In this document: piece by piece, positions 1 through 64,000 of the stretch
Layout: every line of letters starts with the position of its first letter
How positions within the stretch are numbered: position 1 is the stretch's first letter
NCBI GenBank assembly: GCA_963666975.2
Contig: CAXVYR010000004.1
Span: 1 to 64,000, forward strand
Direction of reading: 5' to 3'
Origin: Terriglobia bacterium
Lineage (GTDB): Bacteria; Acidobacteriota; Terriglobia; 2-12-FULL-54-10
DNA: 64,000 nt
Notes under the pieces: model-generated
Databases searched by the model: none
What the model was told of the DNA's origin: nothing
The model's input: the letters and a program-made list of their open reading frames with translations, nothing else
Translations under genes and position numbers: made by a program

Positions 1-500
1 AATTTCGGGACCTGGCAAGGGCGGCTACCACAAGAGTTGCGCCTGCGGGAGATTACTACGGTCGAGGCAGCGAATGGGTTCCTGCGGGAGGGCTATATCG
101 GGGAGTTCAATCGGCGCTTTGCCGTGCCGACCGCCCAACCGGGCAGCGCCTTTTTGCCGCCAGTCAGACGGGAGTTAGACCGCATCTTCTCGATCCAGCA
201 CGAACGGGTAGTGAATCGGGACAATACGGTCAGTCTGGAGAACCGCCTCCTCCAGATCGAGAAAACTCCCTGGCGCGGGACTCTGGCGGGCTGCCGTGTG
301 ACCGTCTATGAACACCTGGATAGGACGTTGAGCATTGGCTATGGACCGCACACAGTGGGTCGCTACTCCTCCGAGGGGGTGGCGATCCGGTGCGGTGGTC
401 GGCGGCGGAGCCCCGTGGCTTCCCGACGACACCATTCGGCGCTCACCTCCGTCGCCCTACGGGCTCCTTCGGTCAGCGCCGAACCACTCTCGGTAGGATC
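1..500 (+). pseudogene. 3' part of an IS1202-like (ISNCY/IS481-related) DDE transposase, right terminal repeat missing
   Basis: Near-identical to 17122-17621. Identity stops after GGTAGGATC at 500, so the TG...ACA right end of the full copy is absent. The 5' part lies outside the window. Confidence 0.9.
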
Positions 501-513
501 CAGTGAGACCATC

Positions 514-542
514 TTGACGTGAGTGCTACCGAGTGCTACCCT
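514..542 (+). promoter_or_regulatory. sigma70-like promoter of the parDE-like operon with a direct-repeat operator
   Basis: TTGACG-17 nt-TACCCT with an extended TG. The direct repeat GAGTGCTACC x2 (521-540) covers the spacer and -10, as expected for ribbon-helix-helix antitoxin autorepression. Confidence 0.6.
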
Positions 543-562
543 GTTGCCCAGGAGGGTGCCTC

Positions 563-838
563 TTGACTGTCAAGTCCTCGATTTCTATTACAGATGAGCA
601 CCACGCCTTTGCCAAGGCGTTGGTCGATACGGGGCGTTATGCCAGTGTCAGCGCGGTTTTTCAGCAGGGCATTAATCTACTGCGACAACGTTTGGATGTC
701 GAAGACCTGGAGCGCAGGGCGCTATACGAAGTTCTGTCCCGCCGCCGGGCCGGCGAGTTTGTCGGAGCAGAAGAAATGGATGATCGGCTGAGCAGGATGC
801 TCGCCGAGAAGCGCCGTGCCCCTGGTGTTTCGTCTTGA
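563..838 (+). CDS. ParD/CopG-like ribbon-helix-helix antitoxin
   Basis: TTG start at 563 after GGAGG. Sequence MTVKSSISITDEHHAFAKALVDTGRYASVSAVFQQGINLL has the GRYAS.S.V motif and overlaps the downstream toxin gene. Confidence 0.85.
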   Translation: MTVKSSISITDEHHAFAKALVDTGRYASVSAVFQQGINLLRQRLDVEDLERRALYEVLSRRRAGEFVGAEEMDDRLSRMLAEKRRAPGVSS

Positions 839-1169
839 GTTTTCGGCTCAGGCCGAAAACGATTTCGGGCTGATTTTCGACCATCTTCTCGAAAGCTACA
901 TCAGCTTTGGCGAAAGTGTGGAGAGTGCGATCGAACATGCAGCAGCACGGGTTCTGGAAATTCGTGCAACCGCTGATCGCATTTTGGCCGCTCCGCACCG
1001 AGGCGAACGTCACGACGATATTCTGCCGGGACTGCGGCACCTGACGATCAATCGTGCGATCTATTGGTTTGACGTGAATGAAGAAAAAGAGACCGTAAGT
1101 ATCCTGGCAGTGTTTTTTGGTGGACAGGATCACGTCCGTCACATGCTCGCCCGGCTCATCGCTAGCTGA
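816..1169 (+). CDS. RelE/ParE-family toxin
   Basis: FRLEFSAQAEND ... PHRGERHDDILPGLRHL ... IYWFDV ... VSILAVFFGGQD matches the ParE pattern and is coupled to the antitoxin. Confidence 0.88.
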   Translation: MPLVFRLEFSAQAENDFGLIFDHLLESYISFGESVESAIEHAAARVLEIRATADRILAAPHRGERHDDILPGLRHLTINRAIYWFDVNEEKETVSILAVFFGGQDHVRHMLARLIAS

Positions 1170-1535
1170 GAAGGTCCATTCATGATAAGTGGATGGACAA
1201 ACGTAGCGAGGGAGGTTCCCGTCTTTTTCTGTTCCGTTCCGACGGGGATCAAGGGAACGTTAAAGTCGATCGTCCGTCGTTAATTGCAGCAGGGGTTAGG
1301 AAGTGCTAGTCTTTGATCTCTTTTCATATCGTAAACGGCTCGCCGAGGGCGAAAGGCCGGATGTATTCGTCTACGACAAGCTTCCCCAGCCACTCCGAGT
1401 GCAGATCGTCCGAATCATGCAAGATGCTATCGGCCAATTTCACGTCGATTCCTCCTATTCCTTAGGAGTGTGATGGTGATGAATCGATGCATCTTATGTC
1501 TCCTGCTCTCCCAGGAAATCCGGCCTGGGCAGCGA

Positions 1536-2330
1536 CTACCAGACGAATGACCGCGATGCTACGAAGCCATCGGGCAGGACGTTGATGCCCATATCTTGAA
1601 AGGCAGAAGGAACGTCGGACCAGAAGACGGTGATGAGCGCACCGGTAACCGCCAGTCCGACGCCGGTGTAACGGAGACCCTTAGGCAACGTACCTCTACC
1701 TCTCTTGGCAACGGTGTCCGGTCCGCCGAAGTTGGTGTAGCGTGCTCGCAGCGGCACCTCCTCGCCCCCATTCACGAATTTGCCGTCATCGCGCTTTAAG
1801 CCATAAGTGCCTCCGATAAAGCAGTCGCCACCGCTTTTCACGGCTCTATATTCCCAGAAAACCGCAAAGACAGTGTTGGTCTTCGGGCCATCGAGCGCGC
1901 ACTTTTGATTGTAGAGAGCCATCACGAGGCCGCCTCCGATCAAACCGATACCGATCGCGGTCCGCGTTAGCGAGCGGACACGTGCCGGCTCAGGCTGCTG
2001 TAGCCGCCCGACGCCGGCCGCCATGAATGGCGGGTAGTTCGACGCCGGCGGCACGAGTCGCGCCAGACTGGCCGCTTGGCTGAAGGCTCCGGGATGCGCC
2101 TGGATGTTGGAACTATCCTTGGGGATGTAGATCCCGTCCGCCGGGACGGCCTGCGCGGCAAGCAGCAGCAGCAGCAGAAGAAGGACTGGATTGCGAGTTA
2201 GATCGGAGAAACGGCGCAGGGCCGAAGGTAAGGTGCACTCATAGCCGCACCTTGGCTTTTTAAAATCAGCGATGGAGCCGTTCCAGCCAATGTCGAGCTT
2301 TTCTTGCATGCTTGAGTCGGACATGGACAT
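1536..2330 (-). CDS. hypothetical exported/membrane protein (start uncertain)
   Basis: 264-aa ORF with a signal-like LLLLLLLAAQAVPA stretch, two hydrophobic segments and an aromatic C-terminus (SFVW). Confidence 0.5.
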   Translation of the reverse strand: MSMSDSSMQEKLDIGWNGSIADFKKPRCGYECTLPSALRRFSDLTRNPVLLLLLLLLAAQAVPADGIYIPKDSSNIQAHPGAFSQAASLARLVPPASNYPPFMAAGVGRLQQPEPARVRSLTRTAIGIGLIGGGLVMALYNQKCALDGPKTNTVFAVFWEYRAVKSGGDCFIGGTYGLKRDDGKFVNGGEEVPLRARYTNFGGPDTVAKRGRGTLPKGLRYTGVGLAVTGALITVFWSDVPSAFQDMGINVLPDGFVASRSFVW

Positions 2331-2506
2331 GTAGGATGTATCCTTTCCACTTGCCGATTACTTGCCGGTGAATAGGTCAACTATTCTATCGTAAAATTAA
2401 GTGACATCGGCCAAAGTTACAACACAACCCCGGCGAGGCTTCATCATCCTCACAAAGCATCACCGGCGCTTCTGCATCCCCTTACTTCTCGGCTGTAATG
2501 GAAACG

Positions 2507-3157
2507 TCACGCGACGCGTGGCTCGACCTCCTGTTCGATCTTGGCGCGCACGGTGCGTTCGGCGACGTCGAGATCATAACGGGTCTGGAGATTGATCCAG
2601 AATTCAGGCGTCGTCCCAAAATAGCGTCCCAGGCGCAGTGCAGTGTCGGTCGTGACACTGCGGCGTCCGAGCACGATATCGTTCAACCGTGGGCGAGAAA
2701 CCTTGATTACCTGGGCAAGCCGGTACACGCTGAGTTCCATTGGCGTTAGGAATTCATCGCGCAGTATCTCGCCTGGATGCACCAACGATAGCTGCCGCCC
2801 CGAAGCCACATCCGAGAAGTCAACCTCCCCCCGGTCCATATCCTCACGTTTGATGATCGTGTTCATTCCGCCTCCTGAATGGTAGTCGACGATCTCAACC
2901 TCCCATGCTTCGCCATCGCGCCAGACGAAACAGATACGCCATTGTTCGTTGACGCGAATGCTGTATTGCCCTCGGCGGTCGCCCCGCAACGCCTCAAGTC
3001 GGTTGCCGGGCGGCACTCGCAGATCGTCGAGTTGGCCTGCGGCCTCAATAGCCAGGAGTTTTGCTCTCGCCCGCTGCTGGAGCTGTATTGGCAGGCCGCG
3101 AACGGCATGGCCCGCAAAGATGGCCGCGCTACGCTTGTTGGCGAAACTCTTGATCAC
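2507..3157 (-). CDS. higBA: HigB toxin and HigA antitoxin read as a single fused ORF
   Basis: N-half MIKSF...PPGNRLEALRGDRRGQYSIRVNEQWRICF...EIVDYH is HigB. C-half HPGEILRDEFL...TALRLGRYFGTTPEFWINLQ is HigA. An internal ATG at 2866 has its own GGAGG. Confidence 0.9.
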   Translation of the reverse strand: MIKSFANKRSAAIFAGHAVRGLPIQLQQRARAKLLAIEAAGQLDDLRVPPGNRLEALRGDRRGQYSIRVNEQWRICFVWRDGEAWEVEIVDYHSGGGMNTIIKREDMDRGEVDFSDVASGRQLSLVHPGEILRDEFLTPMELSVYRLAQVIKVSRPRLNDIVLGRRSVTTDTALRLGRYFGTTPEFWINLQTRYDLDVAERTVRAKIEQEVEPRVA

Positions 3158-3163
3158 GAGTAA

Positions 3164-3192
3164 GCGTAACGAAAAGCGGTACGCCCAGTCAA
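3164..3192 (-). promoter_or_regulatory. higBA promoter with palindromic operator
   Basis: Minus strand TTGACT-18-TACGCT lies just before the GTG start (probably leaderless). An imperfect palindrome GCGTAACG-AAAAG-CGGTACGC is at 3164-3184. Confidence 0.6.
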
Positions 3193-3734
3193 GAGTTTCC
3201 GTCGCCCGACATCGATTGAATTGACCGTTATTGTGAGATCCCCCAGATAAAGTGAATTCCGGATAATATACACAGAACCATTCGTTAATATAAAATGGGT
3301 CTTTGTCGTGGGCTAAGGGGGCTGTTGGAGCCGCCGCTATCCCTCAACCTTGGCAGCCAGCACGATGCGCGCACACGCTTCCGCGCCGGAACCCGCGTCG
3401 TGCTGCCATCGGAATCTGGCGAGTAATCGATTCGTGCATCAAAGGTAACCCCAAAGAACGGTCCAGACGTCCCATCGCCCACATCAACCCCCATGCGGGG
3501 GCGGAAGATGATCGGTCGGCAGGGACTGAATCACCACTGGCGGCCTGTTCGGACGACGTTCTGCTCATTCCGGTTCAAAGCTCGAGTTTCTTTCCGTCCT
3601 ATGTTGGCGCGACGGCCCTTCCGAGGTGCTGGCCGGTATGGTCGTTGCCCACAGCGGCCGCCCGGTGGTCGACAATATCGACAATCTCGAGCGCTTGCGC
3701 CGTGAGATGGGCCAGTATTGGCAGGAGTGAGTGA

Positions 3735-3850
3735 GGCATCCCGAACGCTTGCACGTCTGCCTTGATTCCGGCGCGTCAATCCCCTCCAGGCACAACTTTT
3801 CACCGGCAATCTGAACAGTGTCGGCGTCGATGATGCGAGTGAAGACGGAA
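3735..3850 (-). pseudogene. thermonuclease (SNase-like) remnant
   Basis: Minus frame reads RIIDADTVQIAGEKLCLEGIDAPESRQTCK, matching the SNase DGDT...RL.GIDAPE motif. It has no valid start and degenerates downstream. Confidence 0.65.
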
Positions 3851-3907
3851 TGGTTGCCGAAGAACAGAATTCGGCTAAGATGACAATGGAGACCTGCTGC
3901 CGACTAG

Positions 3908-5408
3908 CAGCCCGTGGTGGAAGGGGCTTTTTTCAAGCCGCGTTTCGTTGATACCCCAGTGACGGTAGAACGGTCCATTGGACTGGGGAAAGTTCCTGGG
4001 GGTGGTGATGGGATTCCGAGCAGCTTTCCAGAACCATCCAGACGGCATAGAAACAGAAAAACAGGTGGTTCCGGAGGTCTTGCAGGCCGCGCGGCGTCCC
4101 CACTCCGATTTCCCGGCGCAGGATCAGGCTCAGGTTGAACGCCGCCACATGAATCAGCAGCCGCTTCAGGATGTTCCGATGCCCCCGCAGATGCGTCCTC
4201 CTCATTCCGCCCGTGTCGTAGACATGCGCAAACGTTCGTTCGAGGAACTCTCCCCGCCGGCGCAGGAGTTGTTTGCCCCGCTCGCCCCGGATGCGCCGCC
4301 GATTCCCATAGACCGCCGCCTGCTGGCCTCGCTTGCCGTTCCACTTCCGCCGCCCTCGCTGCGGCTCGGAAATGTAGGACCGTACCCCGATCTCCCCCCA
4401 ATCTTCCAGCAGCGCCCCGCTATGATAGCCCTTGTCCGTTACCACCTCTTCCAGTCCCCGCGCCTTCCTCTCTTCATCCGCCGTTGGTTCTTCCCCCGCC
4501 GCCTCCACCTGTTCGGCGGCCTCGATGAATGTTTCTTTGATCGTCGTCGTGTCGCCCGGGTCCGCCCCTTGCACCGTCACCGCCACTACCGCTCCCGTCT
4601 CCAGGTCTACGGCATGTTCCGCCTTGTGCGCCAGGTGCTTCCGCCCATCTTTCATCTTCGTGATGCGCGCCTCCGGATCGTGCGGGTTCACCCACTCCCG
4701 GTTCGATCCCTTCTGCTTCCGCTTCCGGTCCAGCCGCGCCAGCTCCTCCCGCGTCGGCGTCTCGATCCCCGATTCCTTCGCCAGCCGCGTCAGAAACTCC
4801 GCGTAGCTCTCCCCGCTCTCCCGCCGCACAATGCTACGCAGCGCCGCATTCGCTTCCAGCGTCGTCGCATCGATCCCCAGCGTCTTCCCCGCCAGCAGTC
4901 CCTTTCCCGCGATCATCCCCAGCACCCAGGTGAACACGTCCCGGTGTGTTTCCACGTCGATCAGCCGCCGCGTCCGCGAGATCGTCGAGTGATCCGGCGG
5001 CGCCTCCTCCAGTCCGATCCGCAGAAACCGCCGCAGCCCCAGCGAATCTGCCGCTCGCCAGGCGATCCCCCGCTCCGAGTCCAGCCCCTCGAAATACCCC
5101 ACCAGCAGCAGCCGGAAGTAGATCCCCGGAGCTAAGCTCGGCCGCCCCATCTTCGGAGCGTAGAACTTCCGGCACCGCTCCTCCACAAAGGTGTCATACC
5201 CGGCTTCCGCCAGCAGCTCATTTAACCGCTCATAGAATGGATGCCCCCCAGACCGCGGCAGATCGGCCGTCGCGATCCACAAACCTTCCTGTCGTTCCTG
5301 TTGTTTTCGTGTGCCCATCGCCATGCCGCCATTGTCGAACCTCTCCTTCTTCCTCGCAAGCCCATTCTTCCAAAATCTCGCCCTCCGACACACTTTCACC
5401 ACGGGCTC
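3908..5408 (-). mobile_element. IS1182/IS5-like insertion sequence, copy 1
   Basis: Terminal IRs CAGCCCGTGGTGGAAG and GAGCCCGTGGTGAAAG, with CTAG on both sides (3904-3907 and 5409-5412). A second copy is at 18571-20071. Confidence 0.92.
3933..5324 (-). CDS. DDE transposase (IS1182/IS5-like, DUF772-type N-terminus)
   Basis: Motifs GRPSLAP, PDHSTISRTR, IDATTLEANA, VTDKGY and ERTFAH. The likely start is MAMGTRK at 5324. Confidence 0.92.
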   Translation of the reverse strand: MAMGTRKQQERQEGLWIATADLPRSGGHPFYERLNELLAEAGYDTFVEERCRKFYAPKMGRPSLAPGIYFRLLLVGYFEGLDSERGIAWRAADSLGLRRFLRIGLEEAPPDHSTISRTRRLIDVETHRDVFTWVLGMIAGKGLLAGKTLGIDATTLEANAALRSIVRRESGESYAEFLTRLAKESGIETPTREELARLDRKRKQKGSNREWVNPHDPEARITKMKDGRKHLAHKAEHAVDLETGAVVAVTVQGADPGDTTTIKETFIEAAEQVEAAGEEPTADEERKARGLEEVVTDKGYHSGALLEDWGEIGVRSYISEPQRGRRKWNGKRGQQAAVYGNRRRIRGERGKQLLRRRGEFLERTFAHVYDTGGMRRTHLRGHRNILKRLLIHVAAFNLSLILRREIGVGTPRGLQDLRNHLFFCFYAVWMVLESCSESHHHPQELSPVQWTVLPSLGYQRNAA

Positions 5409-5412
5409 CTAG

Positions 5413-6200
5413 CGCTGACCGAAGGAGCCCGTAGGGCGACTGAGGTTAGCGCCGAATGGTGTTGTCGGGAAGCCACAGGGCTCCGCCACCGACCGCCGCA
5501 CCGGACCGCCACCCCCTCGGAGGAGTAGCGGCCCATAGCCAATGCTTAACGTCCCATCCAGGTGTTCATAGACGGTCACCCGGCAGCCCGCCAGAGTCCC
5601 GCGCCAAGGAGTTTTCTCGATCTGGAGGAGGCGGTTCTCCAGATTGACCGTATTGTCCCGATTCACTATCCGCTGGTGCTGGATCGAGAAGATTCGGTCT
5701 AACTCCCGCCTGGCTGACGGCAAAAAGGCGCTGCCTGGTTGGGTGGCCGGCACGGCAAAGCGCCGGTTGAACTCCCCGATATAGCCCTCCCGCAGGAACC
5801 GATTCGCTGCCTCTAGCGTGATGATTCCCCGCAGGCGCAGTTCCTGCGGCAGCCGCCCTTGCCAGGTCCCGAAGTTTCGCTCGCTCCGTCCCCGCGCCTG
5901 CGGCGAATAGGCCGGAATCATCTGAATGCCCAGCTCCCGCAGGGCGCGGCCCACCTGGGTCAGCCGTTGCCGATACACCGGCTCGCCCGCCTTCCGGGTC
6001 AGGAAGAAATGACTGGCCCGGTCGCTATAAAGGGCGCAAAAGATCCCCTGCTGCTCGACCACCTCCCGCAGGGCAACCAGCACCGTCCGCGTCGATTCCT
6101 GCTCTACCAGTTGCGCATAGTAAATCTCGCTGCTGGCATCATCCAGGACCACCAGCAGGTCATACCAGCGATCATCGACAAACCACCGATGCTGGCTCCC
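5413..6200 (-). pseudogene. internal fragment of a diverged IS1202-like transposase
   Basis: Homologous to 16800-17600 but with substitutions and a short frameshifting deletion near 5530. It is cut by the IS3 element at 6201 and the IS1182-like element at 5412. Confidence 0.88.
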
Positions 6201-6287
6201 TGTGCCCCGTCAGGGCTTGTTGGACAGGTAGAGGGTAATAGTTAAGGTGATGTTTTTGGCTCATCGTAGAGACTGAAAGGAACGAAG

Positions 6288-6659
6288 ATGAGACAAAAAC
6301 AAGACGACAGGGGGGCGGTCGAGAAGGCCGTCCGGGAGATCAAACGCAGGACGCGGCGCAGGTTCAGCCCGGAAGACAAAATCCGCATTGTATTGCAGGG
6401 ACTTCGCGGCGAGGACAGCATCGCGGAGCTGTGCCGCCGCGAGGGGCTGCACCAGAACCAGTATTACCGCTGGAGCAAGGAGTTTCTGGAGGCTGGCCGC
6501 AAGCGGCTGGCGGGCGACATAGACCGTGAGGCAACCAGTGGCGAAGTCAAGACTCTGCGGGAGCAGGCCGTACAGCTGAAAGAGGCCCTGGCCGAGGCTA
6601 TGCTGGAAAATCGCCTGCTAAAAAAAAGCGTGATCGGGGATGGGGAGGAACATACATGA
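6288..6659 (+). CDS. IS3 OrfA (HTH)
   Basis: RRFSPEDKIRIVLQGLRGEDSIAELCRREG and ENRLLKK before the frameshift window. Confidence 0.9.
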   Translation: MRQKQDDRGAVEKAVREIKRRTRRRFSPEDKIRIVLQGLRGEDSIAELCRREGLHQNQYYRWSKEFLEAGRKRLAGDIDREATSGEVKTLREQAVQLKEALAEAMLENRLLKKSVIGDGEEHT

Positions 6660-7639
6660 GATACCCTGCCTCGGAGAAGCTGGAGATCATCTGCACGGTG
6701 GAGCAATCTGCCCTGGGGGTGCGCCGGACGCTGCAGCAGGTTGGCATTCCCAGATCGACGTTTTACAACTGGTACGACCGCTATGTGTCGGAAGGCTTTG
6801 ATGGGCTGGAAGACAAAAAACCCGATCCTGGCCCTGTCTGGAACAAGGTGCCGGAGGAGATAACTCAGCAGTTGGTGACGTTAGCCCTGGCCGAGCCCGA
6901 TCTGTCGTCACGCGAGCTGGCGGTGCGTTTTACCGAGGAAAGGCGGTATTACCTTTCTGAATCGACGGTTTACCGCGTCCTGAAAAGCCATGACCTGATT
7001 ACCGCGCCAGCCTTTATTGTCCTGAAAGCGGCGGAACGGTTCGCCAACCCGACCACGGCGGTCAACCAGCTCTGGCAGACCGACTTCACCTACCTGAAAG
7101 TCATCGGTTGGGGCTGGTTCTACCTGTCCACGGTGCTGGACGACTTCTCGCGCTATATCATCGCCTGGCGGCTGTGCAAAACCATGAGCGCAAGTGACGT
7201 CTCGGCCACGTTGCGGGATGCTTTGCAAGCCACCGGCCTCGACCGCGTGGGCGCCCGGCACAGACCTCGCCTCCTGAGCGACAACGGGCCGTGCTACGTC
7301 TCTTCCGAACTGCAATCATGGCTGGCAGAAAACAGCGTGCCGCATACTCGCGGCAAGCCCTATCACCCCATGACGCAGGGCAAGATCGAACGCTGGCACC
7401 GAACTCTGAAAGACCGCATCCTGCTCAACAACTATTACCTGCCAGAAGAGCTGGAGCGGCAGATCGATGCCTTCGTCAACCACTACAACACCAACCGATA
7501 CCATGAAAGCCTGAACAACCTGACACCGTATGACGTTTTTACAGGCCAAGGCAGTGCCATCCTGCAAAAACGGGATCGCATCAAAGAGAAAACTATGATC
7601 TTAAGAAAACGGTTGCACTTCAAAAGAAGGGCAGCCTAA
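6656..7639 (+). CDS. IS3 OrfB (rve integrase core)
   Basis: DDE motifs WQTDFTY, LSDNGPCY and QGKIERWHRTLK. Confidence 0.92.
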   Translation: MRYPASEKLEIICTVEQSALGVRRTLQQVGIPRSTFYNWYDRYVSEGFDGLEDKKPDPGPVWNKVPEEITQQLVTLALAEPDLSSRELAVRFTEERRYYLSESTVYRVLKSHDLITAPAFIVLKAAERFANPTTAVNQLWQTDFTYLKVIGWGWFYLSTVLDDFSRYIIAWRLCKTMSASDVSATLRDALQATGLDRVGARHRPRLLSDNGPCYVSSELQSWLAENSVPHTRGKPYHPMTQGKIERWHRTLKDRILLNNYYLPEELERQIDAFVNHYNTNRYHESLNNLTPYDVFTGQGSAILQKRDRIKEKTMILRKRLHFKRRAA

Positions 7640-7712
7640 CATCAACCCAGAGGAGCCTGAACGCCACCTTATCTTTTTATGCTCTGTGTCCAACATTATC
7701 TGACGACGTACA

Positions 7713-8394
7713 GTCCGGGGATAAAGACATTGATAACATTATGGACATTATTGAGCAAGCCAGCAAGGATGCCGGCTTTACCGAGGTGGAAATCCGGGCC
7801 AAGCGGCATACCGCTGACCACAGCGCCATGTGGCCCCGGCCAGACCAGATCCCGCGTCTGAAGAAGCTTGGCATGGTTGCCGACGGGAATGCTTTTGAGA
7901 TTCGTCAGGCCTCGCCCGGGATTTTCCAGACTTACGGGGAAAGGGTCACCAGTTGGGTTGTGCCCAAGAAACGGCTGGTCGAAGGCGGAGTGTACAACAC
8001 CTTTGAAATGGACCGGGCGCTCGGGAGCACGGACCTTACCATCTTCGATGGCATTTCTTGGTTGATCAATCGAAAGGGCTGGGACGGGAAAGTGTATGGA
8101 GCCGATCAGACCGTGGATCGGGAGACGGCTTTGAAATCGGCTACCGTCTGGGGCGCCTACTTCTCCTTGCGAGAAGATGTACTGGGTTCGCTCGAACCGG
8201 GCAAGTGGGCTGATTTCCTCGTGCTGGACCGGGACTACTTGACGATTCCAACCGATGACATCGAGAACATTCGGGTCCTGATGACGGTGCTCGGTGGCAA
8301 GACCATTCATCTGGTTCCCTCCCTGGCGCGGGAGATCGGGATGCCGCCTGCGGGCGCTCAGGTGACGCTCGGTGGACCGGCTGCGCAATGGTAA
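7713..8394 (+). pseudogene. 5'-truncated amidohydrolase (YtcJ / Amidohydro_3-like), C-terminal third
   Basis: GSLEPGKWADFLVLDRDYLTIP...VLMTVLGGK. It begins directly at the IS3 right end and is a paralog of 10208-12109. Confidence 0.85.
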
Positions 8395-8468
8395 GCGGCC
8401 CCGGGCACCGGTTTGTCGCTGAAGTTCGGCGAAGATGAGGGACGATCCCCGGAGGAAAGCGATCCAAC

Positions 8469-10085
8469 TCAGTGGCCGGAACGTATGGCTTGTGCGCGGG
8501 CTAACAGTTTCTTTCCCTCGGAAACCCTCCCCAGCGCCATGTGGATACGTGCCATTTTTTCCAATATTCCGGCCACGCGGGGATGGTGCGGTCCGAGCTG
8601 CTTTTCCACAATAGCGAGAGATTGTTTCACAAGGGGTTCTGGTGCGTGATAGTCCCGCTGTTGCTCATAAGCCGTGGCTAAGTTGTTCAGCGATTGGGCA
8701 ACATCGAGATGATCCGAGCCGAGGAACTTTTCTCGGAGCTCCAGTGCTTGTCGGTAAAGAGGCTCCGCCTCCGCGGGTTTTCCTTGATCCTGTAACGTTC
8801 TCGCCTTTCGGTCCAGGGATTCAGCAATTGCCAGAGCGCGGGAACGGACGGCAATGCTGCGCGTCCGCGCTTGTTCGGCTTCTATCTCCCGTCCCATGGC
8901 TCCATAAATTTGAGCCAGTTTTTCCAGAGTCGGTCCGACATTGGGATCGTCCGGACCGAAAATCGCCTCTCCGATGGCGAGCACGCGCCGATACAAAAGC
9001 TCCGCTTCTGCATGTCGGCGCTGCAAATCGTATAGTTCAGCCAAGTTCTTCAGGGCCGTAGCCAGATTATGCCTCTCCAGCTCTCCCGCGTTTTCCCAAA
9101 CGGTGGCAGCCTGCTGATAGAGGGGCTCCGCTTCTTTACTCCGCCCCAGCGCTGTGTAAATGTGTGCCAAGTTGTTTAGCGATTGGGCCACTTCGGAGTG
9201 GTTGGACCCGAGAAGCTTTTTCTGAATGGCCAGAGCCCGTTCTTGGTAGGCTTCGGCGCGCGCGTAGTGCCGCCTGGCTTCCGACTCTCCGGCGGCGGGA
9301 TTCATCCAGCACTGGTCCCCTTGCACTTCGTGCAGGTGGGCGAGCCGGTTCAGGGCTTCGGCCACGCTGAGATGTTCCCTCCCCAGCTTTTCTTCCAGGA
9401 TGGTTACGGATCGCTCCACGAGCGATTGTGCTTCCGGTCAGCGGCTCTCCAGGCCGTAAAGGCGCGCCAGATTGTTCAAGCTGTGCGCCACATCCAGGTG
9501 GGTGGCGCCGAGGAGCTTTTCTCGCGCGGCCAGAGCCCGCCGGTACATTCGCTCACACAACACATATTTTCCCTCCGCCTCGTAGAGCATCCCCAAATTA
9601 TTTAGGGACTGAACGACATCGGGGTCGTCGGAATCCGAGGCTTTCTCCCGGATCGCCAGGGCCTGCTGGAAAAGCGGTTCGGCCCGGGCAAAATTCTGCT
9701 GGGCGTAGTACAAGGCCGCCAAATTGTTCAGCGATTCGGCTACGGCTGGGTGGTTGGGCCCGAGGGCTTTTTTTCGAATGGATAGGGAACGTTGGTAAAG
9801 CGGTTCGGCCTCGCCATACTTGCCTTGGGTGTCATAGAGAAAGGCCAGGTTGTTGAGAGATGCCGCCAGACTGGGATGCTGAGGCCCAAAAAGCTTTTCC
9901 GCCTCCTCGACCGCCTGGCTTAAGGCTGCCGCGGCTTCCGGGTAACGGCCTTGCTCGTAATATTGAAAGGCCTGCTGGTTCAAAGCCTCCCAACGGTTCT
10001 GTTGGGCGAAAGCCGAGCCTCCAACGAGCAACAGCAACAAAAGCCCCGTGAGGCTGTACCAGCTTCTCTTGCCGAAATTTCTCAT
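8469..10085 (-). pseudogene. secreted tetratricopeptide-repeat (kinesin-light-chain type) protein interrupted by one in-frame TGA at 9438-9440
   Basis: Signal peptide MRNFGKRSWYSLTGLLLLLLVGGSAFA and repeated SLNNLA.LY..QG.Y.EAEPLY..AL units. ORFs 9438-10142 and 8469-9419 are in the same frame. Confidence 0.85.
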
Positions 10086-10207
10086 GGGCCAACCGTTCTT
10101 CGCCTGCCCTGAGCCATGACGGAGGGAATGACTCCTCCTCATTCCCTATTCATCCATCACTGCTTTCTCTCCCGAATTTCCTGCCTTGGGTCCGGCTGGC
10201 CGCAGCT

Positions 10208-12109
10208 TCAGTAGTTGGAGGCTTTGTAGACTGTCTTTCCGCCCACGGCGGTCAGCAAGTTCTTGATGGTGCCGATCTGATCCTCCGGAATCGTGAAATA
10301 GTCTTTATCAATGACAATAAAGTCGGCCAATTTCCCCACCTCGAGCGAACCGATGTCCTTCTCGCGCAACTCCCGCTCGGCCCCCCAGATGGTAGCCGCC
10401 TTCATCATGCTAATCCGATCCATTGCCTCATTCCGGTTGTAAGTGATCCCATCGTGGGGCATCCGGCGGGTCACAAAGAATTGGATGTAACCCCAAATGT
10501 TGCCCTCCCATTGAGGCGGGTAATCCATGTCCTTCGCATAGTAAGGAACTTTGGTCAAGTGCGCATCGGTGTTGAACACCGGATGGGCCCCAGCTTCTAC
10601 CAGGCTCTTCATCGGCGCCATCCAGGTCATGTACTGCTCCCCATAAGCTTTCAGAAATGCCCCACCTTTGATGTCTCCCTGCACCTGGTAACCGTTAAAA
10701 GCCGGCATTATATTGTACTTGGCCATCTTCGCGACCTGATCGGGACGAATCACTGGGTTGTGCTCCGTACTGATCCGGAGTGCCCGTACTTGCTCCAGGG
10801 TTAGCTTGCCCTCGGCCATCGCCTGTTCAACGATTCGGAACAGCGCATCGTAAGTTCCATCGCCATAGCCGTGCAAAAAAGACATTCGCAGACCTTCCTC
10901 CAGAGCCGCTCGCACATTCCGATAGCCTCCCTGGCCCTCGTAGTCGACCTGGTTGGCGCAGGGTTGGTAAGCGTTTGCGGGAACACTCAGGTTCGCCGGT
11001 GGCTCGGCCTCGGTACATTGAATACCGCCCTCCCAAACTTCGCTGGCAACACCGGCATTCCATATGTAATCGTTGCCGATTCCTCGTGCATCTCCCACAT
11101 TGCTAAACAAGAAAGGAATCATCTCAGGATCCTCTTGAATGTGAGAAGGCCAAAGGTTCCCTATATACCAGGCGTAACGGACGGGCAACTCGCCCCGCTG
11201 ATAGAGCAGGTTATATATCTTCATGATGGATGGGGTTCCATAGAAATGATTGCCGAAGGTCGTCACTCCATGGGCCGACAGACATTCCAGCAGTTCCCGC
11301 TTGAGTAAGTCAGCTGCCTCCTCTGTTCGTCCCCGCATCAGAATGTCCCAAAATACGCGCGTGCGTGCCGTTAACATGATCAGATTGTCGTAACCAAAAA
11401 ACCTCTTCATCTGCTCTTTCGCATTGCTGTTGGCGGCGTAAGGCCCAATTGCCTCCGTGGCAAACACCATAAGCGGGTTGTTCGGCGACAGCGTGTCCAA
11501 ATACGTCGTGTTAATTGTTCCAGAGATATCACCAAACTCGAAAAGCACACTGGCAGTTTTCCTTGATTCCGGGATGCTCTTCCCGCCAAACAGCGTAACC
11601 CAAATCCACTTGCCTGGACCTAGCTCTTGCGCCCTTTGCCGAACGACCCGTTCGAGTTCTCGTAATAGTTCGGCTTGGTCGTTTCCCAGGGCGTAAGCGA
11701 TTTTTAATTGAGGATCGTTGTATCTCTTGGCAGTAATGTCCCCTTCTGCACCCATCCGATGTTCGATAAGCCACAGATGAGGGTGCGTGTGGCCATCAAT
11801 CAGGCCCGGCAGCACCCGGCGCCCCTTCGCGTCCAGCACCTCGGTGTTCGGGCCGGCCAGAAACCGGATTTCGTCATTCGTTCCCAGCGCCAGAATCCGG
11901 TTGTTCTTCACCGCCATGGCCTCGACCTCGGTCAGCCGTTCATCAATGGTAGCAATCTTGCCATTGACAACAATCAGCTCCGGATAGGCATTCAACCGCT
12001 CCAGCTTCCTCGTCAACTCAGCGGCGCTTTGTCCCTGCGCACTTCCGGGTACAAGAAGGAAAATCAGGGCAAATAAAATCATGCTGCTAAAAAAACCGGT
12101 TCGTTTCAT
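10208..12109 (-). CDS. secreted metal-dependent amidohydrolase (YtcJ / Amidohydro_3 family)
   Basis: Signal peptide, VLPGLIDGHTH metal motif, and GSLEVGKLADFIVIDKD. Confidence 0.9.
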   Translation of the reverse strand: MKRTGFFSSMILFALIFLLVPGSAQGQSAAELTRKLERLNAYPELIVVNGKIATIDERLTEVEAMAVKNNRILALGTNDEIRFLAGPNTEVLDAKGRRVLPGLIDGHTHPHLWLIEHRMGAEGDITAKRYNDPQLKIAYALGNDQAELLRELERVVRQRAQELGPGKWIWVTLFGGKSIPESRKTASVLFEFGDISGTINTTYLDTLSPNNPLMVFATEAIGPYAANSNAKEQMKRFFGYDNLIMLTARTRVFWDILMRGRTEEAADLLKRELLECLSAHGVTTFGNHFYGTPSIMKIYNLLYQRGELPVRYAWYIGNLWPSHIQEDPEMIPFLFSNVGDARGIGNDYIWNAGVASEVWEGGIQCTEAEPPANLSVPANAYQPCANQVDYEGQGGYRNVRAALEEGLRMSFLHGYGDGTYDALFRIVEQAMAEGKLTLEQVRALRISTEHNPVIRPDQVAKMAKYNIMPAFNGYQVQGDIKGGAFLKAYGEQYMTWMAPMKSLVEAGAHPVFNTDAHLTKVPYYAKDMDYPPQWEGNIWGYIQFFVTRRMPHDGITYNRNEAMDRISMMKAATIWGAERELREKDIGSLEVGKLADFIVIDKDYFTIPEDQIGTIKNLLTAVGGKTVYKASNY

Positions 12110-12360
12110 GAGTCTTTACCTCCGCTGCGAGATTCTCGATCCGTATTGGGTTGTGCCGCCTCTCTCCCCCAATTTTCGCAAAAAACAGTCTCCTTATAAA
12201 ACCCAGAATTCCACACCTCCGCAAAAGCGTTCTTTGCCTTGCGGCTGCTCTCTATAGCCGTTTCAGCGAAGGTGTATACCGAGCTTCATCGCAAGCTAGC
12301 CCAGTTCCGAGCGGCGCAAGCAAGCGACCACCAAACGCTGGTCGATTCAGCTAGTTTTTG

Positions 12361-12388
12361 GGACGCTCCCTTACGGTCGCGGCTCGGA
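12361..12388. repeat. REP-like dispersed palindromic repeat
   Basis: CGCTCCCTTACGGTCGCGGCTCGGA, with relatives at 22178, 36876, 61469 and 61529. Confidence 0.7.
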
Positions 12389-12526
12389 TCGAGTATACAG
12401 CAACTCTGAAACGGGTCTCGCCCTCGGAATAACTTTTGGATTCCTGCAAAGCAAAAGCAGGTACCCCGCAAGTGGCTGCGAAGGCCACTTGCGGAAGCAC
12501 CTGTGTTTGCCGTCCCCAAACAGGAC

Positions 12527-15500
12527 TCAGAAGGTGAACTTCAAGCCGAACTGTATCTGCCGGCTGGTGGTAGTGGTTCCCACAATCCGGCCCGCGTTCG
12601 GATTTACTCTGCCCTGCGCGTCGAGGAAAACAGTGGTGCCGGTTCCAAAGGAGCTGGGCGGAGCGAAACTGGGATGGTTCGTAATATTGAAGAACTCCGC
12701 CCGGAGTTCCATGTTCTTTCCTTCTCCGATGCTGTTATCCTTGGAGAACGACAGGTCCCAATTCGCCAACCCCGGACCAATCAGGGTGTTCCTGCCCACG
12801 TTGCCGAAGACACCGGCGAACTTCTCGGGGTCCGGATTCTGCGGGATAGTAAACTGGGATGTATCGAAGTACTGTTCCGGAGTCCAGTTGTCGAAAACCG
12901 GGTTGTTGTTTCCACCGGGAATCAAGTCCGGCCTCTCGGGGTTGGATTGCTGGCGATTCCCGGAAATGCGCGGGCTCATTGAAATGTTCACGGGAAGCCC
13001 CGTCCGGAAGGTGTTGGTTCCTCTGACCCCCCAGCCGTTCAGCAGGGCATTCATCACGCCGGAGGAACGGCTGACTGACGGAAACTCATAGATGTAGGAG
13101 AAAATCGCGTTGTGCTTGATGTGCAGGCTGGATAGACTTTTCTCCGCATCGATGTCGTACGCATTCCAGACGGTAAAGGCGCTGCCGCGGGAAAGCTCAG
13201 CGCATTTGGTCCCCGTGGAGTTCATGTCAATGTTCCGGGAAAAGGTGTAGGAGGCATTGAACTGCAACCCCCTGCTGAAGCGCTTCTCCACTACGACCTG
13301 GGCGGCGTTATACCAACCGTCCGTAAACGGAGCGATGAGACGAATAGAAGTGAGATTTGGATTCGGCACTACGGACTCCTTGGGCAGAACCCAACGCCCG
13401 CCGATGTCTAATGGGGGCGCCTGGTTCGGGTTGTAAACGCCAAGCTGATTGATGTTTCTCGTCCCCACGTAGTTGGCCTTCACCACCAAGGTGTCCGTCA
13501 CTTGCCGCTCCAGTGAAAGATTGTACTGCAATATGTAGGGGATCTTGAAATCGAAGGGAACGAGCAAGGGTTCCGTTGTGTTCCCTTCCTCAAAGGTGAA
13601 AGGGATCTCCGGAAAGAAGATCTGGAATCGCTCGGAGTAGGGAGGCACATTCAGGGCGAGCTGATAGACGTACTCGAGCGGCATCTCCTTGAAGGCCCCA
13701 AGCCCGCCCCGCAAAACGGTCTTCTGGTCGCCAAAGGGCGTCCAGGCAAACCCGAACCGGGGAGAGAAGCCCTTCAAGCCGTCGCGAGTCTCAAACAGCG
13801 GGTTGCCTTTGCCGAGTGGGGTAATCACCGACTCTCGCAGCACGTCTTTAATCTGTCCGAGCTTTCCATCGATTTCTGTCGGTCCGGTGATACTCTCCCA
13901 ACGCAGGCCCAGATTCAGAGTGAGACCCTGGCGGACCTGCCAATCGTCCTGGAAAAAAAACGCGCCGTAGGTCTGCCGCCAGTTACGGTTCACATCGGCG
14001 ATTTGACTGCCCGGAACCGAGGAGCCAGCCAGCATGGTAATGAACAAAGGCTTGGCAGCCAGTACGTTATCGATGCTGGTGTAAATGAGCTGGCCGTAAA
14101 CCCAGGGCTCGTTGGATTCCTCCATGAGGTATTTCTTGACCTCTCCACCGATCGTTATCGAATGGCTGCCCTTATTGATGTTTATGGTGTCACTAAAGTC
14201 GAGGGTGTTGTCAATAAAGAAGGCCGGCCCGCTTAGGCTGGGGCCGATGTCGCCGTACAAGTTTAAGCCTCCGCCCAGGGTCCAGGGCATGCACGTGCCC
14301 GTTACAAACCGCAGCACGCGATCCAGACCCGCGCAGTCATCAAATTGGTCGCCCCGCAAAGAGATGGGCCAATGCAGGTCATCGTTGCGGCGGGTGAAGC
14401 CGAACCGGGCGGTGTTGAGCACCGTGGGACTGAGGATGTGGGTCTCGGAAATCGCCGCTACCCAGTAGGCCCCGGTGCTGGTCCCAAAATAATCGCCTTT
14501 CGGAAGTTGTAAAGGCGTGGGGTCGGTTCGGCTGCTGCGGTCAATCGTTAAACGCCCGAACAGCGAATCGTTCTCCCCAAGCTGCTGATCGACTCGCACC
14601 GTCCCATAATCTTCCCGTTGGGGCGAGATGGAGGTAAAGAAGAAGTCAGCCAAACCTCCTCCCCGATAGGGACCATTCGGCAGCGGAAACAGATCCAAGA
14701 ACGGTTTCGCGTTCGGGCTGACTTCCACGGTTCGGTTAATGCTGCGGTCGGCATTGGTGATCATGCCTTGCCGTGTCTCGGCGGTGGGAACGAAGTTGAT
14801 GGTAAACCTCCCGTCCCTTTTCCGGATTGCCTCATAATTTAGGAAGAAGAAGGTCTTATCTTCTTGGATCGGCCCTCCAAAAGTCGCCCCAAACTGGTTC
14901 TGCTTCAGAGGGGCCTTTTCTTGCGATGCTACATTGAAGAAGTTCCTGGCGTCCAGTTTCTCATTCCGCAAGAACCAAAAGGCGCTCCCATGCCAATCAT
15001 TCGTTCCCGATCGCGTAACGGCATTGACCACACCTCCGACGGATCGCCCATATTGCGCCCCAAAGTTGTTCTGCAACAGCGTGAATTCCCGAATCGCATC
15101 CACCCCCAACTGTTGCCCCAGAACACTCGCCACCGGCATGCCTTCCGAGGGAGTGGTCGTCTCCAATCCATCCAGCAGATAGAGGGACTGCTGTGCCTTG
15201 GCGCCATTGATTGACCGCCGCTTGGCGCTTCCTGTATAGACTCCGTTGAAGCCCGACGCCAGGGTGACCACACCAGATATAACTCCCGGCTGGAGGCCCG
15301 TCAGGTCATCGAAACTGCGGCCGTTGAGAGGCAGATCGCGCATGGCGCGTTCATTCACCAGGCTCCCCACCGTGCCGCTGGTGGTCTCGACCAGCGGGGC
15401 TTCGCCCGTCACCGTAATGGTCTCCGCCACTGCTCCGATCTGGAGGGCGAAGTCCACGACCGCCGCGCGGCCCACAGTGAGCGTGATGCCGCTGCGCACC

Positions 15501-15781
15501 GAAGTCTGAAAACCCGCCGACTCCGCCGTTATTGCGTAGTTGCCCAGTCCCAACTGCGACACCCGGTACCGGCCCGCCGAATCGGTCGACACAGTGCGGG
15601 TAATCCCCGTCTCCAGATTCCGCACCGTAACCACGGCGCCGGGAACCACTGCCCCGGTGGAGTCGCTCACCGTACCCGAAATCGTCGCCGTGGTAACTTG
15701 CGCATACCCGTTGGCGAGGGAAAGCGCCACGACAAGAAATAACGAAATCAGGGTGAAATTAACGGACTTCTTGAAACGCAT
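12527..15781 (-). CDS. TonB-dependent receptor, Oar-like, with N-terminal carboxypeptidase-regulatory-like domain
   Basis: ISGTVSDSTGAVVPGA, LPLNGRSF, YGRSVGGVVNAVTRSGTN and terminal RQIQFGLKFTF. The signal peptide starts at MRFKKS (15781). Confidence 0.93.
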   Translation of the reverse strand: MRFKKSVNFTLISLFLVVALSLANGYAQVTTATISGTVSDSTGAVVPGAVVTVRNLETGITRTVSTDSAGRYRVSQLGLGNYAITAESAGFQTSVRSGITLTVGRAAVVDFALQIGAVAETITVTGEAPLVETTSGTVGSLVNERAMRDLPLNGRSFDDLTGLQPGVISGVVTLASGFNGVYTGSAKRRSINGAKAQQSLYLLDGLETTTPSEGMPVASVLGQQLGVDAIREFTLLQNNFGAQYGRSVGGVVNAVTRSGTNDWHGSAFWFLRNEKLDARNFFNVASQEKAPLKQNQFGATFGGPIQEDKTFFFLNYEAIRKRDGRFTINFVPTAETRQGMITNADRSINRTVEVSPNAKPFLDLFPLPNGPYRGGGLADFFFTSISPQREDYGTVRVDQQLGENDSLFGRLTIDRSSRTDPTPLQLPKGDYFGTSTGAYWVAAISETHILSPTVLNTARFGFTRRNDDLHWPISLRGDQFDDCAGLDRVLRFVTGTCMPWTLGGGLNLYGDIGPSLSGPAFFIDNTLDFSDTININKGSHSITIGGEVKKYLMEESNEPWVYGQLIYTSIDNVLAAKPLFITMLAGSSVPGSQIADVNRNWRQTYGAFFFQDDWQVRQGLTLNLGLRWESITGPTEIDGKLGQIKDVLRESVITPLGKGNPLFETRDGLKGFSPRFGFAWTPFGDQKTVLRGGLGAFKEMPLEYVYQLALNVPPYSERFQIFFPEIPFTFEEGNTTEPLLVPFDFKIPYILQYNLSLERQVTDTLVVKANYVGTRNINQLGVYNPNQAPPLDIGGRWVLPKESVVPNPNLTSIRLIAPFTDGWYNAAQVVVEKRFSRGLQFNASYTFSRNIDMNSTGTKCAELSRGSAFTVWNAYDIDAEKSLSSLHIKHNAIFSYIYEFPSVSRSSGVMNALLNGWGVRGTNTFRTGLPVNISMSPRISGNRQQSNPERPDLIPGGNNNPVFDNWTPEQYFDTSQFTIPQNPDPEKFAGVFGNVGRNTLIGPGLANWDLSFSKDNSIGEGKNMELRAEFFNITNHPSFAPPSSFGTGTTVFLDAQGRVNPNAGRIVGTTTTSRQIQFGLKFTF

Positions 15782-16259
15782 GGGCTGCCACCTTCGATGC
15801 TGCCCGGTGGCGGTCTCTACTGCTCCAGAGGTCGTCACCGCCGTAGTCAAAGCACCCCCCCTACCAAGAAGCAGACGCACTAATCGCGTCCCAAAGAATC
15901 CCTTCCGATGCATGAGAAGCCTCCTTTTTTCAAAAGCGCATCGTTCGAGCGAAAAGCAAGCCCCAACTTGCCTCGAAGAAACGACACAGTTTCAATTCTG
16001 TTGCGAAAACCGGCTTAAATCATAAAATTATTACATTCCGCCCCAAAAGGGGTGCGTCACTCTGGTTTTGAGGAAACGAACAAGAATTCGCGCAAGGAGG
16101 AGTCGCTAAGGAACAGCAGGATTTTGAGGATACACTTGATTTCCAGCGCATCATGTATGGCTACGGCCGAGTCAACAGTTTCGGATCTTACGCTACCTTC
16201 ACCCCTTTTAAAGCTTATACGCCTGTCCCTCCCCTCCGGTCAAGCTTTTTTTTCGGAAT

Positions 16260-17678
16260 TGTCGTTAGCACATGATATGTCCGGTGGAAATAGCAAGTGA
16301 AGTGTCCGCTTGGAAGGCGGTCTGGGGTAAAAGCATCTATCCAGGAGGTGGAGATGGAGTCATACCCGAGGGCCGCGATGGAGCGGGCAATGAAGATACA
16401 AGAAGTAATCTTGCGAGCGATGGGGAAGCGGATCAACTGGTGGCAGGCAGCCGAGATCATCGGGATCAGCGACCGGCAGATGCGGCGGTGGCGCAGCCGG
16501 TACGAGCAGTACGGCTACGACGGGCTGTTTGACCGGCGGCGGGGAAAGCCGAGTCCGCGGCGGGTACCCCTGAGGACGGTGGAGAAGGTGCTGGGGCTGT
16601 ATCAGGAGAAGTACTTTGACTTCAACGTGCGGCACTTTCACGAGAAGCTGCGGGAGGAGCACGGCCTCCGGCTGAGCTATACGTGGGTAAAGCTGGCGTT
16701 GCAGGGGGCGGGGTTGGTAAACAAGAGGCGGAAGCGGGGCGTGCACCGCCAGCGGCGGCCCCGGCGGTCGTTGCCGGGGATGCTGCTGCATCTGGATGGG
16801 AGCCAACATCAGTGGTTTGTCGATGATCGCTGGTATGACCTGCTGGTGGTTCTGGATGATGCCAGCAGCGAGATTTACTATGCGCAACTGGTGGAGCAGG
16901 AATCGACGCGGACGGTGCTGGCTGCCCTGCGGGAGGTGGTCGAGCAACAGGGGGTCTTTTGCGCCCTTTATAGCGACCGGGCCAGTCATTTCTTCCTGAC
17001 CCGGAAGGCGGGCGAGCCGGTGGATCGGCAACGGCCGACCCAGGTGGGCCGTGCACTGCGGGATCTGGGCATTCAGATGATTCCGGCCTACTCGCCGCAG
17101 GCGCGAGGACGTGGCGAGCGGAATTTCGGGACCTGGCAAGGGCGGCTACCACAAGAGTTGCGCCTGCGGGAGATTACTACGGTCGAGGCAGCGAATGGGT
17201 TCCTGCGGGAGGGCTATATCGGGGAGTTCAATCGGCGCTTTGCCGTGCCGACCGCCCAACCGGGCAGCGCCTTTTTGCCGCCAGCCAGACGGGAGTTAGA
17301 CCGCATCTTCTCGATCCAGCACGAACGGGTAGTGAATCGGGACAATACGGTCAGTCTGGAGAACCGCCTCCTCCAGATCGAGAAAACTCCCTGGCGCGGG
17401 ACTCTGGCGGGCTGCCGTGTGACCGTCTATGAACACCTGGATAGGACGTTGAGCATTGGCTATGGACCGCACACAGTGGGTCGCTACTCCTCCGAGGGGG
17501 TGGCGATCCGGTGCGGTGGTCGGCGGCGGAGCCCCGTGGCTTCCCGACGACACCATTCGGCGCTCACCTCCGTCGCCCTACGGGCTCCTTCGGTCAGCGC
17601 CGAACCACTCTCGGTAGGATCATGAAACCGGACACTTCACTTGCTACAAATACCGGACATTTTAACTTGCTAACAACA
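16260..17678 (+). mobile_element. complete IS1202-like (ISNCY) insertion sequence
   Basis: About 50-bp imperfect IRs with internal repeats: TGTCGTTAGCA...TGTCCGG...TAGCAAGTGAAGTGTCCG versus revcomp TGTTGTTAGCA...TGTCCGG...TAGCAAGTGAAGTGTCCG. Confidence 0.88.
16354..17625 (+). CDS. ISNCY/IS1202-like DDE transposase
   Basis: AGGAGG then ATG at 16354. HTH AAEIIGISDRQMRR, LHLDGS.H.W, LYSDRAS and PQARGRGER.F.T.QGRL. Confidence 0.92.
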   Translation: MESYPRAAMERAMKIQEVILRAMGKRINWWQAAEIIGISDRQMRRWRSRYEQYGYDGLFDRRRGKPSPRRVPLRTVEKVLGLYQEKYFDFNVRHFHEKLREEHGLRLSYTWVKLALQGAGLVNKRRKRGVHRQRRPRRSLPGMLLHLDGSQHQWFVDDRWYDLLVVLDDASSEIYYAQLVEQESTRTVLAALREVVEQQGVFCALYSDRASHFFLTRKAGEPVDRQRPTQVGRALRDLGIQMIPAYSPQARGRGERNFGTWQGRLPQELRLREITTVEAANGFLREGYIGEFNRRFAVPTAQPGSAFLPPARRELDRIFSIQHERVVNRDNTVSLENRLLQIEKTPWRGTLAGCRVTVYEHLDRTLSIGYGPHTVGRYSSEGVAIRCGGRRRSPVASRRHHSALTSVALRAPSVSAEPLSVGS

Positions 17679-17937
17679 GCTTTTTTTGGTCGTGTTCTGG
17701 GACACGGAATAGAGATCGTACCCCCCTGGAAAAGATTCGGGTGTTTAAGGACGACCAGGGTGGGGGAACTGGGGAGTTTCTTGCGGAAGCAGGGCTAGGC
17801 GGAGGGAGCGAAGCGACTGGAGCCCGGCTCTGCTTCCGCGCGGACTCGGGGACACCGGGGTCTGGCACACTGTGGTTTGCCCAAACCACAACAGGAGCCA
17901 GCATCCTCTCATCTGCCCCGTCCCATATTACAATCTC

Positions 17938-18329
17938 ATGCGCCACAGCAAAGACCCTAACTTCCTCCGTTTGCAAATGGCCCGCTTCGCCCAACAGCAC
18001 GGCATCAAGCCCGCCGCCCATGCCTTTGCCACCACCCCCAAGACCGTCCGCAAATGGTTCCGCCGCTGGCAAGCGCAGGGTTACGGGGGCCTGCAGGAAC
18101 TCAGTCGGGCTCCCCACCATCCCCTGCGGCGCATCCGGCACCAAGAGGGGCTGCTGCGGAGGAAACGCCGCAAGCACCGCGTCAAACGCGACCTGCGCGC
18201 CGTCAAAGCCGCCTGGCGCCTGTGGGAGCAGATCGACTTGGACACCAAGGACCTCGACGACATCCCTCAGCTCTGGCCCCAGATTCGCCGCCTGGGCTTG
18301 CCCCTGATCCAGCACACCGCCCGCGAGAC
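17938..18329 (+). pseudogene. IS481-like transposase N-terminal (HTH) fragment
   Basis: HGIKPAAHAFATTPKTVRKWFRRWQAQGYGGLQELSRAPH and IDLDTKDLDDIP, with no complete catalytic core. A possible left end TGTTCTGGGACAC is at 17693. Confidence 0.65.
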
Positions 18330-18450
18330 GGGCTGGAAGAATCCGACGGCACTCATTACCTGGTCATGGAAATGGTCCCCGGCGAAACTCGAGCTGAGCG
18401 CATCCAGCACGATGGAGCAGTCCCCATTGAGGAAGCACTATGCACTGCTT
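18330..18450 (+). pseudogene. Ser/Thr protein kinase fragment
   Basis: GLEESDGTHYLVMEMVPGETRAERIQHDGAVPIEEAL corresponds to Hanks kinase subdomains IV-V, isolated. Confidence 0.75.
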
Positions 18451-18570
18451 GTCGCTATCGATTGTTGGCTTGATTATTAGGTGCGCTAACAACGCTCGTA
18501 AGAAATTTCACTGAAACCCGTATTTTCCCGAGTTACGACGGCTGGTTCTGTTTTAGTACTGTCTCCCTAG

Positions 18571-20071
18571 CAGCCCGTGGTGGAAGGGGCTTTTTTCAAG
18601 CCGCGTTTCGTTGATACCCCAGTGACGGTAGAACGGTCCATTGGACTAGGGAAAGTTCCTGGGGGTGGTGATGGGATTCCGAGCAGCTTTCCAGAACCAT
18701 CCAGACGGCATAGAAACAGAAAAACAGGTGGTTCCGGAGGTCTTGCAGGCCGCGCGGCGTCCCCACTCCGATTTCCCGGCGCAGGATCAGGCTCAGGTTG
18801 AACGCCGCCACATGAATCAGCAGCCGCTTCAGGATGTTCCGATGCCCCCGCAGATGCGTCCTCCTCATTCCGCCCGTGTCGTAGACATGCGCAAACGTTC
18901 GTTCGAGGAACTCTCCCCGCCGGCGCAGGAGTTGTTTGCCCCGCTCGCCCCGGATGCGCCGCCGATTCCCATAGACCGCCGCCTGCTGGCCTCGCTTGCC
19001 GTTCCACTTCCGCCGCCCTCGCTGCGGCTCGGAAATGTAGGACCGTACCCCGATCTCCCCCCAATCTTCCAGCAGCGCCCCGCTATGATAGCCCTTGTCC
19101 GTTACCACCTCTTCCAGTCCCCGCGCCTTCCTCTCTTCATCCGCCGTTGGTTCTTCCCCCGCCGCCTCCACCTGTTCGGCGGCCTCGATGAATGTTTCTT
19201 TGATCGTCGTCGTGTCGCCCGGGTCCGCCCCTTGCACCGTCACCGCCACTACCGCTCCCGTCTCCAGGTCTACGGCATGTTCCGCCTTGTGCGCCAGGTG
19301 CTTCCGCCCATCTTTCATCTTCGTGATGCGCGCCTCCGGATCGTGCGGGTTCACCCACTCCCGGTTCGATCCCTTCTGCTTCCGCTTCCGGTCCAGCCGC
19401 GCCAGCTCCTCCCGCGTCGGCGTCTCGATCCCCGATTCCTTCGCCAGCCGCGTCAGAAACTCCGCGTAGCTCTCCCCGCTCTCCCGCCGCACAATGCTAC
19501 GCAGCGCCGCATTCGCTTCCAGCGTCGTCGCATCGATCCCCAGCGTCTTCCCCGCCAGCAGTCCCTTTCCCGCGATCATCCCCAGCACCCAGGTGAACAC
19601 GTCCCGGTGTGTTTCCACGTCGATCAGCCGCCGCGTCCGCGAGATCGTCGAGTGATCCGGCGGCGCCTCCTCCAGTCCGATCCGCAGAAACCGCCGCAGC
19701 CCCAGCGAATCTGCCGCTCGCCAGGCGATCCCCCGCTCTGAATCCAGCCCCTCAAAATACCCGATCAGCAGCAGCCGGAAGTAGATCCCCGGAGCTAAGC
19801 TCGGCCGCCCCATCTTCGGAGCGTAGAACTTCCGGCACCGCTCCTCCACAAAGGTGTCATACCCGGCTTCCGCCAGCAGCTCATTTAACCGCTCATAGAA
19901 TGGATGCCCCCCAGACCGCGGCAGATCGGCCGTCGCGATCCACAAACCTTCCTGTCGTTCCTGTTGTTTTCGTGTGCCCATCGCCATGCCGCCATTGTCG
20001 AACCTCTCCCTCTTCCTCGCAAGCCCATTCTTCCAAAATCTCGCCCTCCGACACACTTTCACCACGGGCTC
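18571..20071 (-). mobile_element. IS1182/IS5-like insertion sequence, copy 2
   Basis: Same IRs and CTAG flanks (18567-18570 and 20072-20075), and only a few substitutions versus copy 1. Confidence 0.92.
18596..19987 (-). CDS. DDE transposase (IS1182/IS5-like), copy 2
   Basis: Nearly identical to 3933-5324. Confidence 0.92.
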   Translation of the reverse strand: MAMGTRKQQERQEGLWIATADLPRSGGHPFYERLNELLAEAGYDTFVEERCRKFYAPKMGRPSLAPGIYFRLLLIGYFEGLDSERGIAWRAADSLGLRRFLRIGLEEAPPDHSTISRTRRLIDVETHRDVFTWVLGMIAGKGLLAGKTLGIDATTLEANAALRSIVRRESGESYAEFLTRLAKESGIETPTREELARLDRKRKQKGSNREWVNPHDPEARITKMKDGRKHLAHKAEHAVDLETGAVVAVTVQGADPGDTTTIKETFIEAAEQVEAAGEEPTADEERKARGLEEVVTDKGYHSGALLEDWGEIGVRSYISEPQRGRRKWNGKRGQQAAVYGNRRRIRGERGKQLLRRRGEFLERTFAHVYDTGGMRRTHLRGHRNILKRLLIHVAAFNLSLILRREIGVGTPRGLQDLRNHLFFCFYAVWMVLESCSESHHHPQELSLVQWTVLPSLGYQRNAA

Positions 20072-21341
20072 CTAGATGCCCTTCCCGCTGGCTAGCTTCA
20101 GCCCATGCTTGTCGTGGGCGCACTGAATCTGTCGCCGTCCCTTGGGCCAAGTAGCGCGACCAGTCGTCCATCAGGATACGCCGACGCTCGAACAGGTCCG
20201 AGCGCGCGTAGGCCGCCTCGACCCTGTTCTGGACCACATGCGCCAAGGCCGCCTCGATCACCTCCCGGGGATGATCCGTCTCCTCGGCCGCCCAGTCCCG
20301 GAAGCTGGACCTGAAACCGTGCGGCACGGCCGCGATCTTTTGCTTCTGGAGCAGGCGGAGCAACTCCATAGCGATAAGCGGATTTCCGCGCCGTTTGGTG
20401 AACACGAGTGGACTGATTCCCTCCCCGAGCGTCCGAACCGCATCGAGAATCTCCATCGCGCGGTCACACAGCGGCACCCGGTGTTCGCGCTTCCCCTTCA
20501 TCCGCGTGGCGGGAATCGTCCACACACCCTCGTCCCGATCGATCTCGGTCCACTCGGCCCACCGTACCTCGCCCCACCTCGCCGCCGTCAGCACCAGGAA
20601 TTCGAACGCCAGCTTCACGACCGGCCTCGCATTCGACGCCCGGACCCTCTCGATGGCCGCCGGCACTTCCCGGTGGGGCAATGCCCGCCTGTGTTGAACG
20701 ACATCGTGTTGGGTGCCGAGCACCGGCACGACCCGGTCACACGGGTTGTCGATGCGAAACTCCATCGCCACCGCCCATTCCAACACCGCCCGGATGCGTT
20801 GGTGGACGTTCCGGGCTGTGACCGCCTTCACATACCAGATGGGCGTGAGGATCTCTAAAACATCGGCGCTGTTGACCTCTGAAACCGGCATCTTACCGAT
20901 GCGTAGGAAAGCGTACCGCCTCAGGCTCGAAATCCACTCAAGACAGTGAGCCGAACTTCGCCAGCCGGATTGCTTCTGTTTCAGCACGCGCTCGGCGGCT
21001 TCGGCAAAGCTGGGCACGCCCTCGGTGCGGCGCTTCTCCGCGAGCGGGTCCCCGCCTTCACGGGCCAACTTACGGTTGGCCAGCGCCTTCTTCCGGGCCT
21101 CGGCCAGCGAAACCAGGGCGACGCTGCCGAGGCCAAGCTCACGGCGGCGGCCGCGAACGAAGAGTCGCTGAATCCAGCTTCGGGTTCCGGTCGGCTGAAC
21201 CAACAGGTACAACCCGTTGCCGTCAGCGTGCCTTCCCACTCCGGCTGAGCGCACGAAGGTTGCCGACAGGGCCTTGTCGGGATGGCGGCCTTTGGGTTTG
21301 GTTGTTTGCGGAGCGGTAGCGTTATTCTTCACTGTAATCAT
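19893..21341 (-). CDS. P4-like tyrosine integrase with Arm DNA-binding domain; ORF runs on into the adjacent IS
   Basis: HADGNGLYL.V...LGLGS...VSLAEAR, LTAARWGE, MKGKREHRVPL, HGFRSSFRDW, LAH and AAYAR. The catalytic R-K-H-R-H-Y residues are present. Confidence 0.92.
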   Translation of the reverse strand: MITVKNNATAPQTTKPKGRHPDKALSATFVRSAGVGRHADGNGLYLLVQPTGTRSWIQRLFVRGRRRELGLGSVALVSLAEARKKALANRKLAREGGDPLAEKRRTEGVPSFAEAAERVLKQKQSGWRSSAHCLEWISSLRRYAFLRIGKMPVSEVNSADVLEILTPIWYVKAVTARNVHQRIRAVLEWAVAMEFRIDNPCDRVVPVLGTQHDVVQHRRALPHREVPAAIERVRASNARPVVKLAFEFLVLTAARWGEVRWAEWTEIDRDEGVWTIPATRMKGKREHRVPLCDRAMEILDAVRTLGEGISPLVFTKRRGNPLIAMELLRLLQKQKIAAVPHGFRSSFRDWAAEETDHPREVIEAALAHVVQNRVEAAYARSDLFERRRILMDDWSRYLAQGTATDSVRPRQAWAEASQREGHLGARGESVSEGEILEEWACEEEGEVRQWRHGDGHTKTTGTTGRFVDRDGRSAAVWGASIL

Positions 21342-21456
21342 CCCCACATTATATGAGGGGAATACTGTGGATGTCAAGAGACGTTGCGAGCAGGTCTAGT
21401 TGCTGCGGAACTCATGTAACTAAATGATTATATATCTAGTTATAGACTATCATGGA

Positions 21457-22038
21457 CTAGGATAGACTTCTCTGGAATTTCATTGAGTGTTGATGTTGCA
21501 ACAACAAGGTTGCCGCCTGCATGGCTCGCTTTCCGAAACGTCCCTGGAGTGAGGCTGCGGTCACCTGGACATAACATCCCGCCTCGACCCATTTCAGGAT
21601 CATCTCAGGTCTTCGGGCAAGCAAAGGATTCCGCTCCGGATGGGTGATGACCGGCAAAAGGTTCTGAGCAAGAAGATCCAGAAAAATCCGGCCGATTCCA
21701 GGCGGAAACCCGCTGTCGGCAAACTCCACCAGCAGATACTGGTGGCCATTGAGGGTGAAACGGCTGGGCTGCCGGCGAATCTCTTCCAGGTTTTCGTAGC
21801 TGAGATGGAAATCGCAGCCCAGCAGGATTTGCAGGGAGTCCCCAATGGCTTGCTGGAGCGCTTTCTGCTTGTGGCGGTTCAGAGCCGGGTCAAAAGCGAA
21901 GCGATAGTTGGCGTGCGGCGTGGCGACCACATGAGTGACGCCGTCGGCCGCCGCCATCTGCGCCATCTCGATTGCGATCCGCTCTTCCGGCGCCCCGTCA
22001 TCCAGATCGGGCAGGATGTGGCAATGAATATCTACCAT
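21457..22038 (-). pseudogene. 3'-truncated CpsB/CapC/YwqE-type PHP tyrosine-protein phosphatase
   Basis: MVDIHCHILP.LDDG, VVATPH, YLLVEF and ITHPERN are present. It stops before the conserved ASDAH motif. Confidence 0.85.
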
Positions 22039-22149
22039 AGTTTGAACTCACCAGCGTTTCGACCCAGCATAAGAGTTGCCCGGAAGAGTGTCAAGAATCC
22101 CCCAACGACCGGAGCAACAGGTCCCCCTGATTTCCTCCTGCGCAGCCTT

Positions 22150-22227
22150 TAGCAGGTTGTTGAAAAACACCATTTACCCGCTCCCTCACCCCTCGGCTTC
22201 GCTCGGGGCAGGCTCTCGCGGCTCTGA
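22150..22227. repeat. IS-end-like sequence plus REP copy with a nested palindrome
   Basis: TAGCAGGTTGTTGAAAAA followed by CCGCTCCCTCAC[CCCTCGGCTTCGCTCGGGGCAGGCTC]TCGCGGCTC. Confidence 0.5.
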
Positions 22228-22402
22228 TGGTTTCCCCACAGACTCTTTAGGCCTATTTGCGCCATCCACGCAAAGCCGCAAAGAACATCTGGAATCGTGC
22301 TGCAAAATTTAGTACAGTTACCTTTAGTTATCCATCGCATGTTCCCCCAAGGCGTATGCAATCAGATGGCAGAATCAGACAGGTTGGAAACAGGTTGAAC
22401 AG

Positions 22403-24352
22403 ATGAGCACAGTGGCAAAACCGGATGTTTTGCTGCAAGCCCGCCGCGTTTACCACCAGAACGGGGAAGCTGTCGCATTGTTGTCCCAGCTTGGCTCGTC
22501 CTTTGAGGCCGTTGCCCTGCCGGGGCGCTTTACAGCGGATGATTCCAACCCGAGCGTAGTCATCGGAGAAAATCCAGCCGTTTTCACCCCTGGGCTGAGG
22601 GAAGCAATTGAGCGAAACTCCATCCGGCTCCTCTACGTGCTGGGCACGGGTTCCGAACTTCCTGCCGAGGCCGGCGGGACGCCCGTCTTCAGCTTTTTAA
22701 CACCCCCCCTGCAGCGCGTGGTGGTGGAAAGCAGCTTGAACGCCGCTTTTGAGAATCTGCTGCTGGCCCGCAACCAGGCGGTCCTCCAATTGGAGCTCAA
22801 ACGAACGCGCGCCGAGATTGACGAGATGAATGAGATCGGCATCGCCCTTTCCTCCCAGCGCGATACGGGGGCCTTGCTGGATTTGATTCTCCGCAAGAGC
22901 CGCGAGATCACCACCAGCGACGCCGGTTCCCTTTACCTGGTGGAGGAATCCGAGCAGGATGAGAAGCGCCTGCGCTTCAAACTTACGCAGAATGACAGCA
23001 TGAAGGTGAGCTTGGGCGAGTTCACCATGCCCATCAACACCTCCAGCATCGCCGGTTACGTGGCCCTCACCGGAGAAGATCTGCACCTGGAAGACGTCTA
23101 CCAGCTGCCCTCCTCGCTGCCGTTCCAATTCAATCGCAAGTTTGACAAAGAAACCGGCTATCGCACCAAGTCAATGCTGGTTGTGCCGATGAAGAACCCG
23201 CAGGGGGAGATTCTGGGGGTGGTGCAGCTAATCAACTGCAAGCGGGATGCCGGCGCGCGCGTGGACATCCAAACCGCCGATGAGGTAATTCTGCCTTATC
23301 CGGAAGAGCGCCGCGCTCTGGTCAGTTCCCTGGCCAGCCAAGCCGCCGTAGCGATTGAAAACAACCGCCTCTATGAGAGCATCCAGGCCCTGTTTGAAGG
23401 ATTCGTCCAGGCCTCCGTTGTGGCGATTGAGGCCAGAGACCCCACTACTTTTGGACACTCCTTTCGGGTGGCGGACATGACAGTCGGCTTGGCCGAGGCC
23501 GTGGACCGCATGGATAGTAATCCTTTCCGGGACGTGACCTTCAGCCTCTCCGAGATGAAGGAGATTCGCTACGCCTCCGTGCTGCACGATTTCGGCAAGG
23601 TCGGAGTGCGCGAAGACGTGCTGGTCAAGGCCAAAAAACTCTATCCGCAGCAACTGGAGGTCGTCCAGCAGCGCTTCGATTTCGTCCGCAAGGCGGTCCA
23701 GGAGCAGCATTCCAACCGCAAGCTGGCCTATATCCTGGAGAAAGGGCGGGAAGCATTCCTGGCGCAACAAGAACAGTTCGACCGGGAGATGGCCGGCCAG
23801 TTGCAAGAGCTGGACAACTACTTCCAGTTTGTCCTGCAATGCAACGAACCCACCGTCTTGCCGGAAGGAAACTTCCAGCGTTTGGTGGAACTCACCGCTT
23901 TCCAATACCAGGACTGGGAAAACCAGAAGCGACCCTTGGTCGCTCCCCGCGAGATGGGCCTGCTGTCGATCCCCAAAGGGAGCCTGGATGAGAAGGAGCG
24001 GCAGCAGATTGAATCCCACGTCGTGCATACCTTCAACTTCCTCAGCCAGATTCCCTGGACCAAAGAGCTACGAAACATTCCAGCAATCGCCCGCGCCCAC
24101 CATGAGAAGCTGAACGGCACCGGCTATCCTCGCCAACTGAACGCCGCGGATATTCCCTTGCAGTCGAAGATCATGACGATCTCCGACATCTACGACGCGC
24201 TGTCGGCCTCCGACCGGCCTTACAAGAAGGCCGTCCCCACCGAGCGCGCCCTGGACATCATCGGGCAAGAGGCCAAACAAAACCTCGTTGACGACTCCCT
24301 GTTCCGCATTTTTGTGGAAGCTGAAATCTACAAAAAAATACTGAAGAAGTAG
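22403..24352 (+). CDS. GAF plus HD-GYP cyclic-dinucleotide phosphodiesterase
   Basis: GAF (DKETGYRTKSMLVVPM), LHDFGKVG, HHEKLNGTGYP and DIYDAL...RPYK. Confidence 0.92.
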   Translation: MSTVAKPDVLLQARRVYHQNGEAVALLSQLGSSFEAVALPGRFTADDSNPSVVIGENPAVFTPGLREAIERNSIRLLYVLGTGSELPAEAGGTPVFSFLTPPLQRVVVESSLNAAFENLLLARNQAVLQLELKRTRAEIDEMNEIGIALSSQRDTGALLDLILRKSREITTSDAGSLYLVEESEQDEKRLRFKLTQNDSMKVSLGEFTMPINTSSIAGYVALTGEDLHLEDVYQLPSSLPFQFNRKFDKETGYRTKSMLVVPMKNPQGEILGVVQLINCKRDAGARVDIQTADEVILPYPEERRALVSSLASQAAVAIENNRLYESIQALFEGFVQASVVAIEARDPTTFGHSFRVADMTVGLAEAVDRMDSNPFRDVTFSLSEMKEIRYASVLHDFGKVGVREDVLVKAKKLYPQQLEVVQQRFDFVRKAVQEQHSNRKLAYILEKGREAFLAQQEQFDREMAGQLQELDNYFQFVLQCNEPTVLPEGNFQRLVELTAFQYQDWENQKRPLVAPREMGLLSIPKGSLDEKERQQIESHVVHTFNFLSQIPWTKELRNIPAIARAHHEKLNGTGYPRQLNAADIPLQSKIMTISDIYDALSASDRPYKKAVPTERALDIIGQEAKQNLVDDSLFRIFVEAEIYKKILKK

Positions 24353-24362
24353 AAGATTTGAG

Positions 24363-24417
24363 TCAGGAGTCGGAAGGCGTTCTGCATTTCTTCTTACTTC
24401 TGACTCCTGAATTCTTT
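24363..24417. terminator. hairpin between convergent genes
   Basis: TCAGGAGTCGGAAG ... CTTCTGACTCCTGA followed by a T-tract. Confidence 0.55.
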
Positions 24418-24840
24418 TTATCCCAATGCCTTCAGAGCGGCCTGAGCCACCTCTTCGTCCTGCGCTTCGGTGCCGGCGCTGATGCCGATTCCGCCGACGA
24501 CGGCGCCCGACACCTCGACCGGCAATCCTCCTCGAACGCATGTCAGGTTTCCCGCGCTCGCCAGCGGCATCCCCAGAGAAAGCAGCAGGCTCGCATTTCC
24601 CTCGCTGGGCAAAGGGCCGGTAGCCGCGCGTCGCGTGGCGGCCGAGACTGCCTTGGTGATGGACACACGGACCGAGGAGGGCTTGGCATCGTCGATGCGA
24701 GCGAAAGCCAGCAGGTGGCCACCGTCGTCAGCCACGGCGATGCAGATCGGCAGCTTCATCTCGCTCGCCTTATTCGCGGCGGCCTCTAACAGAGCCTGCG
24801 CCCCTTCATAGGTCAGCTTTGGAGAATTTTTGGTCAGCAT
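24418..24840 (-). CDS. GlcG/HbpS-family heme-binding protein
   Basis: IAVADDGGHLLAFARID, KAVSAA and GGLPV...VVGGIGISAG...QDEEVA. Confidence 0.9.
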   Translation of the reverse strand: MLTKNSPKLTYEGAQALLEAAANKASEMKLPICIAVADDGGHLLAFARIDDAKPSSVRVSITKAVSAATRRAATGPLPSEGNASLLLSLGMPLASAGNLTCVRGGLPVEVSGAVVGGIGISAGTEAQDEEVAQAALKALG

Positions 24841-24856
24841 GGAACGTTGCCTCCTC

Positions 24857-26047
24857 CTATACGATTCCTTCCCTCCGCAAGTTCTCAATCTCTTCCGGAG
24901 AACAGCCCCGGTAGGTTTGCAGAATCTCTTCCGTGTCCTGCCCCAGCGCGGGTGCTGGGCGATATTCGGGCGTGCTGCCGGAAATTTTGATAGGGCAGCC
25001 CACCTCGCGAATTTTCCCGAAGACGGGATGCTGCACTTCGGCGATCATGTCATTTGCCACGAGCTCCGGATCGTCCAGGGCCTCCGCCACGCTGCGGACC
25101 GGAGCGCAGGGCACCCTACTCGTCAGCACCGCCAGCCATTCGGCGGTTCCCTTCCCGGCAAAAAAATTCTCTAAAATCGGAATCAGCGTCTCGCGGTGCT
25201 TCTGCCGCTGGTCGAAACCATTAAAACGCGGATCGTTCAGAAGATCGTCTCTGCCGGCCGCCTTGCATAGCGCAACCCAGAATTTTTCCTTGGCGCAAAA
25301 GATCGCCAGGTGCCCGTCCCGCGTGCGAAACGTCTGTCCCGGAACCAGCACGGAGTGGGCCGAGGCGGAGTTCCTCACCGGCTCCAGACCCCGGTTCAGG
25401 TACCAGATGGCGAGGTAGTTCAGCATAGAGACGGAGGTGTCGGCGAGGCTGACGTCCACCTCGCACCCGGCGCCGGTCTTGCGGCTGGAAAAGATTCCGG
25501 CCATTAACCCGAAGGCGGCTGCGAATCCGCCCGCGAAGTCGACCACCGAGACGCCGCACTTGGCGGGAGGCCCGTCCGGATCACCGGTCAAGCTCATATA
25601 CCCGGCGCTGGCCTGCATCAGCGGATCGTAACCCGGCTCGGCTGCCCGCGGGCCGTGCCTCCCGAAGGCGCTCAGGGAACAGCAGACGATGGCCGGGTTG
25701 TGCTCGCGTAAGGCGTCATAAGTGAGCCCCAGGCGCGCCGGAACGTCGCCTCGCAGGTTGTTGAATACGGCGTCAGAAATTTTAACCAGACGGTGGAAGA
25801 CGGCCATCCCGCGCAGGTCGCCGAGGTTCAGCAGAAGACTGCGCTTGTTGCGGTTGAAACACTGGAAATAAAGGCTGTCGTCCTCCAGCCGGTAAGGCGG
25901 CACGCTGCGGGCGACGTCGCCGCGCGTGGAGGGGTCTTCAATCTTGATGACCTCCGCGCCCATGTCCGCCAGCATCAAGGTCCCGTAAGGGCCCGCGCCG
26001 AACTGCGAAACCGCCAAAATCCGTAACCCCTCGAGCGGCAAGCTCAT
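24857..26047 (-). CDS. CaiB/BaiF family III CoA-transferase
   Basis: PLEGLRIL...AGPY...LADMGAEVIKIE, NRNKRSL, GYDPLMQA and APALGQDT. Confidence 0.93.
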   Translation of the reverse strand: MSLPLEGLRILAVSQFGAGPYGTLMLADMGAEVIKIEDPSTRGDVARSVPPYRLEDDSLYFQCFNRNKRSLLLNLGDLRGMAVFHRLVKISDAVFNNLRGDVPARLGLTYDALREHNPAIVCCSLSAFGRHGPRAAEPGYDPLMQASAGYMSLTGDPDGPPAKCGVSVVDFAGGFAAAFGLMAGIFSSRKTGAGCEVDVSLADTSVSMLNYLAIWYLNRGLEPVRNSASAHSVLVPGQTFRTRDGHLAIFCAKEKFWVALCKAAGRDDLLNDPRFNGFDQRQKHRETLIPILENFFAGKGTAEWLAVLTSRVPCAPVRSVAEALDDPELVANDMIAEVQHPVFGKIREVGCPIKISGSTPEYRPAPALGQDTEEILQTYRGCSPEEIENLRREGIV

Positions 26048-26259
26048 GGACTGATCCTTTCTTCATTTCTTCCTTGGGCAAATCGGTAGCGGCGCTCCAC
26101 GCTCCGCGAGGGGATATGATACACCGGCGCGGCTGGCCGGCGGATGGATTGCCCGGATGAATTGGCTGGTAGCTTTGCTGGATGAGTTACCCGGCGGAAG
26201 GGCTTTTCTGCCGGAGATCAAAGGCAGACGGTTGCCGGCGTGAGGGTCGGTAAAGTGGT

Positions 26260-26769
26260 TTATGAAGTTGTCGAAGAGGTGGGTTCCGATCTTCGCACCG
26301 GCAGGTAAAACCCGTTGCCGTTCCCACCGAGCGGGCATGAGAGCGCTTCTACAATGGAGGCCTCCGTCACCAGGATGGCGCAACCCCGCCCGCCCGGCTG
26401 CCATCCCCACAGACGCCCGCTGCGCAGCCAGAGACGAACCGCGTCCTCGCTCTTCCTCAGCCGGTAGGCCGCTTCCTTTACCGTGACCGTTTTCTCCTTG
26501 TTCAGGTCCAATACCTGTAGCGCGACCCGAACCGGCTCGGGAGTTTGAGCGGGCGCAGCTTTTACAACAGGCACGGCGGCGGGGCCAACATCTGCCGGAA
26601 CGCGTTTGGGGAGACGAGGGGGCCGTTTCAATTTCATTACGGGACCTGCTACCAGAAGCTTCCCATTAGGCCTCTTCACCCTCTGACCTGCCGACTTCTT
26701 CCCTGTTTTTTGGCGGGCCGGTCGCTGACTGGCCGTTTGCCGCTCCGCTGCGAGGGTTCTGGCGCGCAC
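26260..26769 (-). CDS. excisionase-like (HTH_17) DNA-binding protein with basic N-terminal tail
   Basis: TVTVKEAAYRLRKSEDAVRLWLRSGRL, placed 2 nt after the gemA-like stop. Confidence 0.75.
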   Translation of the reverse strand: MRARTLAAERQTASQRPARQKTGKKSAGQRVKRPNGKLLVAGPVMKLKRPPRLPKRVPADVGPAAVPVVKAAPAQTPEPVRVALQVLDLNKEKTVTVKEAAYRLRKSEDAVRLWLRSGRLWGWQPGGRGCAILVTEASIVEALSCPLGGNGNGFYLPVRRSEPTSSTTS

Positions 26770-26771
26770 GA

Positions 26772-27446
26772 TTACTCCGCCCTCCCCCCGTGAAGCTCCC
26801 TGTTAAACTTCTGGTCAAGTTCCCGCTTGATGGCCGACACTTCCCGGATCAGTTCTTCCTCTCTGACTGAATGGTCTTTCCCTTTGCGTTTCTGGATGCG
26901 CTGGCGAGCCCCCACGGCACATAAGGCCTCAATGACGCGCCCAGCCTGGTCATGCGCCAACTGCTCGGGCCGGTCTACATGGAACTTGGCCTGCAAAAAA
27001 CCGGCGAGCCTTTTCGCCGTCCCGCCTGGACGGGACCATCCCAGAAACTGCTCAATCTGCCGAATCTTCCAGAGCTGCGCGTCGCTCGGGCGGTCCAGAG
27101 GAGCGATAACGGAAGGTGTATCACTGATAGCAGTGGCGATAGCAGCGGCAGCGCCCTCGCCAGGAGGGTCCGCATCGACTCCAGCCGAAAGAGGTTTCTT
27201 GGGTCCTAATTCTTCGAGCAACCGGTGGATGACCTGGTTCGCTTCCTGCCAGTTCAATGCCTTGCAGGTCTCCACCTCATGACCTACGATCTCTGATATC
27301 TGCCGGAGTTGCGCTGCCCGGGAAATCCCCAGGCGTAGCCGCTTCCCCGCGTGCCGCAGTTTGGCGCTCCACAACGTCTGGAGAATTTGAATCTGTCGCA
27401 GGCTGATCCGCTGGCTCCGGAATCGCCCGATGGCTGCTTGGCTCAT
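26772..27446 (-). CDS. Mu GemA/gp16-like (DUF1018) protein
   Basis: TCKALNWQEANQVIHRL and PSDAQLWKIRQI...LGWS...LAGFL..KF.VDRPEQL...QA.RVIEAL, with AGGAGAAG upstream. Confidence 0.75.
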   Translation of the reverse strand: MSQAAIGRFRSQRISLRQIQILQTLWSAKLRHAGKRLRLGISRAAQLRQISEIVGHEVETCKALNWQEANQVIHRLLEELGPKKPLSAGVDADPPGEGAAAAIATAISDTPSVIAPLDRPSDAQLWKIRQIEQFLGWSRPGGTAKRLAGFLQAKFHVDRPEQLAHDQAGRVIEALCAVGARQRIQKRKGKDHSVREEELIREVSAIKRELDQKFNRELHGGRAE

Positions 27447-27512
27447 AAACCCTTCTTCTCCTCCTCCGTTCCCCGGTTAGGATCGCCGGCGAGCGGCGGA
27501 CAACGCTTCTAC

Positions 27513-28127
27513 TCACTTCGATGCATCTGCTCTTCTACTGCCAGTTGATGCCAGGGCAGCCCTGGCGGCTGGGTCCACCTCGTACCAGAACTCCTCGTTT
27601 TCCCGCAGCACAATGGAAGGACAGCGGAGCAACTCCGCCGACTCGCCGCCGGAACCGTTCCGGGCGAGCAGGACGGAGCGAATCGCCTCGCGGTCGATCT
27701 CCGTGCGCGTGCGCAGATAGCGGTGAAAGCCGCCGCTGAGGAGCCACTCCAGGACCGACGCCGCGTCCTCCACCACCACGCTGCGGGAACGCCGCGCGCC
27801 GAGGCGGCCGAAAGGCAGCTCCACCGACTTGCGCCCTTCGGCCAACACTTCCTTCCGGTGCGCCCAATAAAACCGCTCGATCTGGTGCCGCAGGCTCTCC
27901 TGCTCGCGTTCCATGTCCTTGCCGGCATCGAGCGTACGTTGTTTCAACTCCGCCACCCTGCGGTTCATCCGCACCGTGAGCGCTTCCATTTGTCGTTCAA
28001 TCTCCCCCAGCCGCGCCAGGCGCAGGTTCACGTCGTCCCAGCAGCGGGGACCCGCTGCACACTGCTTCCCTTGTTGCGCTTTTGCTTGTTTCAGCCTCTT
28101 GCTCTCTGTTTTCAGTCTCTTTTTCAT
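27513..28127 (-). CDS. gam: Mu Gam-like host-nuclease inhibitor / DNA end-binding protein
   Basis: WDDVN..L..LGEI coiled coil, then FY.AHR.E....RKSVELPFGRLG.R, YLRT..EIDREAI and EEFWYE. Confidence 0.85.
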   Translation of the reverse strand: MKKRLKTESKRLKQAKAQQGKQCAAGPRCWDDVNLRLARLGEIERQMEALTVRMNRRVAELKQRTLDAGKDMEREQESLRHQIERFYWAHRKEVLAEGRKSVELPFGRLGARRSRSVVVEDAASVLEWLLSGGFHRYLRTRTEIDREAIRSVLLARNGSGGESAELLRCPSIVLRENEEFWYEVDPAARAALASTGSRRADASK

Positions 28128-28128
28128 G

Positions 28129-28167
28129 GTTCGACCTCAAAGTTCAACCTCAAAGTTCAACCTCAAA
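28129..28167 (-). repeat. 3 x 13-bp tandem repeat containing the gam ribosome-binding site
   Basis: GTTC(G/A)ACCTCAAA x3. The minus-strand unit TTTGAGGTTGAAC carries GAGGT. Confidence 0.85.
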
Positions 28168-28592
28168 GAAGGGTGGGTAGCGATGCGGGACGAGGGGTCC
28201 TGAACCGGTTAAAGCGGAAATGGATGACCTAAGTACAAATCCTGGAAGATTTAGGATCAACTGAGGAAGGTTTAGAGAAGAACGGAATGGCACCCCCATA
28301 GGAGCCCGCCTTGTATTGCCAGCGGCTCCTGCCCGTACCATCCCGTTCTCTGCTAACTTATCGAGACACATATACGGTTTCGATAGCAGATAATTTCGCT
28401 TTTCTTTTAAGGACAGCCAGATCGTAAGCTGCCAACCGTACCAGGTCAGTCTCTGGCAATCTGTGGTTTTGAGCTTGCTTTTTGTGGCTTCTGTGCTAAC
28501 CATAAGCTGTATTACACAAAACCGAAAAGTAAGCAGCGATGACCCCTTCCGGCTGTCTGTGGAGGTACAGGGACGGGGGAAGCTGCAAACAA

Positions 28593-28611
28593 TACTTGTA
28601 TTATACAAGTA
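28593..28611. promoter_or_regulatory. palindromic operator overlapping a leftward -10 box
   Basis: Perfect TACTTGTAT-T-ATACAAGTA with minus-strand TATAAT in its centre. A degenerate copy CTGTATTACACAA is at 28507-28519. Confidence 0.7.
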
Positions 28612-28634
28612 GTCCACAAGTCAAGTAAAATTTT

Positions 28635-29423
28635 ATGAATGTTTCCGAGCGGCTGAAAAATTTCCGTAAGCGCTTAAATATCAATCAATCTGAGTTAGCG
28701 GACCGGACCGGATACTCCGCGTCATCTATCAGCCACTACGAACTCGGCAGAAGAAAACCCAGCCACCGCTTCCTGGAAAAGCTGGACGAGGTGGAAGCTG
28801 CAGCGACAAAGCCCGGCGGCAAAGCCGTTGATGCGAAGCGGACCGATCTGCAAACCCTCGGGGGGCAGATTGAATCCTTGAAAAAAGAGATCGAACATCT
28901 GACGGCACGGCTCAATCCAACCGGGGCTCAGGCGGAAAAGCCGGGATTCAACCCGCCGGAGATTCGCATCTACACTAAGGAGGAATGGAAGCAGGGCACC
29001 CAGGACCGGCTGCGCTTCCAGATTCAGATTCCTGTCCTAAGGGACGAAGCGGCGGCGGGCTCTCCGCGCGAAATCGACGGGCGGGACATTGACAGCTTCA
29101 TCGCCGTGCCGTCCAAGTTCGTGCCCCGGGGGCCGACGGCTTATACGGGCATATACATCCAGGGAGACTCGATGGAGCCGGTTCTGGGCAACCGCTTCAT
29201 AGTGGTGGTTGATCACACGCACCGCGATCCGGTCCGACTGCGGGGCCGGATGGTGGCGGCGCTGGTGCAGGACGGCGTGGTGGTCAAGTGGCTGGCGCGC
29301 GAGACACGGCGCGACCGCATCGTGTTGCGCTCTCAAAACCCGGACTATGAAGACATTGTATTGGAGTCGCCGGAGACCGATCCCATCATCGGCGACGTGG
29401 TGTTCTGGTGGGGCGTGCAGTAG
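28635..29423 (+). CDS. XRE-HTH plus S24 peptidase repressor (CI/LexA-like)
   Basis: HTH LNINQSELADRTGYSASSISHYELG, Ala-Gly cleavage site AAAG, catalytic Ser in GDSMEP and catalytic Lys in VVKWL. Confidence 0.92.
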   Translation: MNVSERLKNFRKRLNINQSELADRTGYSASSISHYELGRRKPSHRFLEKLDEVEAAATKPGGKAVDAKRTDLQTLGGQIESLKKEIEHLTARLNPTGAQAEKPGFNPPEIRIYTKEEWKQGTQDRLRFQIQIPVLRDEAAAGSPREIDGRDIDSFIAVPSKFVPRGPTAYTGIYIQGDSMEPVLGNRFIVVVDHTHRDPVRLRGRMVAALVQDGVVVKWLARETRRDRIVLRSQNPDYEDIVLESPETDPIIGDVVFWWGVQ

Positions 29424-29524
29424 GAGAGCAAGCCGACCGCGCGGTAAGACGGTTCCCGGTCGCGCCTGCCATGACTCAGTGCTGGACGGAACCGGATGCT
29501 TCTGCCTTCTGCCGGGGAACTTCC

Positions 29525-30349
29525 CTAACAGCCCTTCCGCAAAAACAACAGCCGCGCGACCGCCATCAGCACCAGCACACCCCCGAAGGTGCAGACCATT
29601 GTGGCGCCGGTCGGCAGATCCAGTCTTAAGGAAAGATAGACGCCGAGAGCGGAAACCAGCGTCCCCATGCCCCAGCCAACCGCCAGCCGCCGCCCGGTGG
29701 TTTCCGCAAAGAGGATGCCTCCCACCGACGGCACAATCAGATAACAGAAAACCAGCAGAACTCCGGCAATCGCTACAGCCGAGGTCACCACGACCCCGAA
29801 GGAGGCGTAGAAGAGGAAATCCCACCAGCGGAGCGACAAGCCTTGGGCTTCGGCTTCTTCCGGGTTGGCCGAAATCAACAGGAACTTCCGGCGAAAGAGA
29901 TAATGAAATGCTCCCACGGCGGCACACAGGATGGCGGTGGTGCCCACCTCGCGCCATGAGACCACCAGGATGTTGCCGACCAGCATGTCCTTCAAGTGCT
30001 CCGTTTCCCCAACGGCCTTGCTCATGGCCAGGATGGCGGCGGCGGAGGCCACGGCGTAGGTGATCCCGATGATGGCTTCCTGGGGGATGCGGCTGTCCCG
30101 GCTTCGAACCAGGGAAAAGAAAGCGGCTCCCAGGAGAGTGAAGACCAGGCTGATCCAGTATGCCTCTGCCCCATGCAGATCCACCCCGAGCAGCACGGCC
30201 ATGCTGGCCCCCAGAGCGGCGATCTGGGCCAAAGCCAGGTCCACAAAAATTACTCCCCGCTCCACCACATGAAGTCCCAGGTATGTATGAATTCCTACCA
30301 GGATGAGGCTGGCTACCAGCGGCGGCGCCAGAAAAATGAGTACGTCCAT
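29525..30349 (-). CDS. Zn/Mn-type metal ABC transporter permease (ZnuB/ABC-3-like)
   Basis: Multiple TM helices, GLHVVERGVIFVDLALAQ, EAIIGI.Y, GVLLVFCYLIVP and DLPTGA. Confidence 0.88.
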   Translation of the reverse strand: MDVLIFLAPPLVASLILVGIHTYLGLHVVERGVIFVDLALAQIAALGASMAVLLGVDLHGAEAYWISLVFTLLGAAFFSLVRSRDSRIPQEAIIGITYAVASAAAILAMSKAVGETEHLKDMLVGNILVVSWREVGTTAILCAAVGAFHYLFRRKFLLISANPEEAEAQGLSLRWWDFLFYASFGVVVTSAVAIAGVLLVFCYLIVPSVGGILFAETTGRRLAVGWGMGTLVSALGVYLSLRLDLPTGATMVCTFGGVLVLMAVARLLFLRKGC

Positions 30350-30399
30350 AATTCACTCCTGCTTCGATTCGCTCCCGGCTTCAAATCGTTCCTGCTTCC

Positions 30400-31341
30400 C
30401 TACTGCTGCCGGGCTAATGACTCCGTCAGAAGCCGAATGTTGTAGTCAAACAGTTGAAAGTAATTCGTCACTTCCGGTACGCCGCCCACCGAGGGCAGCA
30501 ACACCAAAACCTCGGCTCCCGTTTGGCGTGCAATGGCCTGCGGAGTTTTCAAGTCAAAATAAGGCTCCACGATGACCGCCTTGATGCCGTCCTGCCGCAT
30601 CTGGCGGATCAGCTCCAAAATGTGCCCTGGACTGGGCGGAATCCCCGGCTTGGGCTCGACATACCCGGCGACATGCAAGCCAAAGCGCTGCATAAAACTG
30701 GGCCAGGAGTTATGGTAGGTGACGACCTCGGTTCCCTGGAGCACAGCCATCTGCTGCTCCCATCTTTTTTCGGCCTCCTCCAACCTGCGGTCAAAATCCT
30801 CGTAGCGTTGTTGGAAATAAGCCGCGTCCTCCCGTTGCAGTTCCGTGAGCCTTTCCTGAACGGCCTTCGCGATCAGGCGTCCGTTCCGGGGATCCAGCCA
30901 ATAGTGAGGGTTGCCCAGCGGGTGAACATCCCCCATAGCGCGGGTTACCGGGCCGCTTAGCTTTTGCAAGATCACGGCCGATCGGGAAACATCCAGGTAG
31001 CCGGGAGCGCCCACTTGAATGCGGCGATTGCGGCTCCGAGTAATCAAGGGAGGCAGCCAGCCAATCTCCAATTGCAACCCCACCAGGACCAGCAAATCGG
31101 CGCGGTTCAGCTTCAGCAGGAAACTGGGCTTGGCCTCGACGAAGTGCGGGTCCTGGTAGCCGCGAGCCATGGCCTCTACCTTCACGCGGTCGCCCCCCAC
31201 TTCACGGACCAGGGCGCTCAGGTCCTGGGTGGTGGTCATGACGTTCAGGGTTTGGGCCTTGGACGGAACGGGAGCGGTCACCAGCAGCAATAGAAGAATT
31301 GTCACTCCTGCCGGCGCCCAACGCGGCGATTTTTTTACCAT
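30400..31341 (-). CDS. Zn/Mn-type ABC substrate-binding protein (ZnuA/TroA-like)
   Basis: GGAGGA then ATG at 31341. Signal peptide, DPHF, GDVHPLGNPHYWLDP, VTYH and EPKPGIPPSP.H. Confidence 0.92.
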   Translation of the reverse strand: MVKKSPRWAPAGVTILLLLLVTAPVPSKAQTLNVMTTTQDLSALVREVGGDRVKVEAMARGYQDPHFVEAKPSFLLKLNRADLLVLVGLQLEIGWLPPLITRSRNRRIQVGAPGYLDVSRSAVILQKLSGPVTRAMGDVHPLGNPHYWLDPRNGRLIAKAVQERLTELQREDAAYFQQRYEDFDRRLEEAEKRWEQQMAVLQGTEVVTYHNSWPSFMQRFGLHVAGYVEPKPGIPPSPGHILELIRQMRQDGIKAVIVEPYFDLKTPQAIARQTGAEVLVLLPSVGGVPEVTNYFQLFDYNIRLLTESLARQQ

Positions 31342-31402
31342 AGCTCCTCCCTTTACAAGACGGCTCAAAAAAGAAAACAGTTGCTTGCGCATCTCGATCC
31401 TC

Positions 31403-32713
31403 CTAGAAAGGATGGGCGCCGTGCGCGCCCAGCGAAAACAGGAACTGAAAGAGAAACTCATGGGCGGTGAAACCTTCCGCATAACGTGTGCGGCGGAGCT
31501 GTCCCCGAATCTGGCTGAACTCGCTTGGCCGGTAACTGAGCAGCAGCGACCCGCCGCTGTCGTGTTCTCGCGCCTCACGAGCGCGCTCCGACCAGTCGAA
31601 ACGCCCCCCGGCAGACCACCGGCGCGCGAACTGATATTCCGCAGAAGCAAAGAAGCCCAAGGCGCGCTGAGTAGCCGCTACTTCTTGCCGGCGGCTCCAG
31701 GCCACCTCCGCCCGCGCCAGGAAAGAACGGTAGATGGCCCTGCGCAACGGCCTCCAGCGCAGGGTGGCGTCCGCGCCGAAAAGCCGGGTGATAAAATCAG
31801 TTCCCTGGTCGTTGTGTCCGCGCGCGTAGGAGCCGCCCACTTCCAGATTGGTGGACTCGGTCAAGTCCCGGTAAGCCCTCAGCCGACCGACGGCGCTGAG
31901 GTCGCTGCGGCGGTTTGCTTGAAACAGCGTGCCGGAATCGCCGCGGTACATCTCCGCCGTGACTTCCCAGAAGGTTTCTCCCGGCACCGGCAGAATGCGG
32001 CTCACCGAAAAGCCCGCGTCCTTGATGCCTGCGTCCGCCTCCTCCGGGTCGCCTCCCAGCAGGTTGAAAGCTGCCAAGGGCCGGTCAATCCAGGGAAGTG
32101 AATGGTTGTGCAGAGCATTCACCTTTCCAAAGCCTGCCCTCATCCTGCCGGCCTTGAGAAGAAAGCCTCCGGGCAGGGCCGGGAAAGTGATATAACCCTC
32201 CTCCACCTCTACTCCTTCCTCGCCGAGCGCAACGAAGAAGTCGGCTCGGGCGTAGGGGTCGACGATAGCCTGGAGGCTGATCTCGCTCTCGGCCAGCGAC
32301 AAGGCCGCCGACGGATCAACCCGGTTGTGTCCCGACGCTCCGGTAAAGTTGCCGATCACGCCGATGTCCGGGTTGAGTATCTTGGTTTGGGAAGCGGCTC
32401 CTCCGTAGACCGGCAAGGGAGCGGACGGGGCCTGCAAATTTCCCGGCGATGCCGCCGGACTAGCCGGCTGGGCCGCAGAAGCAGTCGTCGCTGGAGCGGG
32501 AACCTCTGGTGTGGAGACAGAAGTCGCAGACAAGACCGCGTGGAGCAACTCGACTTCCGCTTCGAGGGCATGGATACGCTCCTCCATGGCCCGGAAGCGG
32601 GCTGCCAGATCATCTGCTGCGGCATCCACTCCTTGCGCCTCCACCTTCTGTACACAAAGAGCAGTAGAAACAAAACAAAGCAAGCAAACATACACAGCGA
32701 GGGTCTTCAGCAT
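31403..32713 (-). CDS. outer-membrane beta-barrel (porin-like) protein linked to metal uptake
   Basis: Signal peptide, short coiled coil, NPDIGVIGNF, VDPYARAD, EEGYITF, amphipathic strands and C-terminal LGAHGAHPF. Confidence 0.75.
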   Translation of the reverse strand: MLKTLAVYVCLLCFVSTALCVQKVEAQGVDAAADDLAARFRAMEERIHALEAEVELLHAVLSATSVSTPEVPAPATTASAAQPASPAASPGNLQAPSAPLPVYGGAASQTKILNPDIGVIGNFTGASGHNRVDPSAALSLAESEISLQAIVDPYARADFFVALGEEGVEVEEGYITFPALPGGFLLKAGRMRAGFGKVNALHNHSLPWIDRPLAAFNLLGGDPEEADAGIKDAGFSVSRILPVPGETFWEVTAEMYRGDSGTLFQANRRSDLSAVGRLRAYRDLTESTNLEVGGSYARGHNDQGTDFITRLFGADATLRWRPLRRAIYRSFLARAEVAWSRRQEVAATQRALGFFASAEYQFARRWSAGGRFDWSERAREAREHDSGGSLLLSYRPSEFSQIRGQLRRTRYAEGFTAHEFLFQFLFSLGAHGAHPF

Positions 32714-32763
32714 GTTTCCCCCTCCATAATGAAATTCAATGGCTGCGCACTGTGCCGCGACAA

Positions 32764-32856
32764 CAACTTTTTCAACAACTTTGTCGCGATCACAACTTTG
32801 TCGCGCAACTTTGTCGCGATCACAACTTTGTCGCGATCACAACTTTGTCATGACAA
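32764..32856. repeat. 17-bp tandem repeat array in the operon leader
   Basis: CAACTTTGTCGCGATCA: three full copies plus three partial or variant units, with no unique spacers. Confidence 0.9.
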
Positions 32857-32933
32857 CAGCAGGCAGCCGGACTGCCTCGCAAAGTGCGGAACAGGATTTC
32901 ACCAGTAACGAGTCAATTGGAAAACGGATTCGT

Positions 32934-33311
32934 TTAGACGGAAGGAGGCGCGCGGATAAGACGGGCGGCCAGTGCAGTCTGCACAGTGGCCGTAGCGGGA
33001 ACTCGCTCAGTCATTTTGAGTGAGCCCCGTGGAGCCGTAAAAAGGGCACTGCTCAGGAAAGCGGGAAAATGGTGGTGATGGGATGAGGCGCAGCCATGGC
33101 CCGGTATTTTGCAATCGGAATGGCTGTCTGGCGCGCCGGTGCCGCCCTCCTCAGAGAGAGCGCCGATCGAGATGCTGGAATCGTGGACCGGATGAGGAGT
33201 CGCCACCAAGTGCAACCCCATATCCCAGACAAACAACAGCAGCAGCAGCGTAGCCAGACGCTGCCGGAAGAGCTTCGACCTGTTGGCCAACTGAAGGAAA
33301 CTTTGCATCAT
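32934..33311 (-). CDS. His/Cys-rich membrane-anchored upstream ORF with C-terminal RAPP arrest motif (DUF2946/CruR-like architecture)
   Basis: Basic N-terminus, TM LATLLLLLFVWDMGLHLV, then HSDCKIPGHGCASSHHHH, ending LIRAPPSV-stop. It is co-oriented upstream of the metal uptake genes. Confidence 0.75.
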   Translation of the reverse strand: MMQSFLQLANRSKLFRQRLATLLLLLFVWDMGLHLVATPHPVHDSSISIGALSEEGGTGAPDSHSDCKIPGHGCASSHHHHFPAFLSSALFTAPRGSLKMTERVPATATVQTALAARLIRAPPSV

Positions 33312-33312
33312 T

Positions 33313-33382
33313 GTTCAGTATCAGCGGTTCAGTATCACAGGTTCCGTATCAGCAGTTCAGTATCAGCGGTTCAGTTTCAGGA
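33313..33382. repeat. 5 x 14-bp tandem repeat abutting the uORF start codon
   Basis: GTTCAGTATCAGCG, GTTCAGTATCACAG, GTTCCGTATCAGCA, GTTCAGTATCAGCG and GTTCAGTTTCAGGA. Confidence 0.9.
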
Positions 33383-33436
33383 ACCAGCTTCAATGACTAG
33401 TTTGAATGTAACAAGCCTCCTGGTTCCGGTCAAGGC

Positions 33437-35419
33437 TTACAACGCCCGCACAATCTCCTCCACGGCCAGAGGGTTTTCGAGAGCGGAGAGGTCGCCCGTT
33501 TCCTCTCCCAGGTAGGCGGCGCGGACGACGCGGCGCATGAGCTTGGCGTTGCGCGTCTTGGGCAGGTCGCCGACAAACTTCACCGTGCGGGGCTTCAGCG
33601 GCTTGCCTAGAGCTTGCGCCACGCACTCCCGCAGTTCTTCCCGCAGTTCATCTCGCCTCAGTTCGTCCCGCAGCGCTTCATCGCCCGCGCGGCCCGGCCT
33701 CAACACACAGAAACACGCCAGCTCCTGCCCCTTGACCGGGTCGGGAACTCCCACGCATGCCGCCTCGGCCACCGCTTCATGCCCCACCAGGACCGATTCC
33801 ACCTCGGCCGGGCCCAGGCGCTTGCCCGCCACCTTGATGGTGTCATCCGAGCGCCCCAGGATGTACCACATCCCGTCGCCGTCCACCGCCGCCCAGTCGC
33901 CATGCGTCCACAGACCAGGGAATCGCTCCCAATAGGTTTCCCGGTACCGCTCCGTGTCCTTCCAGAAGCCGCGCGTCATCCCGATCCAGGGACGGCGGAT
34001 CACCAGCTCGCCCACATGCCCTCGAACGGGCCGCCCGTTTTCGTCCACCACGTCGGCGGCCATGCCAGGCACAGGTCCGGAGAATGCCGTGGGCTTGAGC
34101 GGCAGCAGCAGGTTTCCTCCCAGGATGCCTCCTGAGATTTCCGTCCCGCCTGAGTAGTTGATGATGGGAAGCCGCCCGCCGCCGACCGTCTGAAAGAACC
34201 AGTTCCAGGGGTCTGGATTCCATGGCTCGCCCGTGGAGCCGAGAATCCGTAGCGAAGACAACTCGTGCTGCCTGACCGGCTCTTCGCCGTGCTGCATCAA
34301 GGAGCGCACCAAGGTGGGAGAGATTCCCAAAACCGAAACGCGGTGCCGCGCGACGAGGCTCCACAAACGGTCCGGGGCCGGGTAGTCCGGAGCGCCATCG
34401 TAGAGCAACAAGGTAGCCCCCAGCAACGTGCCGCCATAAACCAGCCATGGGCCCATCATCCAGCCCATATCGGTCAGCCAGTAAACCGTGTCTTCCCCGT
34501 GAACGTCCATGCAGTGGGCCATGTCTTGCGCCGCCTTGATGGGAAACCCGCAGTGAGTGTGCACCGCGCCTTTGGGCTCACCCGTGGTGCCTGAGGTGTA
34601 GATGAGCATCAGGGGATCTTCCGCGTCGGTAGTTTCGGTTGCACTCGGAGAGGACTCCGAAGAGATCAGATCGTGCCACCAATGGTCCCGTCCGTTTGTC
34701 CATGCTATTTTCATTCCGGTGCGACGGAGGACGATCAGGTGTTCGAGCGAGGGGGTAAGCGCGGCTGCCTGGTCGGCCACTTCCTTCATTGCAACCGTGT
34801 GGCCGCGCCGGTAGAAACCATCGGCGGTGAATAACGCCCTGGCCCCGGCGGAGGTCAGGCGCGAAGCAACCGCCTTGGCGCCGTAGCCGGAAAACAACGG
34901 CAAAAAGATAGCCCCGATCTTAGCGATGGCGAACAGAGCGATCACGATCTCCGGCGTCATGGGCATGAAGACGCCGATCACATCGCCCTTTTTCAACCCC
35001 AGTTGCCGCAGCGCCCCGGCCATTCGGCTGACTTCCCCGCAGAGCGCCCCGTAGGTCAGCGTGCGCTCGCCGCCCTCTTCACCCTCCCAGCGGATCGCAA
35101 TGCGGTCCTCGACTGGCGTGCCCATCCACTTGTCCAGGCAGTTGTCCACAATGTTCATGCGGCCGCCTATGCACCATCGCGCCCAGGGCTCGCCCTGCGA
35201 TGTGTCCAGGATTTTTCGGTAAGGCGTGGAGAAACGGATGCCGAGGTCCTGAATCACCGCCTCCCAGAACCATTCGATGTCTTCCGTTGACCGCCGCATG
35301 AGTTCTTCAAACGAGGCGATGTTGTGCGCCTTCATGAAGGCGGCCAGCCGGCTGCGCCCCGCCTGCTCCGGCGTAGGCCGCCAGACAATTTCTCCTCCGA
35401 AGTCCACTTGTGGCTCCAT
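33437..35419 (-). CDS. acetyl-CoA synthetase-like AMP-dependent acyl-CoA ligase
   Basis: LIYTSGTTGEPKG, ILGRSDDTIKVAGKRLG.AEVES and LPKTRNAKLMRR. Confidence 0.92.
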   Translation of the reverse strand: MEPQVDFGGEIVWRPTPEQAGRSRLAAFMKAHNIASFEELMRRSTEDIEWFWEAVIQDLGIRFSTPYRKILDTSQGEPWARWCIGGRMNIVDNCLDKWMGTPVEDRIAIRWEGEEGGERTLTYGALCGEVSRMAGALRQLGLKKGDVIGVFMPMTPEIVIALFAIAKIGAIFLPLFSGYGAKAVASRLTSAGARALFTADGFYRRGHTVAMKEVADQAAALTPSLEHLIVLRRTGMKIAWTNGRDHWWHDLISSESSPSATETTDAEDPLMLIYTSGTTGEPKGAVHTHCGFPIKAAQDMAHCMDVHGEDTVYWLTDMGWMMGPWLVYGGTLLGATLLLYDGAPDYPAPDRLWSLVARHRVSVLGISPTLVRSLMQHGEEPVRQHELSSLRILGSTGEPWNPDPWNWFFQTVGGGRLPIINYSGGTEISGGILGGNLLLPLKPTAFSGPVPGMAADVVDENGRPVRGHVGELVIRRPWIGMTRGFWKDTERYRETYWERFPGLWTHGDWAAVDGDGMWYILGRSDDTIKVAGKRLGPAEVESVLVGHEAVAEAACVGVPDPVKGQELACFCVLRPGRAGDEALRDELRRDELREELRECVAQALGKPLKPRTVKFVGDLPKTRNAKLMRRVVRAAYLGEETGDLSALENPLAVEEIVRAL

Positions 35420-35683
35420 CTTGACACACTCCCCGCCTCTATCTTACTCGTAACTGGTCTTTAGCTTACTGGAAATACTGGTTGCGAATCGGCTTCCGCT
35501 GAATATGATTACTTTATAGATCATAACCTGTATCGCAAACATGAAATTCTGTTACGACCAAGAACTAGGTTTCTCCGAATGTAGCGCAAGAACTTACATC
35601 GGCTCGGAAGACACCGTTTTCGGCACATTGAGTTCCTAAGCCTCTACCAGTACAATTTCATCCATAACTACGTTGCTTAGCAG

Positions 35684-36688
35684 TTGATGAAATGCCACCG
35701 AAGGAACCTAGATATGCCGATCCCGAATGATGTTATCTTCGCCTGCCTCGCGCTGGATGGGCCATTTTTGGTCCACGGCGCGGGTGACGTGATTGTGTCC
35801 AATCCCGTATCTGTCCACCGGGCTGTACCCGTCCAACTCGACAACACTTGGCTTGATTGGCTTGGAAGTGTCCTAGTTGGGCAGTTGCAGCAGTGCCAAT
35901 TTGCTGTGCTTTCAACACAGCCATACACTGCCAGAAACCAAGGCAGGGCTGAGGAGGAACGCCGGGATATCCTGTATAAATTTCACTATGGGCTCCTCCT
36001 GCAAGGCATGGCGTACAGCCACGGCGGATTAGTGATAACTGGAGCCACGCCAAACGGTCAACTTGCTGTAGAGTCTGTATCTATCCCTCCGCCGCACCCG
36101 TTCCTAGACTACAGGCGAGCAGGGCAAATTTCTCGTGCGATCATAGATCGAGCGTCGGCACTCGTACCTATAATCAGAGGGATGTACGGTCGCCCACACC
36201 GATACATACGATTGAGGCGCGGACTCGTAGCGTGGTTACAAGGAATTCACTCTCTCAGCGCAGACGATAGACTTCATAATTTCATCCGGGCTATCGAAGC
36301 AATTACGAAGCCCGACAGGTACCGAATAACACGTACCTTTGTTGACCGTGCACAACTCTTTATTGGCCCAGGAGCCCGTAAAGAGTCCCTTCTGTTTCAG
36401 CTTTATAACCTTCGCAGTTGTATTGAGCACGTCAAGACATGGCGCAAGGAATTGCGTGTACCCCGCCCCCTTCTCCGAAACCAAGCCTTTGGACTACGCG
36501 CCTTTCAGGCAGAGGTTATTGCAAGCTCTATTTATATACGGATTTTTGAAAGACCAGACTTAATGCTCGCGCTGGCAACAGAGGCACAGTTCAATCGCTT
36601 TTGGAAAAGACCGTCATCTGAACGGGAGCTTTTATGGGGACCGCCCATTGACTTACGACGGGAACAAGCGCAGTGCTTTATTCCTTGA
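35684..36688 (+). CDS. hypothetical protein with putative ApeA-like HEPN domain
   Basis: 334 aa. RL..FIRAIEAI followed about 35 aa later by LYNLRSCIEH (Rx4H). It is visibly more AT-rich than its neighbours. Confidence 0.6.
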   Translation: MMKCHRRNLDMPIPNDVIFACLALDGPFLVHGAGDVIVSNPVSVHRAVPVQLDNTWLDWLGSVLVGQLQQCQFAVLSTQPYTARNQGRAEEERRDILYKFHYGLLLQGMAYSHGGLVITGATPNGQLAVESVSIPPPHPFLDYRRAGQISRAIIDRASALVPIIRGMYGRPHRYIRLRRGLVAWLQGIHSLSADDRLHNFIRAIEAITKPDRYRITRTFVDRAQLFIGPGARKESLLFQLYNLRSCIEHVKTWRKELRVPRPLLRNQAFGLRAFQAEVIASSIYIRIFERPDLMLALATEAQFNRFWKRPSSERELLWGPPIDLRREQAQCFIP

Positions 36689-36875
36689 ACACACGGGCCA
36701 TATAGTATGTCCCGCCGTTAAGAGACGAGAGCCCGAACGACGTAAACTGAATGGCACCGCCAGCTTTTGGTATGATTTCTGCGCCTGTGTGAAAACTACG
36801 GTGAAGGCAAAGCAATCTGAGCCGAGCGCGTTAGCAAGCGGTCAGACATAGCCCGGAATTTACCGTGAGGTTTTG

Positions 36876-36902
36876 ACCGCTCCATTACTGTCGCGGCTCG
36901 GA
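36876..36902. repeat. REP-like repeat
   Basis: ACCGCTCCATTACTGTCGCGGCTCGGA just after the ftsZ stop. Confidence 0.7.
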
Positions 36903-36923
36903 ATCGGGTTGGTAGGACCTGCT

Positions 36924-38096
36924 TTACCGGCTGCGCCCTTCGTTCCGGCGGCGCAAAAAGGCGGGCACGTCGAGGTCTTGTTTCTCAAAGGAACCGGTTA
37001 AAACGCCGGGCGCGTTGGGAGACGAAGAAGCATTCCAGCCTCGGGAAGGCCCGTCCGAAGCCGCGCCAGCGGCCGCCGCACTGGCTTTCCGGCTGGCCCC
37101 TACCGTCTCGGGCTTGAAGCCGGTGGCGATCACGGTGATCTTGACTTGGTCCTTCATATTTTCATCCATCACCGCGCCAAACAGGATGTTGGCATCTTCG
37201 TGCGCCGCCTGCTGGATCAGCATGGAGGCCCCTTGCACCTCTTGCAGACGCAGGTTGCTGGAGCCGGTGATGTTGATCAGCACTCCGCGCGCGCCGTCAA
37301 TAGAAGCGTCCTCCAGCAAGGGGCTGGCGATGGCTTTGCTGGCGGCCTCCTGAGCGCGGTTGGTGCCGCTGCCTACGGCCGTCCCCATCACCGCGTAACC
37401 CATCCCTTGCATGACGGTTTTCACATCGGCGAAGTCGCGGTTGATGATTCCCGGAATGGTGATGATGTCGCTGATGCCCTGGACCGCCTGGCGCAAGATG
37501 TCATCGGCCAGGCGAAACGATTCGAAAAAGCCCGTGTCCTCGCCCATTTGCAGGAGGCGGTCATTGGGGATTGTGATCACGGTGTCCACGCTCTCGGCCA
37601 AGTCCGTCAGGCCTTGCTCGGCCTGCCGCGTCCGCCGCTTCCCCTCGAAGCTGAACGGCGTTGTGACCACGGCAACCGTCAGGGCGCCCAATTCATTGGC
37701 GAGGCTGGCGACAATGGGCGCGGCCCCGGTGCCGGTGCCTCCGCCCAGGCCCGCCGTCACGAAAACCATGTCGGCCCCTTCCAGCATTTCGATCAGCTTG
37801 TCGGTGTCCTCCAGGGCGGCTTTGCGCCCCAGTTCCGGATCGGCTCCCGCGCCGAGTCCCTTGGTGAGCTTGGCGCCGATTTGGATTTTGACGGGAGCTT
37901 GGGAAAGCTTCAAAGCTTGGAGGTCGGTGTTGGCCACCAGGAACTCGACGCCTTCCAGCCGCGCGTCGATCATGCGGTTGACGGCGTTGCTGCCGCCCCC
38001 GCCCACGCCAAGCACTTTGATCTTGGCCCCATTTTGCAGGCCTTCTTGAAACGAAAAGCGGATGGAATCTTCCACGGTTGCTTTCTCCGATTGCAT
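36924..38096 (-). CDS. ftsZ: cell division protein FtsZ
   Basis: [17 protein letters not shown] tubulin signature and C-terminal LDVPAFLR. Confidence 0.99.
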
Positions 38097-38265
38097 GGCG
38101 CCTTCCTCCGTAGAGAAATCGTTCTTTTCAGGCTACGACACGCTCCATGCCACAATACGATAAAGATGCGGCCAGCGGCAGACTATTTCCGCCGCCGAAC
38201 CATTTTGTTTCTTATCGGACACTCTCCGGGTTTTCCGGCAGGCGCGAACCGGCAAAACGCCTTTC

Positions 38266-39576
38266 CTACTTTTTCCCCGCGAGCAGGCTTTTCAAACGGC
38301 CTCCCCAGCTTTGGTTCTGATCCGCGCGCAGCCTCCGGACCTTCTGCCCGGAGAGCAACAATCCGACGAGCGTGGTGTAGTCCAGTTGATCTAAAGACGC
38401 AGGCAGGTCCGCGATCTTCGGCGGCAATCCGAGACGCGCCGGGCAGTCGAAGACCTGCTCGGCCAGATCGCACATTCCATTCAGGCGCGCTCCGCCGCCG
38501 GAAAGAACCACGCCCGCCCCCAGTTGCTGATCCAGATCGTACCGGCGCAGCTCATCCAGCGCAAGGCCCAGCAGCTCCTGCGCCCGCGGTTCCAGAATTT
38601 CCGAAAGCCTGCGGTGAGCCATAAACCGGGAAGGGCGGCCGCCCAGGCTGGGCACCTCAATCGAGGTGCCTTCGTGACTCCAGTCCGCCAGGACCGACCC
38701 GAACATCTTCTTGATCTTCTCCGCCTCCGGCAAAGGGGTGTGCAGACCGACCGCCACGTCGCTGGTGAAGTGGTCGCCTCCGACCGCGACCCCCGCGGAC
38801 ATCCGCAGGCTTCCCTGATGGTAGGCAGCCAGCTCGCAACTGCCTCCGCCGAGATCAACCACCAGCACCCCCAACTCCCGCTCCTCCGGAGCCAGTAGCG
38901 CTTCACCGGCCGCCAGGACTTCCAGCACCACGGCCTCCACCAGAAGCCCGGCGCGATTCGCGGCCGTGACTACGTTGTGGTTCGCGGTCACCGAAGCGCT
39001 GACAATATGGGCCTGGACCTCCAGATGCAAGCCCTTCATTCCAACCGGGTCGTAAATCCCCGGCTCGGAATCCACGCTGAATTCCTGCGGAACCACATGC
39101 AGGATTTCCCGGTCTTCCGGAAGCCGCAGCGGCCGGACGGCTTCCATCACGCGCCACACGTCCTCCCGGGTGACCTCGCGCGCGCGGGAAGAAAACCTCA
39201 GGCTGCCCCGGCCGGACGCACCCTGTATGAAAGGCCCTCCAACCCCCACCACCGCCGACTCCACCGGCACGCCCGCCGCATTCTCGGCTTCCGTCACAGC
39301 CTGTTGAATTGAGCCCACCACTTGGTCCAGGCTTGCAATCGTTCCCCGGTTCCACCCCTGGGAGTCCGCTTCGCCGAAACCGAGAAAACGCAATTGGGAA
39401 GCCTCCCCGGCTATGCTGCTGCCGGGAATGGAAGGCGAGGCTCCCGCAGAGATCGCAGAGTGACTATCTCGCGTGGCGCTGGCATTCTCACCGGGCGGGA
39501 GCATCTCGGCCACCAGCACTCGCGTCTTGGTGCTGCCCAAATCCAGGGATGCCAAATACCGGCTCTTATCGCTCAT
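38266..39576 (-). CDS. ftsA: cell division protein FtsA
   Basis: LDLGSTK, VDLGGGS, GGDHFTSD and GVVLSGGGARL, located before ftsZ. Confidence 0.97.
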   Translation of the reverse strand: MSDKSRYLASLDLGSTKTRVLVAEMLPPGENASATRDSHSAISAGASPSIPGSSIAGEASQLRFLGFGEADSQGWNRGTIASLDQVVGSIQQAVTEAENAAGVPVESAVVGVGGPFIQGASGRGSLRFSSRAREVTREDVWRVMEAVRPLRLPEDREILHVVPQEFSVDSEPGIYDPVGMKGLHLEVQAHIVSASVTANHNVVTAANRAGLLVEAVVLEVLAAGEALLAPEERELGVLVVDLGGGSCELAAYHQGSLRMSAGVAVGGDHFTSDVAVGLHTPLPEAEKIKKMFGSVLADWSHEGTSIEVPSLGGRPSRFMAHRRLSEILEPRAQELLGLALDELRRYDLDQQLGAGVVLSGGGARLNGMCDLAEQVFDCPARLGLPPKIADLPASLDQLDYTTLVGLLLSGQKVRRLRADQNQSWGGRLKSLLAGKK

Positions 39577-40517
39577 AAAGATGCTTCGGATGGAGTTACA
39601 TTGGGACGGGATGCATTGGGGCGAGACTGTTCCGCTGAGGAACCGAAATCCGCCGGGGGCGCGGACCCTCTGGCTGGGTCTGCGTTAATGACGACTTGCC
39701 CTCCGTAGCGGAGGTCGATGGATTGGATGCTCGGGAACTTTTGTTTCCACTCCTGGATGTGGCCGAGGTAAATCCGGTAGCGGGCCAAGAAGTCCTCCTT
39801 ACCTAAATGAAGCAGAATGGCCCCGGCGGAATCAGCCACCACCACGCGGGCATCGCGCGGGTCGCGGAGGTCCACCTCGGAGATTTTTTCGCTGTATGGC
39901 GGATCACCGCTATTCAATTCCTCCATCACCGCCTGAAACAGTTGCATTCGGGAACGCCGCGTTTCGGGAGAATCGTCGCCAGAAATTCCCCGGACCACCG
40001 GAAACGTGAAGACGGCTTTCTGCGGGTAGTCCAGAATGACTCCCTCTTCATCCACCAACGCCATGCCGGCAGGGCTCCAGACAAACGCGACGGGGACCCT
40101 TTCCTGGACCTCAACCCAGAGCCGGTTGGGAAAGATGCGCCCCACTGCGGCGGACCGCACCCAGGGCAACTGCTCGATTTCCCTTCCTCGCTGGCGGAGA
40201 GGAGCCCGCAGAATGCTCTTTCCCCTATCCGCTAAAAACATCTCCTCCATCTGGCTTTGGGCGACAAACTCAGCGCCATGAATCTCAATAGAGGCCAGAT
40301 GAAAGCGGGGGTTATAAAGACCGAACTCCACCGCAGACCAGACCACCCAGACGGTGGCGCTCACCAGCAGGACCGCCAGGAAACCCCTCCAGACACGGCC
40401 AGCCAGGCCCCGGCGGAAGCGGTCCTTGCGGACTTTCACCGGGCGCTGGCGGCGGAGAGAGGCGGACTCTTCCGGCTTGCCGTAATACCGGGCGGTCTCA
40501 AAGCGTCTTTCACTCAT
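39573..40517 (-). CDS. ftsQ: cell division protein FtsQ (POTRA)
   Basis: Single TM, LPWVRSAAVGRIFPNRL.V.V.ER.P and IDLRY. Confidence 0.93.
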   Translation of the reverse strand: MSERRFETARYYGKPEESASLRRQRPVKVRKDRFRRGLAGRVWRGFLAVLLVSATVWVVWSAVEFGLYNPRFHLASIEIHGAEFVAQSQMEEMFLADRGKSILRAPLRQRGREIEQLPWVRSAAVGRIFPNRLWVEVQERVPVAFVWSPAGMALVDEEGVILDYPQKAVFTFPVVRGISGDDSPETRRSRMQLFQAVMEELNSGDPPYSEKISEVDLRDPRDARVVVADSAGAILLHLGKEDFLARYRIYLGHIQEWKQKFPSIQSIDLRYGGQVVINADPARGSAPPADFGSSAEQSRPNASRPNVTPSEASL

Positions 40518-40613
40518 CTTTGATTACTCATCTTTGCTTACTCATCTTGCGTTTACTCTTCTTGCATTTCTCATTTTGCACTCAGCTTGGCGGCGGTCGA
40601 TTTCTCCAGACCC

Positions 40614-41522
40614 TCAATTTCTCCAAACAATGACTTCTTCTTCCAGCTCCACTCCGTAAGCTTCGAGAACGCGCTCTTGAATTTTTTCCATCAAACGAAA
40701 AATGTCGGCGGCGGCAGCCTGATGGCGGTTCACGATGAAGTTGGCATGGCGCTCGCTGATGACCGCCCCTCCCTGGCGCAATCCCTTCATTCCCAACTGG
40801 TCGATCATCTTTCCCGTCGAGAGGCCCGGCGGGTTCTTGAAGATGCATCCCGCGCTCTTTTCCTTGAGCGGCTGCGAGCCGAGTCGCCGCCGGTTCAGCG
40901 CTTTCACCTCCGAGAGAATCGCGGAGTAAGGCTTCTCGGGCAGCTCCAGCGTGACCGACAGCATGACGTCGTCCGGGGCGAAGCCGCTTTGCCGGTAGGC
41001 GAAGCCAGCCGCAGCTGCCGGCAAATCTTCCCGGACTCCCGCCGCCCCCCGGAAGACGGAGACGGACCGGACCAGCGGCCCGATCTCGGTTCCGTAGGCC
41101 CCGGCGTTCATCCGCAGCGCCCCGCCCACCGAACCGGGAACCCCCACCAACCCTTCCATGCCGCCGAGATTCCGTTTGGCGCACTCCATCACCGAGCGGC
41201 CCAAGGCGGACGCAGAAGCGATCCGGACAGTGTGGCCGTTAAATACCAGATCGTGCGGGCCGGGAACTAATTGCAGCACCACTTTCCGCAGCGGCTCGTC
41301 CGGAACCAGCACGTTGGTTCCGCCCCCTAGCAGGGACCAGGAGATTCCGCGCTGCCGGAGCCCTTCCACTAAAGGCTCCAGGGCGTCCACGCGGTGGAGG
41401 AAAAAGAAATCGGCCTCGCCTCCCACGCCGAGCGAGGTGTAGCGCCCCAATCGCTGACGGGGCAGAAAGCGAGCGCCCCAGTCCTCTGCCTGCTTCACGA
41501 ATTCCGCGTCATGAACCATCAT
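40614..41522 (-). CDS. murB: UDP-N-acetylenolpyruvoylglucosamine reductase
   Basis: LGGGTN, PGSVGGAL.MNAGAYG, SAGCIFKNP and HANFIVN. The start is taken at MMVHD. Confidence 0.96.
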   Translation of the reverse strand: MMVHDAEFVKQAEDWGARFLPRQRLGRYTSLGVGGEADFFFLHRVDALEPLVEGLRQRGISWSLLGGGTNVLVPDEPLRKVVLQLVPGPHDLVFNGHTVRIASASALGRSVMECAKRNLGGMEGLVGVPGSVGGALRMNAGAYGTEIGPLVRSVSVFRGAAGVREDLPAAAAGFAYRQSGFAPDDVMLSVTLELPEKPYSAILSEVKALNRRRLGSQPLKEKSAGCIFKNPPGLSTGKMIDQLGMKGLRQGGAVISERHANFIVNRHQAAAADIFRLMEKIQERVLEAYGVELEEEVIVWRN

Positions 41523-41738
41523 GCGAGAACCATCATGCGAGAACCATCGGCCTGCACCAACAGGCTCAAGGTGAGTATCCAGTGTCTGAACAAGCATTCG
41601 CCACAGAGTCACCAAGGCGCAGAGTAGCAACACCGTTGGACAAACCAACCGAAAAGCAGGTTATCCGTGCCAGCCAGGCTCAGCACCTTCTCCGGCGGCA
41701 TTTTCTATTTTCCTCTCCGTGTCTCCATGGCTCCGTGG

Positions 41739-43169
41739 CTAACGGCCCGTTCCGCGAACAACCGGAGCTTCCAGTGATTTACCGGCGCTCTGGCGCAGAT
41801 AATCCAGAAAATTTTCTCCTACTTTCCAGACGCTGCCCGCTCCGAGCGTCAGCAGCAGATCGCCGGGCTGGACGGTTTCAGAAAGCCGCTTCAGCAGATT
41901 ATCACCGGCAGGCAGATACTCCGCCTTGGAGTGGCCCGCTTGGCGCATCCGCTCAACCAACGCTTTGGCCGAGACGCCTTGAATCGGCGGTTCTCCCGCC
42001 GGGTAAATATCCAGAACAAACAGAGAATCACAGTGAGTAAAGCACGCGGCAAAATCATCGAGCAACAGCGCCGTCCGCGAGTACCGATGCGGCTCAAAAA
42101 CCACGATCACGCGGCGGTAATCGCAATCGCTAGCGGCATCGAGCGTGGCGCGAATCTCGGTGGGATGATGCCCATAGTCATCGACCACCGTAATGCCGTT
42201 CACCCTTCCCCTCACCTGGAAGCGGCGCTCCACGCCGCCAAAGGCGGCCAGCCCCTGGCGAATTTTTTCCGGCTCCAGCTTCAATTCAAGCCCCACGGCG
42301 ACGGCAGCCATGGCGTTCAGGACGTTGTGCCGTCCGGGCATTTGCAGGGTAAACAGGCCCATGTCCGCTCCCCGGAATTTCAAACGGAACTGGGAATGGA
42401 AATGTCCGCAGAGAATATCCTCAGCCAATAAATCCGGCGGCGCACCCTCGCGGGCGGCTGTCCCGTAGGTCACCACCCGGCGAGTCGTGTGCGGCAGAAT
42501 GGCGCGGATATTTTCCTCGTCCAGGCACGCGATGGAAGCCCCGTAGAAAGGAACCTGATTGGCAAACTGCGCATACGCCCGGCGAAGCTCCTCGAGCGAT
42601 CCGTAACAATCCAGATGCTCGCGGTCAATTGAGGTGATGACGGCGAGGATCGGAGCCAAGTGCAGAAACGAGCGGTCGCTTTCATCCGACTCCACCACCA
42701 TGAAATCCCCGTTGCCGAGCCTGGCGTTGCTGCCCATGCTGTTCACGCGGCCGCCCACCACCAGGGTGGGGTCCAGCTCCGCTGCCGCCAGCACGGCGGC
42801 CACCATGGAGGTGGTGGTGGTCTTGCCGTGGCTACCCGCTATAGCAATTCCGAATTTCAGGCGCATCAACTCCGCCAGCATTTCTCCCCGCGCAATGACG
42901 GGAATTTGCAGGCGGCGGGCTTCTGCTATTTCCGGGTTGCCGGCCCTGACGGCCGAACTGGTCACCACGGCCTCGGCTCCGTCGACGTGGCTGGAATGAT
43001 GGCCCTCATGGATGCGCGCGCCGAGTTGCTCCAGACGGTCGGTAACCGGAGAGAGCTTCCAATCGGAGCCGGAGACCTCGTAACCGAGATTCAGCAGCAC
43101 CTCGGCGATGCCGCTCATGCCGATGCCTCCAATGCCTATAAAGTGAACGCGCCGGGCCGTAAAGAACAT
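41739..43169 (-). CDS. murC: UDP-N-acetylmuramate-L-alanine ligase
   Basis: HFIGIGGIGMSG, GSHGKTTTT and DDYGHHPTE. Confidence 0.98.
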   Translation of the reverse strand: MFFTARRVHFIGIGGIGMSGIAEVLLNLGYEVSGSDWKLSPVTDRLEQLGARIHEGHHSSHVDGAEAVVTSSAVRAGNPEIAEARRLQIPVIARGEMLAELMRLKFGIAIAGSHGKTTTTSMVAAVLAAAELDPTLVVGGRVNSMGSNARLGNGDFMVVESDESDRSFLHLAPILAVITSIDREHLDCYGSLEELRRAYAQFANQVPFYGASIACLDEENIRAILPHTTRRVVTYGTAAREGAPPDLLAEDILCGHFHSQFRLKFRGADMGLFTLQMPGRHNVLNAMAAVAVGLELKLEPEKIRQGLAAFGGVERRFQVRGRVNGITVVDDYGHHPTEIRATLDAASDCDYRRVIVVFEPHRYSRTALLLDDFAACFTHCDSLFVLDIYPAGEPPIQGVSAKALVERMRQAGHSKAEYLPAGDNLLKRLSETVQPGDLLLTLGAGSVWKVGENFLDYLRQSAGKSLEAPVVRGTGR

Positions 43170-43213
43170 CTCGTCTGCCTAAGCTAGCTCCTTTTTTGCT
43201 AAAAGCAGGTTCA

Positions 43214-43362
43214 TAACCTGTTTTCAGAGATTGTCAGGGCACGGTTTCAACCGTGCCGGAAAACGCTCCAACCTCAGTGGCTTAAGCCGCTGAGGTGCTA
43301 TCCTGAAGGCACGACTAAAGTCGTGCCCTGACGGGACAAAGTTAGTGATGAAACAGTTTGTA
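43214..43362. repeat. composite palindromic REP/MITE-like element between murG and murC
   Basis: GTCAGGGCACG...CGTGCCCTGAC encloses three hairpins. Weak outer IRs are CTGTTTTCA and TGAAACAG. Confidence 0.7.
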
Positions 43363-43379
43363 AACAATCCCATCACCCC

Positions 43380-44465
43380 CTAGCCTCCGCTATGCAGCCG
43401 GGCCAGCCGTTCCAACTCATCCGCAATGCGCGAGGCCGTTTCCGGATGCGCCGTGGAGCGGATGCGCGACTCCATTTGCTCCAGCCGTTCGGGTTCTCCG
43501 AGCAATTCCTGGAGCACTGCGAAAAACCTCTCCCCGGTCAGTTCCCGGTCCGGAATCAGGCGCGCCGCGCCAATGTCGGCAAGAGCCCGTGCATTGCGCA
43601 ACTGATGCTGGTTGGCGGCGCTGGGAAAGGGCACCAGAACCGCAGCCCTGCCCGCCGCAGCCAACTCCGCCAGCGTATTGGCCCCAGCGCGGCAAACCAC
43701 CACATCCGCGCTGGCAAAAGCCTTCGGCATTTCCTCGATATAGGGGAGAACCTCGGCGCAGAGCGAATGTTTTTCATACTCTTGCTTCACTGCATTATAT
43801 TCACTTTGTCCGGTTTGATGCACGAGGAATAGATTCTCCTTGTTCCGGGCCAGCAGCGGCAAGGCTTCCACCGCCGCCCGGTTCAGCGACCGTGCGCCCT
43901 GGCTTCCTCCGAAGATGAGCACCGTAAAGGGCGGGTGATGGCGCTTCGGCTCCGCCGAAAAAAACTCCCGCCGCACAGGGACTCCCACCACCGAGGGCGC
44001 CGCCGAGGCAAAGCAGGAAGCCGTCTGGGGAAAAGCCAGGAAAGCGCTCGTTACATAAGGAGCAGCCCAGCGGTTTGCCAAGCCGGGAAACGCGTTGGGC
44101 TCAAGCGCCGCCAGGGGAATCCCGGCAATGCCCGCGGCCAGCATCACAGGCCCTGCCGCGTATCCTCCGATTCCCAACACCACGTCGGGCTGGAATTTTT
44201 CCTGGAGCCGGGAAGCTTGCCACAAGGCGCGCGGCAGACTGAGAAAATTGAGCAGACGGGTCACAGGCGGCTGCCCTTGCAGCGCGCCGACCTCCACCCA
44301 CTCCAGCGGGAAGCCGGCTGCGGGCACCAGTTTGTTTTCCACTCCCCGGGCCGTGCCGACAAAAAGCACCTGGTGCGACGGGTTGCGCTCGGAAAGTTCC
44401 TGGGCCACTACTAAGGCGGGGATGACATGGCCCCCCGTTCCGCCCGCAGCCAGCAGGAATCTCAT
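43380..44465 (-). CDS. murG: lipid II N-acetylglucosaminyltransferase
   Basis: GGTGGH, GGSQGA and HQ..NA. Confidence 0.98.
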   Translation of the reverse strand: MRFLLAAGGTGGHVIPALVVAQELSERNPSHQVLFVGTARGVENKLVPAAGFPLEWVEVGALQGQPPVTRLLNFLSLPRALWQASRLQEKFQPDVVLGIGGYAAGPVMLAAGIAGIPLAALEPNAFPGLANRWAAPYVTSAFLAFPQTASCFASAAPSVVGVPVRREFFSAEPKRHHPPFTVLIFGGSQGARSLNRAAVEALPLLARNKENLFLVHQTGQSEYNAVKQEYEKHSLCAEVLPYIEEMPKAFASADVVVCRAGANTLAELAAAGRAAVLVPFPSAANQHQLRNARALADIGAARLIPDRELTGERFFAVLQELLGEPERLEQMESRIRSTAHPETASRIADELERLARLHSGG

Positions 44466-44489
44466 AGTTCCGTTTCCATCCGCCTATCG

Positions 44490-45581
44490 TTATTCTGTGT
44501 GTTGGGTAACGTTCAGCAGGATTCCGGTAGCAACCATGCTGAAAAACAGGGAGCTCCCCCCGTAGCTGATAAAAGGCAGCGGGATGCCTTTCGGGGGAAT
44601 CAAACCCAGCACTACGCTTATATTCACAAGGGCCTGGCCCACCACCATGCAGGTTAACCCGGCGGCCAGGTAACGCCCGAAATCATCCGGCGCCAGCAGG
44701 CTCGCGCGCCATCCGCGCCAAAAATACAGGCCGAACAGGCCCAGCAGCAGCGCGGCTCCTCCCAGCCCCAGCTCTTCGGCCGTCACAGAGAAAATAAAAT
44801 CGGTATGCGGAGCCGGCAGAAAAAACAGTTTTTGCTTTCCGTTCATCAAGCCCAACCCGGTCAGCCCGCCGGTCCCCACGGCGATAAAAGATTGGATGAT
44901 TTGAAACCCGCTCCCTTGGGGATCGGCATAGGGATCGAGAAACGCCAGGATGCGGTTGCGGCGGTAGCCGACTTGAAAAATCAAAAGGTAGAGCGCGGGC
45001 AGACTGGCCAGCAACAGATACGCGAAATACCGCAGGTGCAGACCCGCCAGGAAAAACATCACCGCCGCGATCAGCACAATGACAATGGGCGTTCCCAGGT
45101 CCGACTCCCGCAGGATCAAGCCCACCACCAGGCCTACCAAGGCAAGGGCGGGCAATAAGGTGCGGGTAAAATCATTGATGTATTGGCGGCGTTTCTCCAG
45201 AAAGTATGCCAAAAACAAAACCAGCATCAGCTTGGCGAACTCCGACGGTTGCAGTGAAAAAGACCCCCACCGGAGCCACCGGTTGGTTTGTTGATGAGCG
45301 TCGGTCATCAGCACGACAGCCAGCAGCACAAAAGCGAGAAATATGCCGGGGAAAATGACGGACGGGTGCCGCAGGTGACGATAATCGAGACGCATCATCA
45401 GCAGCATCGCCGCCATCCCCAATCCAGCCCATGCCATTTGCCGCCAAAAAAAGGTGGGGGGGCTCCCGTACTGGTCGGTGGCCAGGAGCGCGGAACTGCT
45501 GAAGACCATCACCAACCCGAAGAAAACCAGCGAGAGGGTCACGGTAAACAAAATGCGGTCGGTTGAATAACGCTTGGCCAT
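44490..45581 (-). CDS. ftsW: SEDS peptidoglycan polymerase FtsW
   Basis: QPSEFAK, HTDFIFS and PFISYGGSS. Confidence 0.97.
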   Translation of the reverse strand: MAKRYSTDRILFTVTLSLVFFGLVMVFSSSALLATDQYGSPPTFFWRQMAWAGLGMAAMLLMMRLDYRHLRHPSVIFPGIFLAFVLLAVVLMTDAHQQTNRWLRWGSFSLQPSEFAKLMLVLFLAYFLEKRRQYINDFTRTLLPALALVGLVVGLILRESDLGTPIVIVLIAAVMFFLAGLHLRYFAYLLLASLPALYLLIFQVGYRRNRILAFLDPYADPQGSGFQIIQSFIAVGTGGLTGLGLMNGKQKLFFLPAPHTDFIFSVTAEELGLGGAALLLGLFGLYFWRGWRASLLAPDDFGRYLAAGLTCMVVGQALVNISVVLGLIPPKGIPLPFISYGGSSLFFSMVATGILLNVTQHTE

Positions 45582-45713
45582 CCTTATTTCTTTTTCCTCA
45601 TCCTCTTTCCCCTTTTCTTTTTTCCTTTTCCGCCGTCCTGATGCAGAACCGGATTGCGCGGGCGGCCTGCTGACTAACGCAGCTTTTTATCGCAACTTCT
45701 TAACGTAACGTTT

Positions 45714-46847
45714 TCAACGCAGCTTCAGCGTGGAAAGCGAGAACAACGCCAGCACCAAAGCCGCAATCCAGAAGCGGATGATGACCTTGGACTCGCTCCA
45801 GCCCTTCATCTCAAAGTGGTGATGCAACGGAGCCATATGGAACAGCCGCCGTCCCCACAATTGAAAGGAAGCCACCTGCAAGATCACCGACACAGCTTCG
45901 GCCACAAAGACTCCCGCGATCAGCAGCAGCAAAATCTCCTGCTTGATGATGACGGCCACCGTGCCGATGGCGCCTCCCAGGGCGAGGGAACCCACGTCGC
46001 CCATGAAGATCTCCGCCGGGTGAGAGTTGTACCAGAGGAAACCCATGCAGGCTCCGACCATCGCGCCGCAAAAGACGGTCACCTCCGCCACCTGCGGAAT
46101 GTATTGCAGCTCCAGGTAGCGGGCAAAGACGGCGTGTCCGGTGACGTAGCACAGGACGGTCAGCGCTCCGGCGGCGACGATGCTGCAACCGGCCGCCAGC
46201 CCGTCCAGCCCATCGGTGAGGTTGACGGCGTTGCTGGCCCCGACGACGACCAGCACTACAAACAGGAGGAAGAAACTAAAGGCCAGCGGATAAGTGTACG
46301 GATTTCCCATCAGGCTGTGGATCAGCAGGTCCGGCGTGAAGCTTTTGAAGAACGGCACGCTCAGGTTCGTCAAGTAGTTCCCCCGTATGGTCAAAAAGAC
46401 CAGCCCCATCCCCACCAGAAAACTGATCAGGATTTGCAGATAGAGCTTGGTTCTGCCGGAGAGACCCTGGCTGCGCTGGCGGCGAACCTTGTAGTAGTCG
46501 TCCAGGAATCCTACCAACGCGAACCCCAGCGTGGCCAGGATCACCATCCACACCAGGACATTCGAGAGATTTGCCCACAGCAACGTCGGCACCAGGATAG
46601 CCACGTTGATCAGGACGCCCCCCATGGTCGGGGTCCCGGCCTTATCCTGGTGCGAACGGGGTCCCTCTTCCCGAATGTACTGCCCGATCTGAAATTCCTT
46701 CAGGCGCGCGATGAGCCAGGGACCTACCACCAGGCAAATCAGCAGAGCCGTCATGCTGGCGAAGGCAGTCCGGAAGGTCACGTACCGAAAGACACGGAAC
46801 GGCGTGAAATAAGGGAAAAGCTGCTCGAAAAAAAGATAGTAAAGCAC
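45714..46847 (-). CDS. mraY: phospho-N-acetylmuramoyl-pentapeptide transferase
   Basis: GTPTMGG, NAVNLTDGLDGL, FMGDVGS and APLHHHFE, with a GTG start at 46847. Confidence 0.98.
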   Translation of the reverse strand: MLYYLFFEQLFPYFTPFRVFRYVTFRTAFASMTALLICLVVGPWLIARLKEFQIGQYIREEGPRSHQDKAGTPTMGGVLINVAILVPTLLWANLSNVLVWMVILATLGFALVGFLDDYYKVRRQRSQGLSGRTKLYLQILISFLVGMGLVFLTIRGNYLTNLSVPFFKSFTPDLLIHSLMGNPYTYPLAFSFFLLFVVLVVVGASNAVNLTDGLDGLAAGCSIVAAGALTVLCYVTGHAVFARYLELQYIPQVAEVTVFCGAMVGACMGFLWYNSHPAEIFMGDVGSLALGGAIGTVAVIIKQEILLLLIAGVFVAEAVSVILQVASFQLWGRRLFHMAPLHHHFEMKGWSESKVIIRFWIAALVLALFSLSTLKLR

Positions 46848-46864
46848 TGGATCGCACCTAATTG

Positions 46865-48340
46865 TTAACGCCGGGGCAAAGTGTTCCTTTGCCAGACCTC
46901 CCACACTCTTTCCAGATGCACCGCCCGCGAAGCCTTCAACAACACCGCATCTCCCTCCCGCCATCGGTCCTGTAACTCTTGCGCCGCTTCTTCGGCGGAA
47001 TCAAAATGAGCCAGAGCTTCCGGACGCAGCCCGGCCGCTCGCGCACCGTCGGCAAAAGGCCGCGCGCCGTCGCCGACCGTAAAGAGACCGTCAAAGGAAA
47101 GCTCGCCCAGCCGCTGGCCACAGCGATAATGCAGCGTCTCAGCAGACGGACCTAACTCCCGCATCTCCCCCAGAACCGCAAAGCGCCGCCGGGCGTCGAG
47201 CGAGGCGACGGAAACCAGCATCGCCTCGAGCGCTTCCGGGTTGGAGTTGTAGCAATCGTTCACCACTATCGCCCCGTTCGCCAGCCGAACTATCTCGCCG
47301 CGCATGGGAGAGGGCCGCAAGGATTGGACGGCTTCCCGCAAGGATGCCGGCGGCAGGCCGAAGCAATAACAGGCAGCCAGAGCGGCCAGCAGATTGAGCA
47401 CATTGTGCCGTCCGAGCAAAGGCAGGTGAAAGGGCTCAGCGGAAGACTCCTCCGGCGCCGTGGCTCGGGACGGCGTTTTTTCTTTCCAGGCCAAACCCGG
47501 AGGCACAGCCTGAAACGGCTTTGCCGGCACAGTGAACCGAAATCCTCCGCTGCCGTTTCGTTCCAGGTCCTGCGCCTGGAAATGGGCTGGCCCCGAAAAG
47601 CCGAAGTAAAGGACACGGCCTGGAAGCCGTTCGCCGAAAGAGCAAACCCGTGGGTCCTCCGCGTTGAGAACGGCCCATGCATGGAACCCGAGCGCCTCAA
47701 TCAACTCGAGCTTGGCGCGAGCAATGGCCTCGACATCCGGGAAAAACTCCAGGTGAACGGCGCTGACGTTGGTCACGACCCCCACGTCGGGAGCCGCCAG
47801 CCCTGCCAGCAACCGAATCTCGCCGGGGCCGGACATGCCCATCTCAAAAACGCCCACCTCGGTTTCCGGTTGCAGGCGCAGCAGCGAAAGCGGCAGACCA
47901 AAGTGGTTGTTGAGGTTCCCCTCGCTGGCCAGCACTCGAAAGCGCGTGCCGAGCAGCGAGGCGATCATCTGCTTGGTAATGGTCTTCCCGGCGCTGCCCG
48001 TCACGGCCACCAGCGGCCCTCCCCAACGGCGGCGCACTGCTGCTGCCAGCCTTTGCAGCGCTTCCAGAGGATTCTGCACCCCGAGTAGTTTCGCCTGGCT
48101 GCCGGCCGGGAAATCCTTGCGGCGGGAGAAGTCGACCACCGCGCCTGCGGCCCCGGCTGCCAGCGCTGCCGAAACAAAAGCATGGCCGTCCAACCTTTGT
48201 CCTGGAACGGCGAAAAACAGCTCCCCCGGCTGAATCGTCCGCGAGTCGATGGAATAACCCGTCGCCCGCAAATTTGGCTGTGAGGGCGGCGCTGTCTCCA
48301 TCATCATCATCCGGGCAATTTCACCGAAGCTGAGTTCCAT
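46865..48340 (-). CDS. murF: UDP-MurNAc-tripeptide D-Ala-D-Ala ligase
   Basis: DSR, TGSAGKT, GNLNN..G.P, DCYNSNP and KASR. Confidence 0.97.
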   Translation of the reverse strand: MELSFGEIARMMMMETAPPSQPNLRATGYSIDSRTIQPGELFFAVPGQRLDGHAFVSAALAAGAAGAVVDFSRRKDFPAGSQAKLLGVQNPLEALQRLAAAVRRRWGGPLVAVTGSAGKTITKQMIASLLGTRFRVLASEGNLNNHFGLPLSLLRLQPETEVGVFEMGMSGPGEIRLLAGLAAPDVGVVTNVSAVHLEFFPDVEAIARAKLELIEALGFHAWAVLNAEDPRVCSFGERLPGRVLYFGFSGPAHFQAQDLERNGSGGFRFTVPAKPFQAVPPGLAWKEKTPSRATAPEESSAEPFHLPLLGRHNVLNLLAALAACYCFGLPPASLREAVQSLRPSPMRGEIVRLANGAIVVNDCYNSNPEALEAMLVSVASLDARRRFAVLGEMRELGPSAETLHYRCGQRLGELSFDGLFTVGDGARPFADGARAAGLRPEALAHFDSAEEAAQELQDRWREGDAVLLKASRAVHLERVWEVWQRNTLPRR

Positions 48341-48348
48341 GGACGCTT

Positions 48349-49872
48349 CTACTTCCCCGCCGATTGTCCATTCGACTTTGCCTGCTCGATATTAAATCCA
48401 AGCCCGCGCAGGACTTTCCGGGCTACCTCCCGGTCGTCAAAGGGAAGCCTTTGATCTTGAATAATCTGACAAGTCTCGTGCCCTTTGCCTGCCAGCCACA
48501 CGGTGTCACCCGCGCGCGCCTCCCGCAGGGCCATCTCAATGGCCCGCGCACGATCCGGCTCCACCGTGTAGTTCGCCTTCACTTTTTGCAAGCCGACGAT
48601 CACGTCATTCAGAATCCGGATCGGGTCCTCCGAGCGTGGATTGTCGGAGGTGAGCACGACCCAATCGCACTCTCCGGCCGCCATGCCCATCAAAGGCCGC
48701 TTGGCGCGGTCTCTGTCTCCACCGCAGCCGAACACCAAAATAACCCGGCCCTGGTTTGTCAATTCCCGCGCAGAGGAAAGCAGGTTTCGCAGGGCGTCCT
48801 CGGTGTGGGCATAGTCGACAAAGACACGAAAAGGCTGCCCCTGATCGACGGCCTCCAAGCGGCCAGGGACACGCACCGGCAGGATTCCCTGCGCAATGGC
48901 CTCCGGGGAGACGTCGAAAGTAAGCGCCGCGGCGATGGCGGCGAGCAGATTATAAACATTGTGGCGGCCCAGCAATGGCGAGCGGACTTCCACGGGACCC
49001 GCAGGCGTCGCCGCCGTGAATTCCAGCCACTCCCGGCTCCCTGCCCATTTCCGGACGGTGACATCGGCCTTCGCTTCCACCGCATAGGTCATCACGCGGC
49101 TGCCCGGCTTGCTGCGCAGCGTGGAAGAGCGAGGGTCATCTACATTGAGAACCGCGAATGCCGGCGCTTCGCTTTCCGGGGAAGCGAGAAAAAGCTTCTC
49201 CTTGGCGGCAAAATATCTCTCCTGATCCCCGTGGAAATCCAGGTGGTCGCGGGAAAAATTGGTGAAGACGGCGGCATGGAACGAGCAGCCCGTGACGCGC
49301 TCCAGCTCCAGCGCGTGCGAGGAAACTTCCATCACCGTGGACCGTCCTCCCTCATCGGCAATCTCCCGCAACATTTTCTGAAGATCCAAAGACTCCGGGG
49401 TCGTGTTCGGAGCAGGCCGGCGCTTCTCCCCGGAACCCAAGCGGTAATCGATGGTCCCGAGCAGGCCGGGTTTCCAGCCGGCAACTTCCAGAATGGAGGC
49501 CAGCACAAAGGCCGCCGTGGTTTTGCCGTTCGTCCCGGTGATGCCAACCAGTTTGATCTGCCGGGACGGATACCCATAAAACCGGCTCGCCGCCAGGGCC
49601 AGCGTCCTACGGACATTGGCGACCTGAATCCATGCAGAGGGCCCCGCAACCAGTTTTTCAGTCGGCGGGGACTCGCTGACAACAGCAGCGGCGCCCCGGC
49701 TCAGCGCTTCCGGGATGAAGCGGCTTCCGTCTTGTTCAAAGCCGCGAATGGCAAAAAAAACCTGCCCCGGCGAAACGCGCCGGGAGTGATACTCCAAGCC
49801 GGTGACCGGCAACTCGCGGTTGCCGAAAATCCGGACTCCAGAGACCGGCTGAAAAAACTCCTGAAGGTTCAT
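48349..49872 (-). CDS. murE: UDP-MurNAc-dipeptide meso-DAP ligase
   Basis: TGTNGKTT, MEVSSH, DYAHT, DNPR (DAP specificity) and AGKGHE. Confidence 0.98.
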   Translation of the reverse strand: MNLQEFFQPVSGVRIFGNRELPVTGLEYHSRRVSPGQVFFAIRGFEQDGSRFIPEALSRGAAAVVSESPPTEKLVAGPSAWIQVANVRRTLALAASRFYGYPSRQIKLVGITGTNGKTTAAFVLASILEVAGWKPGLLGTIDYRLGSGEKRRPAPNTTPESLDLQKMLREIADEGGRSTVMEVSSHALELERVTGCSFHAAVFTNFSRDHLDFHGDQERYFAAKEKLFLASPESEAPAFAVLNVDDPRSSTLRSKPGSRVMTYAVEAKADVTVRKWAGSREWLEFTAATPAGPVEVRSPLLGRHNVYNLLAAIAAALTFDVSPEAIAQGILPVRVPGRLEAVDQGQPFRVFVDYAHTEDALRNLLSSARELTNQGRVILVFGCGGDRDRAKRPLMGMAAGECDWVVLTSDNPRSEDPIRILNDVIVGLQKVKANYTVEPDRARAIEMALREARAGDTVWLAGKGHETCQIIQDQRLPFDDREVARKVLRGLGFNIEQAKSNGQSAGK

Positions 49873-50019
49873 TCTATTTGGACCGCTTGAACAGCATGAG
49901 CCGCTGTATCGGATATGCGGGGGGGCGCTGAAACCCCAGCTTCCCGCAACCGGCGCGCTCCTCGCTGGCTGGAAAGACAAAGCAACACGTTCGATTATAC
50001 CTCCTGACCCCATCCCCGG

Positions 50020-52215
50020 CTAACCGGCGGCTGGAACCGTTGCGTCCTGCTGCGCGGACCCTGCGGCTGGAAGGCGCATCGCAGGCCGCTTGTCTTTCTC
50101 TACCTCTGCCTCTGCCGGCTGTTGCTCCCGAGTCCTTCCACCGACTCGAAACCGAACCACGATCTTCCTTCCCTCCGGCAAGGGAAGGCTCGGCAAGGGA
50201 AACTGCTCATAGGCGATGCCGCTGCCTACCACCTGCAACTCCAAACCCTTTGCCAGGGATTGCTCCACGACAGCCCGGACTGTCTTCCCCAAAAAGTTGG
50301 GAACCATCCGGCTGGAATCAAGCGTCACGAGAGCGCCCGGTCGCATTCTATCCAGCGGGCCATTGTGCGTGCCCGCAGAGGGCTCCCGGGAAACGAGAGG
50401 CGTGGACGCCGCCACAGCTACAGACTCCGGCAAGCCATCTCCGGCTAGCCCCGTTCCCCGCCGCTGGGAAGGGAGAATGGATGGGGACCTCACAGGAAAA
50501 TCCGCATCCGCTGCGGCGAGGGACGGAGCTGGGACGGCCTCCCAAGGTTCGGTGGCCGGGACATTTTGGTAAGCCAGGGCTTGCTCGGCGATACGCTTGA
50601 AAATCGGCGCAGCCACATTACCCCCCCCATGCTTTTCTCCCTGGGGGGTATCGATCACGACCAGGATGGTGAATACGGGGGATTCAGCAGGGGCGAATCC
50701 GACAAAGGAAGCTACATAGTCGGTCAGGGAATAGGTGCCGGTGGCAGGATCAATTTTCTGCGCGGTGCCCGTCTTGCCGGCAGCCGAGTAACGCGCGAGC
50801 TGCGCCTCCTGTGCGGTGCCGTCGCTGACCACCTTCACCATCATGCGGCGCAAGGTGGCTGCCGTATCCTCACCGATGATCTGCCGGGAATCGCCGGCCT
50901 CGCCGTGCCGGAGGTCGCCTGCGGGAGCCTGCTCCTTTACGATGCGCGGCCGGAGCCACCGGCCTCCGTTTACGATGGCGGAGGCAGCCGACACAAGCTG
51001 GATGGGCGTGACACCGATCTCCTGCCCCATGCTGATGGAGCCGATGGATACTTTCGACCATCGCTCCGGGGGCTTGGTCAAACCACGGCTCTCGCCCGGA
51101 AGCTCGATCCCGGTAGGGCTGCCAAACCCGAAGTCCCTGAGATACCGGTGCAAGCCCTCGTCTCCCAGCCGCATCGCCAGCTTGATGATTCCTACATCGC
51201 TGGAGTATTGCAGAATCTCCCCGACATTGAGCAGCGAAAAGGGTTTGTGGTCCCGGATGGTGTGACCGGCCAGTGTGATCTGGCCCATTTGGCAATCGAT
51301 GTATTCTTCCGGATGAGCTAGTCCCTCTTCCAAAACCGCTGCCGCCGTAATGATCTTCAAGGTGGAGCCGGGTTCAAAGGCCGCGCTGACGGCCAGGTTC
51401 CGGAAAACCTCCGGGTCGGTCTCGCCATAGGTGTTGGGGTTGAAGGTGGGCCGGCTTGCCATTGCCAAAATCTCCCCTGTATGGGGGTCCTGCACGATGA
51501 CACTGCCGGAAAGGGCGCCCGTTTGCTCCATCGCCCGGTCCAGTTCGCGCTCGACAATATATTGGATATTTTCATCCAGGGTCAGAACCAGATCCTCCCC
51601 GGCTTCCGGCGGCCGGCCGGAACGGCTGAACCAGCGTTGTCGCGCATCCTTTTCAATAATCAACTTGCCGGGACGCCCCCGAATGGATTTCTCATAGCGA
51701 AGCTCGACGCCTGCCAGCCCGTTGTCGTCCATGCCGACATGGCCGAGCACATGAGCGGCCAGCTCCCGCTTGGGATAAAAACGCTTGCTCTCCTTCTGGA
51801 AATAAACGCCCTTCAAATTCAACTGACGGATGCGGTCAGCCTCCCGCGCGGAAATCTTGCGTTTGATCCAGCGGAAGAAATGCGTCCCTTGGAGTTTTCG
51901 CCCCACCTCGGCCGGGTCCAGGTCTAGAACCGGAGCCAGCAATTTTGCCGTGCTTTCCGGATTGGGAATTTCCGTGGGGACGGCGAAGACCGACTCCACC
52001 TCAATACTCATCGCCAGCGGGCGCAGGTTCCGGTCGTAAATCATGCCCCGCACGGGGCTCACTTCCACGGTGCGCTCTTGCTGCCGCCGGGCACGGCGAG
52101 TGAAAGAATCATGCTGGAGGACTTGCAAATCAACGAGACGGGCAAAAACCAGGGCAACCCACGCGAGCAGGATGGCAGGGACGATCAGAAGATGGCGTCG
52201 GGGAAGTGGCTTCAT
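50020..52215 (-). CDS. ftsI: class B penicillin-binding protein (FtsI/PBP3-like) with PASTA domain
   Basis: RG.IYDRN, PGSTLK (SxxK), SSD, KTGT and a C-terminal VPNFLGK PASTA domain. Confidence 0.93.
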   Translation of the reverse strand: MKPLPRRHLLIVPAILLAWVALVFARLVDLQVLQHDSFTRRARRQQERTVEVSPVRGMIYDRNLRPLAMSIEVESVFAVPTEIPNPESTAKLLAPVLDLDPAEVGRKLQGTHFFRWIKRKISAREADRIRQLNLKGVYFQKESKRFYPKRELAAHVLGHVGMDDNGLAGVELRYEKSIRGRPGKLIIEKDARQRWFSRSGRPPEAGEDLVLTLDENIQYIVERELDRAMEQTGALSGSVIVQDPHTGEILAMASRPTFNPNTYGETDPEVFRNLAVSAAFEPGSTLKIITAAAVLEEGLAHPEEYIDCQMGQITLAGHTIRDHKPFSLLNVGEILQYSSDVGIIKLAMRLGDEGLHRYLRDFGFGSPTGIELPGESRGLTKPPERWSKVSIGSISMGQEIGVTPIQLVSAASAIVNGGRWLRPRIVKEQAPAGDLRHGEAGDSRQIIGEDTAATLRRMMVKVVSDGTAQEAQLARYSAAGKTGTAQKIDPATGTYSLTDYVASFVGFAPAESPVFTILVVIDTPQGEKHGGGNVAAPIFKRIAEQALAYQNVPATEPWEAVPAPSLAAADADFPVRSPSILPSQRRGTGLAGDGLPESVAVAASTPLVSREPSAGTHNGPLDRMRPGALVTLDSSRMVPNFLGKTVRAVVEQSLAKGLELQVVGSGIAYEQFPLPSLPLPEGRKIVVRFRVGGRTREQQPAEAEVEKDKRPAMRLPAAGSAQQDATVPAAG

Positions 52216-52343
52216 GTCCCCTGGCAGTCGAGCGTTCCAAAATAAAAGTTCGGCACGGCACTCGCCGGGAGTTTCACGCTGACTCGAATTCTTCGCGAGT
52301 TTTCTAAGCGACCCGTACGTAAAATCGCCCGTGGCAGCTATCG

Positions 52344-52775
52344 TTAAGGCACTACTACGGCAACGTTCTTTGCTTGCGGCGGAAGCGGAGCAGCCAGACG
52401 GCGGACCCTCGCCAGCACGGGAACTGCCGGCTCCAGAGAGGACGCTTCCCCGTTGACGATTTGAGCGGGAGAAAGAGCCGTCATCCCCAATTGATTACGG
52501 GCAATGGTGTCAATGCGGACAGGGTCGCCGAGGGAGGCTGCCTCCAACTGCAGTTTGCGGTTGGCTTCGAGCGTCTGCTGCTTCTCCCTCTGCAGCCTCT
52601 CGATGCGGTAGCCGTACTGCACGCATTCGAAACTTTGCCACGCGGAAAACAAAACGGTCCCAAAGCAAAAAACTGCCAGCAGGGCGATGGAAAGACATTT
52701 CCGGGCCGCATCCGGGTCCGCTACCGGCACCAGCCGGGAATTGTCAATCGGCATTACGAAATAAATTCCCCTCAT
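52344..52775 (-). CDS. ftsL: cell division protein FtsL
   Basis: TM plus coiled coil LEAASLGDPVRIDTIARNQLGM. Its ATG overlaps the rsmH stop. Confidence 0.88.
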   Translation of the reverse strand: MRGIYFVMPIDNSRLVPVADPDAARKCLSIALLAVFCFGTVLFSAWQSFECVQYGYRIERLQREKQQTLEANRKLQLEAASLGDPVRIDTIARNQLGMTALSPAQIVNGEASSLEPAVPVLARVRRLAAPLPPQAKNVAVVVP

Positions 52776-53716
52776 TCCACCATTCCCAAGAAACTTTTTA
52801 TTCCCTCTTCGGCTTCCGGCAGCCGTTCGGCGGCCCGCAAGCGCGCGCTGCGGGACCTTTGGTTTGCCCACACCTCGGACTGGGCCGGCCTGACGACATG
52901 GCGCGTCAGATTGCGCATTCGGCCTGCCCGGGCCCACTGCTGAAACTGCCGCTTTACAATGCGATCTTCCAATGAATGAAAACTGATGATGACTAACCTT
53001 CCTTGCGGAACCAAACACTCCGGGGCAGCTTGTAAAAATGCTTCCAGTAAGTCCAACTCCCGATTCACGGCAATCCGCAACGCTTGGAAGGTTCGCGTTG
53101 CAGGATGAATCCGTTTTCCGATTGCTCGGGACGCGGCCCGCCTGCCCCCCAGACAGGCTTCGATCAGGTCTGCCAAATGTACCGTACTCCGGATTGGCCG
53201 CGCCCGAACAATCGCTCTGGCGATTCTCTGCGACCTCCTTTCTTCTCCGAATTTGTAAATCAGGCCGGCGAGTGCGCGCTCGCCGAACCGATTTACGATT
53301 TCCCCGGCAGTGAGTCGCTCGTTCGGATTCATGCGCATATCCAGCGGTCCCTCTGCCTTCAGGCTGAAACCTCGCCCAGGAGTTTCGATCTGCATCTGTG
53401 AGTAGCCGAGGTCAGCCAATATTCCGTCCACCCCAGATAATTGGAGCCGTCGCAGGAGCTGGAGCAAGCCGGTAAAATCTTCGTTCACCAGCGTGATCTT
53501 GTGCCTGTACGGTAATAAATTCTCCCGAGCGATCTCGATTGCCATCGGGTCTTTGTCCAATGCGATCAACCGACCCGTGGTCAAATTCTTTAAAATGGCC
53601 CGGCTATGGCCTCCGGCGCCCGTCGTGGCATCCACATAGACGCCTTCGGGCCGGATGGCCAGCCATTCCACCGCTTCCCCCAACAAAACGGGGATATGAT
53701 GCATCGGCTGTGCCAT
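52772..53716 (-). CDS. rsmH: 16S rRNA m4C1402 methyltransferase
   Basis: HIPVLL, DAT.GAGGHS, PLDMRM, TFQALRIAVN and ISFHSLEDR. Confidence 0.98.
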   Translation of the reverse strand: MAQPMHHIPVLLGEAVEWLAIRPEGVYVDATTGAGGHSRAILKNLTTGRLIALDKDPMAIEIARENLLPYRHKITLVNEDFTGLLQLLRRLQLSGVDGILADLGYSQMQIETPGRGFSLKAEGPLDMRMNPNERLTAGEIVNRFGERALAGLIYKFGEERRSQRIARAIVRARPIRSTVHLADLIEACLGGRRAASRAIGKRIHPATRTFQALRIAVNRELDLLEAFLQAAPECLVPQGRLVIISFHSLEDRIVKRQFQQWARAGRMRNLTRHVVRPAQSEVWANQRSRSARLRAAERLPEAEEGIKSFLGMVE

Positions 53717-53858
53717 GGGAGCATGCTCCCCACCGGAAGCGTCTCCGCTCCACCGGCTTCGTTTAATGCCTTACTTCATCCTCATCCACTTGAAAGCTTC
53801 GCAGCAAGCCCTGTCGCTCACAGGGCTCGTGCCAGGAGCTGCCAACGGAAGCTCCGGC

Positions 53859-54299
53859 TTAAATTCCCAGATCATCCAGAATGCGTTCGTCGTCCGGCGT
53901 GATCGGATTATTCTGAATCTCGGCCAGGAACCGCTCATTATTCCAAACCGTCAGATACGTCAGATTGCCCAGCACGGCCACGTCGCCTTTCATCTCTGCC
54001 GCTTCCCGCAGCACGGCCGGGATCAACAACCGGCCTTGTTTGTCCCACGTGACGACCTGCCCAAAATAATTCGCGCGGTCCAAAAATTTCCGCCTCGTCC
54101 GATTGAAGGTCGAATTCCGGGAGAGCTTCTCTTCGATCTGAGTCCATTCCTCGAGGGGATAGATCCGCACGTATTGGCCGTCCAGGCTGGTAACACAGAA
54201 CTGTTCCCCATAGGCGCTCTCCAGTTCCTCTTTGAAGGGCACTGGAATTTTCAAGCGCCCTTTCTCGTCTATTCGGGCTGGATAGTTTCCTCTCAGCAT
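53859..54299 (-). CDS. mraZ: transcriptional regulator MraZ
   Basis: Two DxxGR motifs (DEKGRLKIP, DKQGRLLIP), first gene of the dcw cluster. Confidence 0.97.
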   Translation of the reverse strand: MLRGNYPARIDEKGRLKIPVPFKEELESAYGEQFCVTSLDGQYVRIYPLEEWTQIEEKLSRNSTFNRTRRKFLDRANYFGQVVTWDKQGRLLIPAVLREAAEMKGDVAVLGNLTYLTVWNNERFLAEIQNNPITPDDERILDDLGI

Positions 54300-54335
54300 A
54301 GGACAGCCGCCAGGGGGACGAAATCAAAGTTTTAT

Positions 54336-54370
54336 TCCAATTTTTTCTATTTAACTCCACTCGCACCCAC
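54336..54370 (-). promoter_or_regulatory. MraZ binding repeats
   Basis: Minus-strand GTGGG, GTGGA, ATAGA and TTGGA at a 10-nt period upstream of mraZ. Confidence 0.6.
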
Positions 54371-54563
54371 TTGATACCCCATAGGCTGAATGTTGTCAAG
54401 GAAAATGTTGTTAAGAAATTCCCATGTAAGGGTGGAGTTCCCTCAGAGATGTTCCAGGTATTGTAGCTTGCCTGTCCTGGAGAGACTATATATTGGCAGT
54501 AACTGAAAGGGTACGAGGGTACAGGGTACGAGGACACGAGGCTGCGAGCGCCCTGCGCCGCCT

Positions 54564-55115
54564 TTATTTGCGGGAAGGGGTCAACATGCTTCCCAGGGGA
54601 AGCGTCGCCAAATCATTCCAACCGTTCTCCGGGGTCTGCTGCACAAGCGAGAGAGACTCCAGACGAAAGGCGCGCTCTCCGGCAAAACGGCCCCATTGGC
54701 GAGAAACATCTTCGAGCACCGCATGCATGCCGGCTTCGTCCAGTTCCTGCGCAATGGTGACGTGGGGAACATAAGGGTAAGGTTCCACGCATTCCAGCCC
54801 GCCGCAATTCAAAGCGTCGTGCAACTCAACCAGATGCTGGGACCCAAAAGAAATGGAAAGATACACAACCCCGTTGACCGGCCAGAAAGTAGCGACGCCG
54901 TCAATGCCCACCTGAAAGGGCTCCCACTGAGCACACCTTTTTTGGATTCCCTGCACGGCCTCGTTCTGCGCCGCCTGCAGCAGACGAGGCGGCAAGATCG
55001 ACACGTGCGCCAGCCAGTCAGCCAAGTTCGGATTCAGCCGCTTGCGAAAACCGTCTACGAAATCGCGCAACTCGCCAGAAAGATAGGAAACAACCGAGTA
55101 GTTCAGCTCCGACAT
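54564..55115 (-). CDS. 2H phosphoesterase (2'-5' RNA ligase / YjcG-like)
   Basis: Two HxS/T motifs: AHVSI and PHVTIA. Confidence 0.88.
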   Translation of the reverse strand: MSELNYSVVSYLSGELRDFVDGFRKRLNPNLADWLAHVSILPPRLLQAAQNEAVQGIQKRCAQWEPFQVGIDGVATFWPVNGVVYLSISFGSQHLVELHDALNCGGLECVEPYPYVPHVTIAQELDEAGMHAVLEDVSRQWGRFAGERAFRLESLSLVQQTPENGWNDLATLPLGSMLTPSRK

Positions 55116-55572
55116 CCACCCTAGCTTATCGGATAAGGAATCCTTTCCTCAAGCAAATTTCTAAAGCAACGCCTCCGCGGGGTATGCTTTTTGCTACTCA
55201 AAATTCCCCCTCGAAAACCATTCCGCTGAACGCTTCCTAACCCACCAGGACCAGCCCGCCATAGGACTTCGCAACGAGAACAGCCCCAGGAACAATTCAG
55301 TCGACATCCACCTATAAATAATATTTATAATAACCATAATAATTATTAACTTAACAAATGACCCCATTCGGGCATTTAATTAACACGGAAGCTTTTGGCA
55401 GGTGAGGATAGCAGGAATATCTCATTGGTCCGCAACAACTAAAGCCGGTGTTTCGTAAACAGCGGGCAGATTATCCGGCAGCGGGTGAAGCCTGAGCCGA
55501 AAGTTCAAAAGCTGTCCGGCATCCGAAAAGCTTGCTGGCTTTTTTATTCTGAAAAAAAGAAGGGGCCTATAG

Positions 55573-56628
55573 ATGGAAATCTTTTATGAAAGCGATGCGC
55601 GGCCGGACCTGTTGCGCGACAAGGTAATCGCCATGCTGGGATATGGCAGCCAGGGTCACGCCCAGGCGCAGAATTTGCGGGACAGCGGATTTACCGTGGT
55701 GGTGGGGCTGGCTCCGGAAAGGCCCTCGGCCCGGCAAGCTGCTGCGGATGGCTTTGAGGTGCTGCCGGCGCCGGAGGCGGTGCGCAAGGCCGACCTGATC
55801 CAAATCCTGGCCCCGGATGAGCGCCACCGGGAGCTGTTTGAAAACGACGTGCGGCCCAACCTGAAACCCCAGGCGATCCTGATGACCTCCCACGGTTTCA
55901 GCATCCACTTCAAACAGATTGTTCCCCCGCCGACAGCCGACGTGGTGATGGTCGCGCCGAAGGGGCCGGGCCATCTGGTGCGCAGAGTGTACCAGGAGGG
56001 CCGCGGGGTGCCTTCCTTGATCGCAGTGGCGCAGGATGCCTCCGGGAAGGCGCAGGATTACGCTCTGGCCTATGCCTATGGCATCGGCAGCACGCGGGCG
56101 GGCGTGGTGAAAACCACCTTCCGGGAAGAGACGGAAACGGACCTGTTCGGCGAGCAGGCGGTGCTTTGCGGAGGGCTGACCTCTCTGATGAAGGCGGGCT
56201 TTGAAACGCTGGTTGAGGCCGGCTACCAACCGGAGATGGCTTACTTTGAATGCATCCATGAAGTGAAGCTGATCGTGGACCTCATCTACGAAGGCGGGCT
56301 GGCGCGCATGCGCGACTCCATCAGCAATACAGCCGAGTTTGGGGACCTGACGCGCGGACCGCGGCTGCTCGGCCCGGAAGTCCGGGAACGGATGAAGCAA
56401 ATCCTGATCGACATCCAGGAAGGCTCGTTCGCCAAAGAATGGATCCAGGAAAATCAGGATGGCTGCCCCAACTTCAACCGCCTGCGGGAGAAGGAAAAGA
56501 CTCATCAAGTGGAAAGCGTGGGGCAGGAACTGCGCGGCATGATGTCGTGGCTGCAAAAGAAAGAACCGGAAGCGCAGAAGGGAAAGAAGAAGGGGGAAAA
56601 GACCGAACGGACGGCGGCCCGCGCTTGA
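55573..56628 (+). CDS. ilvC: ketol-acid reductoisomerase
   Basis: [22 protein letters not shown] and [14 protein letters not shown]. Confidence 0.98.
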
Positions 56629-56720
56629 TCCGATAGCGGGCAAGCGATGGCAGCCGCGCCGATGAACGACTCAACGGCCCAGCGGAAAGAAGAAAGAAAA
56701 CGAAGAAGGAGAAATTGGTT

Positions 56721-58403
56721 ATGCCGATTACCGGAGCTCAAATAGCGCTGGAATGTTTGATGCGAGAGGGAGTGGAGGTGATCTTCGGCTACCCCGGCGG
56801 GGCCAACATCCCCATCTACGACGCCCTCTATAACAGCCGCATCCGCCATATCCTCACCCGGCACGAGCAGGGAGCCGTTTTTGCGGCGGAAGGCTACGCC
56901 CGGGCGAGCGGCCAGCCCGGCGTTTGCCTGGCCACCTCCGGCCCCGGCGCAACCAACCTGGTCACCGGCATCGCCGACGCCAAGATGGACGGCGTGCCGC
57001 TGGTCTGCATCACCGGCCAGGTGCGCCGCCCGATGATCGGCACCGACGCCTTCCAGGAAACCGACGTCGTGGGCCTCACGCTGCCCATCACCAAGTTCAA
57101 TTGCATGGTGACCCGCACCGAAGAGCTGCCGCGCCTGATGGCCCAGGCCTTTCACGTGGCTCGCTCCGGACGTCCGGGTCCCGTGCTGATCGACATCCCG
57201 GTGGATGTATCCAAAGAACAGCTCGAGACGGTGGAGTATCCCGAAACGGGGGAGTTGCCGGGATATGATCCAGAGAAGAAGGCCGGGCTCCCTCTCGATC
57301 AGGTGATCGAGATGCTGGCCTCCAGCCGCCGGCCCGTGGCGATCGTAGGAGCCGGAGCCAAGTGGGGAGGCGCCACCGCGCAGGTGCGGGAGCTGCTGGA
57401 CCGGCTGAAGCTGCCCACCGTAACCACGGTCCAAGGCCTGGGAACGGTTCCCGAAGACCGGGACTACTTCCTGGGAATGGTGGGAATGCACGGCATGCGG
57501 CAGTCCAACATTGCCGTCAGCCACTCGGATCTGCTGTTGGTGCTGGGAGCGCGCCTGGATGATCGCGTGACCGGCGACCCTTCGCGCTTTGCCAAGCATG
57601 CCAAGATTGTTCACTTTGAGATTGATCCGGCGCAGTTGAGCCGCGTGCGGCCCTGCGACCTGCCGGTGGTGGGCGATTTAAGGGACACGGCGGGCCGGAT
57701 GCTTTCCGCGCTTCCCGCTTCCTTGCCGAACTGGAGCGCGTGGCTGGAAGAGACGCGCTCGGTCCCCAACCCCCCGCCGAAGGAGAAAGTCGGCCACGGG
57801 AAGCCCTCCCCCACGCTGCTGCTCGAGATGCTGTTTGAGATGATTCATCCCGACGCGCTGGTAACCGTGGACGTCGGCCAGCACCAGATGTGGGCCGCGC
57901 AGCGCGCCTCCGGCCTCGCCCATCCCCGGCAGTTCATCACCAGCGGCGGCCTGGGTGCGATGGGTTTTGCTCTTCCGGCGGCCATCGGCGCTCAACTGGC
58001 TTATCCGCACCGCCAGGTGGTCTGCATCACCGGGGACGGCGGCTTCCAGATGAACATCCAGGAGCTGGCCACCATTCAGCGGTATTCGCTGCCGATAAAA
58101 ATACTGGTGATCGACAACAAGTACCTGGGCATGGTCCGCCAGTGGCAGCAGTTGTTCCACGACCGCCGCTACTCGGAGGTGGACCTGTATGACAATCCCG
58201 ACTTTGTCCGGATCGCCGAGGCCTACGGGATACCGGCCACGCTCATGAATTGCGGCACGGACATGGAACGCCAGTTGACGGAGTTTCTGGCGTCTCCGGG
58301 CTCGGCCCAGTTGGTGGTGGAATGCCCTGCGGAAGCCAACGTCTACCCCATGGTTGCTTCCGGAGCGTCTCTGTCGGAAATGATCCTCGAGGACAAAATA
58401 TAA
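56721..58403 (+). CDS. ilvB: acetolactate synthase large subunit
   Basis: FGYPGGA, RHEQ, TSGPGATN and the TPP motif GDGGFQMN...NKYLGMVRQWQ. Confidence 0.97.
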   Translation: MPITGAQIALECLMREGVEVIFGYPGGANIPIYDALYNSRIRHILTRHEQGAVFAAEGYARASGQPGVCLATSGPGATNLVTGIADAKMDGVPLVCITGQVRRPMIGTDAFQETDVVGLTLPITKFNCMVTRTEELPRLMAQAFHVARSGRPGPVLIDIPVDVSKEQLETVEYPETGELPGYDPEKKAGLPLDQVIEMLASSRRPVAIVGAGAKWGGATAQVRELLDRLKLPTVTTVQGLGTVPEDRDYFLGMVGMHGMRQSNIAVSHSDLLLVLGARLDDRVTGDPSRFAKHAKIVHFEIDPAQLSRVRPCDLPVVGDLRDTAGRMLSALPASLPNWSAWLEETRSVPNPPPKEKVGHGKPSPTLLLEMLFEMIHPDALVTVDVGQHQMWAAQRASGLAHPRQFITSGGLGAMGFALPAAIGAQLAYPHRQVVCITGDGGFQMNIQELATIQRYSLPIKILVIDNKYLGMVRQWQQLFHDRRYSEVDLYDNPDFVRIAEAYGIPATLMNCGTDMERQLTEFLASPGSAQLVVECPAEANVYPMVASGASLSEMILEDKI

Positions 58404-58765
58404 TGACCGGACTCGCCGTTTACTTTCACAACATCCCCGGCGCAATGATGCGCGTGCTGAATTGCTTTACGCGCCGGGGACTGGTGCTCCAGGCCGTCTG
58501 GTGCGCGCCGGTGGGAGAGAGCTACCGGGCAACGGTTCTGGTGGAAGCCTCCACGGCCACCATCGATCAGACGGTGAGGGAACTGGAAAGCACGGTCGGG
58601 GTGGACTCGGTCGAGCGCCTGGAGAAACCCCAAGCGGACCAGTTAGCCCGGTTGCAATCGCCCGAGGTGGTCACCGGCGAAAACGGCTCGACAGTGATTC
58701 GAGTCGCCGGACCGCCGGAAGAGAACCGCTTTCTGCTGAAGTGGCTGGGGTCGCCTTCCTCGTAG
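58403..58765 (+). CDS. ACT-domain acetolactate synthase small subunit (IlvN/IlvM-like, divergent)
   Basis: ATG overlaps the ilvB stop (TAATG). N.PGAM.RV...FTRRG matches the ACT pattern. Confidence 0.8.
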   Translation: MTGLAVYFHNIPGAMMRVLNCFTRRGLVLQAVWCAPVGESYRATVLVEASTATIDQTVRELESTVGVDSVERLEKPQADQLARLQSPEVVTGENGSTVIRVAGPPEENRFLLKWLGSPSS

Positions 58766-59069
58766 TTTTTACCGCTATTCTTGCCTTTTCCTCCCATAAA
58801 ATTTGCTATAATCCTGCCCCAGATTTGCCTTGTTCTTTCTTGGACAGGAGAAAATGTGGTGGGCAGGGGCAGTCCTGTCGCCGCAATGTTCCGTGCGCCC
58901 TTGCCCAACAATGGCCGGGCTCTCAGCCCGGCGGGAAGGAAACCTGCCGAGGCCGCCGAAGACAAACACCGCCGTATCTTGGACCAGAATTTTTGATCTG
59001 AAACTTTTCGCCAGTGGTTCGATCATACGCCAGCCGCGAAGCGTTGCAATCCAGCCGCGCGAGCGGCCT

Positions 59070-60341
59070 TTATTTTTCCACGTCCAAACCGTAAGCCCTT
59101 GCCATAACCACAATCGGGTGGACGGGTTTTTTGCCGGTTCCCTGCTGCACTTGAATCGCCGACAAGGGACAATCGGTCACCGTGCAGGCGTCCTCGACGT
59201 TCATGAACTTGAACAACGGCTTGCCGATTTTCATGGAGGCCTCGAAGTTCTCCTTCTTCACGCTCCAACTGCCGTCGTGCCCGCTGCAGCACTGCATGCG
59301 CGAGGTGGAGGCTCCGGGAATCAGCTTCAGCAACTCCTGGGCTTTGAAGCCAATGTTCTGCGCCTTCAGGTGGCAGGGCTGATGGTAGCGAAGCTTGCCG
59401 GGCTGTTGTGAGAAGTTCAGGTCGAGCTTGCCGTCCTTGTGGACCTGCATGAGGTATTCAGAGAGGTCATACGTATTTTCGGCAACCAGCCGGGAATCCT
59501 CCGTTGGCAAAAAGACCGGATAATCTTTTTTGAGCATGTAGCTGCAACTTGCGCTGGGCACCACGATTTTGTATCCCTGCCGCACGAGCTGGCTCAGGAC
59601 AGCCACGTTCGATTCGATTTTCTTCATGGCGCGGTCCACCAAGCCGCCATCCAGAAACGGAAGCCCGCAGCACTGCTGGCTGGGGACAACGTACTCGATC
59701 CCGTTCTTTTCCAAAACGCCGACGGTCGCTTGGCCGATCTGCGGCTCGTTGTAGTTCACCGTGCAGGTGTAAAACAAGGCTGCCTTTTCCCCTGCGTTGC
59801 TATTCGAGGCAGCCGGGCGGGGAGAGCGTTTTCGGAACCACTTGGCGAAGGTCTCGGAATGGAAGTCGGGCAGCAGGCGGTCGCGGTGGATGCCCAGGAA
59901 TTTTTCCATCCAGCCGCGCAGCGCAGGGTTCCGGTTGGCCCAGTTGACGAGCGGCGCCGCCATGCTGGAGAGGCTTCCCACACGGTCGGTGTCTCCGAAC
60001 ATCCTGTCGGCAAAGCTGACACCTTTTTGCTTCGCCTCCACGAGGTTGGCGCGCATCATCGTTCGGGGAAAGTCGATCTCCCACTCATGAGGAGGAACGT
60101 AAGGACAGATGGAGTAGCACAGCTTGCATTGGTAGCAGAGTTCGACGACTTTCTTTACTTGCGTGTCATCCAGCCGGTCTACCTCGCCGAAGTTTTCGTC
60201 CACCCATTGGAACAAATTCACGAAGGAGGGGCAGTAGGTCTCGCATACGCGGCATCCGTGGCAGACGTCGAATACGCGGAGCAGCTCCTTGCGGGTCGCT
60301 TGCGGGTCCCAAAACTCGGTTGATTTCAGATCAAAGTTCAT
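59070..60341 (-). CDS. GlpC-like Fe-S oxidoreductase (4Fe-4S plus CCG domains)
   Basis: CHGCRVCETYC, CYQCKLCYSICP, QCCG and QCCSG. Confidence 0.88.
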   Translation of the reverse strand: MNFDLKSTEFWDPQATRKELLRVFDVCHGCRVCETYCPSFVNLFQWVDENFGEVDRLDDTQVKKVVELCYQCKLCYSICPYVPPHEWEIDFPRTMMRANLVEAKQKGVSFADRMFGDTDRVGSLSSMAAPLVNWANRNPALRGWMEKFLGIHRDRLLPDFHSETFAKWFRKRSPRPAASNSNAGEKAALFYTCTVNYNEPQIGQATVGVLEKNGIEYVVPSQQCCGLPFLDGGLVDRAMKKIESNVAVLSQLVRQGYKIVVPSASCSYMLKKDYPVFLPTEDSRLVAENTYDLSEYLMQVHKDGKLDLNFSQQPGKLRYHQPCHLKAQNIGFKAQELLKLIPGASTSRMQCCSGHDGSWSVKKENFEASMKIGKPLFKFMNVEDACTVTDCPLSAIQVQQGTGKKPVHPIVVMARAYGLDVEK

Positions 60342-60680
60342 CCGGTTTCTTACCTTCCCATTCGGTGACTCCCCCTGGTGGTGTGTGTGTTGCCGCCGGC
60401 AGTTTCACGTTTTTCCGCCGCTCTCACCGGGTTGCGCCCTGGCGCGAAATTGGTCTGCGCAGCAGCCGGCGGCATGGAATGAACGAAGCTGGAATCTTAA
60501 CCTTCTCCTTGCGAAGAGTAAACTGCGAGTTGGGGAACAGCGCCCGCCCGCTTGCAGGGGACATCCGATGCGGGTAGAATTCCCTGGTCGATTTGCCAGT
60601 CCAGGTGTCCGGGCAGCTTTTCCCTGTTGCCTGTATGAGCTGGCCTGATACAGATTCCATTCCATACAGGAGAAAAAGTC

Positions 60681-61427
60681 GTGGACATTACTGCGGAAAG
60701 AATTACAACGGCGGAGGGCGTAGGAGGATACCTGGCCTATCCGAGCGGCCAGAAATCCCCGGCTGTTCTGGTGCACTTTGAAATCTTTGGGGTGAACAGT
60801 CACATCGAAGACGTATGCCGGCGGATCGCCGGGGCGGGCTACGCGGCGCTGGCTCCGGACTATTACCATCGCCTGGAGACCAAAACCGCGCCCTATTCGG
60901 ATTTGCAAGGTGCCTTTCAACTGGCGGGCACTCTGAAGGATGCGGAGATGATGGCCGACGCCGGCAGTTGCATCGGCTACCTGCGTTCCAAGGATTTTGT
61001 GAACGCCGACGCCATCGCCACACTGGGGTTCTGCATGGGAGGGCGCGTCTCAATCCTGACGGCGGCGACTCACGCGCAATTCATCTCGGCTGCGGTCTCC
61101 TTCTACGGCGGGGGGCTGGCGGGCGAGAACCGCATGGGCGGCCATACGCTCAATCCGATGGAAGAGGCCGCCAAGGTCCAGTCGCCCCTCCTTTTGGTTT
61201 ATGCGGAAAAGGACCAGTTCATCAAGCCCGAGCACGTGGAGGCCTTCACCGGCAAACTGAAAGAGCTGGGAAAAAACTTCCAGAGCAAGGTTTACTCCGG
61301 GGCGGGCCACGGCTTCTTCTGCAACGAACGGCCATCGCATCATGAGGAGGCATCCAAGGACGCCTGGCAGCGGACGCTGGATTTTCTGGAAGCGAACCTC
61401 AAGAAAGCCAAAGCTACGGCGGGGTAG
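60681..61427 (+). CDS. dienelactone hydrolase family protein
   Basis: EIFG, GFCMGG nucleophile and AGHGFF. Confidence 0.92.
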   Translation: MDITAERITTAEGVGGYLAYPSGQKSPAVLVHFEIFGVNSHIEDVCRRIAGAGYAALAPDYYHRLETKTAPYSDLQGAFQLAGTLKDAEMMADAGSCIGYLRSKDFVNADAIATLGFCMGGRVSILTAATHAQFISAAVSFYGGGLAGENRMGGHTLNPMEEAAKVQSPLLLVYAEKDQFIKPEHVEAFTGKLKELGKNFQSKVYSGAGHGFFCNERPSHHEEASKDAWQRTLDFLEANLKKAKATAG

Positions 61428-61468
61428 CTGGGGCCTTTACAGCATTTCCCCAGTTGTTATAGACCGTG

Positions 61469-61555
61469 TCCGAGCCGCGACAGTGATGGAGCGGTTCCAA
61501 AAATGACTCAATCGACCAGCGTTTGGTGACCGCTTGCTTACGCGCGCGGCTCGGA
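61469..61555. repeat. inverted pair of REP-like repeats between convergent genes
   Basis: TCCGAGCCGCGACAGTGATGGAGCGGT ... ACCGCTTGCTTACGCGCGCGGCTCGGA. Confidence 0.75.
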
Positions 61556-61601
61556 TGGGCTTGGCTTCCGGTGAACCGTGTACAACATCCCGAGAACCGC
61601 T

Positions 61602-62168
61602 CTATCCGAACCGCGCCAGCCCCACCAGCAGGATGGCGGCCACAACGCCTGCTCCCACATCGTCGGCCAAGACTCCCCATGCGCCCTTCATGTGTCCCAG
61701 CTTCCAAATCGGATAGGGTTTAATGGCGTCAAAAGCGCGGAAGAGCACGAACCCGGCCACGACCGCAACCCAGTAGGGAATAGCTCCCCAGACGACCCAG
61801 GAGAGTGGGAACAATGTAATCAATTGCCCGGCCACCTCATCCAGCACAATCTGGGCGGGGTCTTCCGTTGTAAAGCTTCGCAGAGCAACCGCAATAATCA
61901 ACAAAGAGGCTGCTGTAATTGCCAGGGTAACCAGTCCCAGAAATAAGCCAGGGTAAGGCAGTCTGGATGCCAGGGCCGCCAGGCCCAGATACAAGACCAC
62001 GCCCAAAGCCGATCCGTAGGTTCCCGGCATGACGGGGAGATATCCCAGGCCCCCTCCGGTGGCAAACCAGACGGCGACGTCGCGGCCCCTACCCGCCGTT
62101 TCTGCGGCGGCGGAGTGCGCCGTGGCTTCCGTATTGTGAGCCAGCCGAGGCGTGGATGTTTTTTTCAA
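61602..62168 (-). CDS. pgpA: phosphatidylglycerophosphatase A
   Basis: PGTYGS, DP..IVLDEVAG, FRAFDAIKP.PI and GVLADD..AG. Confidence 0.93.
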   Translation of the reverse strand: MKKTSTPRLAHNTEATAHSAAAETAGRGRDVAVWFATGGGLGYLPVMPGTYGSALGVVLYLGLAALASRLPYPGLFLGLVTLAITAASLLIIAVALRSFTTEDPAQIVLDEVAGQLITLFPLSWVVWGAIPYWVAVVAGFVLFRAFDAIKPYPIWKLGHMKGAWGVLADDVGAGVVAAILLVGLARFG

Positions 62169-62172
62169 TTCG

Positions 62173-63477
62173 TTACTGGAGGACTTCGTAGATCAGAGAA
62201 CGGGTCTCCGGCGGCGCGGAAGAGATGTGGAAGGCGTCTTCTACCATCTGAGTGGCTTCTTCCAGATGGGTCTCCTCGTTGTAGTAGATCGAGCAAAGCC
62301 GTTCGCCAACCTGGATTCGGTCGCCGACTTTATGCTCCAGGACGATTCCGACGGCGAGGTCAATCTCCGAATCCATCTTCGCCCGGCCCGCCCCCATCAA
62401 CATGGCGGCCTGGCCGATGTCATCGGCGCAGATGCGGGAGATATACCCGGCCCGCGGCGAGGAGATGTCGAATTCCGCCGACGCGTTGGGCAGCAACTCA
62501 AATTTGTCCACCGCCGTGGGGTCGCCGCCCTGCACCTCGATCAGTTGGCGGAACTTCTTGAGTGCCGACCCGTCGCTTAGCAGTTTGAAGGCCTGGTCTT
62601 TGGCGCTTTCCACGGTGCGGCCCGGCTCGGCCAAGGCAATCATGCGCGCGGCCAACTCCAGGGAGAGTTCCACCAAGTCCGTGGGGCCTCCGCCCCTCAT
62701 CGCTTCGATTGCTTCCATCACCTCCAGCGCGTTGCCAACCGCGTTGCCGAGCGGCTGGTCCATGTCGGTGATGACGCTGACCGCCTTTTTGTTCATGCGC
62801 TTGGCGATGGTGACCAGCAACTGGGCAAGCCGCCGCGAGTCGGCCATCTTCTCCGTCAGCGCGCCGGCCCCGGTTTTCACATCCAGCACCATCCCTTCCA
62901 CTCCTTCCGCCAGCTTCTTGGAAAGAATGGAGGCGGCGATCAAGGGGATGCTCTCCCCGGTCCCGGAGGCATTCCGCAGGGAGTCCAGTTTTTTATCGGC
63001 GGGGACAAGCTCATCGGTTTGTCCAATCATCGCCAGGCCCGCGTTGCGCAGCACGGCCTTGAATTCTCTGGGATTCAGGCGGGCGTTGAAGCCGGGGATG
63101 GACTCCAGCTTGTCGAGCGTTCCGCCGGCGTGGGCCAGTCCGCGGCCAACGATCATCGGCACCGTAATGCCGGCGGCCGCGACCAGCGGCCCGACGATCA
63201 AGCTCGTCTTGTCGCCTACTCCGCCCGTGGAGTGTTTACCGACCTTTTTACCCTCCAGATCGCTCAGGTCCAACGGCGGGACCATCGCCGACATGCTTTC
63301 GGTCCAATCGACCAGCTCCGCGTCGGAAAGGCCGTTGAAAAAGACAGCCATCAGGAGCGAGGAGGCCTGGTAGTCGGGAATTCCCCCCCGAGTGTATCCC
63401 TGAAGGAAAAAGTCAATCTCTTCCCTGGAGAATTCATCTCTATCGCGTTTTCTTTGGATCAGATCAATGACTCGCAT
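62173..63477 (-). CDS. pdp: thymidine / pyrimidine-nucleoside phosphorylase
   Basis: KHSTGGVGDKTS, GRGL.H.GGTLDKLESIPG, LIAASILSKKLA and LDVKTG. Confidence 0.95.
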   Translation of the reverse strand: MRVIDLIQRKRDRDEFSREEIDFFLQGYTRGGIPDYQASSLLMAVFFNGLSDAELVDWTESMSAMVPPLDLSDLEGKKVGKHSTGGVGDKTSLIVGPLVAAAGITVPMIVGRGLAHAGGTLDKLESIPGFNARLNPREFKAVLRNAGLAMIGQTDELVPADKKLDSLRNASGTGESIPLIAASILSKKLAEGVEGMVLDVKTGAGALTEKMADSRRLAQLLVTIAKRMNKKAVSVITDMDQPLGNAVGNALEVMEAIEAMRGGGPTDLVELSLELAARMIALAEPGRTVESAKDQAFKLLSDGSALKKFRQLIEVQGGDPTAVDKFELLPNASAEFDISSPRAGYISRICADDIGQAAMLMGAGRAKMDSEIDLAVGIVLEHKVGDRIQVGERLCSIYYNEETHLEEATQMVEDAFHISSAPPETRSLIYEVLQ

Positions 63478-63887
63478 GAGAATCCATCGGGGTCTGGCTG
63501 GCCCCGTTGCTGAATAAAATTTCCTTCCAGTGCTGCAATCCAGGGCCATGAGGCGGGGCTGGCTCACAGATGAAACAGGGTTATTTCCGGTCTGCAGCCC
63601 ACTCGAACCGGCTGCCAGGCCCGGCGAAGGCGGCTCTATCTAAAAAAATACGGAATCGGAACGCGAACATCCCGTTCCGGCAAGATTTTCCAAAATCTGG
63701 AAACCCTGCTATTCCTCAAGAAACGTGGCACAGACTATCATTGCCCGCTCCGAAATGCAAAGGGATTCGTAAGGGCGGATGACTAAACCGCTAAAATTAG
63801 GAAAAATCGCTCCCGGCTCGCCCGTCGCCGGCGGCGCTACTGTTCGATTCCCTGCAAGAGCCGTCTGCGCAGCAGACGCCGGTAATT

Positions 63888-64000
63888 TTATTCTTGCGGC
63901 GGGTCCTGAGACTTGTTCGGATCAGCCTGTTCGCGCGAGCCAGCCTGCGGTCCGGCCTGCAAGGGTCCCGGATCGGGGGTCTCTGCCAGCAACTCGAAGT
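63888..64000 (-). CDS. probable C-terminus of a gene continuing beyond the window
   Basis: Open minus frame FELLAETPDPG...PPQE-TAA followed by the hairpin CGTCTGC-GCA-GCAGACG. Confidence 0.35.
   Translation of the reverse strand, partial: FELLAETPDPGPLQAGPQAGSREQADPNKSQDPPQE

Follow-up and report, generated by a model that had tools for sequence, protein, structure and literature searches.

A probable remnant of a Mu-like phage early region, retained as a putatively repressor-gated gam-gemA module in a family of Terriglobia

Introduction

In the Mu-like phage D3112, the repressor gene (cI) points away from an early operon in which gam (orf13) is followed by a GemA gene (orf18) and, at the end, by the gene of a late activator (orf19). 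Bacteria are known to have domesticated phage tails, capsids, and a few genes of cryptic prophages; tailocins, gene transfer agents, and the cryptic prophages of Escherichia coli are examples in which phage parts have been turned to host use or cryptic-prophage genes are under selection. The Gam protein of phage Mu is regarded as a homologue of Ku that binds double-strand DNA ends, as a preprint also states. In phage JBD30, according to this preprint, Gam and GemA each license restriction by the Gabija system, an effect that its authors link to RecBCD antagonism at DNA ends.

In this work, we describe a chromosomal locus of a Terriglobia bacterium in which a repressor gene stands opposite gam, gemA, and a small gene encoding a helix-turn-helix (HTH) protein, apart from any phage. 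It lies at positions 26260-29423 of a 64,000-nucleotide stretch of DNA, referred to below as the window. Like the domesticated phage parts mentioned above, these genes are kept without a functional phage, under purifying selection, and at a stable site; unlike them, they comprise a transposable phage's switch and those of its early genes that act on DNA ends, and they are conserved at the depth of a family. In the literature searched, judged mostly from listings, neither a stand-alone S24/gam/gemA module nor a conserved repressor-gated early-region fragment of a transposable phage was found described. We consider it fairly probable that the module derives from the immunity and early region of a Mu-like phage as a remnant of it, fixed before the genera of this Terriglobia family diverged and kept by selection as a host module, namely a repressor-gated end-protection operon.

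Layout and surroundings of the locus

The gene for an XRE-HTH/S24 repressor is on the plus strand, while gam, gemA, and the small HTH gene are all on the minus strand (Table 1). The four uninterrupted open reading frames (ORFs) listed in a previous sequence-only reading of this DNA are all present, with host genes on both sides: by Pfam, a CoA-transferase III gene and an HbpS-like gene adjoin one end, and genes for ZnuB, ZnuA, and a porin the other. The host-like composition noted in the same reading was found in the coding part, where GC is 0.60-0.64 and resembles the flanks. GC is lower (0.51-0.52) in the control region, as it is at the 5' end of the S24 gene.

Table 1. Features of the module and its vicinity, in window positions
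Feature	Positions	Strand	Length	Description
S24 repressor	28635-29423	+	262 aa	HTH_3 + Peptidase_S24
gam	27513-28127	-	204 aa	Phage_Mu_Gam
gemA	26772-27446	-	224 aa	GemA family
Small HTH gene	26260-26769	-	169 aa	sub-threshold HTH_17 match
Divergent control region	28128-28634		507 bp	GC about 0.51
Candidate main operator	28594-28610		17 bp	perfect palindrome, 8-bp arms, 1-bp centre; 24 bp upstream of S24 start codon
Candidate auxiliary operator	28508-28519			11/12 identical to palindrome core; direct-repeat family D7
Candidate gam-operon promoter	28600-28629	-		sigma-70-like: TTTACT, 18 nt, TATAAT; 10/12 matches
Tandem repeat	28124-28168			three 13-bp units containing Shine-Dalgarno-like GAGG before gam start; two units in G002
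Tyrosine integrase	19893-21377	-		4.9 kb from module, four host-type genes between

The gene order corresponds to that of D3112 and also matches that of a true Mu-like prophage in a genome of the same class (G249). Unlike Mu, D3112, and JBD30, the module is devoid of ner, transposase A/B, kil, lysis, and structural genes, and its chromosomal site is fixed across genera. The absence of MuA/MuB, ner, integrase, and structural genes had been claimed before, and this is true of the module itself; a tyrosine integrase gene is, however, located nearby (Table 1), and in no relative does it adjoin the module. Neither transposase A (rve + Mu-transpos_C) nor transposase B, a Mu-type portal, or structural genes occur among the ORFs of the window, and no ner, kil, or lysis genes were found at the module. 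In profile searches of the bacterium's own genome, which is 98.9% complete, Gam and GemA were each found once, and Mu-transpos_C, DDE_2, and Portal_Mu (PF09299, PF02914, and PF06074) gave zero matches; the named control genomes were silent in these searches, and Mu-transpos_C (PF09299) did match the prophage of G249. A complete Mu-like transposable prophage, that is, transposase A/B together with a Mu-type portal and structural genes, is thus not present here. The transposase encoded at 16297-17625 belongs to an ordinary multi-copy insertion sequence with five near-full-length copies in the genome. The genes retained here had been described as several kb apart in Mu; in D3112, this applies to the distance between the repressor gene and gam (about 6.7 kb), but not to that between gam and gemA (1.4 kb).

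The S24 repressor

The repressor consists of an N-terminal DNA-binding domain and a C-terminal S24 domain, both with Pfam matches above cut-off (HTH_3, E 1.7e-10, residues 7-52; Peptidase_S24, E 6.2e-16, 58.6 bits with the cut-off at 23.3, residues 133-256), and in PHROGs it is assigned to the transcriptional repressors of phrog_4 (E 4e-27). The Ala-Gly site and the Ser/Lys dyad reported in the sequence-only reading are there as A141-G142, S179 (in GDSMEP), and K218. On the basis of LexA and CI, we take Ala141-Gly142 to be the cleavage site and Ser179/Lys218 the catalytic dyad; in the alignment of 10 S24 orthologues, 9 keep these residues and G009 has lost them. In combining an HTH and an S24 domain of this kind with palindromic operators that overlap a promoter, the repressor resembles LexA of the SOS response and lambda CI. 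It is distinct from the cell's LexA, since a canonical LexA with LexA_DNA_bind is encoded elsewhere (C4:1966211-1966810), and unlike LexA it apparently controls one adjoining operon, as far as can be seen from the sequence. RecA is present in all 14 family genomes, and the bacterium's own genome contains it along with the canonical LexA. One contig of an RNA library (247 nt) matches positions 28679-28925, inside the repressor gene, with 0 differences; it is possibly DNA carry-over, and neither level nor strand can be read from such contigs.

Products of the divergent operon

Gam matches PF07352 over the whole profile (E 4.7e-24, 85.5 bits vs. 28.3, positions 1-149 of 149) and phrog_491, 'Mu Gam-like end protection' (E 2.3e-24), and it is predicted to be a DNA-end-binding protein of the Mu Gam (Ku-like) type. 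Its best match in cultured phages, a D3112-type Gam, is 28% identical, and neither viral contigs nor cultured phages yielded a close phage relative of Gam or of S24. Unlike bacterial Ku, which acts in Ku/LigD end joining, the module's Gam matches PF07352 and not PF02735. Profile searches of the own genome gave no match to Ku, RecC, or ATP-dependent ligase. Two large PDDEXK_1 ORFs that lie side by side resemble AddAB. Across the family, Ku occurs in only 1 of 14 genomes and is absent from the other 13 irrespective of Gam; because its absence does not track Gam, Gam is not required as compensation for missing Ku.

GemA matches PF06252 (E 1.2e-8, 36.3 bits vs. 27, profile positions 15-114 of 119), and its similarity to D3112 GemA in hhalign is weak and limited to the conserved C-terminal motif. 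The predicted structure (pLDDT 70) has two helical domains with a disordered linker between them, of which the modelled N-domain (residues 10-85) resembles the C-terminal domain of Red-beta (Z 8.3, rmsd 1.6 A, 61 residues). This protein is variable among relatives: it is absent in G008, G027, and three metagenome loci, and reduced to the N-domain in G003 and three further metagenome loci.

The last gene starts 2 nt past the gemA stop. Its product falls below the HTH_17 cut-off (E 0.002, 18.7 bits against 27) and scores 20 bits vs. 28.8 with TIGR01764; with HTH_17, the G012 orthologue scores 29.4 bits and that of G006 26.8 bits. The structural model suggests a small DNA-binding protein with a disordered, basic, Pro-rich N-terminal half and a C-terminal winged helix of the Xis/MerR/BldC type (residues 94-144, pLDDT about 90). 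The best Foldseek match of the C-domain is BldC (6ama; TM 0.80, rmsd 1.4 A, 53 columns), and the N-domains of Xis and MerR also superpose. The N-terminal half of about 90 residues distinguishes the protein from BldC and Xis, and no integrase partner is conserved alongside it. The possibility that it is a Mor/C-type activator was rejected: no Mor-family match was obtained in Pfam at E <= 0.01, the hhalign probability against D3112 orf19 is 0.15%, and the two are equivalent in operon position alone, the module's terminal protein being otherwise unrelated to orf19. Since the HTH_17 match is sub-threshold and no counterpart was found in cultured phages, a phage origin of this gene is putative.

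The control region

The divergent control region is 88% identical to that of G002, which has a 53-bp insertion, and contains neither an Rfam match nor a conserved ORF. A 155-aa ORF within it (28150-28617) has no Pfam match, and the G002 insertion falls inside its span, where it presumably breaks the frame. Three promoter-like sites were found in the region, compared to 0.9 expected. The -10 of the leftward promoter falls in the centre of the 17-bp palindrome, the candidate main operator, which is identical in G002. In the other genera and in G027, a palindrome of different sequence is found at the same place. In every genus and in G027, a palindrome lies within the -35/-10 pair directed at gam; a TTGACA, a palindrome in the spacer, and a -10 form the same design in G005, G003, G008, G010, and G027. 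The operators fall into at least four types, and their sequence changes together with the HTH domain of the repressor, while the S24 domain remains about 80% identical across genera. The region measures 507 bp in genus g1 and 150-200 bp elsewhere.

Conservation and selection

The sequence-only reading proposed looking for the same synteny without phage genes in related Acidobacteria, and such stand-alone modules were indeed found, both in genomes and on metagenome contigs. Of the 13 other family genomes, 12 carry the module, whole or reduced, in the same neighbourhood, all of the relatives being metagenome-assembled and several incomplete, and it occurs additionally on 16 metagenome contigs. 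No transposase A/B, portal, terminase, or integrase adjoins it in the 13 genome loci or the 16 metagenome loci. Most relatives, therefore, carry neither a full prophage nor nothing at this place, the two outcomes that would have spoken against a co-opted module. The genes for ZnuB, ZnuA, and the porin adjoin it in G000, G002, G005, and G007, and ZnuB is on the S24 side in G010. A TonB-dependent receptor gene is the neighbour in G003, G004, and G009, followed by an AcsA-like gene in the first two, and a DivIC gene is on the HTH side in G003, G005 (with PGM beside it), and metagenome locus L103. Gam was found in 5 of the 13 other family genomes and in 3 of 287 genomes from other families of the class.

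The module is dispensable in part, Gam and/or GemA having been lost several times. The gam-gemA part is missing or broken in G001, G004, G006, G007, G009, G012, and G013. In G001, the closest relative and a member of the same genus, only the repressor remains, and an IS3-type transposase, Fic, and a helicase replace the operon; G004 has an IS1595 insertion and a fragmented Gam. In G006, G007, G009, G012, and G013, no Gam or GemA was found in the module loci and no Gam genome-wide. The most widely persisting core is S24 with the HTH gene, the latter being found in 11 of 14 family genomes. It stands with S24 alone in G007, with an XRE-only repressor in G006, and without a repressor next to ZnuB in G012 (ZnuB, ZnuA, and porin) and G013 (partial ZnuB). 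The copy in G009 is degenerate, with an in-frame stop in the HTH gene in addition to the lost catalytic residues. No pseudogenisation was seen in G000, G002, and G005.

The dN/dS test suggested in the sequence-only reading gave values well below 1 for all four genes between G000 and G002 (S24 0.14, Gam 0.37, GemA 0.42, HTH gene 0.375; each p about 5e-4 or lower). Five flanking genes range from 0.18 to 0.24, and the values for Gam, GemA, and the HTH gene, about twice as high, indicate relaxed constraint; dS of the module genes (0.20-0.40) is comparable to that of the flanks (0.18-0.35). In other pairs, Gam has a dN/dS of 0.28 (L094/L095), 0.25 (L097/L098), 0.17 (L102/L103), and 0.15 (L102/L104), and the module ORFs remain intact between genera with dS > 1. 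The S24 tree is not in conflict with that of RecA, a single marker with weak inner support: both contain the g1 clade, G003 with G010, and G008 next to g1. The DNA itself shows which genes are present and how they are arranged, the geometry of operator and promoter, the catalytic motifs, the orthologous position of the locus, and purifying selection. Judged by these features, the module is a fixed and selected remnant, and the proposal that it is not in random decay is borne out by synteny without phage genes, dN/dS well below 1, and the lack of conflict between the trees. With the same chromosomal spot and selection across this family of soil Acidobacteria, it has the appearance of a phage fragment that became a module of host genes.

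Possible function and alternative explanations

We infer the inducing signal, all biochemical activities, and the host benefit from the features described above. The S24 repressor would bind the palindromes overlapping the -10 of the leftward promoter, keep gam-gemA-HTH off, and probably regulate its own gene as well. A signal would then remove it, most likely RecA filaments that form after DNA damage and stimulate self-cleavage at Ala-Gly. Once the operon is transcribed, Gam may bind double-strand ends as a Ku-like dimer and shield them from an AddAB-type helicase-nuclease, GemA may be active in the same end or recombination context, and the last gene would provide an Xis/BldC-like DNA-binding protein as a regulator or architectural factor. 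The most likely reading is thus a repressor-gated operon supplying a Ku-like end binder, probably triggered by RecA.

A function in phage defence, either as repressor immunity that silences the early promoter of related phages or through a derepressed operon that interferes with phage DNA or sensitises it to host nucleases, seems unlikely as the main benefit. Diversified DNA-binding domains and operators are typical of phage immunity regions, and this is the pattern seen between genera here, where the HTH domain and control region of genus g1 resemble a swapped cassette. A real Mu-like prophage is present in the class, in G249, and the island that replaced the operon in G001, with Fic and a DEAD/MrfA-type helicase, is consistent with defence, as are the effects ascribed to JBD30 Gam and GemA in the preprint cited above. 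However, PADLOC-DB 2.0 gave no system-level match, only generic HTH matches and scores of 19-22 bits (mad1, Cas6), and the closest cultured-phage Gam is distant. Immunity alone would also leave unexplained why Gam, GemA, and the HTH gene are under purifying selection, and why the last of them survives without a repressor in G012 and G013.

Another explanation is that the core is a two-tier pair of regulators, in which S24 would control the HTH protein, the HTH protein would regulate or structure host DNA, and Gam and GemA would be optional passengers being lost. No other part is retained as widely as the HTH gene, which persists with S24 alone, with an XRE-only repressor, or by itself, and it occupies the place of the middle/late activator of Mu-like phages; G008 has three copies of it in host contexts, the family comprises 71 representative clusters at E <= 1e-10, and the modelled fold matches Xis and BldC, a developmental regulator. 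Against this explanation, which we regard as quite improbable, the low dN/dS of Gam in several separate lineage pairs and its intact ORFs across genera with saturated dS indicate that Gam is no neutral passenger where present, and between genera dN is highest for the HTH protein, in which conservation is restricted to a domain of about 60 residues. The many independent losses and truncations, the insertion in G004, and the degenerate copy in G009 could also belong to a neutral, slowly decaying prophage scar without host function that owes its survival to chance or to hitch-hiking with adjoining genes. This is disfavoured and very improbable, because all four genes have a dN/dS significantly below 1, as do several independent pairs, reading frames stay open over large distances, and the promoter/operator geometry is conserved while HTH domain and operator change in a compensatory fashion.

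Beyond the end-protection operon that we prefer, we tentatively suggest that a family without Ku/LigD may have fixed Gam, a Ku homologue from a phage, along with GemA and placed both under a self-cleaving repressor of SOS style, as its own damage-inducible end-protection and repair module. The Red-beta-like N-domain of GemA could then couple to host SSB or a nuclease, and the BldC-like protein could act as a regulator of the second tier, copies of which have already reached other host loci. The locus offers a clean natural series for the co-evolution of a repressor's DNA-binding domain and operator with a fixed sensor domain. If the proposed function is true, it would also be a tractable setting for the molecular role of GemA, with full-length, N-domain-only, and absent forms in otherwise identical contexts, and a natural example in which a host employs a Ku homologue of phage origin to protect DNA ends inducibly.

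Organization of the module

The stand-alone, Mu-derived module of four ORFs that the sequence-only reading had placed at 26260–29423 was confirmed by ORF analysis, Pfam and PHROGs. An S24 repressor gene diverges from gam, gemA and a gene for a small helix-turn-helix (HTH) protein; the gam–gemA gap is 66 nt, and the HTH gene starts 2 nt past the gemA stop. The PHROGs assignments concur, indicating Mu Gam-like end protection and a transcriptional repressor; GemA falls into a family without known function, and the HTH protein matches excisionase weakly. One flank of the module carries genes for a CoA-transferase III, an HbpS-like protein and a GAF-HD protein, and the other those for ZnuB, ZnuA, a porin and an AMP-binding enzyme, the last named via its orthologues in relatives. 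The 13-bp unit containing the gam ribosome-binding motif is present in three tandem copies, and in two copies in G002, another genome of the family. A 155-aa ORF in the control region (28150–28617) was rejected as a gene, as it has no Pfam match and a 53-bp insertion of G002 falls inside its span. No Rfam match was found over 25500–30500.

Features of the module and of the left part of the window
Feature	Position	Strand	Description
442-aa transposase (IS)	1–501	+	
HigB-like toxin gene	2507–3157		
IS copies	3933–7639		
442-aa transposase (IS)	5409–6152	-	
442-aa transposase (IS)	16297–17625	+	also an IS copy
Tyrosine integrase	19893–21377	-	Arm-DNA-bind_3, Phage_int_M, Phage_integrase; phrog_1
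HTH gene	26260–26769	-	169 aa; HTH_17 match below threshold, nothing else in Pfam
gemA	26772–27446	-	224 aa; PF06252, 36.3 bits
gam	27513–28127	-	204 aa; PF07352, 85.5 bits
13-bp unit, three copies	28124–28168		
Second candidate site	28508–28519		11/12 match to palindrome core
Candidate operator	28594–28610		perfect 17-bp palindrome, 24 bp upstream of S24 start
Promoter-like pair	28629–28600	-	TTTACT, 18 nt, TATAAT; -10 at palindrome centre
S24 repressor	28635–29423	+	262 aa; HTH_3 and Peptidase_S24 domains
Contig X1	28679–28925		within repressor gene

The repressor and its switch

Across the family, the switch retains its layout while its specificity elements vary. In G005, G003, G008 and G010, the pair directed at gam consists of TTGACA and a -10-like hexamer, and its spacer holds a different 16-bp palindrome, a second copy of which overlaps a rightward promoter-like pair; G009 and G027 (the latter from another family of the class) carry still other palindromes at the equivalent place. 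The control region spans 507 bp in the genus of the window genome and 150–200 bp elsewhere. The repressors of this genus are strongly unlike those of other genera in their N-terminal 100 residues and share 73–82% identity with them from residue 104 onward. Since both the repressor N-termini and the palindromes differ between genera, the binding domain and the operators have changed in concert, through drift with compensating changes or through replacement of a cassette, while the sensor domain and the promoter layout remained unchanged. Residues ~104–135, just before Ala-Gly (EIRIYT..WK.GT.DRLRFQ.Q.P), are nearly invariant across genera; such a near-invariant linker is unusual for a CI-type repressor.

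The sole module cover in a metatranscriptome run was one 247-nt contig, X1, identical to part of the repressor gene; contigs of this kind show neither strand nor level, DNA carry-over is possible, and silence of gam-gemA-HTH is not implied. As an RNA-library contig, X1 is only a slight indication of repressor expression.

Distribution of the module within the family

The order comprises one family with 14 genomes, the window genome and 13 others. Among these 13, the S24 repressor was matched in nine (E 1e-20 or lower), the HTH domain in ten and Gam in five. Locus states were determined by tblastn within the fetched loci and Pfam scans of the neighbouring genes, with GemA sought in the same loci by tblastn and profile search. 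The durable core of the module is S24 together with the HTH gene; gam and gemA are accessory and were lost several times.

State of the module locus in the other family genomes
Genome	State
G002, G005	all four module genes
G003	GemA shortened to 148 aa
G008	without GemA
G004	Gam fragmented and split from S24 by an IS1595 transposase; GemA intact; contig stops there
G007	S24 and HTH, nothing more of the module
G006	110-aa XRE-only protein and HTH
G012, G013	HTH gene alone, adjoining ZnuB
G009	S24-like protein lacking Ala-Gly, Ser and Lys alike; HTH frame with in-frame stop
G001 (window's genus)	S24 alone, 89% identity; IS3-type transposase, Fic protein and large DEAD/MrfA-type helicase in the operon's place
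G010	S24 at contig end
G011	HTH on a 3-kb contig

The flanks consist of host genes in all family loci and recur between genera. On the S24 side stands either the set ZnuB, ZnuA and porin or a TonB-dependent receptor, with an AcsA-like gene farther out in G001, G003 and G004, the same as in the window; on the HTH side DivIC (next to PGM in G005), EPSP synthase, MFS or DAO genes are found. No relative has an integrase adjoining the module. A pattern scan of the genome collection returned four already-known family members and no others.

In G001, the region that replaces gam-gemA-HTH (contig C4, locus L027, 1089–9004) encodes the IS3-type transposase, the Fic-domain protein and a DEAD/Helicase_C protein of 1747 aa that also carries an MrfA zinc-binding domain; it could be a defence island.

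Selection and descent

Comparison of the window genome with G002 by the Nei–Gojobori method gave dN/dS values well below 1 for all four genes: 0.14 for S24 (p 1.6e-16, dS 0.40), 0.37 for Gam (p 5e-4, dS 0.20), 0.42 for GemA (p 6e-4, dS 0.22) and 0.375 for the HTH gene (p 4e-4, dS 0.29). Five flanking genes gave 0.18–0.24 (p 2.3e-7 or lower, dS 0.18–0.35), and the agreement in dS between module and flanks is what co-inheritance predicts. Four further Gam pairs (dS 0.25–0.42) yielded dN/dS of 0.28, 0.25, 0.17 and 0.15, each with p 1.6e-5 or lower. The operon genes are under somewhat weaker constraint than their housekeeping neighbours, yet they do not evolve neutrally. Between genera, where dS is ~1 or >1, the ORFs are still open.

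A tree of RecA DNA from 13 genomes and one of the S24 C-terminal domain from 10 genomes concur in the clade of the window's genus, in a grouping of G003 with G010 near G005, and in G008 standing beside the window's genus; deeper branches are poorly supported in both trees, and G009 sits on a very long branch. On this single marker, there is no conflict with vertical descent.

Gam, GemA and HTH proteins

The Gam clade is discrete: a word-seeded search with a limit of E 1e-10 gave 56 clusters of at least 45% identity and no match weaker than E 7e-38; its nearest cultured-phage counterpart, of the type found in the Mu-like Pseudomonas phage D3112, shares 28% identity. An alignment of Gam found no relative among viral contigs, and that of S24 gave only short HTH-level matches there.

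For GemA, 27 matches were obtained, of which 24 are full-length with at least 52% identity. Its predicted model (pLDDT 70) has two helical domains on either side of a disordered linker (residues 83–116). In this model, the N-domain (residues 10–85) superposes on the C-terminal domain of Red-beta (Z 8.3, rmsd 1.6 Å, 61/63 residues) and, at Z 6.5, on the C-terminal portion of the Sak annealase of 80-alpha, both standing above the next entries at 6.1 and 4.9. The C-terminal domain of Red-beta binds lambda exonuclease and the SSB tail. The modelled likeness is a lead only, because such Z values can arise by chance in helical bundles. Several lineages keep the N-domain of GemA alone. A complex prediction with two Gam chains and GemA scored 0.01, where its mark was 0.32, which is evidence neither way.

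In the model of the HTH protein, the N-terminal half is basic and disordered, and residues 94–144 form a confidently predicted winged-helix domain, closest in structure to BldC, Xis and MerR N-domains. At E values of no more than 1e-10, its family numbers 71 representative clusters; no match was found in cultured phages, and its alignment retrieved nothing meaningful from PDB sequences. The protein shares its operon position with the D3112 late activator, but not its sequence. Members of this small-protein family have spread to further places in host genomes. G008 carries two extra HTH-domain gene copies outside the module, at 10134–10688 of locus L065 and ~5046–5216 of L066, one near G6PD and a KaiC/RadA-like ATPase gene, the other near sulfite reductase and an IS200-like gene.

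Genomic surroundings

The genome (4.23 Mb, four contigs, 98.9% complete; the window opens contig 4) has a single Gam and a single GemA. Searches of it for Mu-transpos_C, the Mu DDE core and the Mu portal gave no match; because the named control genomes were also silent for all three, these negatives are weak, although the Mu-transpos_C profile did pick up a genuine prophage in G249, which is of the same class. A scan of 41 more ORFs placed a cell-wall synthesis cluster to the right and IS elements, a HigB-like toxin gene, TPR proteins and a tyrosine integrase in the left part of the window.

The integrase and the IS copies suggested that the module might be a mobile island or satellite. The integrase lies 4.9 kb from the module, and this reading was rejected because four host-type genes separate the two, three of which also adjoin the module on the same side in G002 (whose contig begins within the third), because no integrase stands beside the module in relatives, and because the 64-kb window contains no tRNA gene. 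The integrase, at the right edge of the IS/HigB-like/TPR region, may mark an unrelated genomic island ending near 21.4 kb. A remnant of MuA was sought in the 442-aa transposase and likewise rejected: pairwise E values were only 0.002–0.008 against D3112 A and the G249 transposase, and the gene belongs to a multi-copy IS with five near-full-length genome copies (88–100% identity) and many fragments, several with in-frame stops. The window's contig starts within one copy.

RecA is present in all 14 family genomes, and a canonical LexA is encoded elsewhere in the window genome. Ku, RecC and ATP-dependent ligase gave no match in the window genome, in which two adjacent large ORFs with PDDEXK_1 nuclease domains are, we infer, AddAB-like. 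That Ku absence might track Gam presence was rejected, as the family genomes show no anti-correlation; the only one with Ku, G008, is also Gam-positive.

Metagenomes and the wider class

A metagenome scan yielded 16 loci, not all independent, since two pairs have identical Gam DNA and L096, whose contig is as long as that of G005, probably duplicates it. In profile searches, all share the layout of S24 (-) facing Gam (+): S24 was found in 13, the remaining three contigs starting at or just before Gam, and the HTH gene in eight, the other eight stopping before it. GemA matched the whole profile in L096 and as two pieces in L095, was reduced to its N-terminal part in L102, L103 and L104, was absent from L093, L101 and L105, and runs off the contig in L094, L099 and L100; L097, L098, L106, L107 and L108 end at or shortly after Gam and fall outside these counts. 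The 34 flanking ORFs belong only to host families (TonB receptor, ABC-3, MFS, DAO, PGM-DivIC-FTCD-AcrB, HicB and others).

Across the class, the Gam profile matched 5 of 13 other family genomes versus 3 of 287 genomes of other families. In G249, one of the latter, an XRE repressor, a transposase with rve and Mu-transpos_C, Gam, a glucosaminidase and a terminase (L092, contig C43, 3327–18740) form a true, seemingly complete Mu-like transposable prophage. In G027, S24 (34% identity) and Gam (31%) face each other in a stand-alone arrangement (L091, contig C28, 8737–10432), followed by a weak HTH-domain match and flanked by host peptidase genes. Its promoter/operator design, TTGACA and a -10-like hexamer with a 21-bp palindrome between them, is that of the module. 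The module may therefore predate the family, or may have moved once between families.

Proposed role of the module

A full-text literature search found no stand-alone S24/gam/gemA module. A preprint on the Mu-like phage JBD30 states that Gam binds DNA ends and stops RecBCD loading, that GemA is uncharacterised at the molecular level, and that Gabija restriction is licensed by Gam and by GemA, each independently (10.1101/2025.08.30.673261). This ties the two genes together functionally and agrees with their being retained side by side in the module.

The module is a phage-derived locus fixed in one chromosomal neighbourhood, under purifying selection, and with an intact, co-evolving switch. These three properties support the earlier view that it is not a product of random decay. 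A function against phages and a chiefly regulatory one are both live rival readings. In the damage response proposed here from family knowledge and the anatomy of the locus, the S24 repressor would be cleaved after DNA damage, and Gam would then protect DNA ends, together with GemA and the DNA-binding regulator.

Follow-up and report, generated by a model that had tools for sequence, protein, structure and literature searches.

The window, a 64,000-nucleotide stretch of a contig from a Terriglobia bacterium, carries on its minus strand a small open reading frame (ORF) of 125 amino acids (32934..33311), recognised from its reading frame and its relatives, that closes with LIRAPPSV-stop. The first-pass annotation had proposed this ORF as the leader of a metal-uptake operon, and its limits, its IRAPPSV-stop end and the 220-nt spacer up to the ATG at 32713 were confirmed in the sequence. 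Downstream on the same strand lie genes for a porin-like outer-membrane protein of 436 amino acids (31403..32713), with a signal peptide, an N-terminal coiled coil and the C-terminus ...GAHGAHPF, a ZnuA-type substrate-binding protein (30400..31338; PF01297, E 2.5e-54) and an ABC-3 (ZnuB-type) permease (29525..30349; PF00950, E 9.5e-33), the sole one in the genome. The earlier assignments of the last two genes hold, and that of the first as a porin is plausible: it matched no Pfam or NCBIfam family, its AlphaFold2 model (pLDDT 34) was unusable, it is conserved in 10 loci at 61-69% identity, and its nearest Atlas clusters are automatically named zinc-regulated outer membrane receptor and Porin O/P, which serves as a lead only. 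The best NCBIfam match of the ZnuA-type protein was AztC, at 113 bits and below the cut-off of 350; its best PDB match was 2ov1/1pq4 (zinc-binding, Synechocystis), with DPH, NPH.W and YH.SW aligned and the three His kept. No gene for an ABC ATPase (ZnuC) follows znuB in any locus examined.

Upstream of the leader we found a sigma-70-like promoter (TTGACC-17 nt-TACATT, with TG before the -10; 33405..33433, minus strand; one site against 0.2 expected from shuffles), whose position implies a 5′UTR of about 85-90 nt. A TTGACC...TACATT/TACGTT block is likewise seen by eye in the related loci L015 and L002. Degenerate 14-nt repeats (CTGAWACTGAAC-like; 4.9 copies, detected with period 14) span 33313..33380 (minus strand) of the 5′UTR and reach the ATG; L015 and L002 carry other numbers of copies. 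No Shine-Dalgarno (SD) sequence precedes the leader, whereas the downstream genes have strong ones. Neither a promoter nor a terminator was found on the minus strand between the leader and the porin-like gene, and an Rfam search of the leader locus returned no family. The inverted repeats GGAACCAG...CTGGTTCC that flank the promoter, and the presence of one FUR-family gene in the genome, would suit an ORF that is present by chance in promoter or 5′ sequence, the true control being transcriptional, through a Fur/Zur-family repressor. We find this hardly credible: it is contradicted by the conservation of the ORF, kept with its motif islands in sequences down to 23% identity, and by codon-level signs of selection. 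Fur/Zur control could coexist with a leader, yet it leaves the leader unexplained.

To describe this conservation, 58 unique leader sequences were compared; near relatives number 19, the window's own protein counted. The family comprises 31 cluster representatives at E<=1e-3, 106-180 amino acids long, and occurs in 9 of the 14 genomes of the order, again with the window's own included. Near-invariant positions are D30, H34, C67, P70, H72, H78-H81, R120, P122 and P123. No Pfam or NCBIfam model covers the family, and the comparison with DUF2946 called for in the first reading showed no kinship, as the leader had no Pfam DUF2946 match and the hhalign alignment to DUF2946 covers the transmembrane (TM) helix only; by these two tests the family is not a member of DUF2946. 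R[AG]PP within the last 16 residues was present in 35 of 25,705 six-frame ORFs of 50-300 amino acids in this genome. A C-terminal R[AG]PP alone is thus not rare, and the main evidence for the leader is its conservation. A TM-like N-terminus was seen in only 2 of those 35 ORFs, both of which precede metal-transport operons. The window's genome also has a second leader, at C3:208208-208636.

Four basic residues (R11, K13, R16 and R18) lie N-terminal to a hydrophobic helix at codons 19-36 (33204..33257, minus strand), predicted N-in by the positive-inside rule, in which D30 is invariant and H34 is kept in at least 90% of the family alignment. AlphaFold2 gave one confident helix at residues 3-36 (pLDDT 82-97 over residues 11-40), in agreement with the basic N-terminus and single TM helix described before, and coil outside it (pLDDT 46-63). 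The family alignment places a candidate metal-ligand cluster, C67-x4-H72-x5-H78HHH81, at codons 67-81 (33069..33113, minus strand); C67 and H72 are each kept in 53 of 56 unique sequences, and the pattern Cx4Hx5HH in 52 of 54. The His/Cys cluster first reported is therefore present, as C67-x6-C74 and H78-H81, but its HPVH stretch is not conserved. The ligand set suggested with it, Cx6C plus four His, has to be amended: the four His are kept, C74 is found in only 27 of 56 sequences, and the conserved set is C-x4-H-x5-HHHH with D30/H34.

The putative arrest site, R120-A121-P122-P123 (CGC GCG CCT CCT), occupies 32943..32954 (minus strand), one base off the 32955-32944 given previously, with P122 assigned to the P site and P123 to the A site on the analogy of the toeprints that PMC12992588 reports. 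Among 54 sequences the motif reads RAPP in 43, RGPP in 8, RAPS in 2 and RSPP in 1, and it is followed by 1-14 residues (2-3 in 44 of the 54). Exactly 38 residues separate the last His from the Arg in 52 of 54 sequences, and their sequence varies; fixed in length and free in sequence, this spacer fits a ruler better than a fold. The C67-H81 cluster would sit 41-55 residues from the P site at arrest, that is, at the tunnel exit or translocon entrance and not clearly in the periplasm, where sensing had originally been placed. The same features could belong to a stable, membrane-anchored periplasmic metal-binding accessory (a metallochaperone or sensor partner) in which RAPP is incidental or a pause aiding membrane targeting. 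We consider such a protein unlikely, although the conserved helix with D30/H34 and the Cys/His cluster, dN/dS values of 0.25 against L015 and 0.35 against L002, and the adjoining transport genes all agree with it. The low-confidence coil beyond the helix, the ruler-like spacer and the leader's missing SD next to the strong SDs downstream speak for a different role. Moreover, R[AG]PP is rare in this genome (9 occurrences among 1,673 long ORFs), and RAPP and RGPP, the strongest arrest cores, are reported to be avoided or counter-selected in proteomes (PMC12992588); here the motif is nearly invariant and always near the C-terminus.

At all 25 assessable loci the leader lies upstream of, and co-oriented with, metal transport genes. 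The next gene encodes a ZnuD-like TBDT in 12 loci, a TBDT at 656 nt in one, a porin-like protein in 11 and OEP-CzcB-CzcA, resembling a CzcCBA-type efflux pump, in one (L037). In the 11 porin-like loci ZnuA is present wherever the contig extends that far, and the full operon of L030 and L035 reads TBDT-porin-ZnuA, so that the downstream cargo changes between loci while the leader stays constant. The TBDTs matched the ZnuD model best, at E 1e-66 to 1e-69, and the TonB-copper model at 1e-14 to 1e-21, with ZnuD/Znu-type scores below the NCBIfam equivalog cut-offs. This survey upholds conservation of the uORF with a near-invariant R(A/G)PP, and metal transport as its putative output; the conserved output is, however, an outer-membrane channel (ZnuD-like TBDT or porin-like) and not the ABC-type uptake first named. 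The neighbouring genes alone (ZnuD-like TBDTs, the zinc-type substrate-binding protein and the CzcB/CzcA-like efflux case) point to zinc as the metal; the Cys/His cluster would suit Ni, Co, Cd or Cu just as well. The RAPP core, N-terminal localisation signal and small size are common to secretion or membrane-insertion monitors (PMC12992588) like SecM, ApdA and ApdP, in which Sec/YidC pulling force would release arrest and report export capacity rather than metal. We judge such a monitor very improbable here: sec or yidC genes lie downstream in 0 of 25 assessable loci, and this reading leaves unexplained why the Cys/His cluster is invariant and its distance fixed.

Folding of the window predicted an anti-SD, CUCCUUCCGU (32938..32947, minus strand), within and just past the RAPP codons, which pairs with 32718-32727 (predicted P 0.47-0.97; duplex -15.5 kcal/mol), at the SD GGAGGGGG of the porin-like gene (32718..32725, minus strand; sequence and folding). 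CCT at the first Pro of RAPP gives the CCUCC that is predicted to pair with the downstream SD. P122 is encoded by CCT in 25 of 27 loci and, after clustering at 60% identity, in 12 of 14 clusters, compared with 2 of 25 at the invariant P70, 4 of 23 at P83 and 16% at other Pro codons of the same sequences; the share of CCT is 14% across the genome and 28% where [AG]PP occurs in long ORFs. L022 carries RAPS and L028 carries CCC CCC, so neither RAPP nor CCT is universal. The RAPP region was predicted to pair with the downstream SD with P>=0.6 in 18 of 25 loci and to pair little or not at all in seven (L002, L019, L022, L026, L032, L033 and L037); for this pairing in the window P was 0.76-0.97. Of 26 transcripts, only 7 had the RAPP window as their top-ranked anti-SD, the predicted pairing depends on the window chosen (0.24 vs 0.71 in L017), and in silico recoding of the Pro codons clearly lowered pairing in 11 loci and barely changed it in our window (0.96 to 0.86). 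These predictions moderately support SD masking by the RAPP codons.

The 220-nt spacer also contains a 17-nt tandem array (GACAAAGTTGTGATCGC; 4.6 copies by repeat detection; 32775..32849, minus strand), with about 1.5 copies in L015; the 17-mer is absent from the rest of the window's genome, and the array is probably a recent local expansion. The output of the same arrest leader might alternatively be Rho-dependent transcription attenuation in this spacer, with the stalled ribosome blocking Rho loading. We hold this as a tentative option, compatible with SD masking; it is the mechanism of CruR, the nearest characterised system that has an uptake receptor downstream (PMC9426467), spacers measure 105-253 nt in most TBDT-type loci, and SD pairing is missing in the seven loci listed above. 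Porin-type spacers, however, measure merely 53-57 nt, the window spacer is neither C-rich nor G-poor (C 0.21, G 0.28; best 60-nt C-minus-G 0.07), C-minus-G exceeds 0.2 in only 2 of 26 spacers, and the CCU codon lock is left unexplained.

CruR (Bp2923) of Bordetella pertussis, as described in PMC9426467, resembles the leader in being the small product of a uORF, exported or TM-anchored and with little predicted structure, in having RAPP 3 residues before its C-terminus (2 in our leader) and a long spacer (162 nt; 220 nt here), and in heading an operon that begins with a TonB-dependent receptor, as relatives of the leader do. A fixed CXXC-RAPP spacing is required for regulation in DUF2946 proteins (PMC9426467); the distance is 45 residues from CXXC in CruR and, here, 45 from C74 and 38 from the last His. 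CruR differs in belonging to DUF2946, in its ligands (CXXC vs C-x4-H-x5-HHHH), metal (Cu vs likely Zn) and RAPP codons (frequent vs locked CCU), and in acting through Rho (PMC9426467), whereas the window spacer has no C-rich stretch. In the DUF2946-like CutF of Rhodobacter capsulatus (bioRxiv 10.1101/2025.02.05.636593), the exported nascent leader senses metal and a C-terminal stall opens mRNA structure hiding the next gene's SD, as proposed here. Unlike our leader, CutF uses an EF-P-sensitive PPP motif and CXXXC, and copper induces its stall and switches on a detoxifying oxidase, whereas the output here is mostly uptake; the anti-SD here would fall inside the arrest codons themselves, unlike that of CutF (bioRxiv 10.1101/2025.02.05.636593).

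ApdA/ApdP and the uORFs of a RAPP/RGPP survey share with the leader the core, small size, localisation signal and co-oriented downstream gene (PMC12992588; PMC10951233). According to that survey, such uORFs are enriched ahead of TonB-dependent receptors and metal-related genes, and some from Streptomyces have conserved Cys/His and are suggested to sense metal (PMC12992588). The general class to which the leader would belong is already published; zinc, porins and ABC transporters have 0 occurrences each in the accessible text of PMC12992588, which likewise does not describe this leader family, the 38-residue ruler or the CCU lock, although its supplementary lists may include such ORFs. In Caulobacter, CC2720, a DUF2946 ORF annotated as hypothetical directly before czrCBA (PMC4176598), is a small ORF ahead of a Zn/Cd-type RND efflux operon that parallels L037 and the second leader but differs in family. 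In a fusion of the ADR1a zinc finger to the SecM arrest sequence, Zn-dependent folding near the tunnel exit released arrest in vitro (PMC4571824), a synthetic proof of principle for a short Cys/His segment compacting near the tunnel; that construct is artificial, has no membrane anchor and has its optimum at 24-26 residues from the arrest point, vs about 41 here. The cargo of the leader family (ZnuA-type binding protein, ABC-3 permease and, in relatives, ZnuD-like TonB receptor) is like that of Zur-controlled znuABC/ZnuD uptake, unlike which the locus has no identified Zur box, no ZnuC next to ZnuB and a single-copy FUR-family gene 520 kb away.

The comparative evidence (near-invariant R(A/G)PP, 38-residue spacer and position) fits the core of the first-pass annotation, a RAPP leader with a metal cluster controlling transport, with its details corrected. 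We put at roughly 60% the probability that the ORF is a RAPP-class arrest leader by which expression of the outer-membrane channel and of ZnuA/ZnuB depends on metal, probably Zn(II); judged from sequence, the best reading is a CruR/CutF-like metal-sensing leader acting at least partly via SD masking. A single promoter (33433-33405) would drive leader, porin, znuA and znuB, and the ribosome translating the leader would arrest once Pro122 (CCU) occupies the P site and Pro123 the A site. Covering the anti-SD (32947-32938), it would free the porin SD (32725-32718) and keep downstream translation on. Metal binding at the cluster, possibly with D30/H34 of the membrane helix, may release the arrest by compacting the nascent chain or pulling on it; termination would follow three codons on, the anti-SD would re-pair, and the uptake genes would be off when metal is sufficient. 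By analogy, this scheme would combine CruR-like logic with a CutF/SecM-like RNA output. The relative that heads an efflux operon would need the opposite polarity, which counts against the uptake scheme, and a distance of about 40 residues, well beyond the ADR1a optimum, counts against the release model. If true, the leader would be a built-in switch for metal, a type of control that experiments have so far demonstrated for copper only.

The leader ORF (33311-32934, minus strand) was confirmed from the sequence as the first-pass annotation had described it, with 125 residues and the C-terminus LIRAPPSV-stop. Four basic residues at the N-terminus precede a hydrophobic stretch, which is a predicted export signal or N-in transmembrane (TM) segment, and AlphaFold2 run on a 32-sequence alignment returned a single confident helix at residues 3-36, with the rest as coil. 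A Cys/His cluster follows (C67, H72, C74, and H78-H81), and the RAPP codons (CGC GCG CCT CCT) lie at 32954-32943 on the minus strand. A spacer of 220 nt separates the leader stop from the ATG of the porin-like gene. A PDB sequence search with the leader profile returned coiled-coil or His-tag noise only. Within 32600-33520 a single promoter-like site was found, TTGACC-17-TACATT (33433-33405, minus strand), and the minus strand has no terminator-like site; an Rfam scan of 32500-33600 matched no family above its gathering score, and a hit to IRES_Bip (15.2 bits, gathering score 40) was dismissed as chance. Part of the stretch is contained in 20 of the 21 sequencing runs listed, 2 of these 20 being labelled RNA.

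Several further features were seen around the leader. An inverted repeat, GGAACCAG ... CTGGTTCC (33385-33430, minus strand), brackets the -10 element of the promoter, is matched by variants in the relative loci L015 and L002 (GGGACCAG ... CTGGTC), and is a possible operator. Seven other relative loci (L017, L019, L020, L026, L030, L035, and L039) have a conserved GCATCCAAnTGTGATAA block 10-25 nt 5' of the start codon, which implies a very short leader in that subgroup. Tandem arrays flank the ORF, one of 17 nt in 4.6 copies within the spacer (32775-32849) and one of 14 nt in 4.9 copies that makes up the 5'UTR (33313-33380); L015, a close relative, has about 1.5 copies of the 17-mer. Both arrays are unique to the leader locus in the genome, and we therefore rejected them as dispersed elements.

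To judge whether the leader exceeds chance, we counted R[AG]PP motifs near the C-terminus in the window's 4.23-Mb genome. The motif alone is no rarity, being found in 35 of 25,705 six-frame ORFs of 50-300 aa, but only two of the 35, the window leader and a 142-aa His-rich ORF, also have a TM-like N-terminus. The window's own protein has 18 relatives at 76-88% identity, making 19 proteins in all, and 31 cluster representatives among 1.84 billion were recovered at E<=1e-3, all of 106-180 aa. Copies were present in 9 of the 14 genomes of the order, the window's own counted, and in 4 of 401 genomes of an even phylum sample, one being again the window's own and two being marginal matches with internal stops. 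These counts indicate that the leader family is real but narrow. The window leader is the only family copy in its genome.

An alignment of 32 sequences (mean column identity 28%) showed complete or near-complete invariance at helix residues D30 and H34 and at C67, P70, H72, H78-H81, R120, P122, and P123. Motif statistics were drawn from 58 unique sequences, of which 54 contain both motifs. The C-terminal motif in these 54 was RAPP (43), RGPP (8), RAPS (2), or RSPP (1), giving R(A/G)PP in 51, and the tail after it was 2 or 3 residues long in 44. The distance from the last His to the Arg was exactly 38 residues in 52 of the 54 sequences, while the sequence of this spacer was poorly conserved. 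Conservation of the leader and its RAPP in related loci, on which the first-pass annotation had made its reading depend, was thus borne out by the 31 cluster representatives and the 51/54 count. Its proposed Cx6C pair was not, because just 27 of 56 sequences have a Cys at position 74 (C74); the ligands that are conserved are instead C-x4-H-x5-HHHH, perhaps with D30/H34. Values of dN/dS for the leader were 0.25 and 0.35 against two near relatives and about 1 between L015 and L002. The near-identical L002 leader (L002:6001-6378) carries substitutions G32E, H34R, and P70Q at otherwise invariant positions, lies amid IS elements, transposase, and integrase genes, and has a 32-aa ZnuB remnant after its TonB-dependent receptor (TBDT); it may be a decaying copy.

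We compared the family with DUF2946 (PF11162, the CruR/CutF family; gathering score 23.7 bits), to which the leader had been likened. The window leader had no Pfam match at E<=1, no match in a six-frame genome search for DUF2946 fell on it, and none of 32 family members scored above the cut-off, four being sub-threshold (best 15.2 bits, E 0.037). When A2, the diverse alignment of leader-family proteins, was compared by hhalign with nine acidobacterial DUF2946-type proteins (seven of them above the cut-off), only 17 TM-helix columns were aligned (probability 76.7%). The CXXC/CXXXC copper motif of DUF2946 is missing from the family, which has C67-x4-H72-x5-HHHH instead. DUF6153 (PF19650) gave sub-threshold matches in 4 of the 32 members (best E 1.4e-4) and none above the cut-off in 401 genomes of the phylum, and our literature search found no paper mentioning it. 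By the tests run, the leader family is outside DUF2946, being either separate or very diverged. It shares with DUF2946 a predicted N-terminal export signal or TM segment and a RAPP close to the C-terminus whose spacing from the metal ligands is constant, in an architecture like that of CruR and CutF. It also has the sequence features of the RAPP/RGPP arrest class (ApdA/ApdP), namely the motif close to the C-terminus of a short product encoded upstream of a co-oriented gene.

Next after the leader is a 436-aa ORF (32713-31403), followed by genes for a ZnuA-family binding protein (31338-30400; PF01297, E 2.5e-54) and an ABC-3 (ZnuB-type) permease (30349-29525; PF00950, E 9.5e-33), all on the minus strand; the latter two assignments agree with those made from the sequence alone. 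The 436-aa ORF had no Pfam or NCBIfam family and no match to Porin_O_P (PF07396) at E<=1, and we call it porin-like because it has a signal peptide, ends in ...GAHGAHPF, is conserved in 10 loci, and has language-model neighbours of that kind. The clusters of these neighbours are automatically named zinc-regulated outer membrane receptor or Porin O/P, which is a lead only, and in one cluster 22% of the members have PF07396. An AlphaFold2 model from a 10-sequence alignment was unusable (pLDDT 34.4), and a PDB sequence search with the porin-like profile gave only coiled-coil or His-tag noise. The permease is the only ABC-3 permease of the genome. An ABC ATPase (ZnuC) gene was not the next gene after znuB in any znuB-containing locus, the window included; where the contig extends far enough, the next gene is a convergent S24-HTH gene. 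In the window this HTH-S24 (LexA/CI-like) gene (28635-29423, plus strand) and a Mu Gam-like gene (27513-28127, minus strand; PF07352, E 5.3e-24), which is also present in L017, lie just past the 3' end of the operon.

The genomic context of the relatives was assessed in 28 distinct loci, of which three end with the contig and 25 could be scored. The next co-oriented gene was a TBDT with a CarboxypepD_reg domain in 12 loci, and a receptor of the same kind lay 656 nt away in one more. In 11 loci this position was occupied by a gene homologous to the porin-like gene of the window, with ZnuA and ZnuB behind it in every case where the contig was long enough, and in one by an OEP-CzcB-CzcA-like efflux operon. 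The full operon is probably leader-TBDT-porin-ZnuA, as in L030 and L035. Most loci have an AMP-binding enzyme upstream and the convergent S24-HTH gene downstream, indicating a syntenic site at which the genes after the leader have changed; the S24-HTH neighbour is conserved with TBDT and porin-ZnuAB cargo alike.

The relatives' receptors had ZnuD (NF038289) as their best family, at 223-233 bits against a curated cut-off of 950, so that they resemble ZnuD in sequence without belonging to it, and they scored much lower against the TonB-copper model. The best structural match of the window's binding protein was a zinc-binding protein of Synechocystis, with Mn-binding structures scoring nearly equally. 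Its His residues in DPH, NPH.W, and YH.SW align with those of Synechocystis ZnuA; all three, which we take to be the zinc ligands of ZnuA, are kept. By association with the ZnuD-like receptors and this binding protein, zinc is the most likely metal. The genome has only one FUR-family gene (C4:552849-553211), adjoining an ORF that resembles the porin-like protein in having a signal peptide and a coiled coil at the N-terminus.

Leaders were also seen in front of efflux genes. The 142-aa ORF, a second RAPP leader candidate outside the window (G000:C3:208208-208636, minus strand; equivalent to L060:5709-6137), has a TM-like N-terminus, is His-rich without Cys, belongs to no Pfam family, and ends in SPRAPPR-stop (CGA GCC CCT CCT) about 107 nt upstream of an OEP-HlyD_D23-ACR_tran (CzcCBA-like) efflux operon; PRAPP is invariant in five relatives (73-84% identity). 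One metagenome contig (L037:4444-9325 and L034:4456-4857) has two paralogous leaders of the window leader's family about 7 kb apart, the first heading an OEP-CzcB/NccB-CusA/CzcA-like efflux operon instead of an uptake gene and the second at the contig end. The L037 leader and the 142-aa leader, standing before Czc-like pumps, require induction by metal; at these two, metal must act differently on arrest, or the RNA logic must be another.

The arrest codons carried a synonymous signal. At P122, which opens the Pro pair of R(A/G)PP, the codon was CCT in 26 of 28 loci (25/27 without the duplicate L031; 12 of 14 clusters at 60% identity), the exceptions being L022 (RAPS) and L028 (CCC CCC). Synonymous sites were otherwise randomised in the same sequences: CCT was used in 2/25 at the invariant P70 and 4/23 at P83, P123 used all four Pro codons, His codons were split about evenly, and other Pro codons of the leaders were CCT in 16%. 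In long ORFs of the genome, CCT made up 14% of Pro codons, 26% of the first codons of Pro-Pro, 28% in [AG]PP, and 0/9 in R[AG]PP. The second leader has CCT CCT at its RAPP, and acidobacterial DUF2946 genes had CCT in 4 of 8 read. CCUCC is the core anti-Shine-Dalgarno sequence, and CCU followed by CC at the arrest codons creates it. The RAPP of CruR uses frequent codons according to the accessible part of its description (PMC9426467), which argues that CCU is no general requirement of RAPP arrest.

We then examined whether this sequence could mask the Shine-Dalgarno (SD) sequence downstream. In the predicted fold, 32947-32938 (CUCCUUCCGU) pairs with GGAGGGGG of the porin-like gene and its flank (32718-32727), with pair probabilities of 0.76-0.97 in the SD core and 0.47-0.69 for two flanking pairs, a duplex energy of -15.5 kcal/mol, and z = -2.38 for the 301-nt fold. 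Pairing between the SD and the RAPP region reached a predicted P>=0.6 in 18 of 25 loci. When the 16 Pro-Pro codon pairs were weighted by genome usage, the expected pairing dropped by at least 0.2 in 11 loci, with little change in the window (0.96 vs 0.86). With the footprint of a stalled ribosome forced unpaired, SD pairing fell in 5 of 10 loci (from 0.99 to 0.41 in L015), and in the window only to 0.74. Against these results, seven loci, mostly with 53-nt spacers, showed little or no SD pairing, in only 7 of 26 loci did no other stretch of the transcript make a better anti-SD than the RAPP segment, and the pairing figures vary with how the folded segments are defined. On this evidence, SD masking is for us a hypothesis with support rather than a finding. 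Both kinds of output have precedents in the available text of the sources: copper sensed through CXXC relieves arrest of CruR and permits Rho termination before the TonB receptor gene (PMC9426467), and CutF stalls at PPP with copper bound, the stall melting the stem-loop in which the ribosome-binding site of cutO is concealed (bioRxiv 10.1101/2025.02.05.636593). A Rho route is a less probable alternative, or addition, to SD masking for the leader; the spacers are rarely C-rich, and a rut-like C-rich stretch was mostly absent from the 26 searched.

On the SD-masking hypothesis, arrest at Pro122/Pro123 would hold the anti-SD inside the ribosome and leave the downstream genes translatable. This would place the Cys/His cluster, 41-55 residues away from the P site, at the tunnel exit or translocon entrance, where metal binding could compact or pull the chain and release the arrest; termination three codons later would mask the SD again and shut off uptake at plentiful metal. 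We infer both functions of the leader, arrest and metal response, from sequence, and assign a probability of roughly 0.3 to its being a natural zinc-operated cotranslational switch. Its 15-residue Cys/His cluster, exactly 38 residues from the RAPP core, would fold on Zn(II) while emerging from the ribosome and draw the chain from arrest, with the locked CCU-CC as the anti-SD. The leader would be portable between import (TonB receptor, porin-ZnuAB) and export (CzcCBA) operons. The lineage has a single FUR-family gene, and the leader may take the place of Zur there. Such a switch would be the natural counterpart of an in vitro experiment in which the ADR1a zinc finger released SecM arrest in a Zn-dependent manner; the optimum there, in the portion of the report available, was 24-26 residues (PMC4571824), so that the geometry must differ here, for example via the membrane helix or translocon.

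Close precedents exist for most of these elements. In the accessible sections of PMC9426467, CruR of B. pertussis is a DUF2946 uORF with CXXC and with RAPP three residues from the end, the 45-residue distance between them being important. Sensing is placed in the cytoplasm in the CruR view and in the periplasm in the CutF view and in that of the first-pass annotation; either may apply to the leader. The available text of PMC12992588 describes RAPP and RGPP as the most versatile arrest cores and RSPP as partly permissive, the arrested ribosome having one Pro codon in its P site and the other in its A site, and the substitutions seen in the leader family (Gly for Ala in 8, Ser for Ala in 1) are exactly those found arrest-competent there. 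The same text reports that RAPP/RGPP are avoided in proteomes, concentrated towards the C-terminal ends of small proteins that are secreted or have a TM segment, and over-represented in uORFs before TonB receptors and copper-related genes, and that Streptomyces examples have conserved Cys/His proposed as metal sensors. The word 'zinc' does not occur in PMC12992588, though its supplementary lists may include such ORFs. A DUF2946 ORF before czrCBA appears in a published table, in the part of the source available (PMC4176598). Our literature searches found no arrest peptide linked to zinc and TonB-dependent receptors, no zinc leader in the DUF2946 and zinc literature, judging by its listings, and nothing closer around CruR, CutF, uORF, nickel, and zinc.

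The class of arrest leaders is thus already known; as far as we have seen, the leader family, its ligand set, the 38-residue ruler, the zinc-type cargo, and the CCU lock are new. To our knowledge, the only experimentally characterised metal-sensing arrest leaders, CruR and CutF, respond to copper, and the family differs from these in its ligand chemistry, its strict molecular ruler, and its zinc-type cargo. The synonymous CCU lock offers a directly testable link between the arrest site and the mRNA output. If confirmed, the switch would show nascent-chain metal sensing to be a general, convergently used strategy and provide a compact system, of about 600 nt and no protein factor, for asking how a ligand bound outside the tunnel signals to the peptidyl-transferase centre. 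For zinc-uptake loci of the poorly studied Acidobacteriota, the leader family also serves as a practical marker in annotation.
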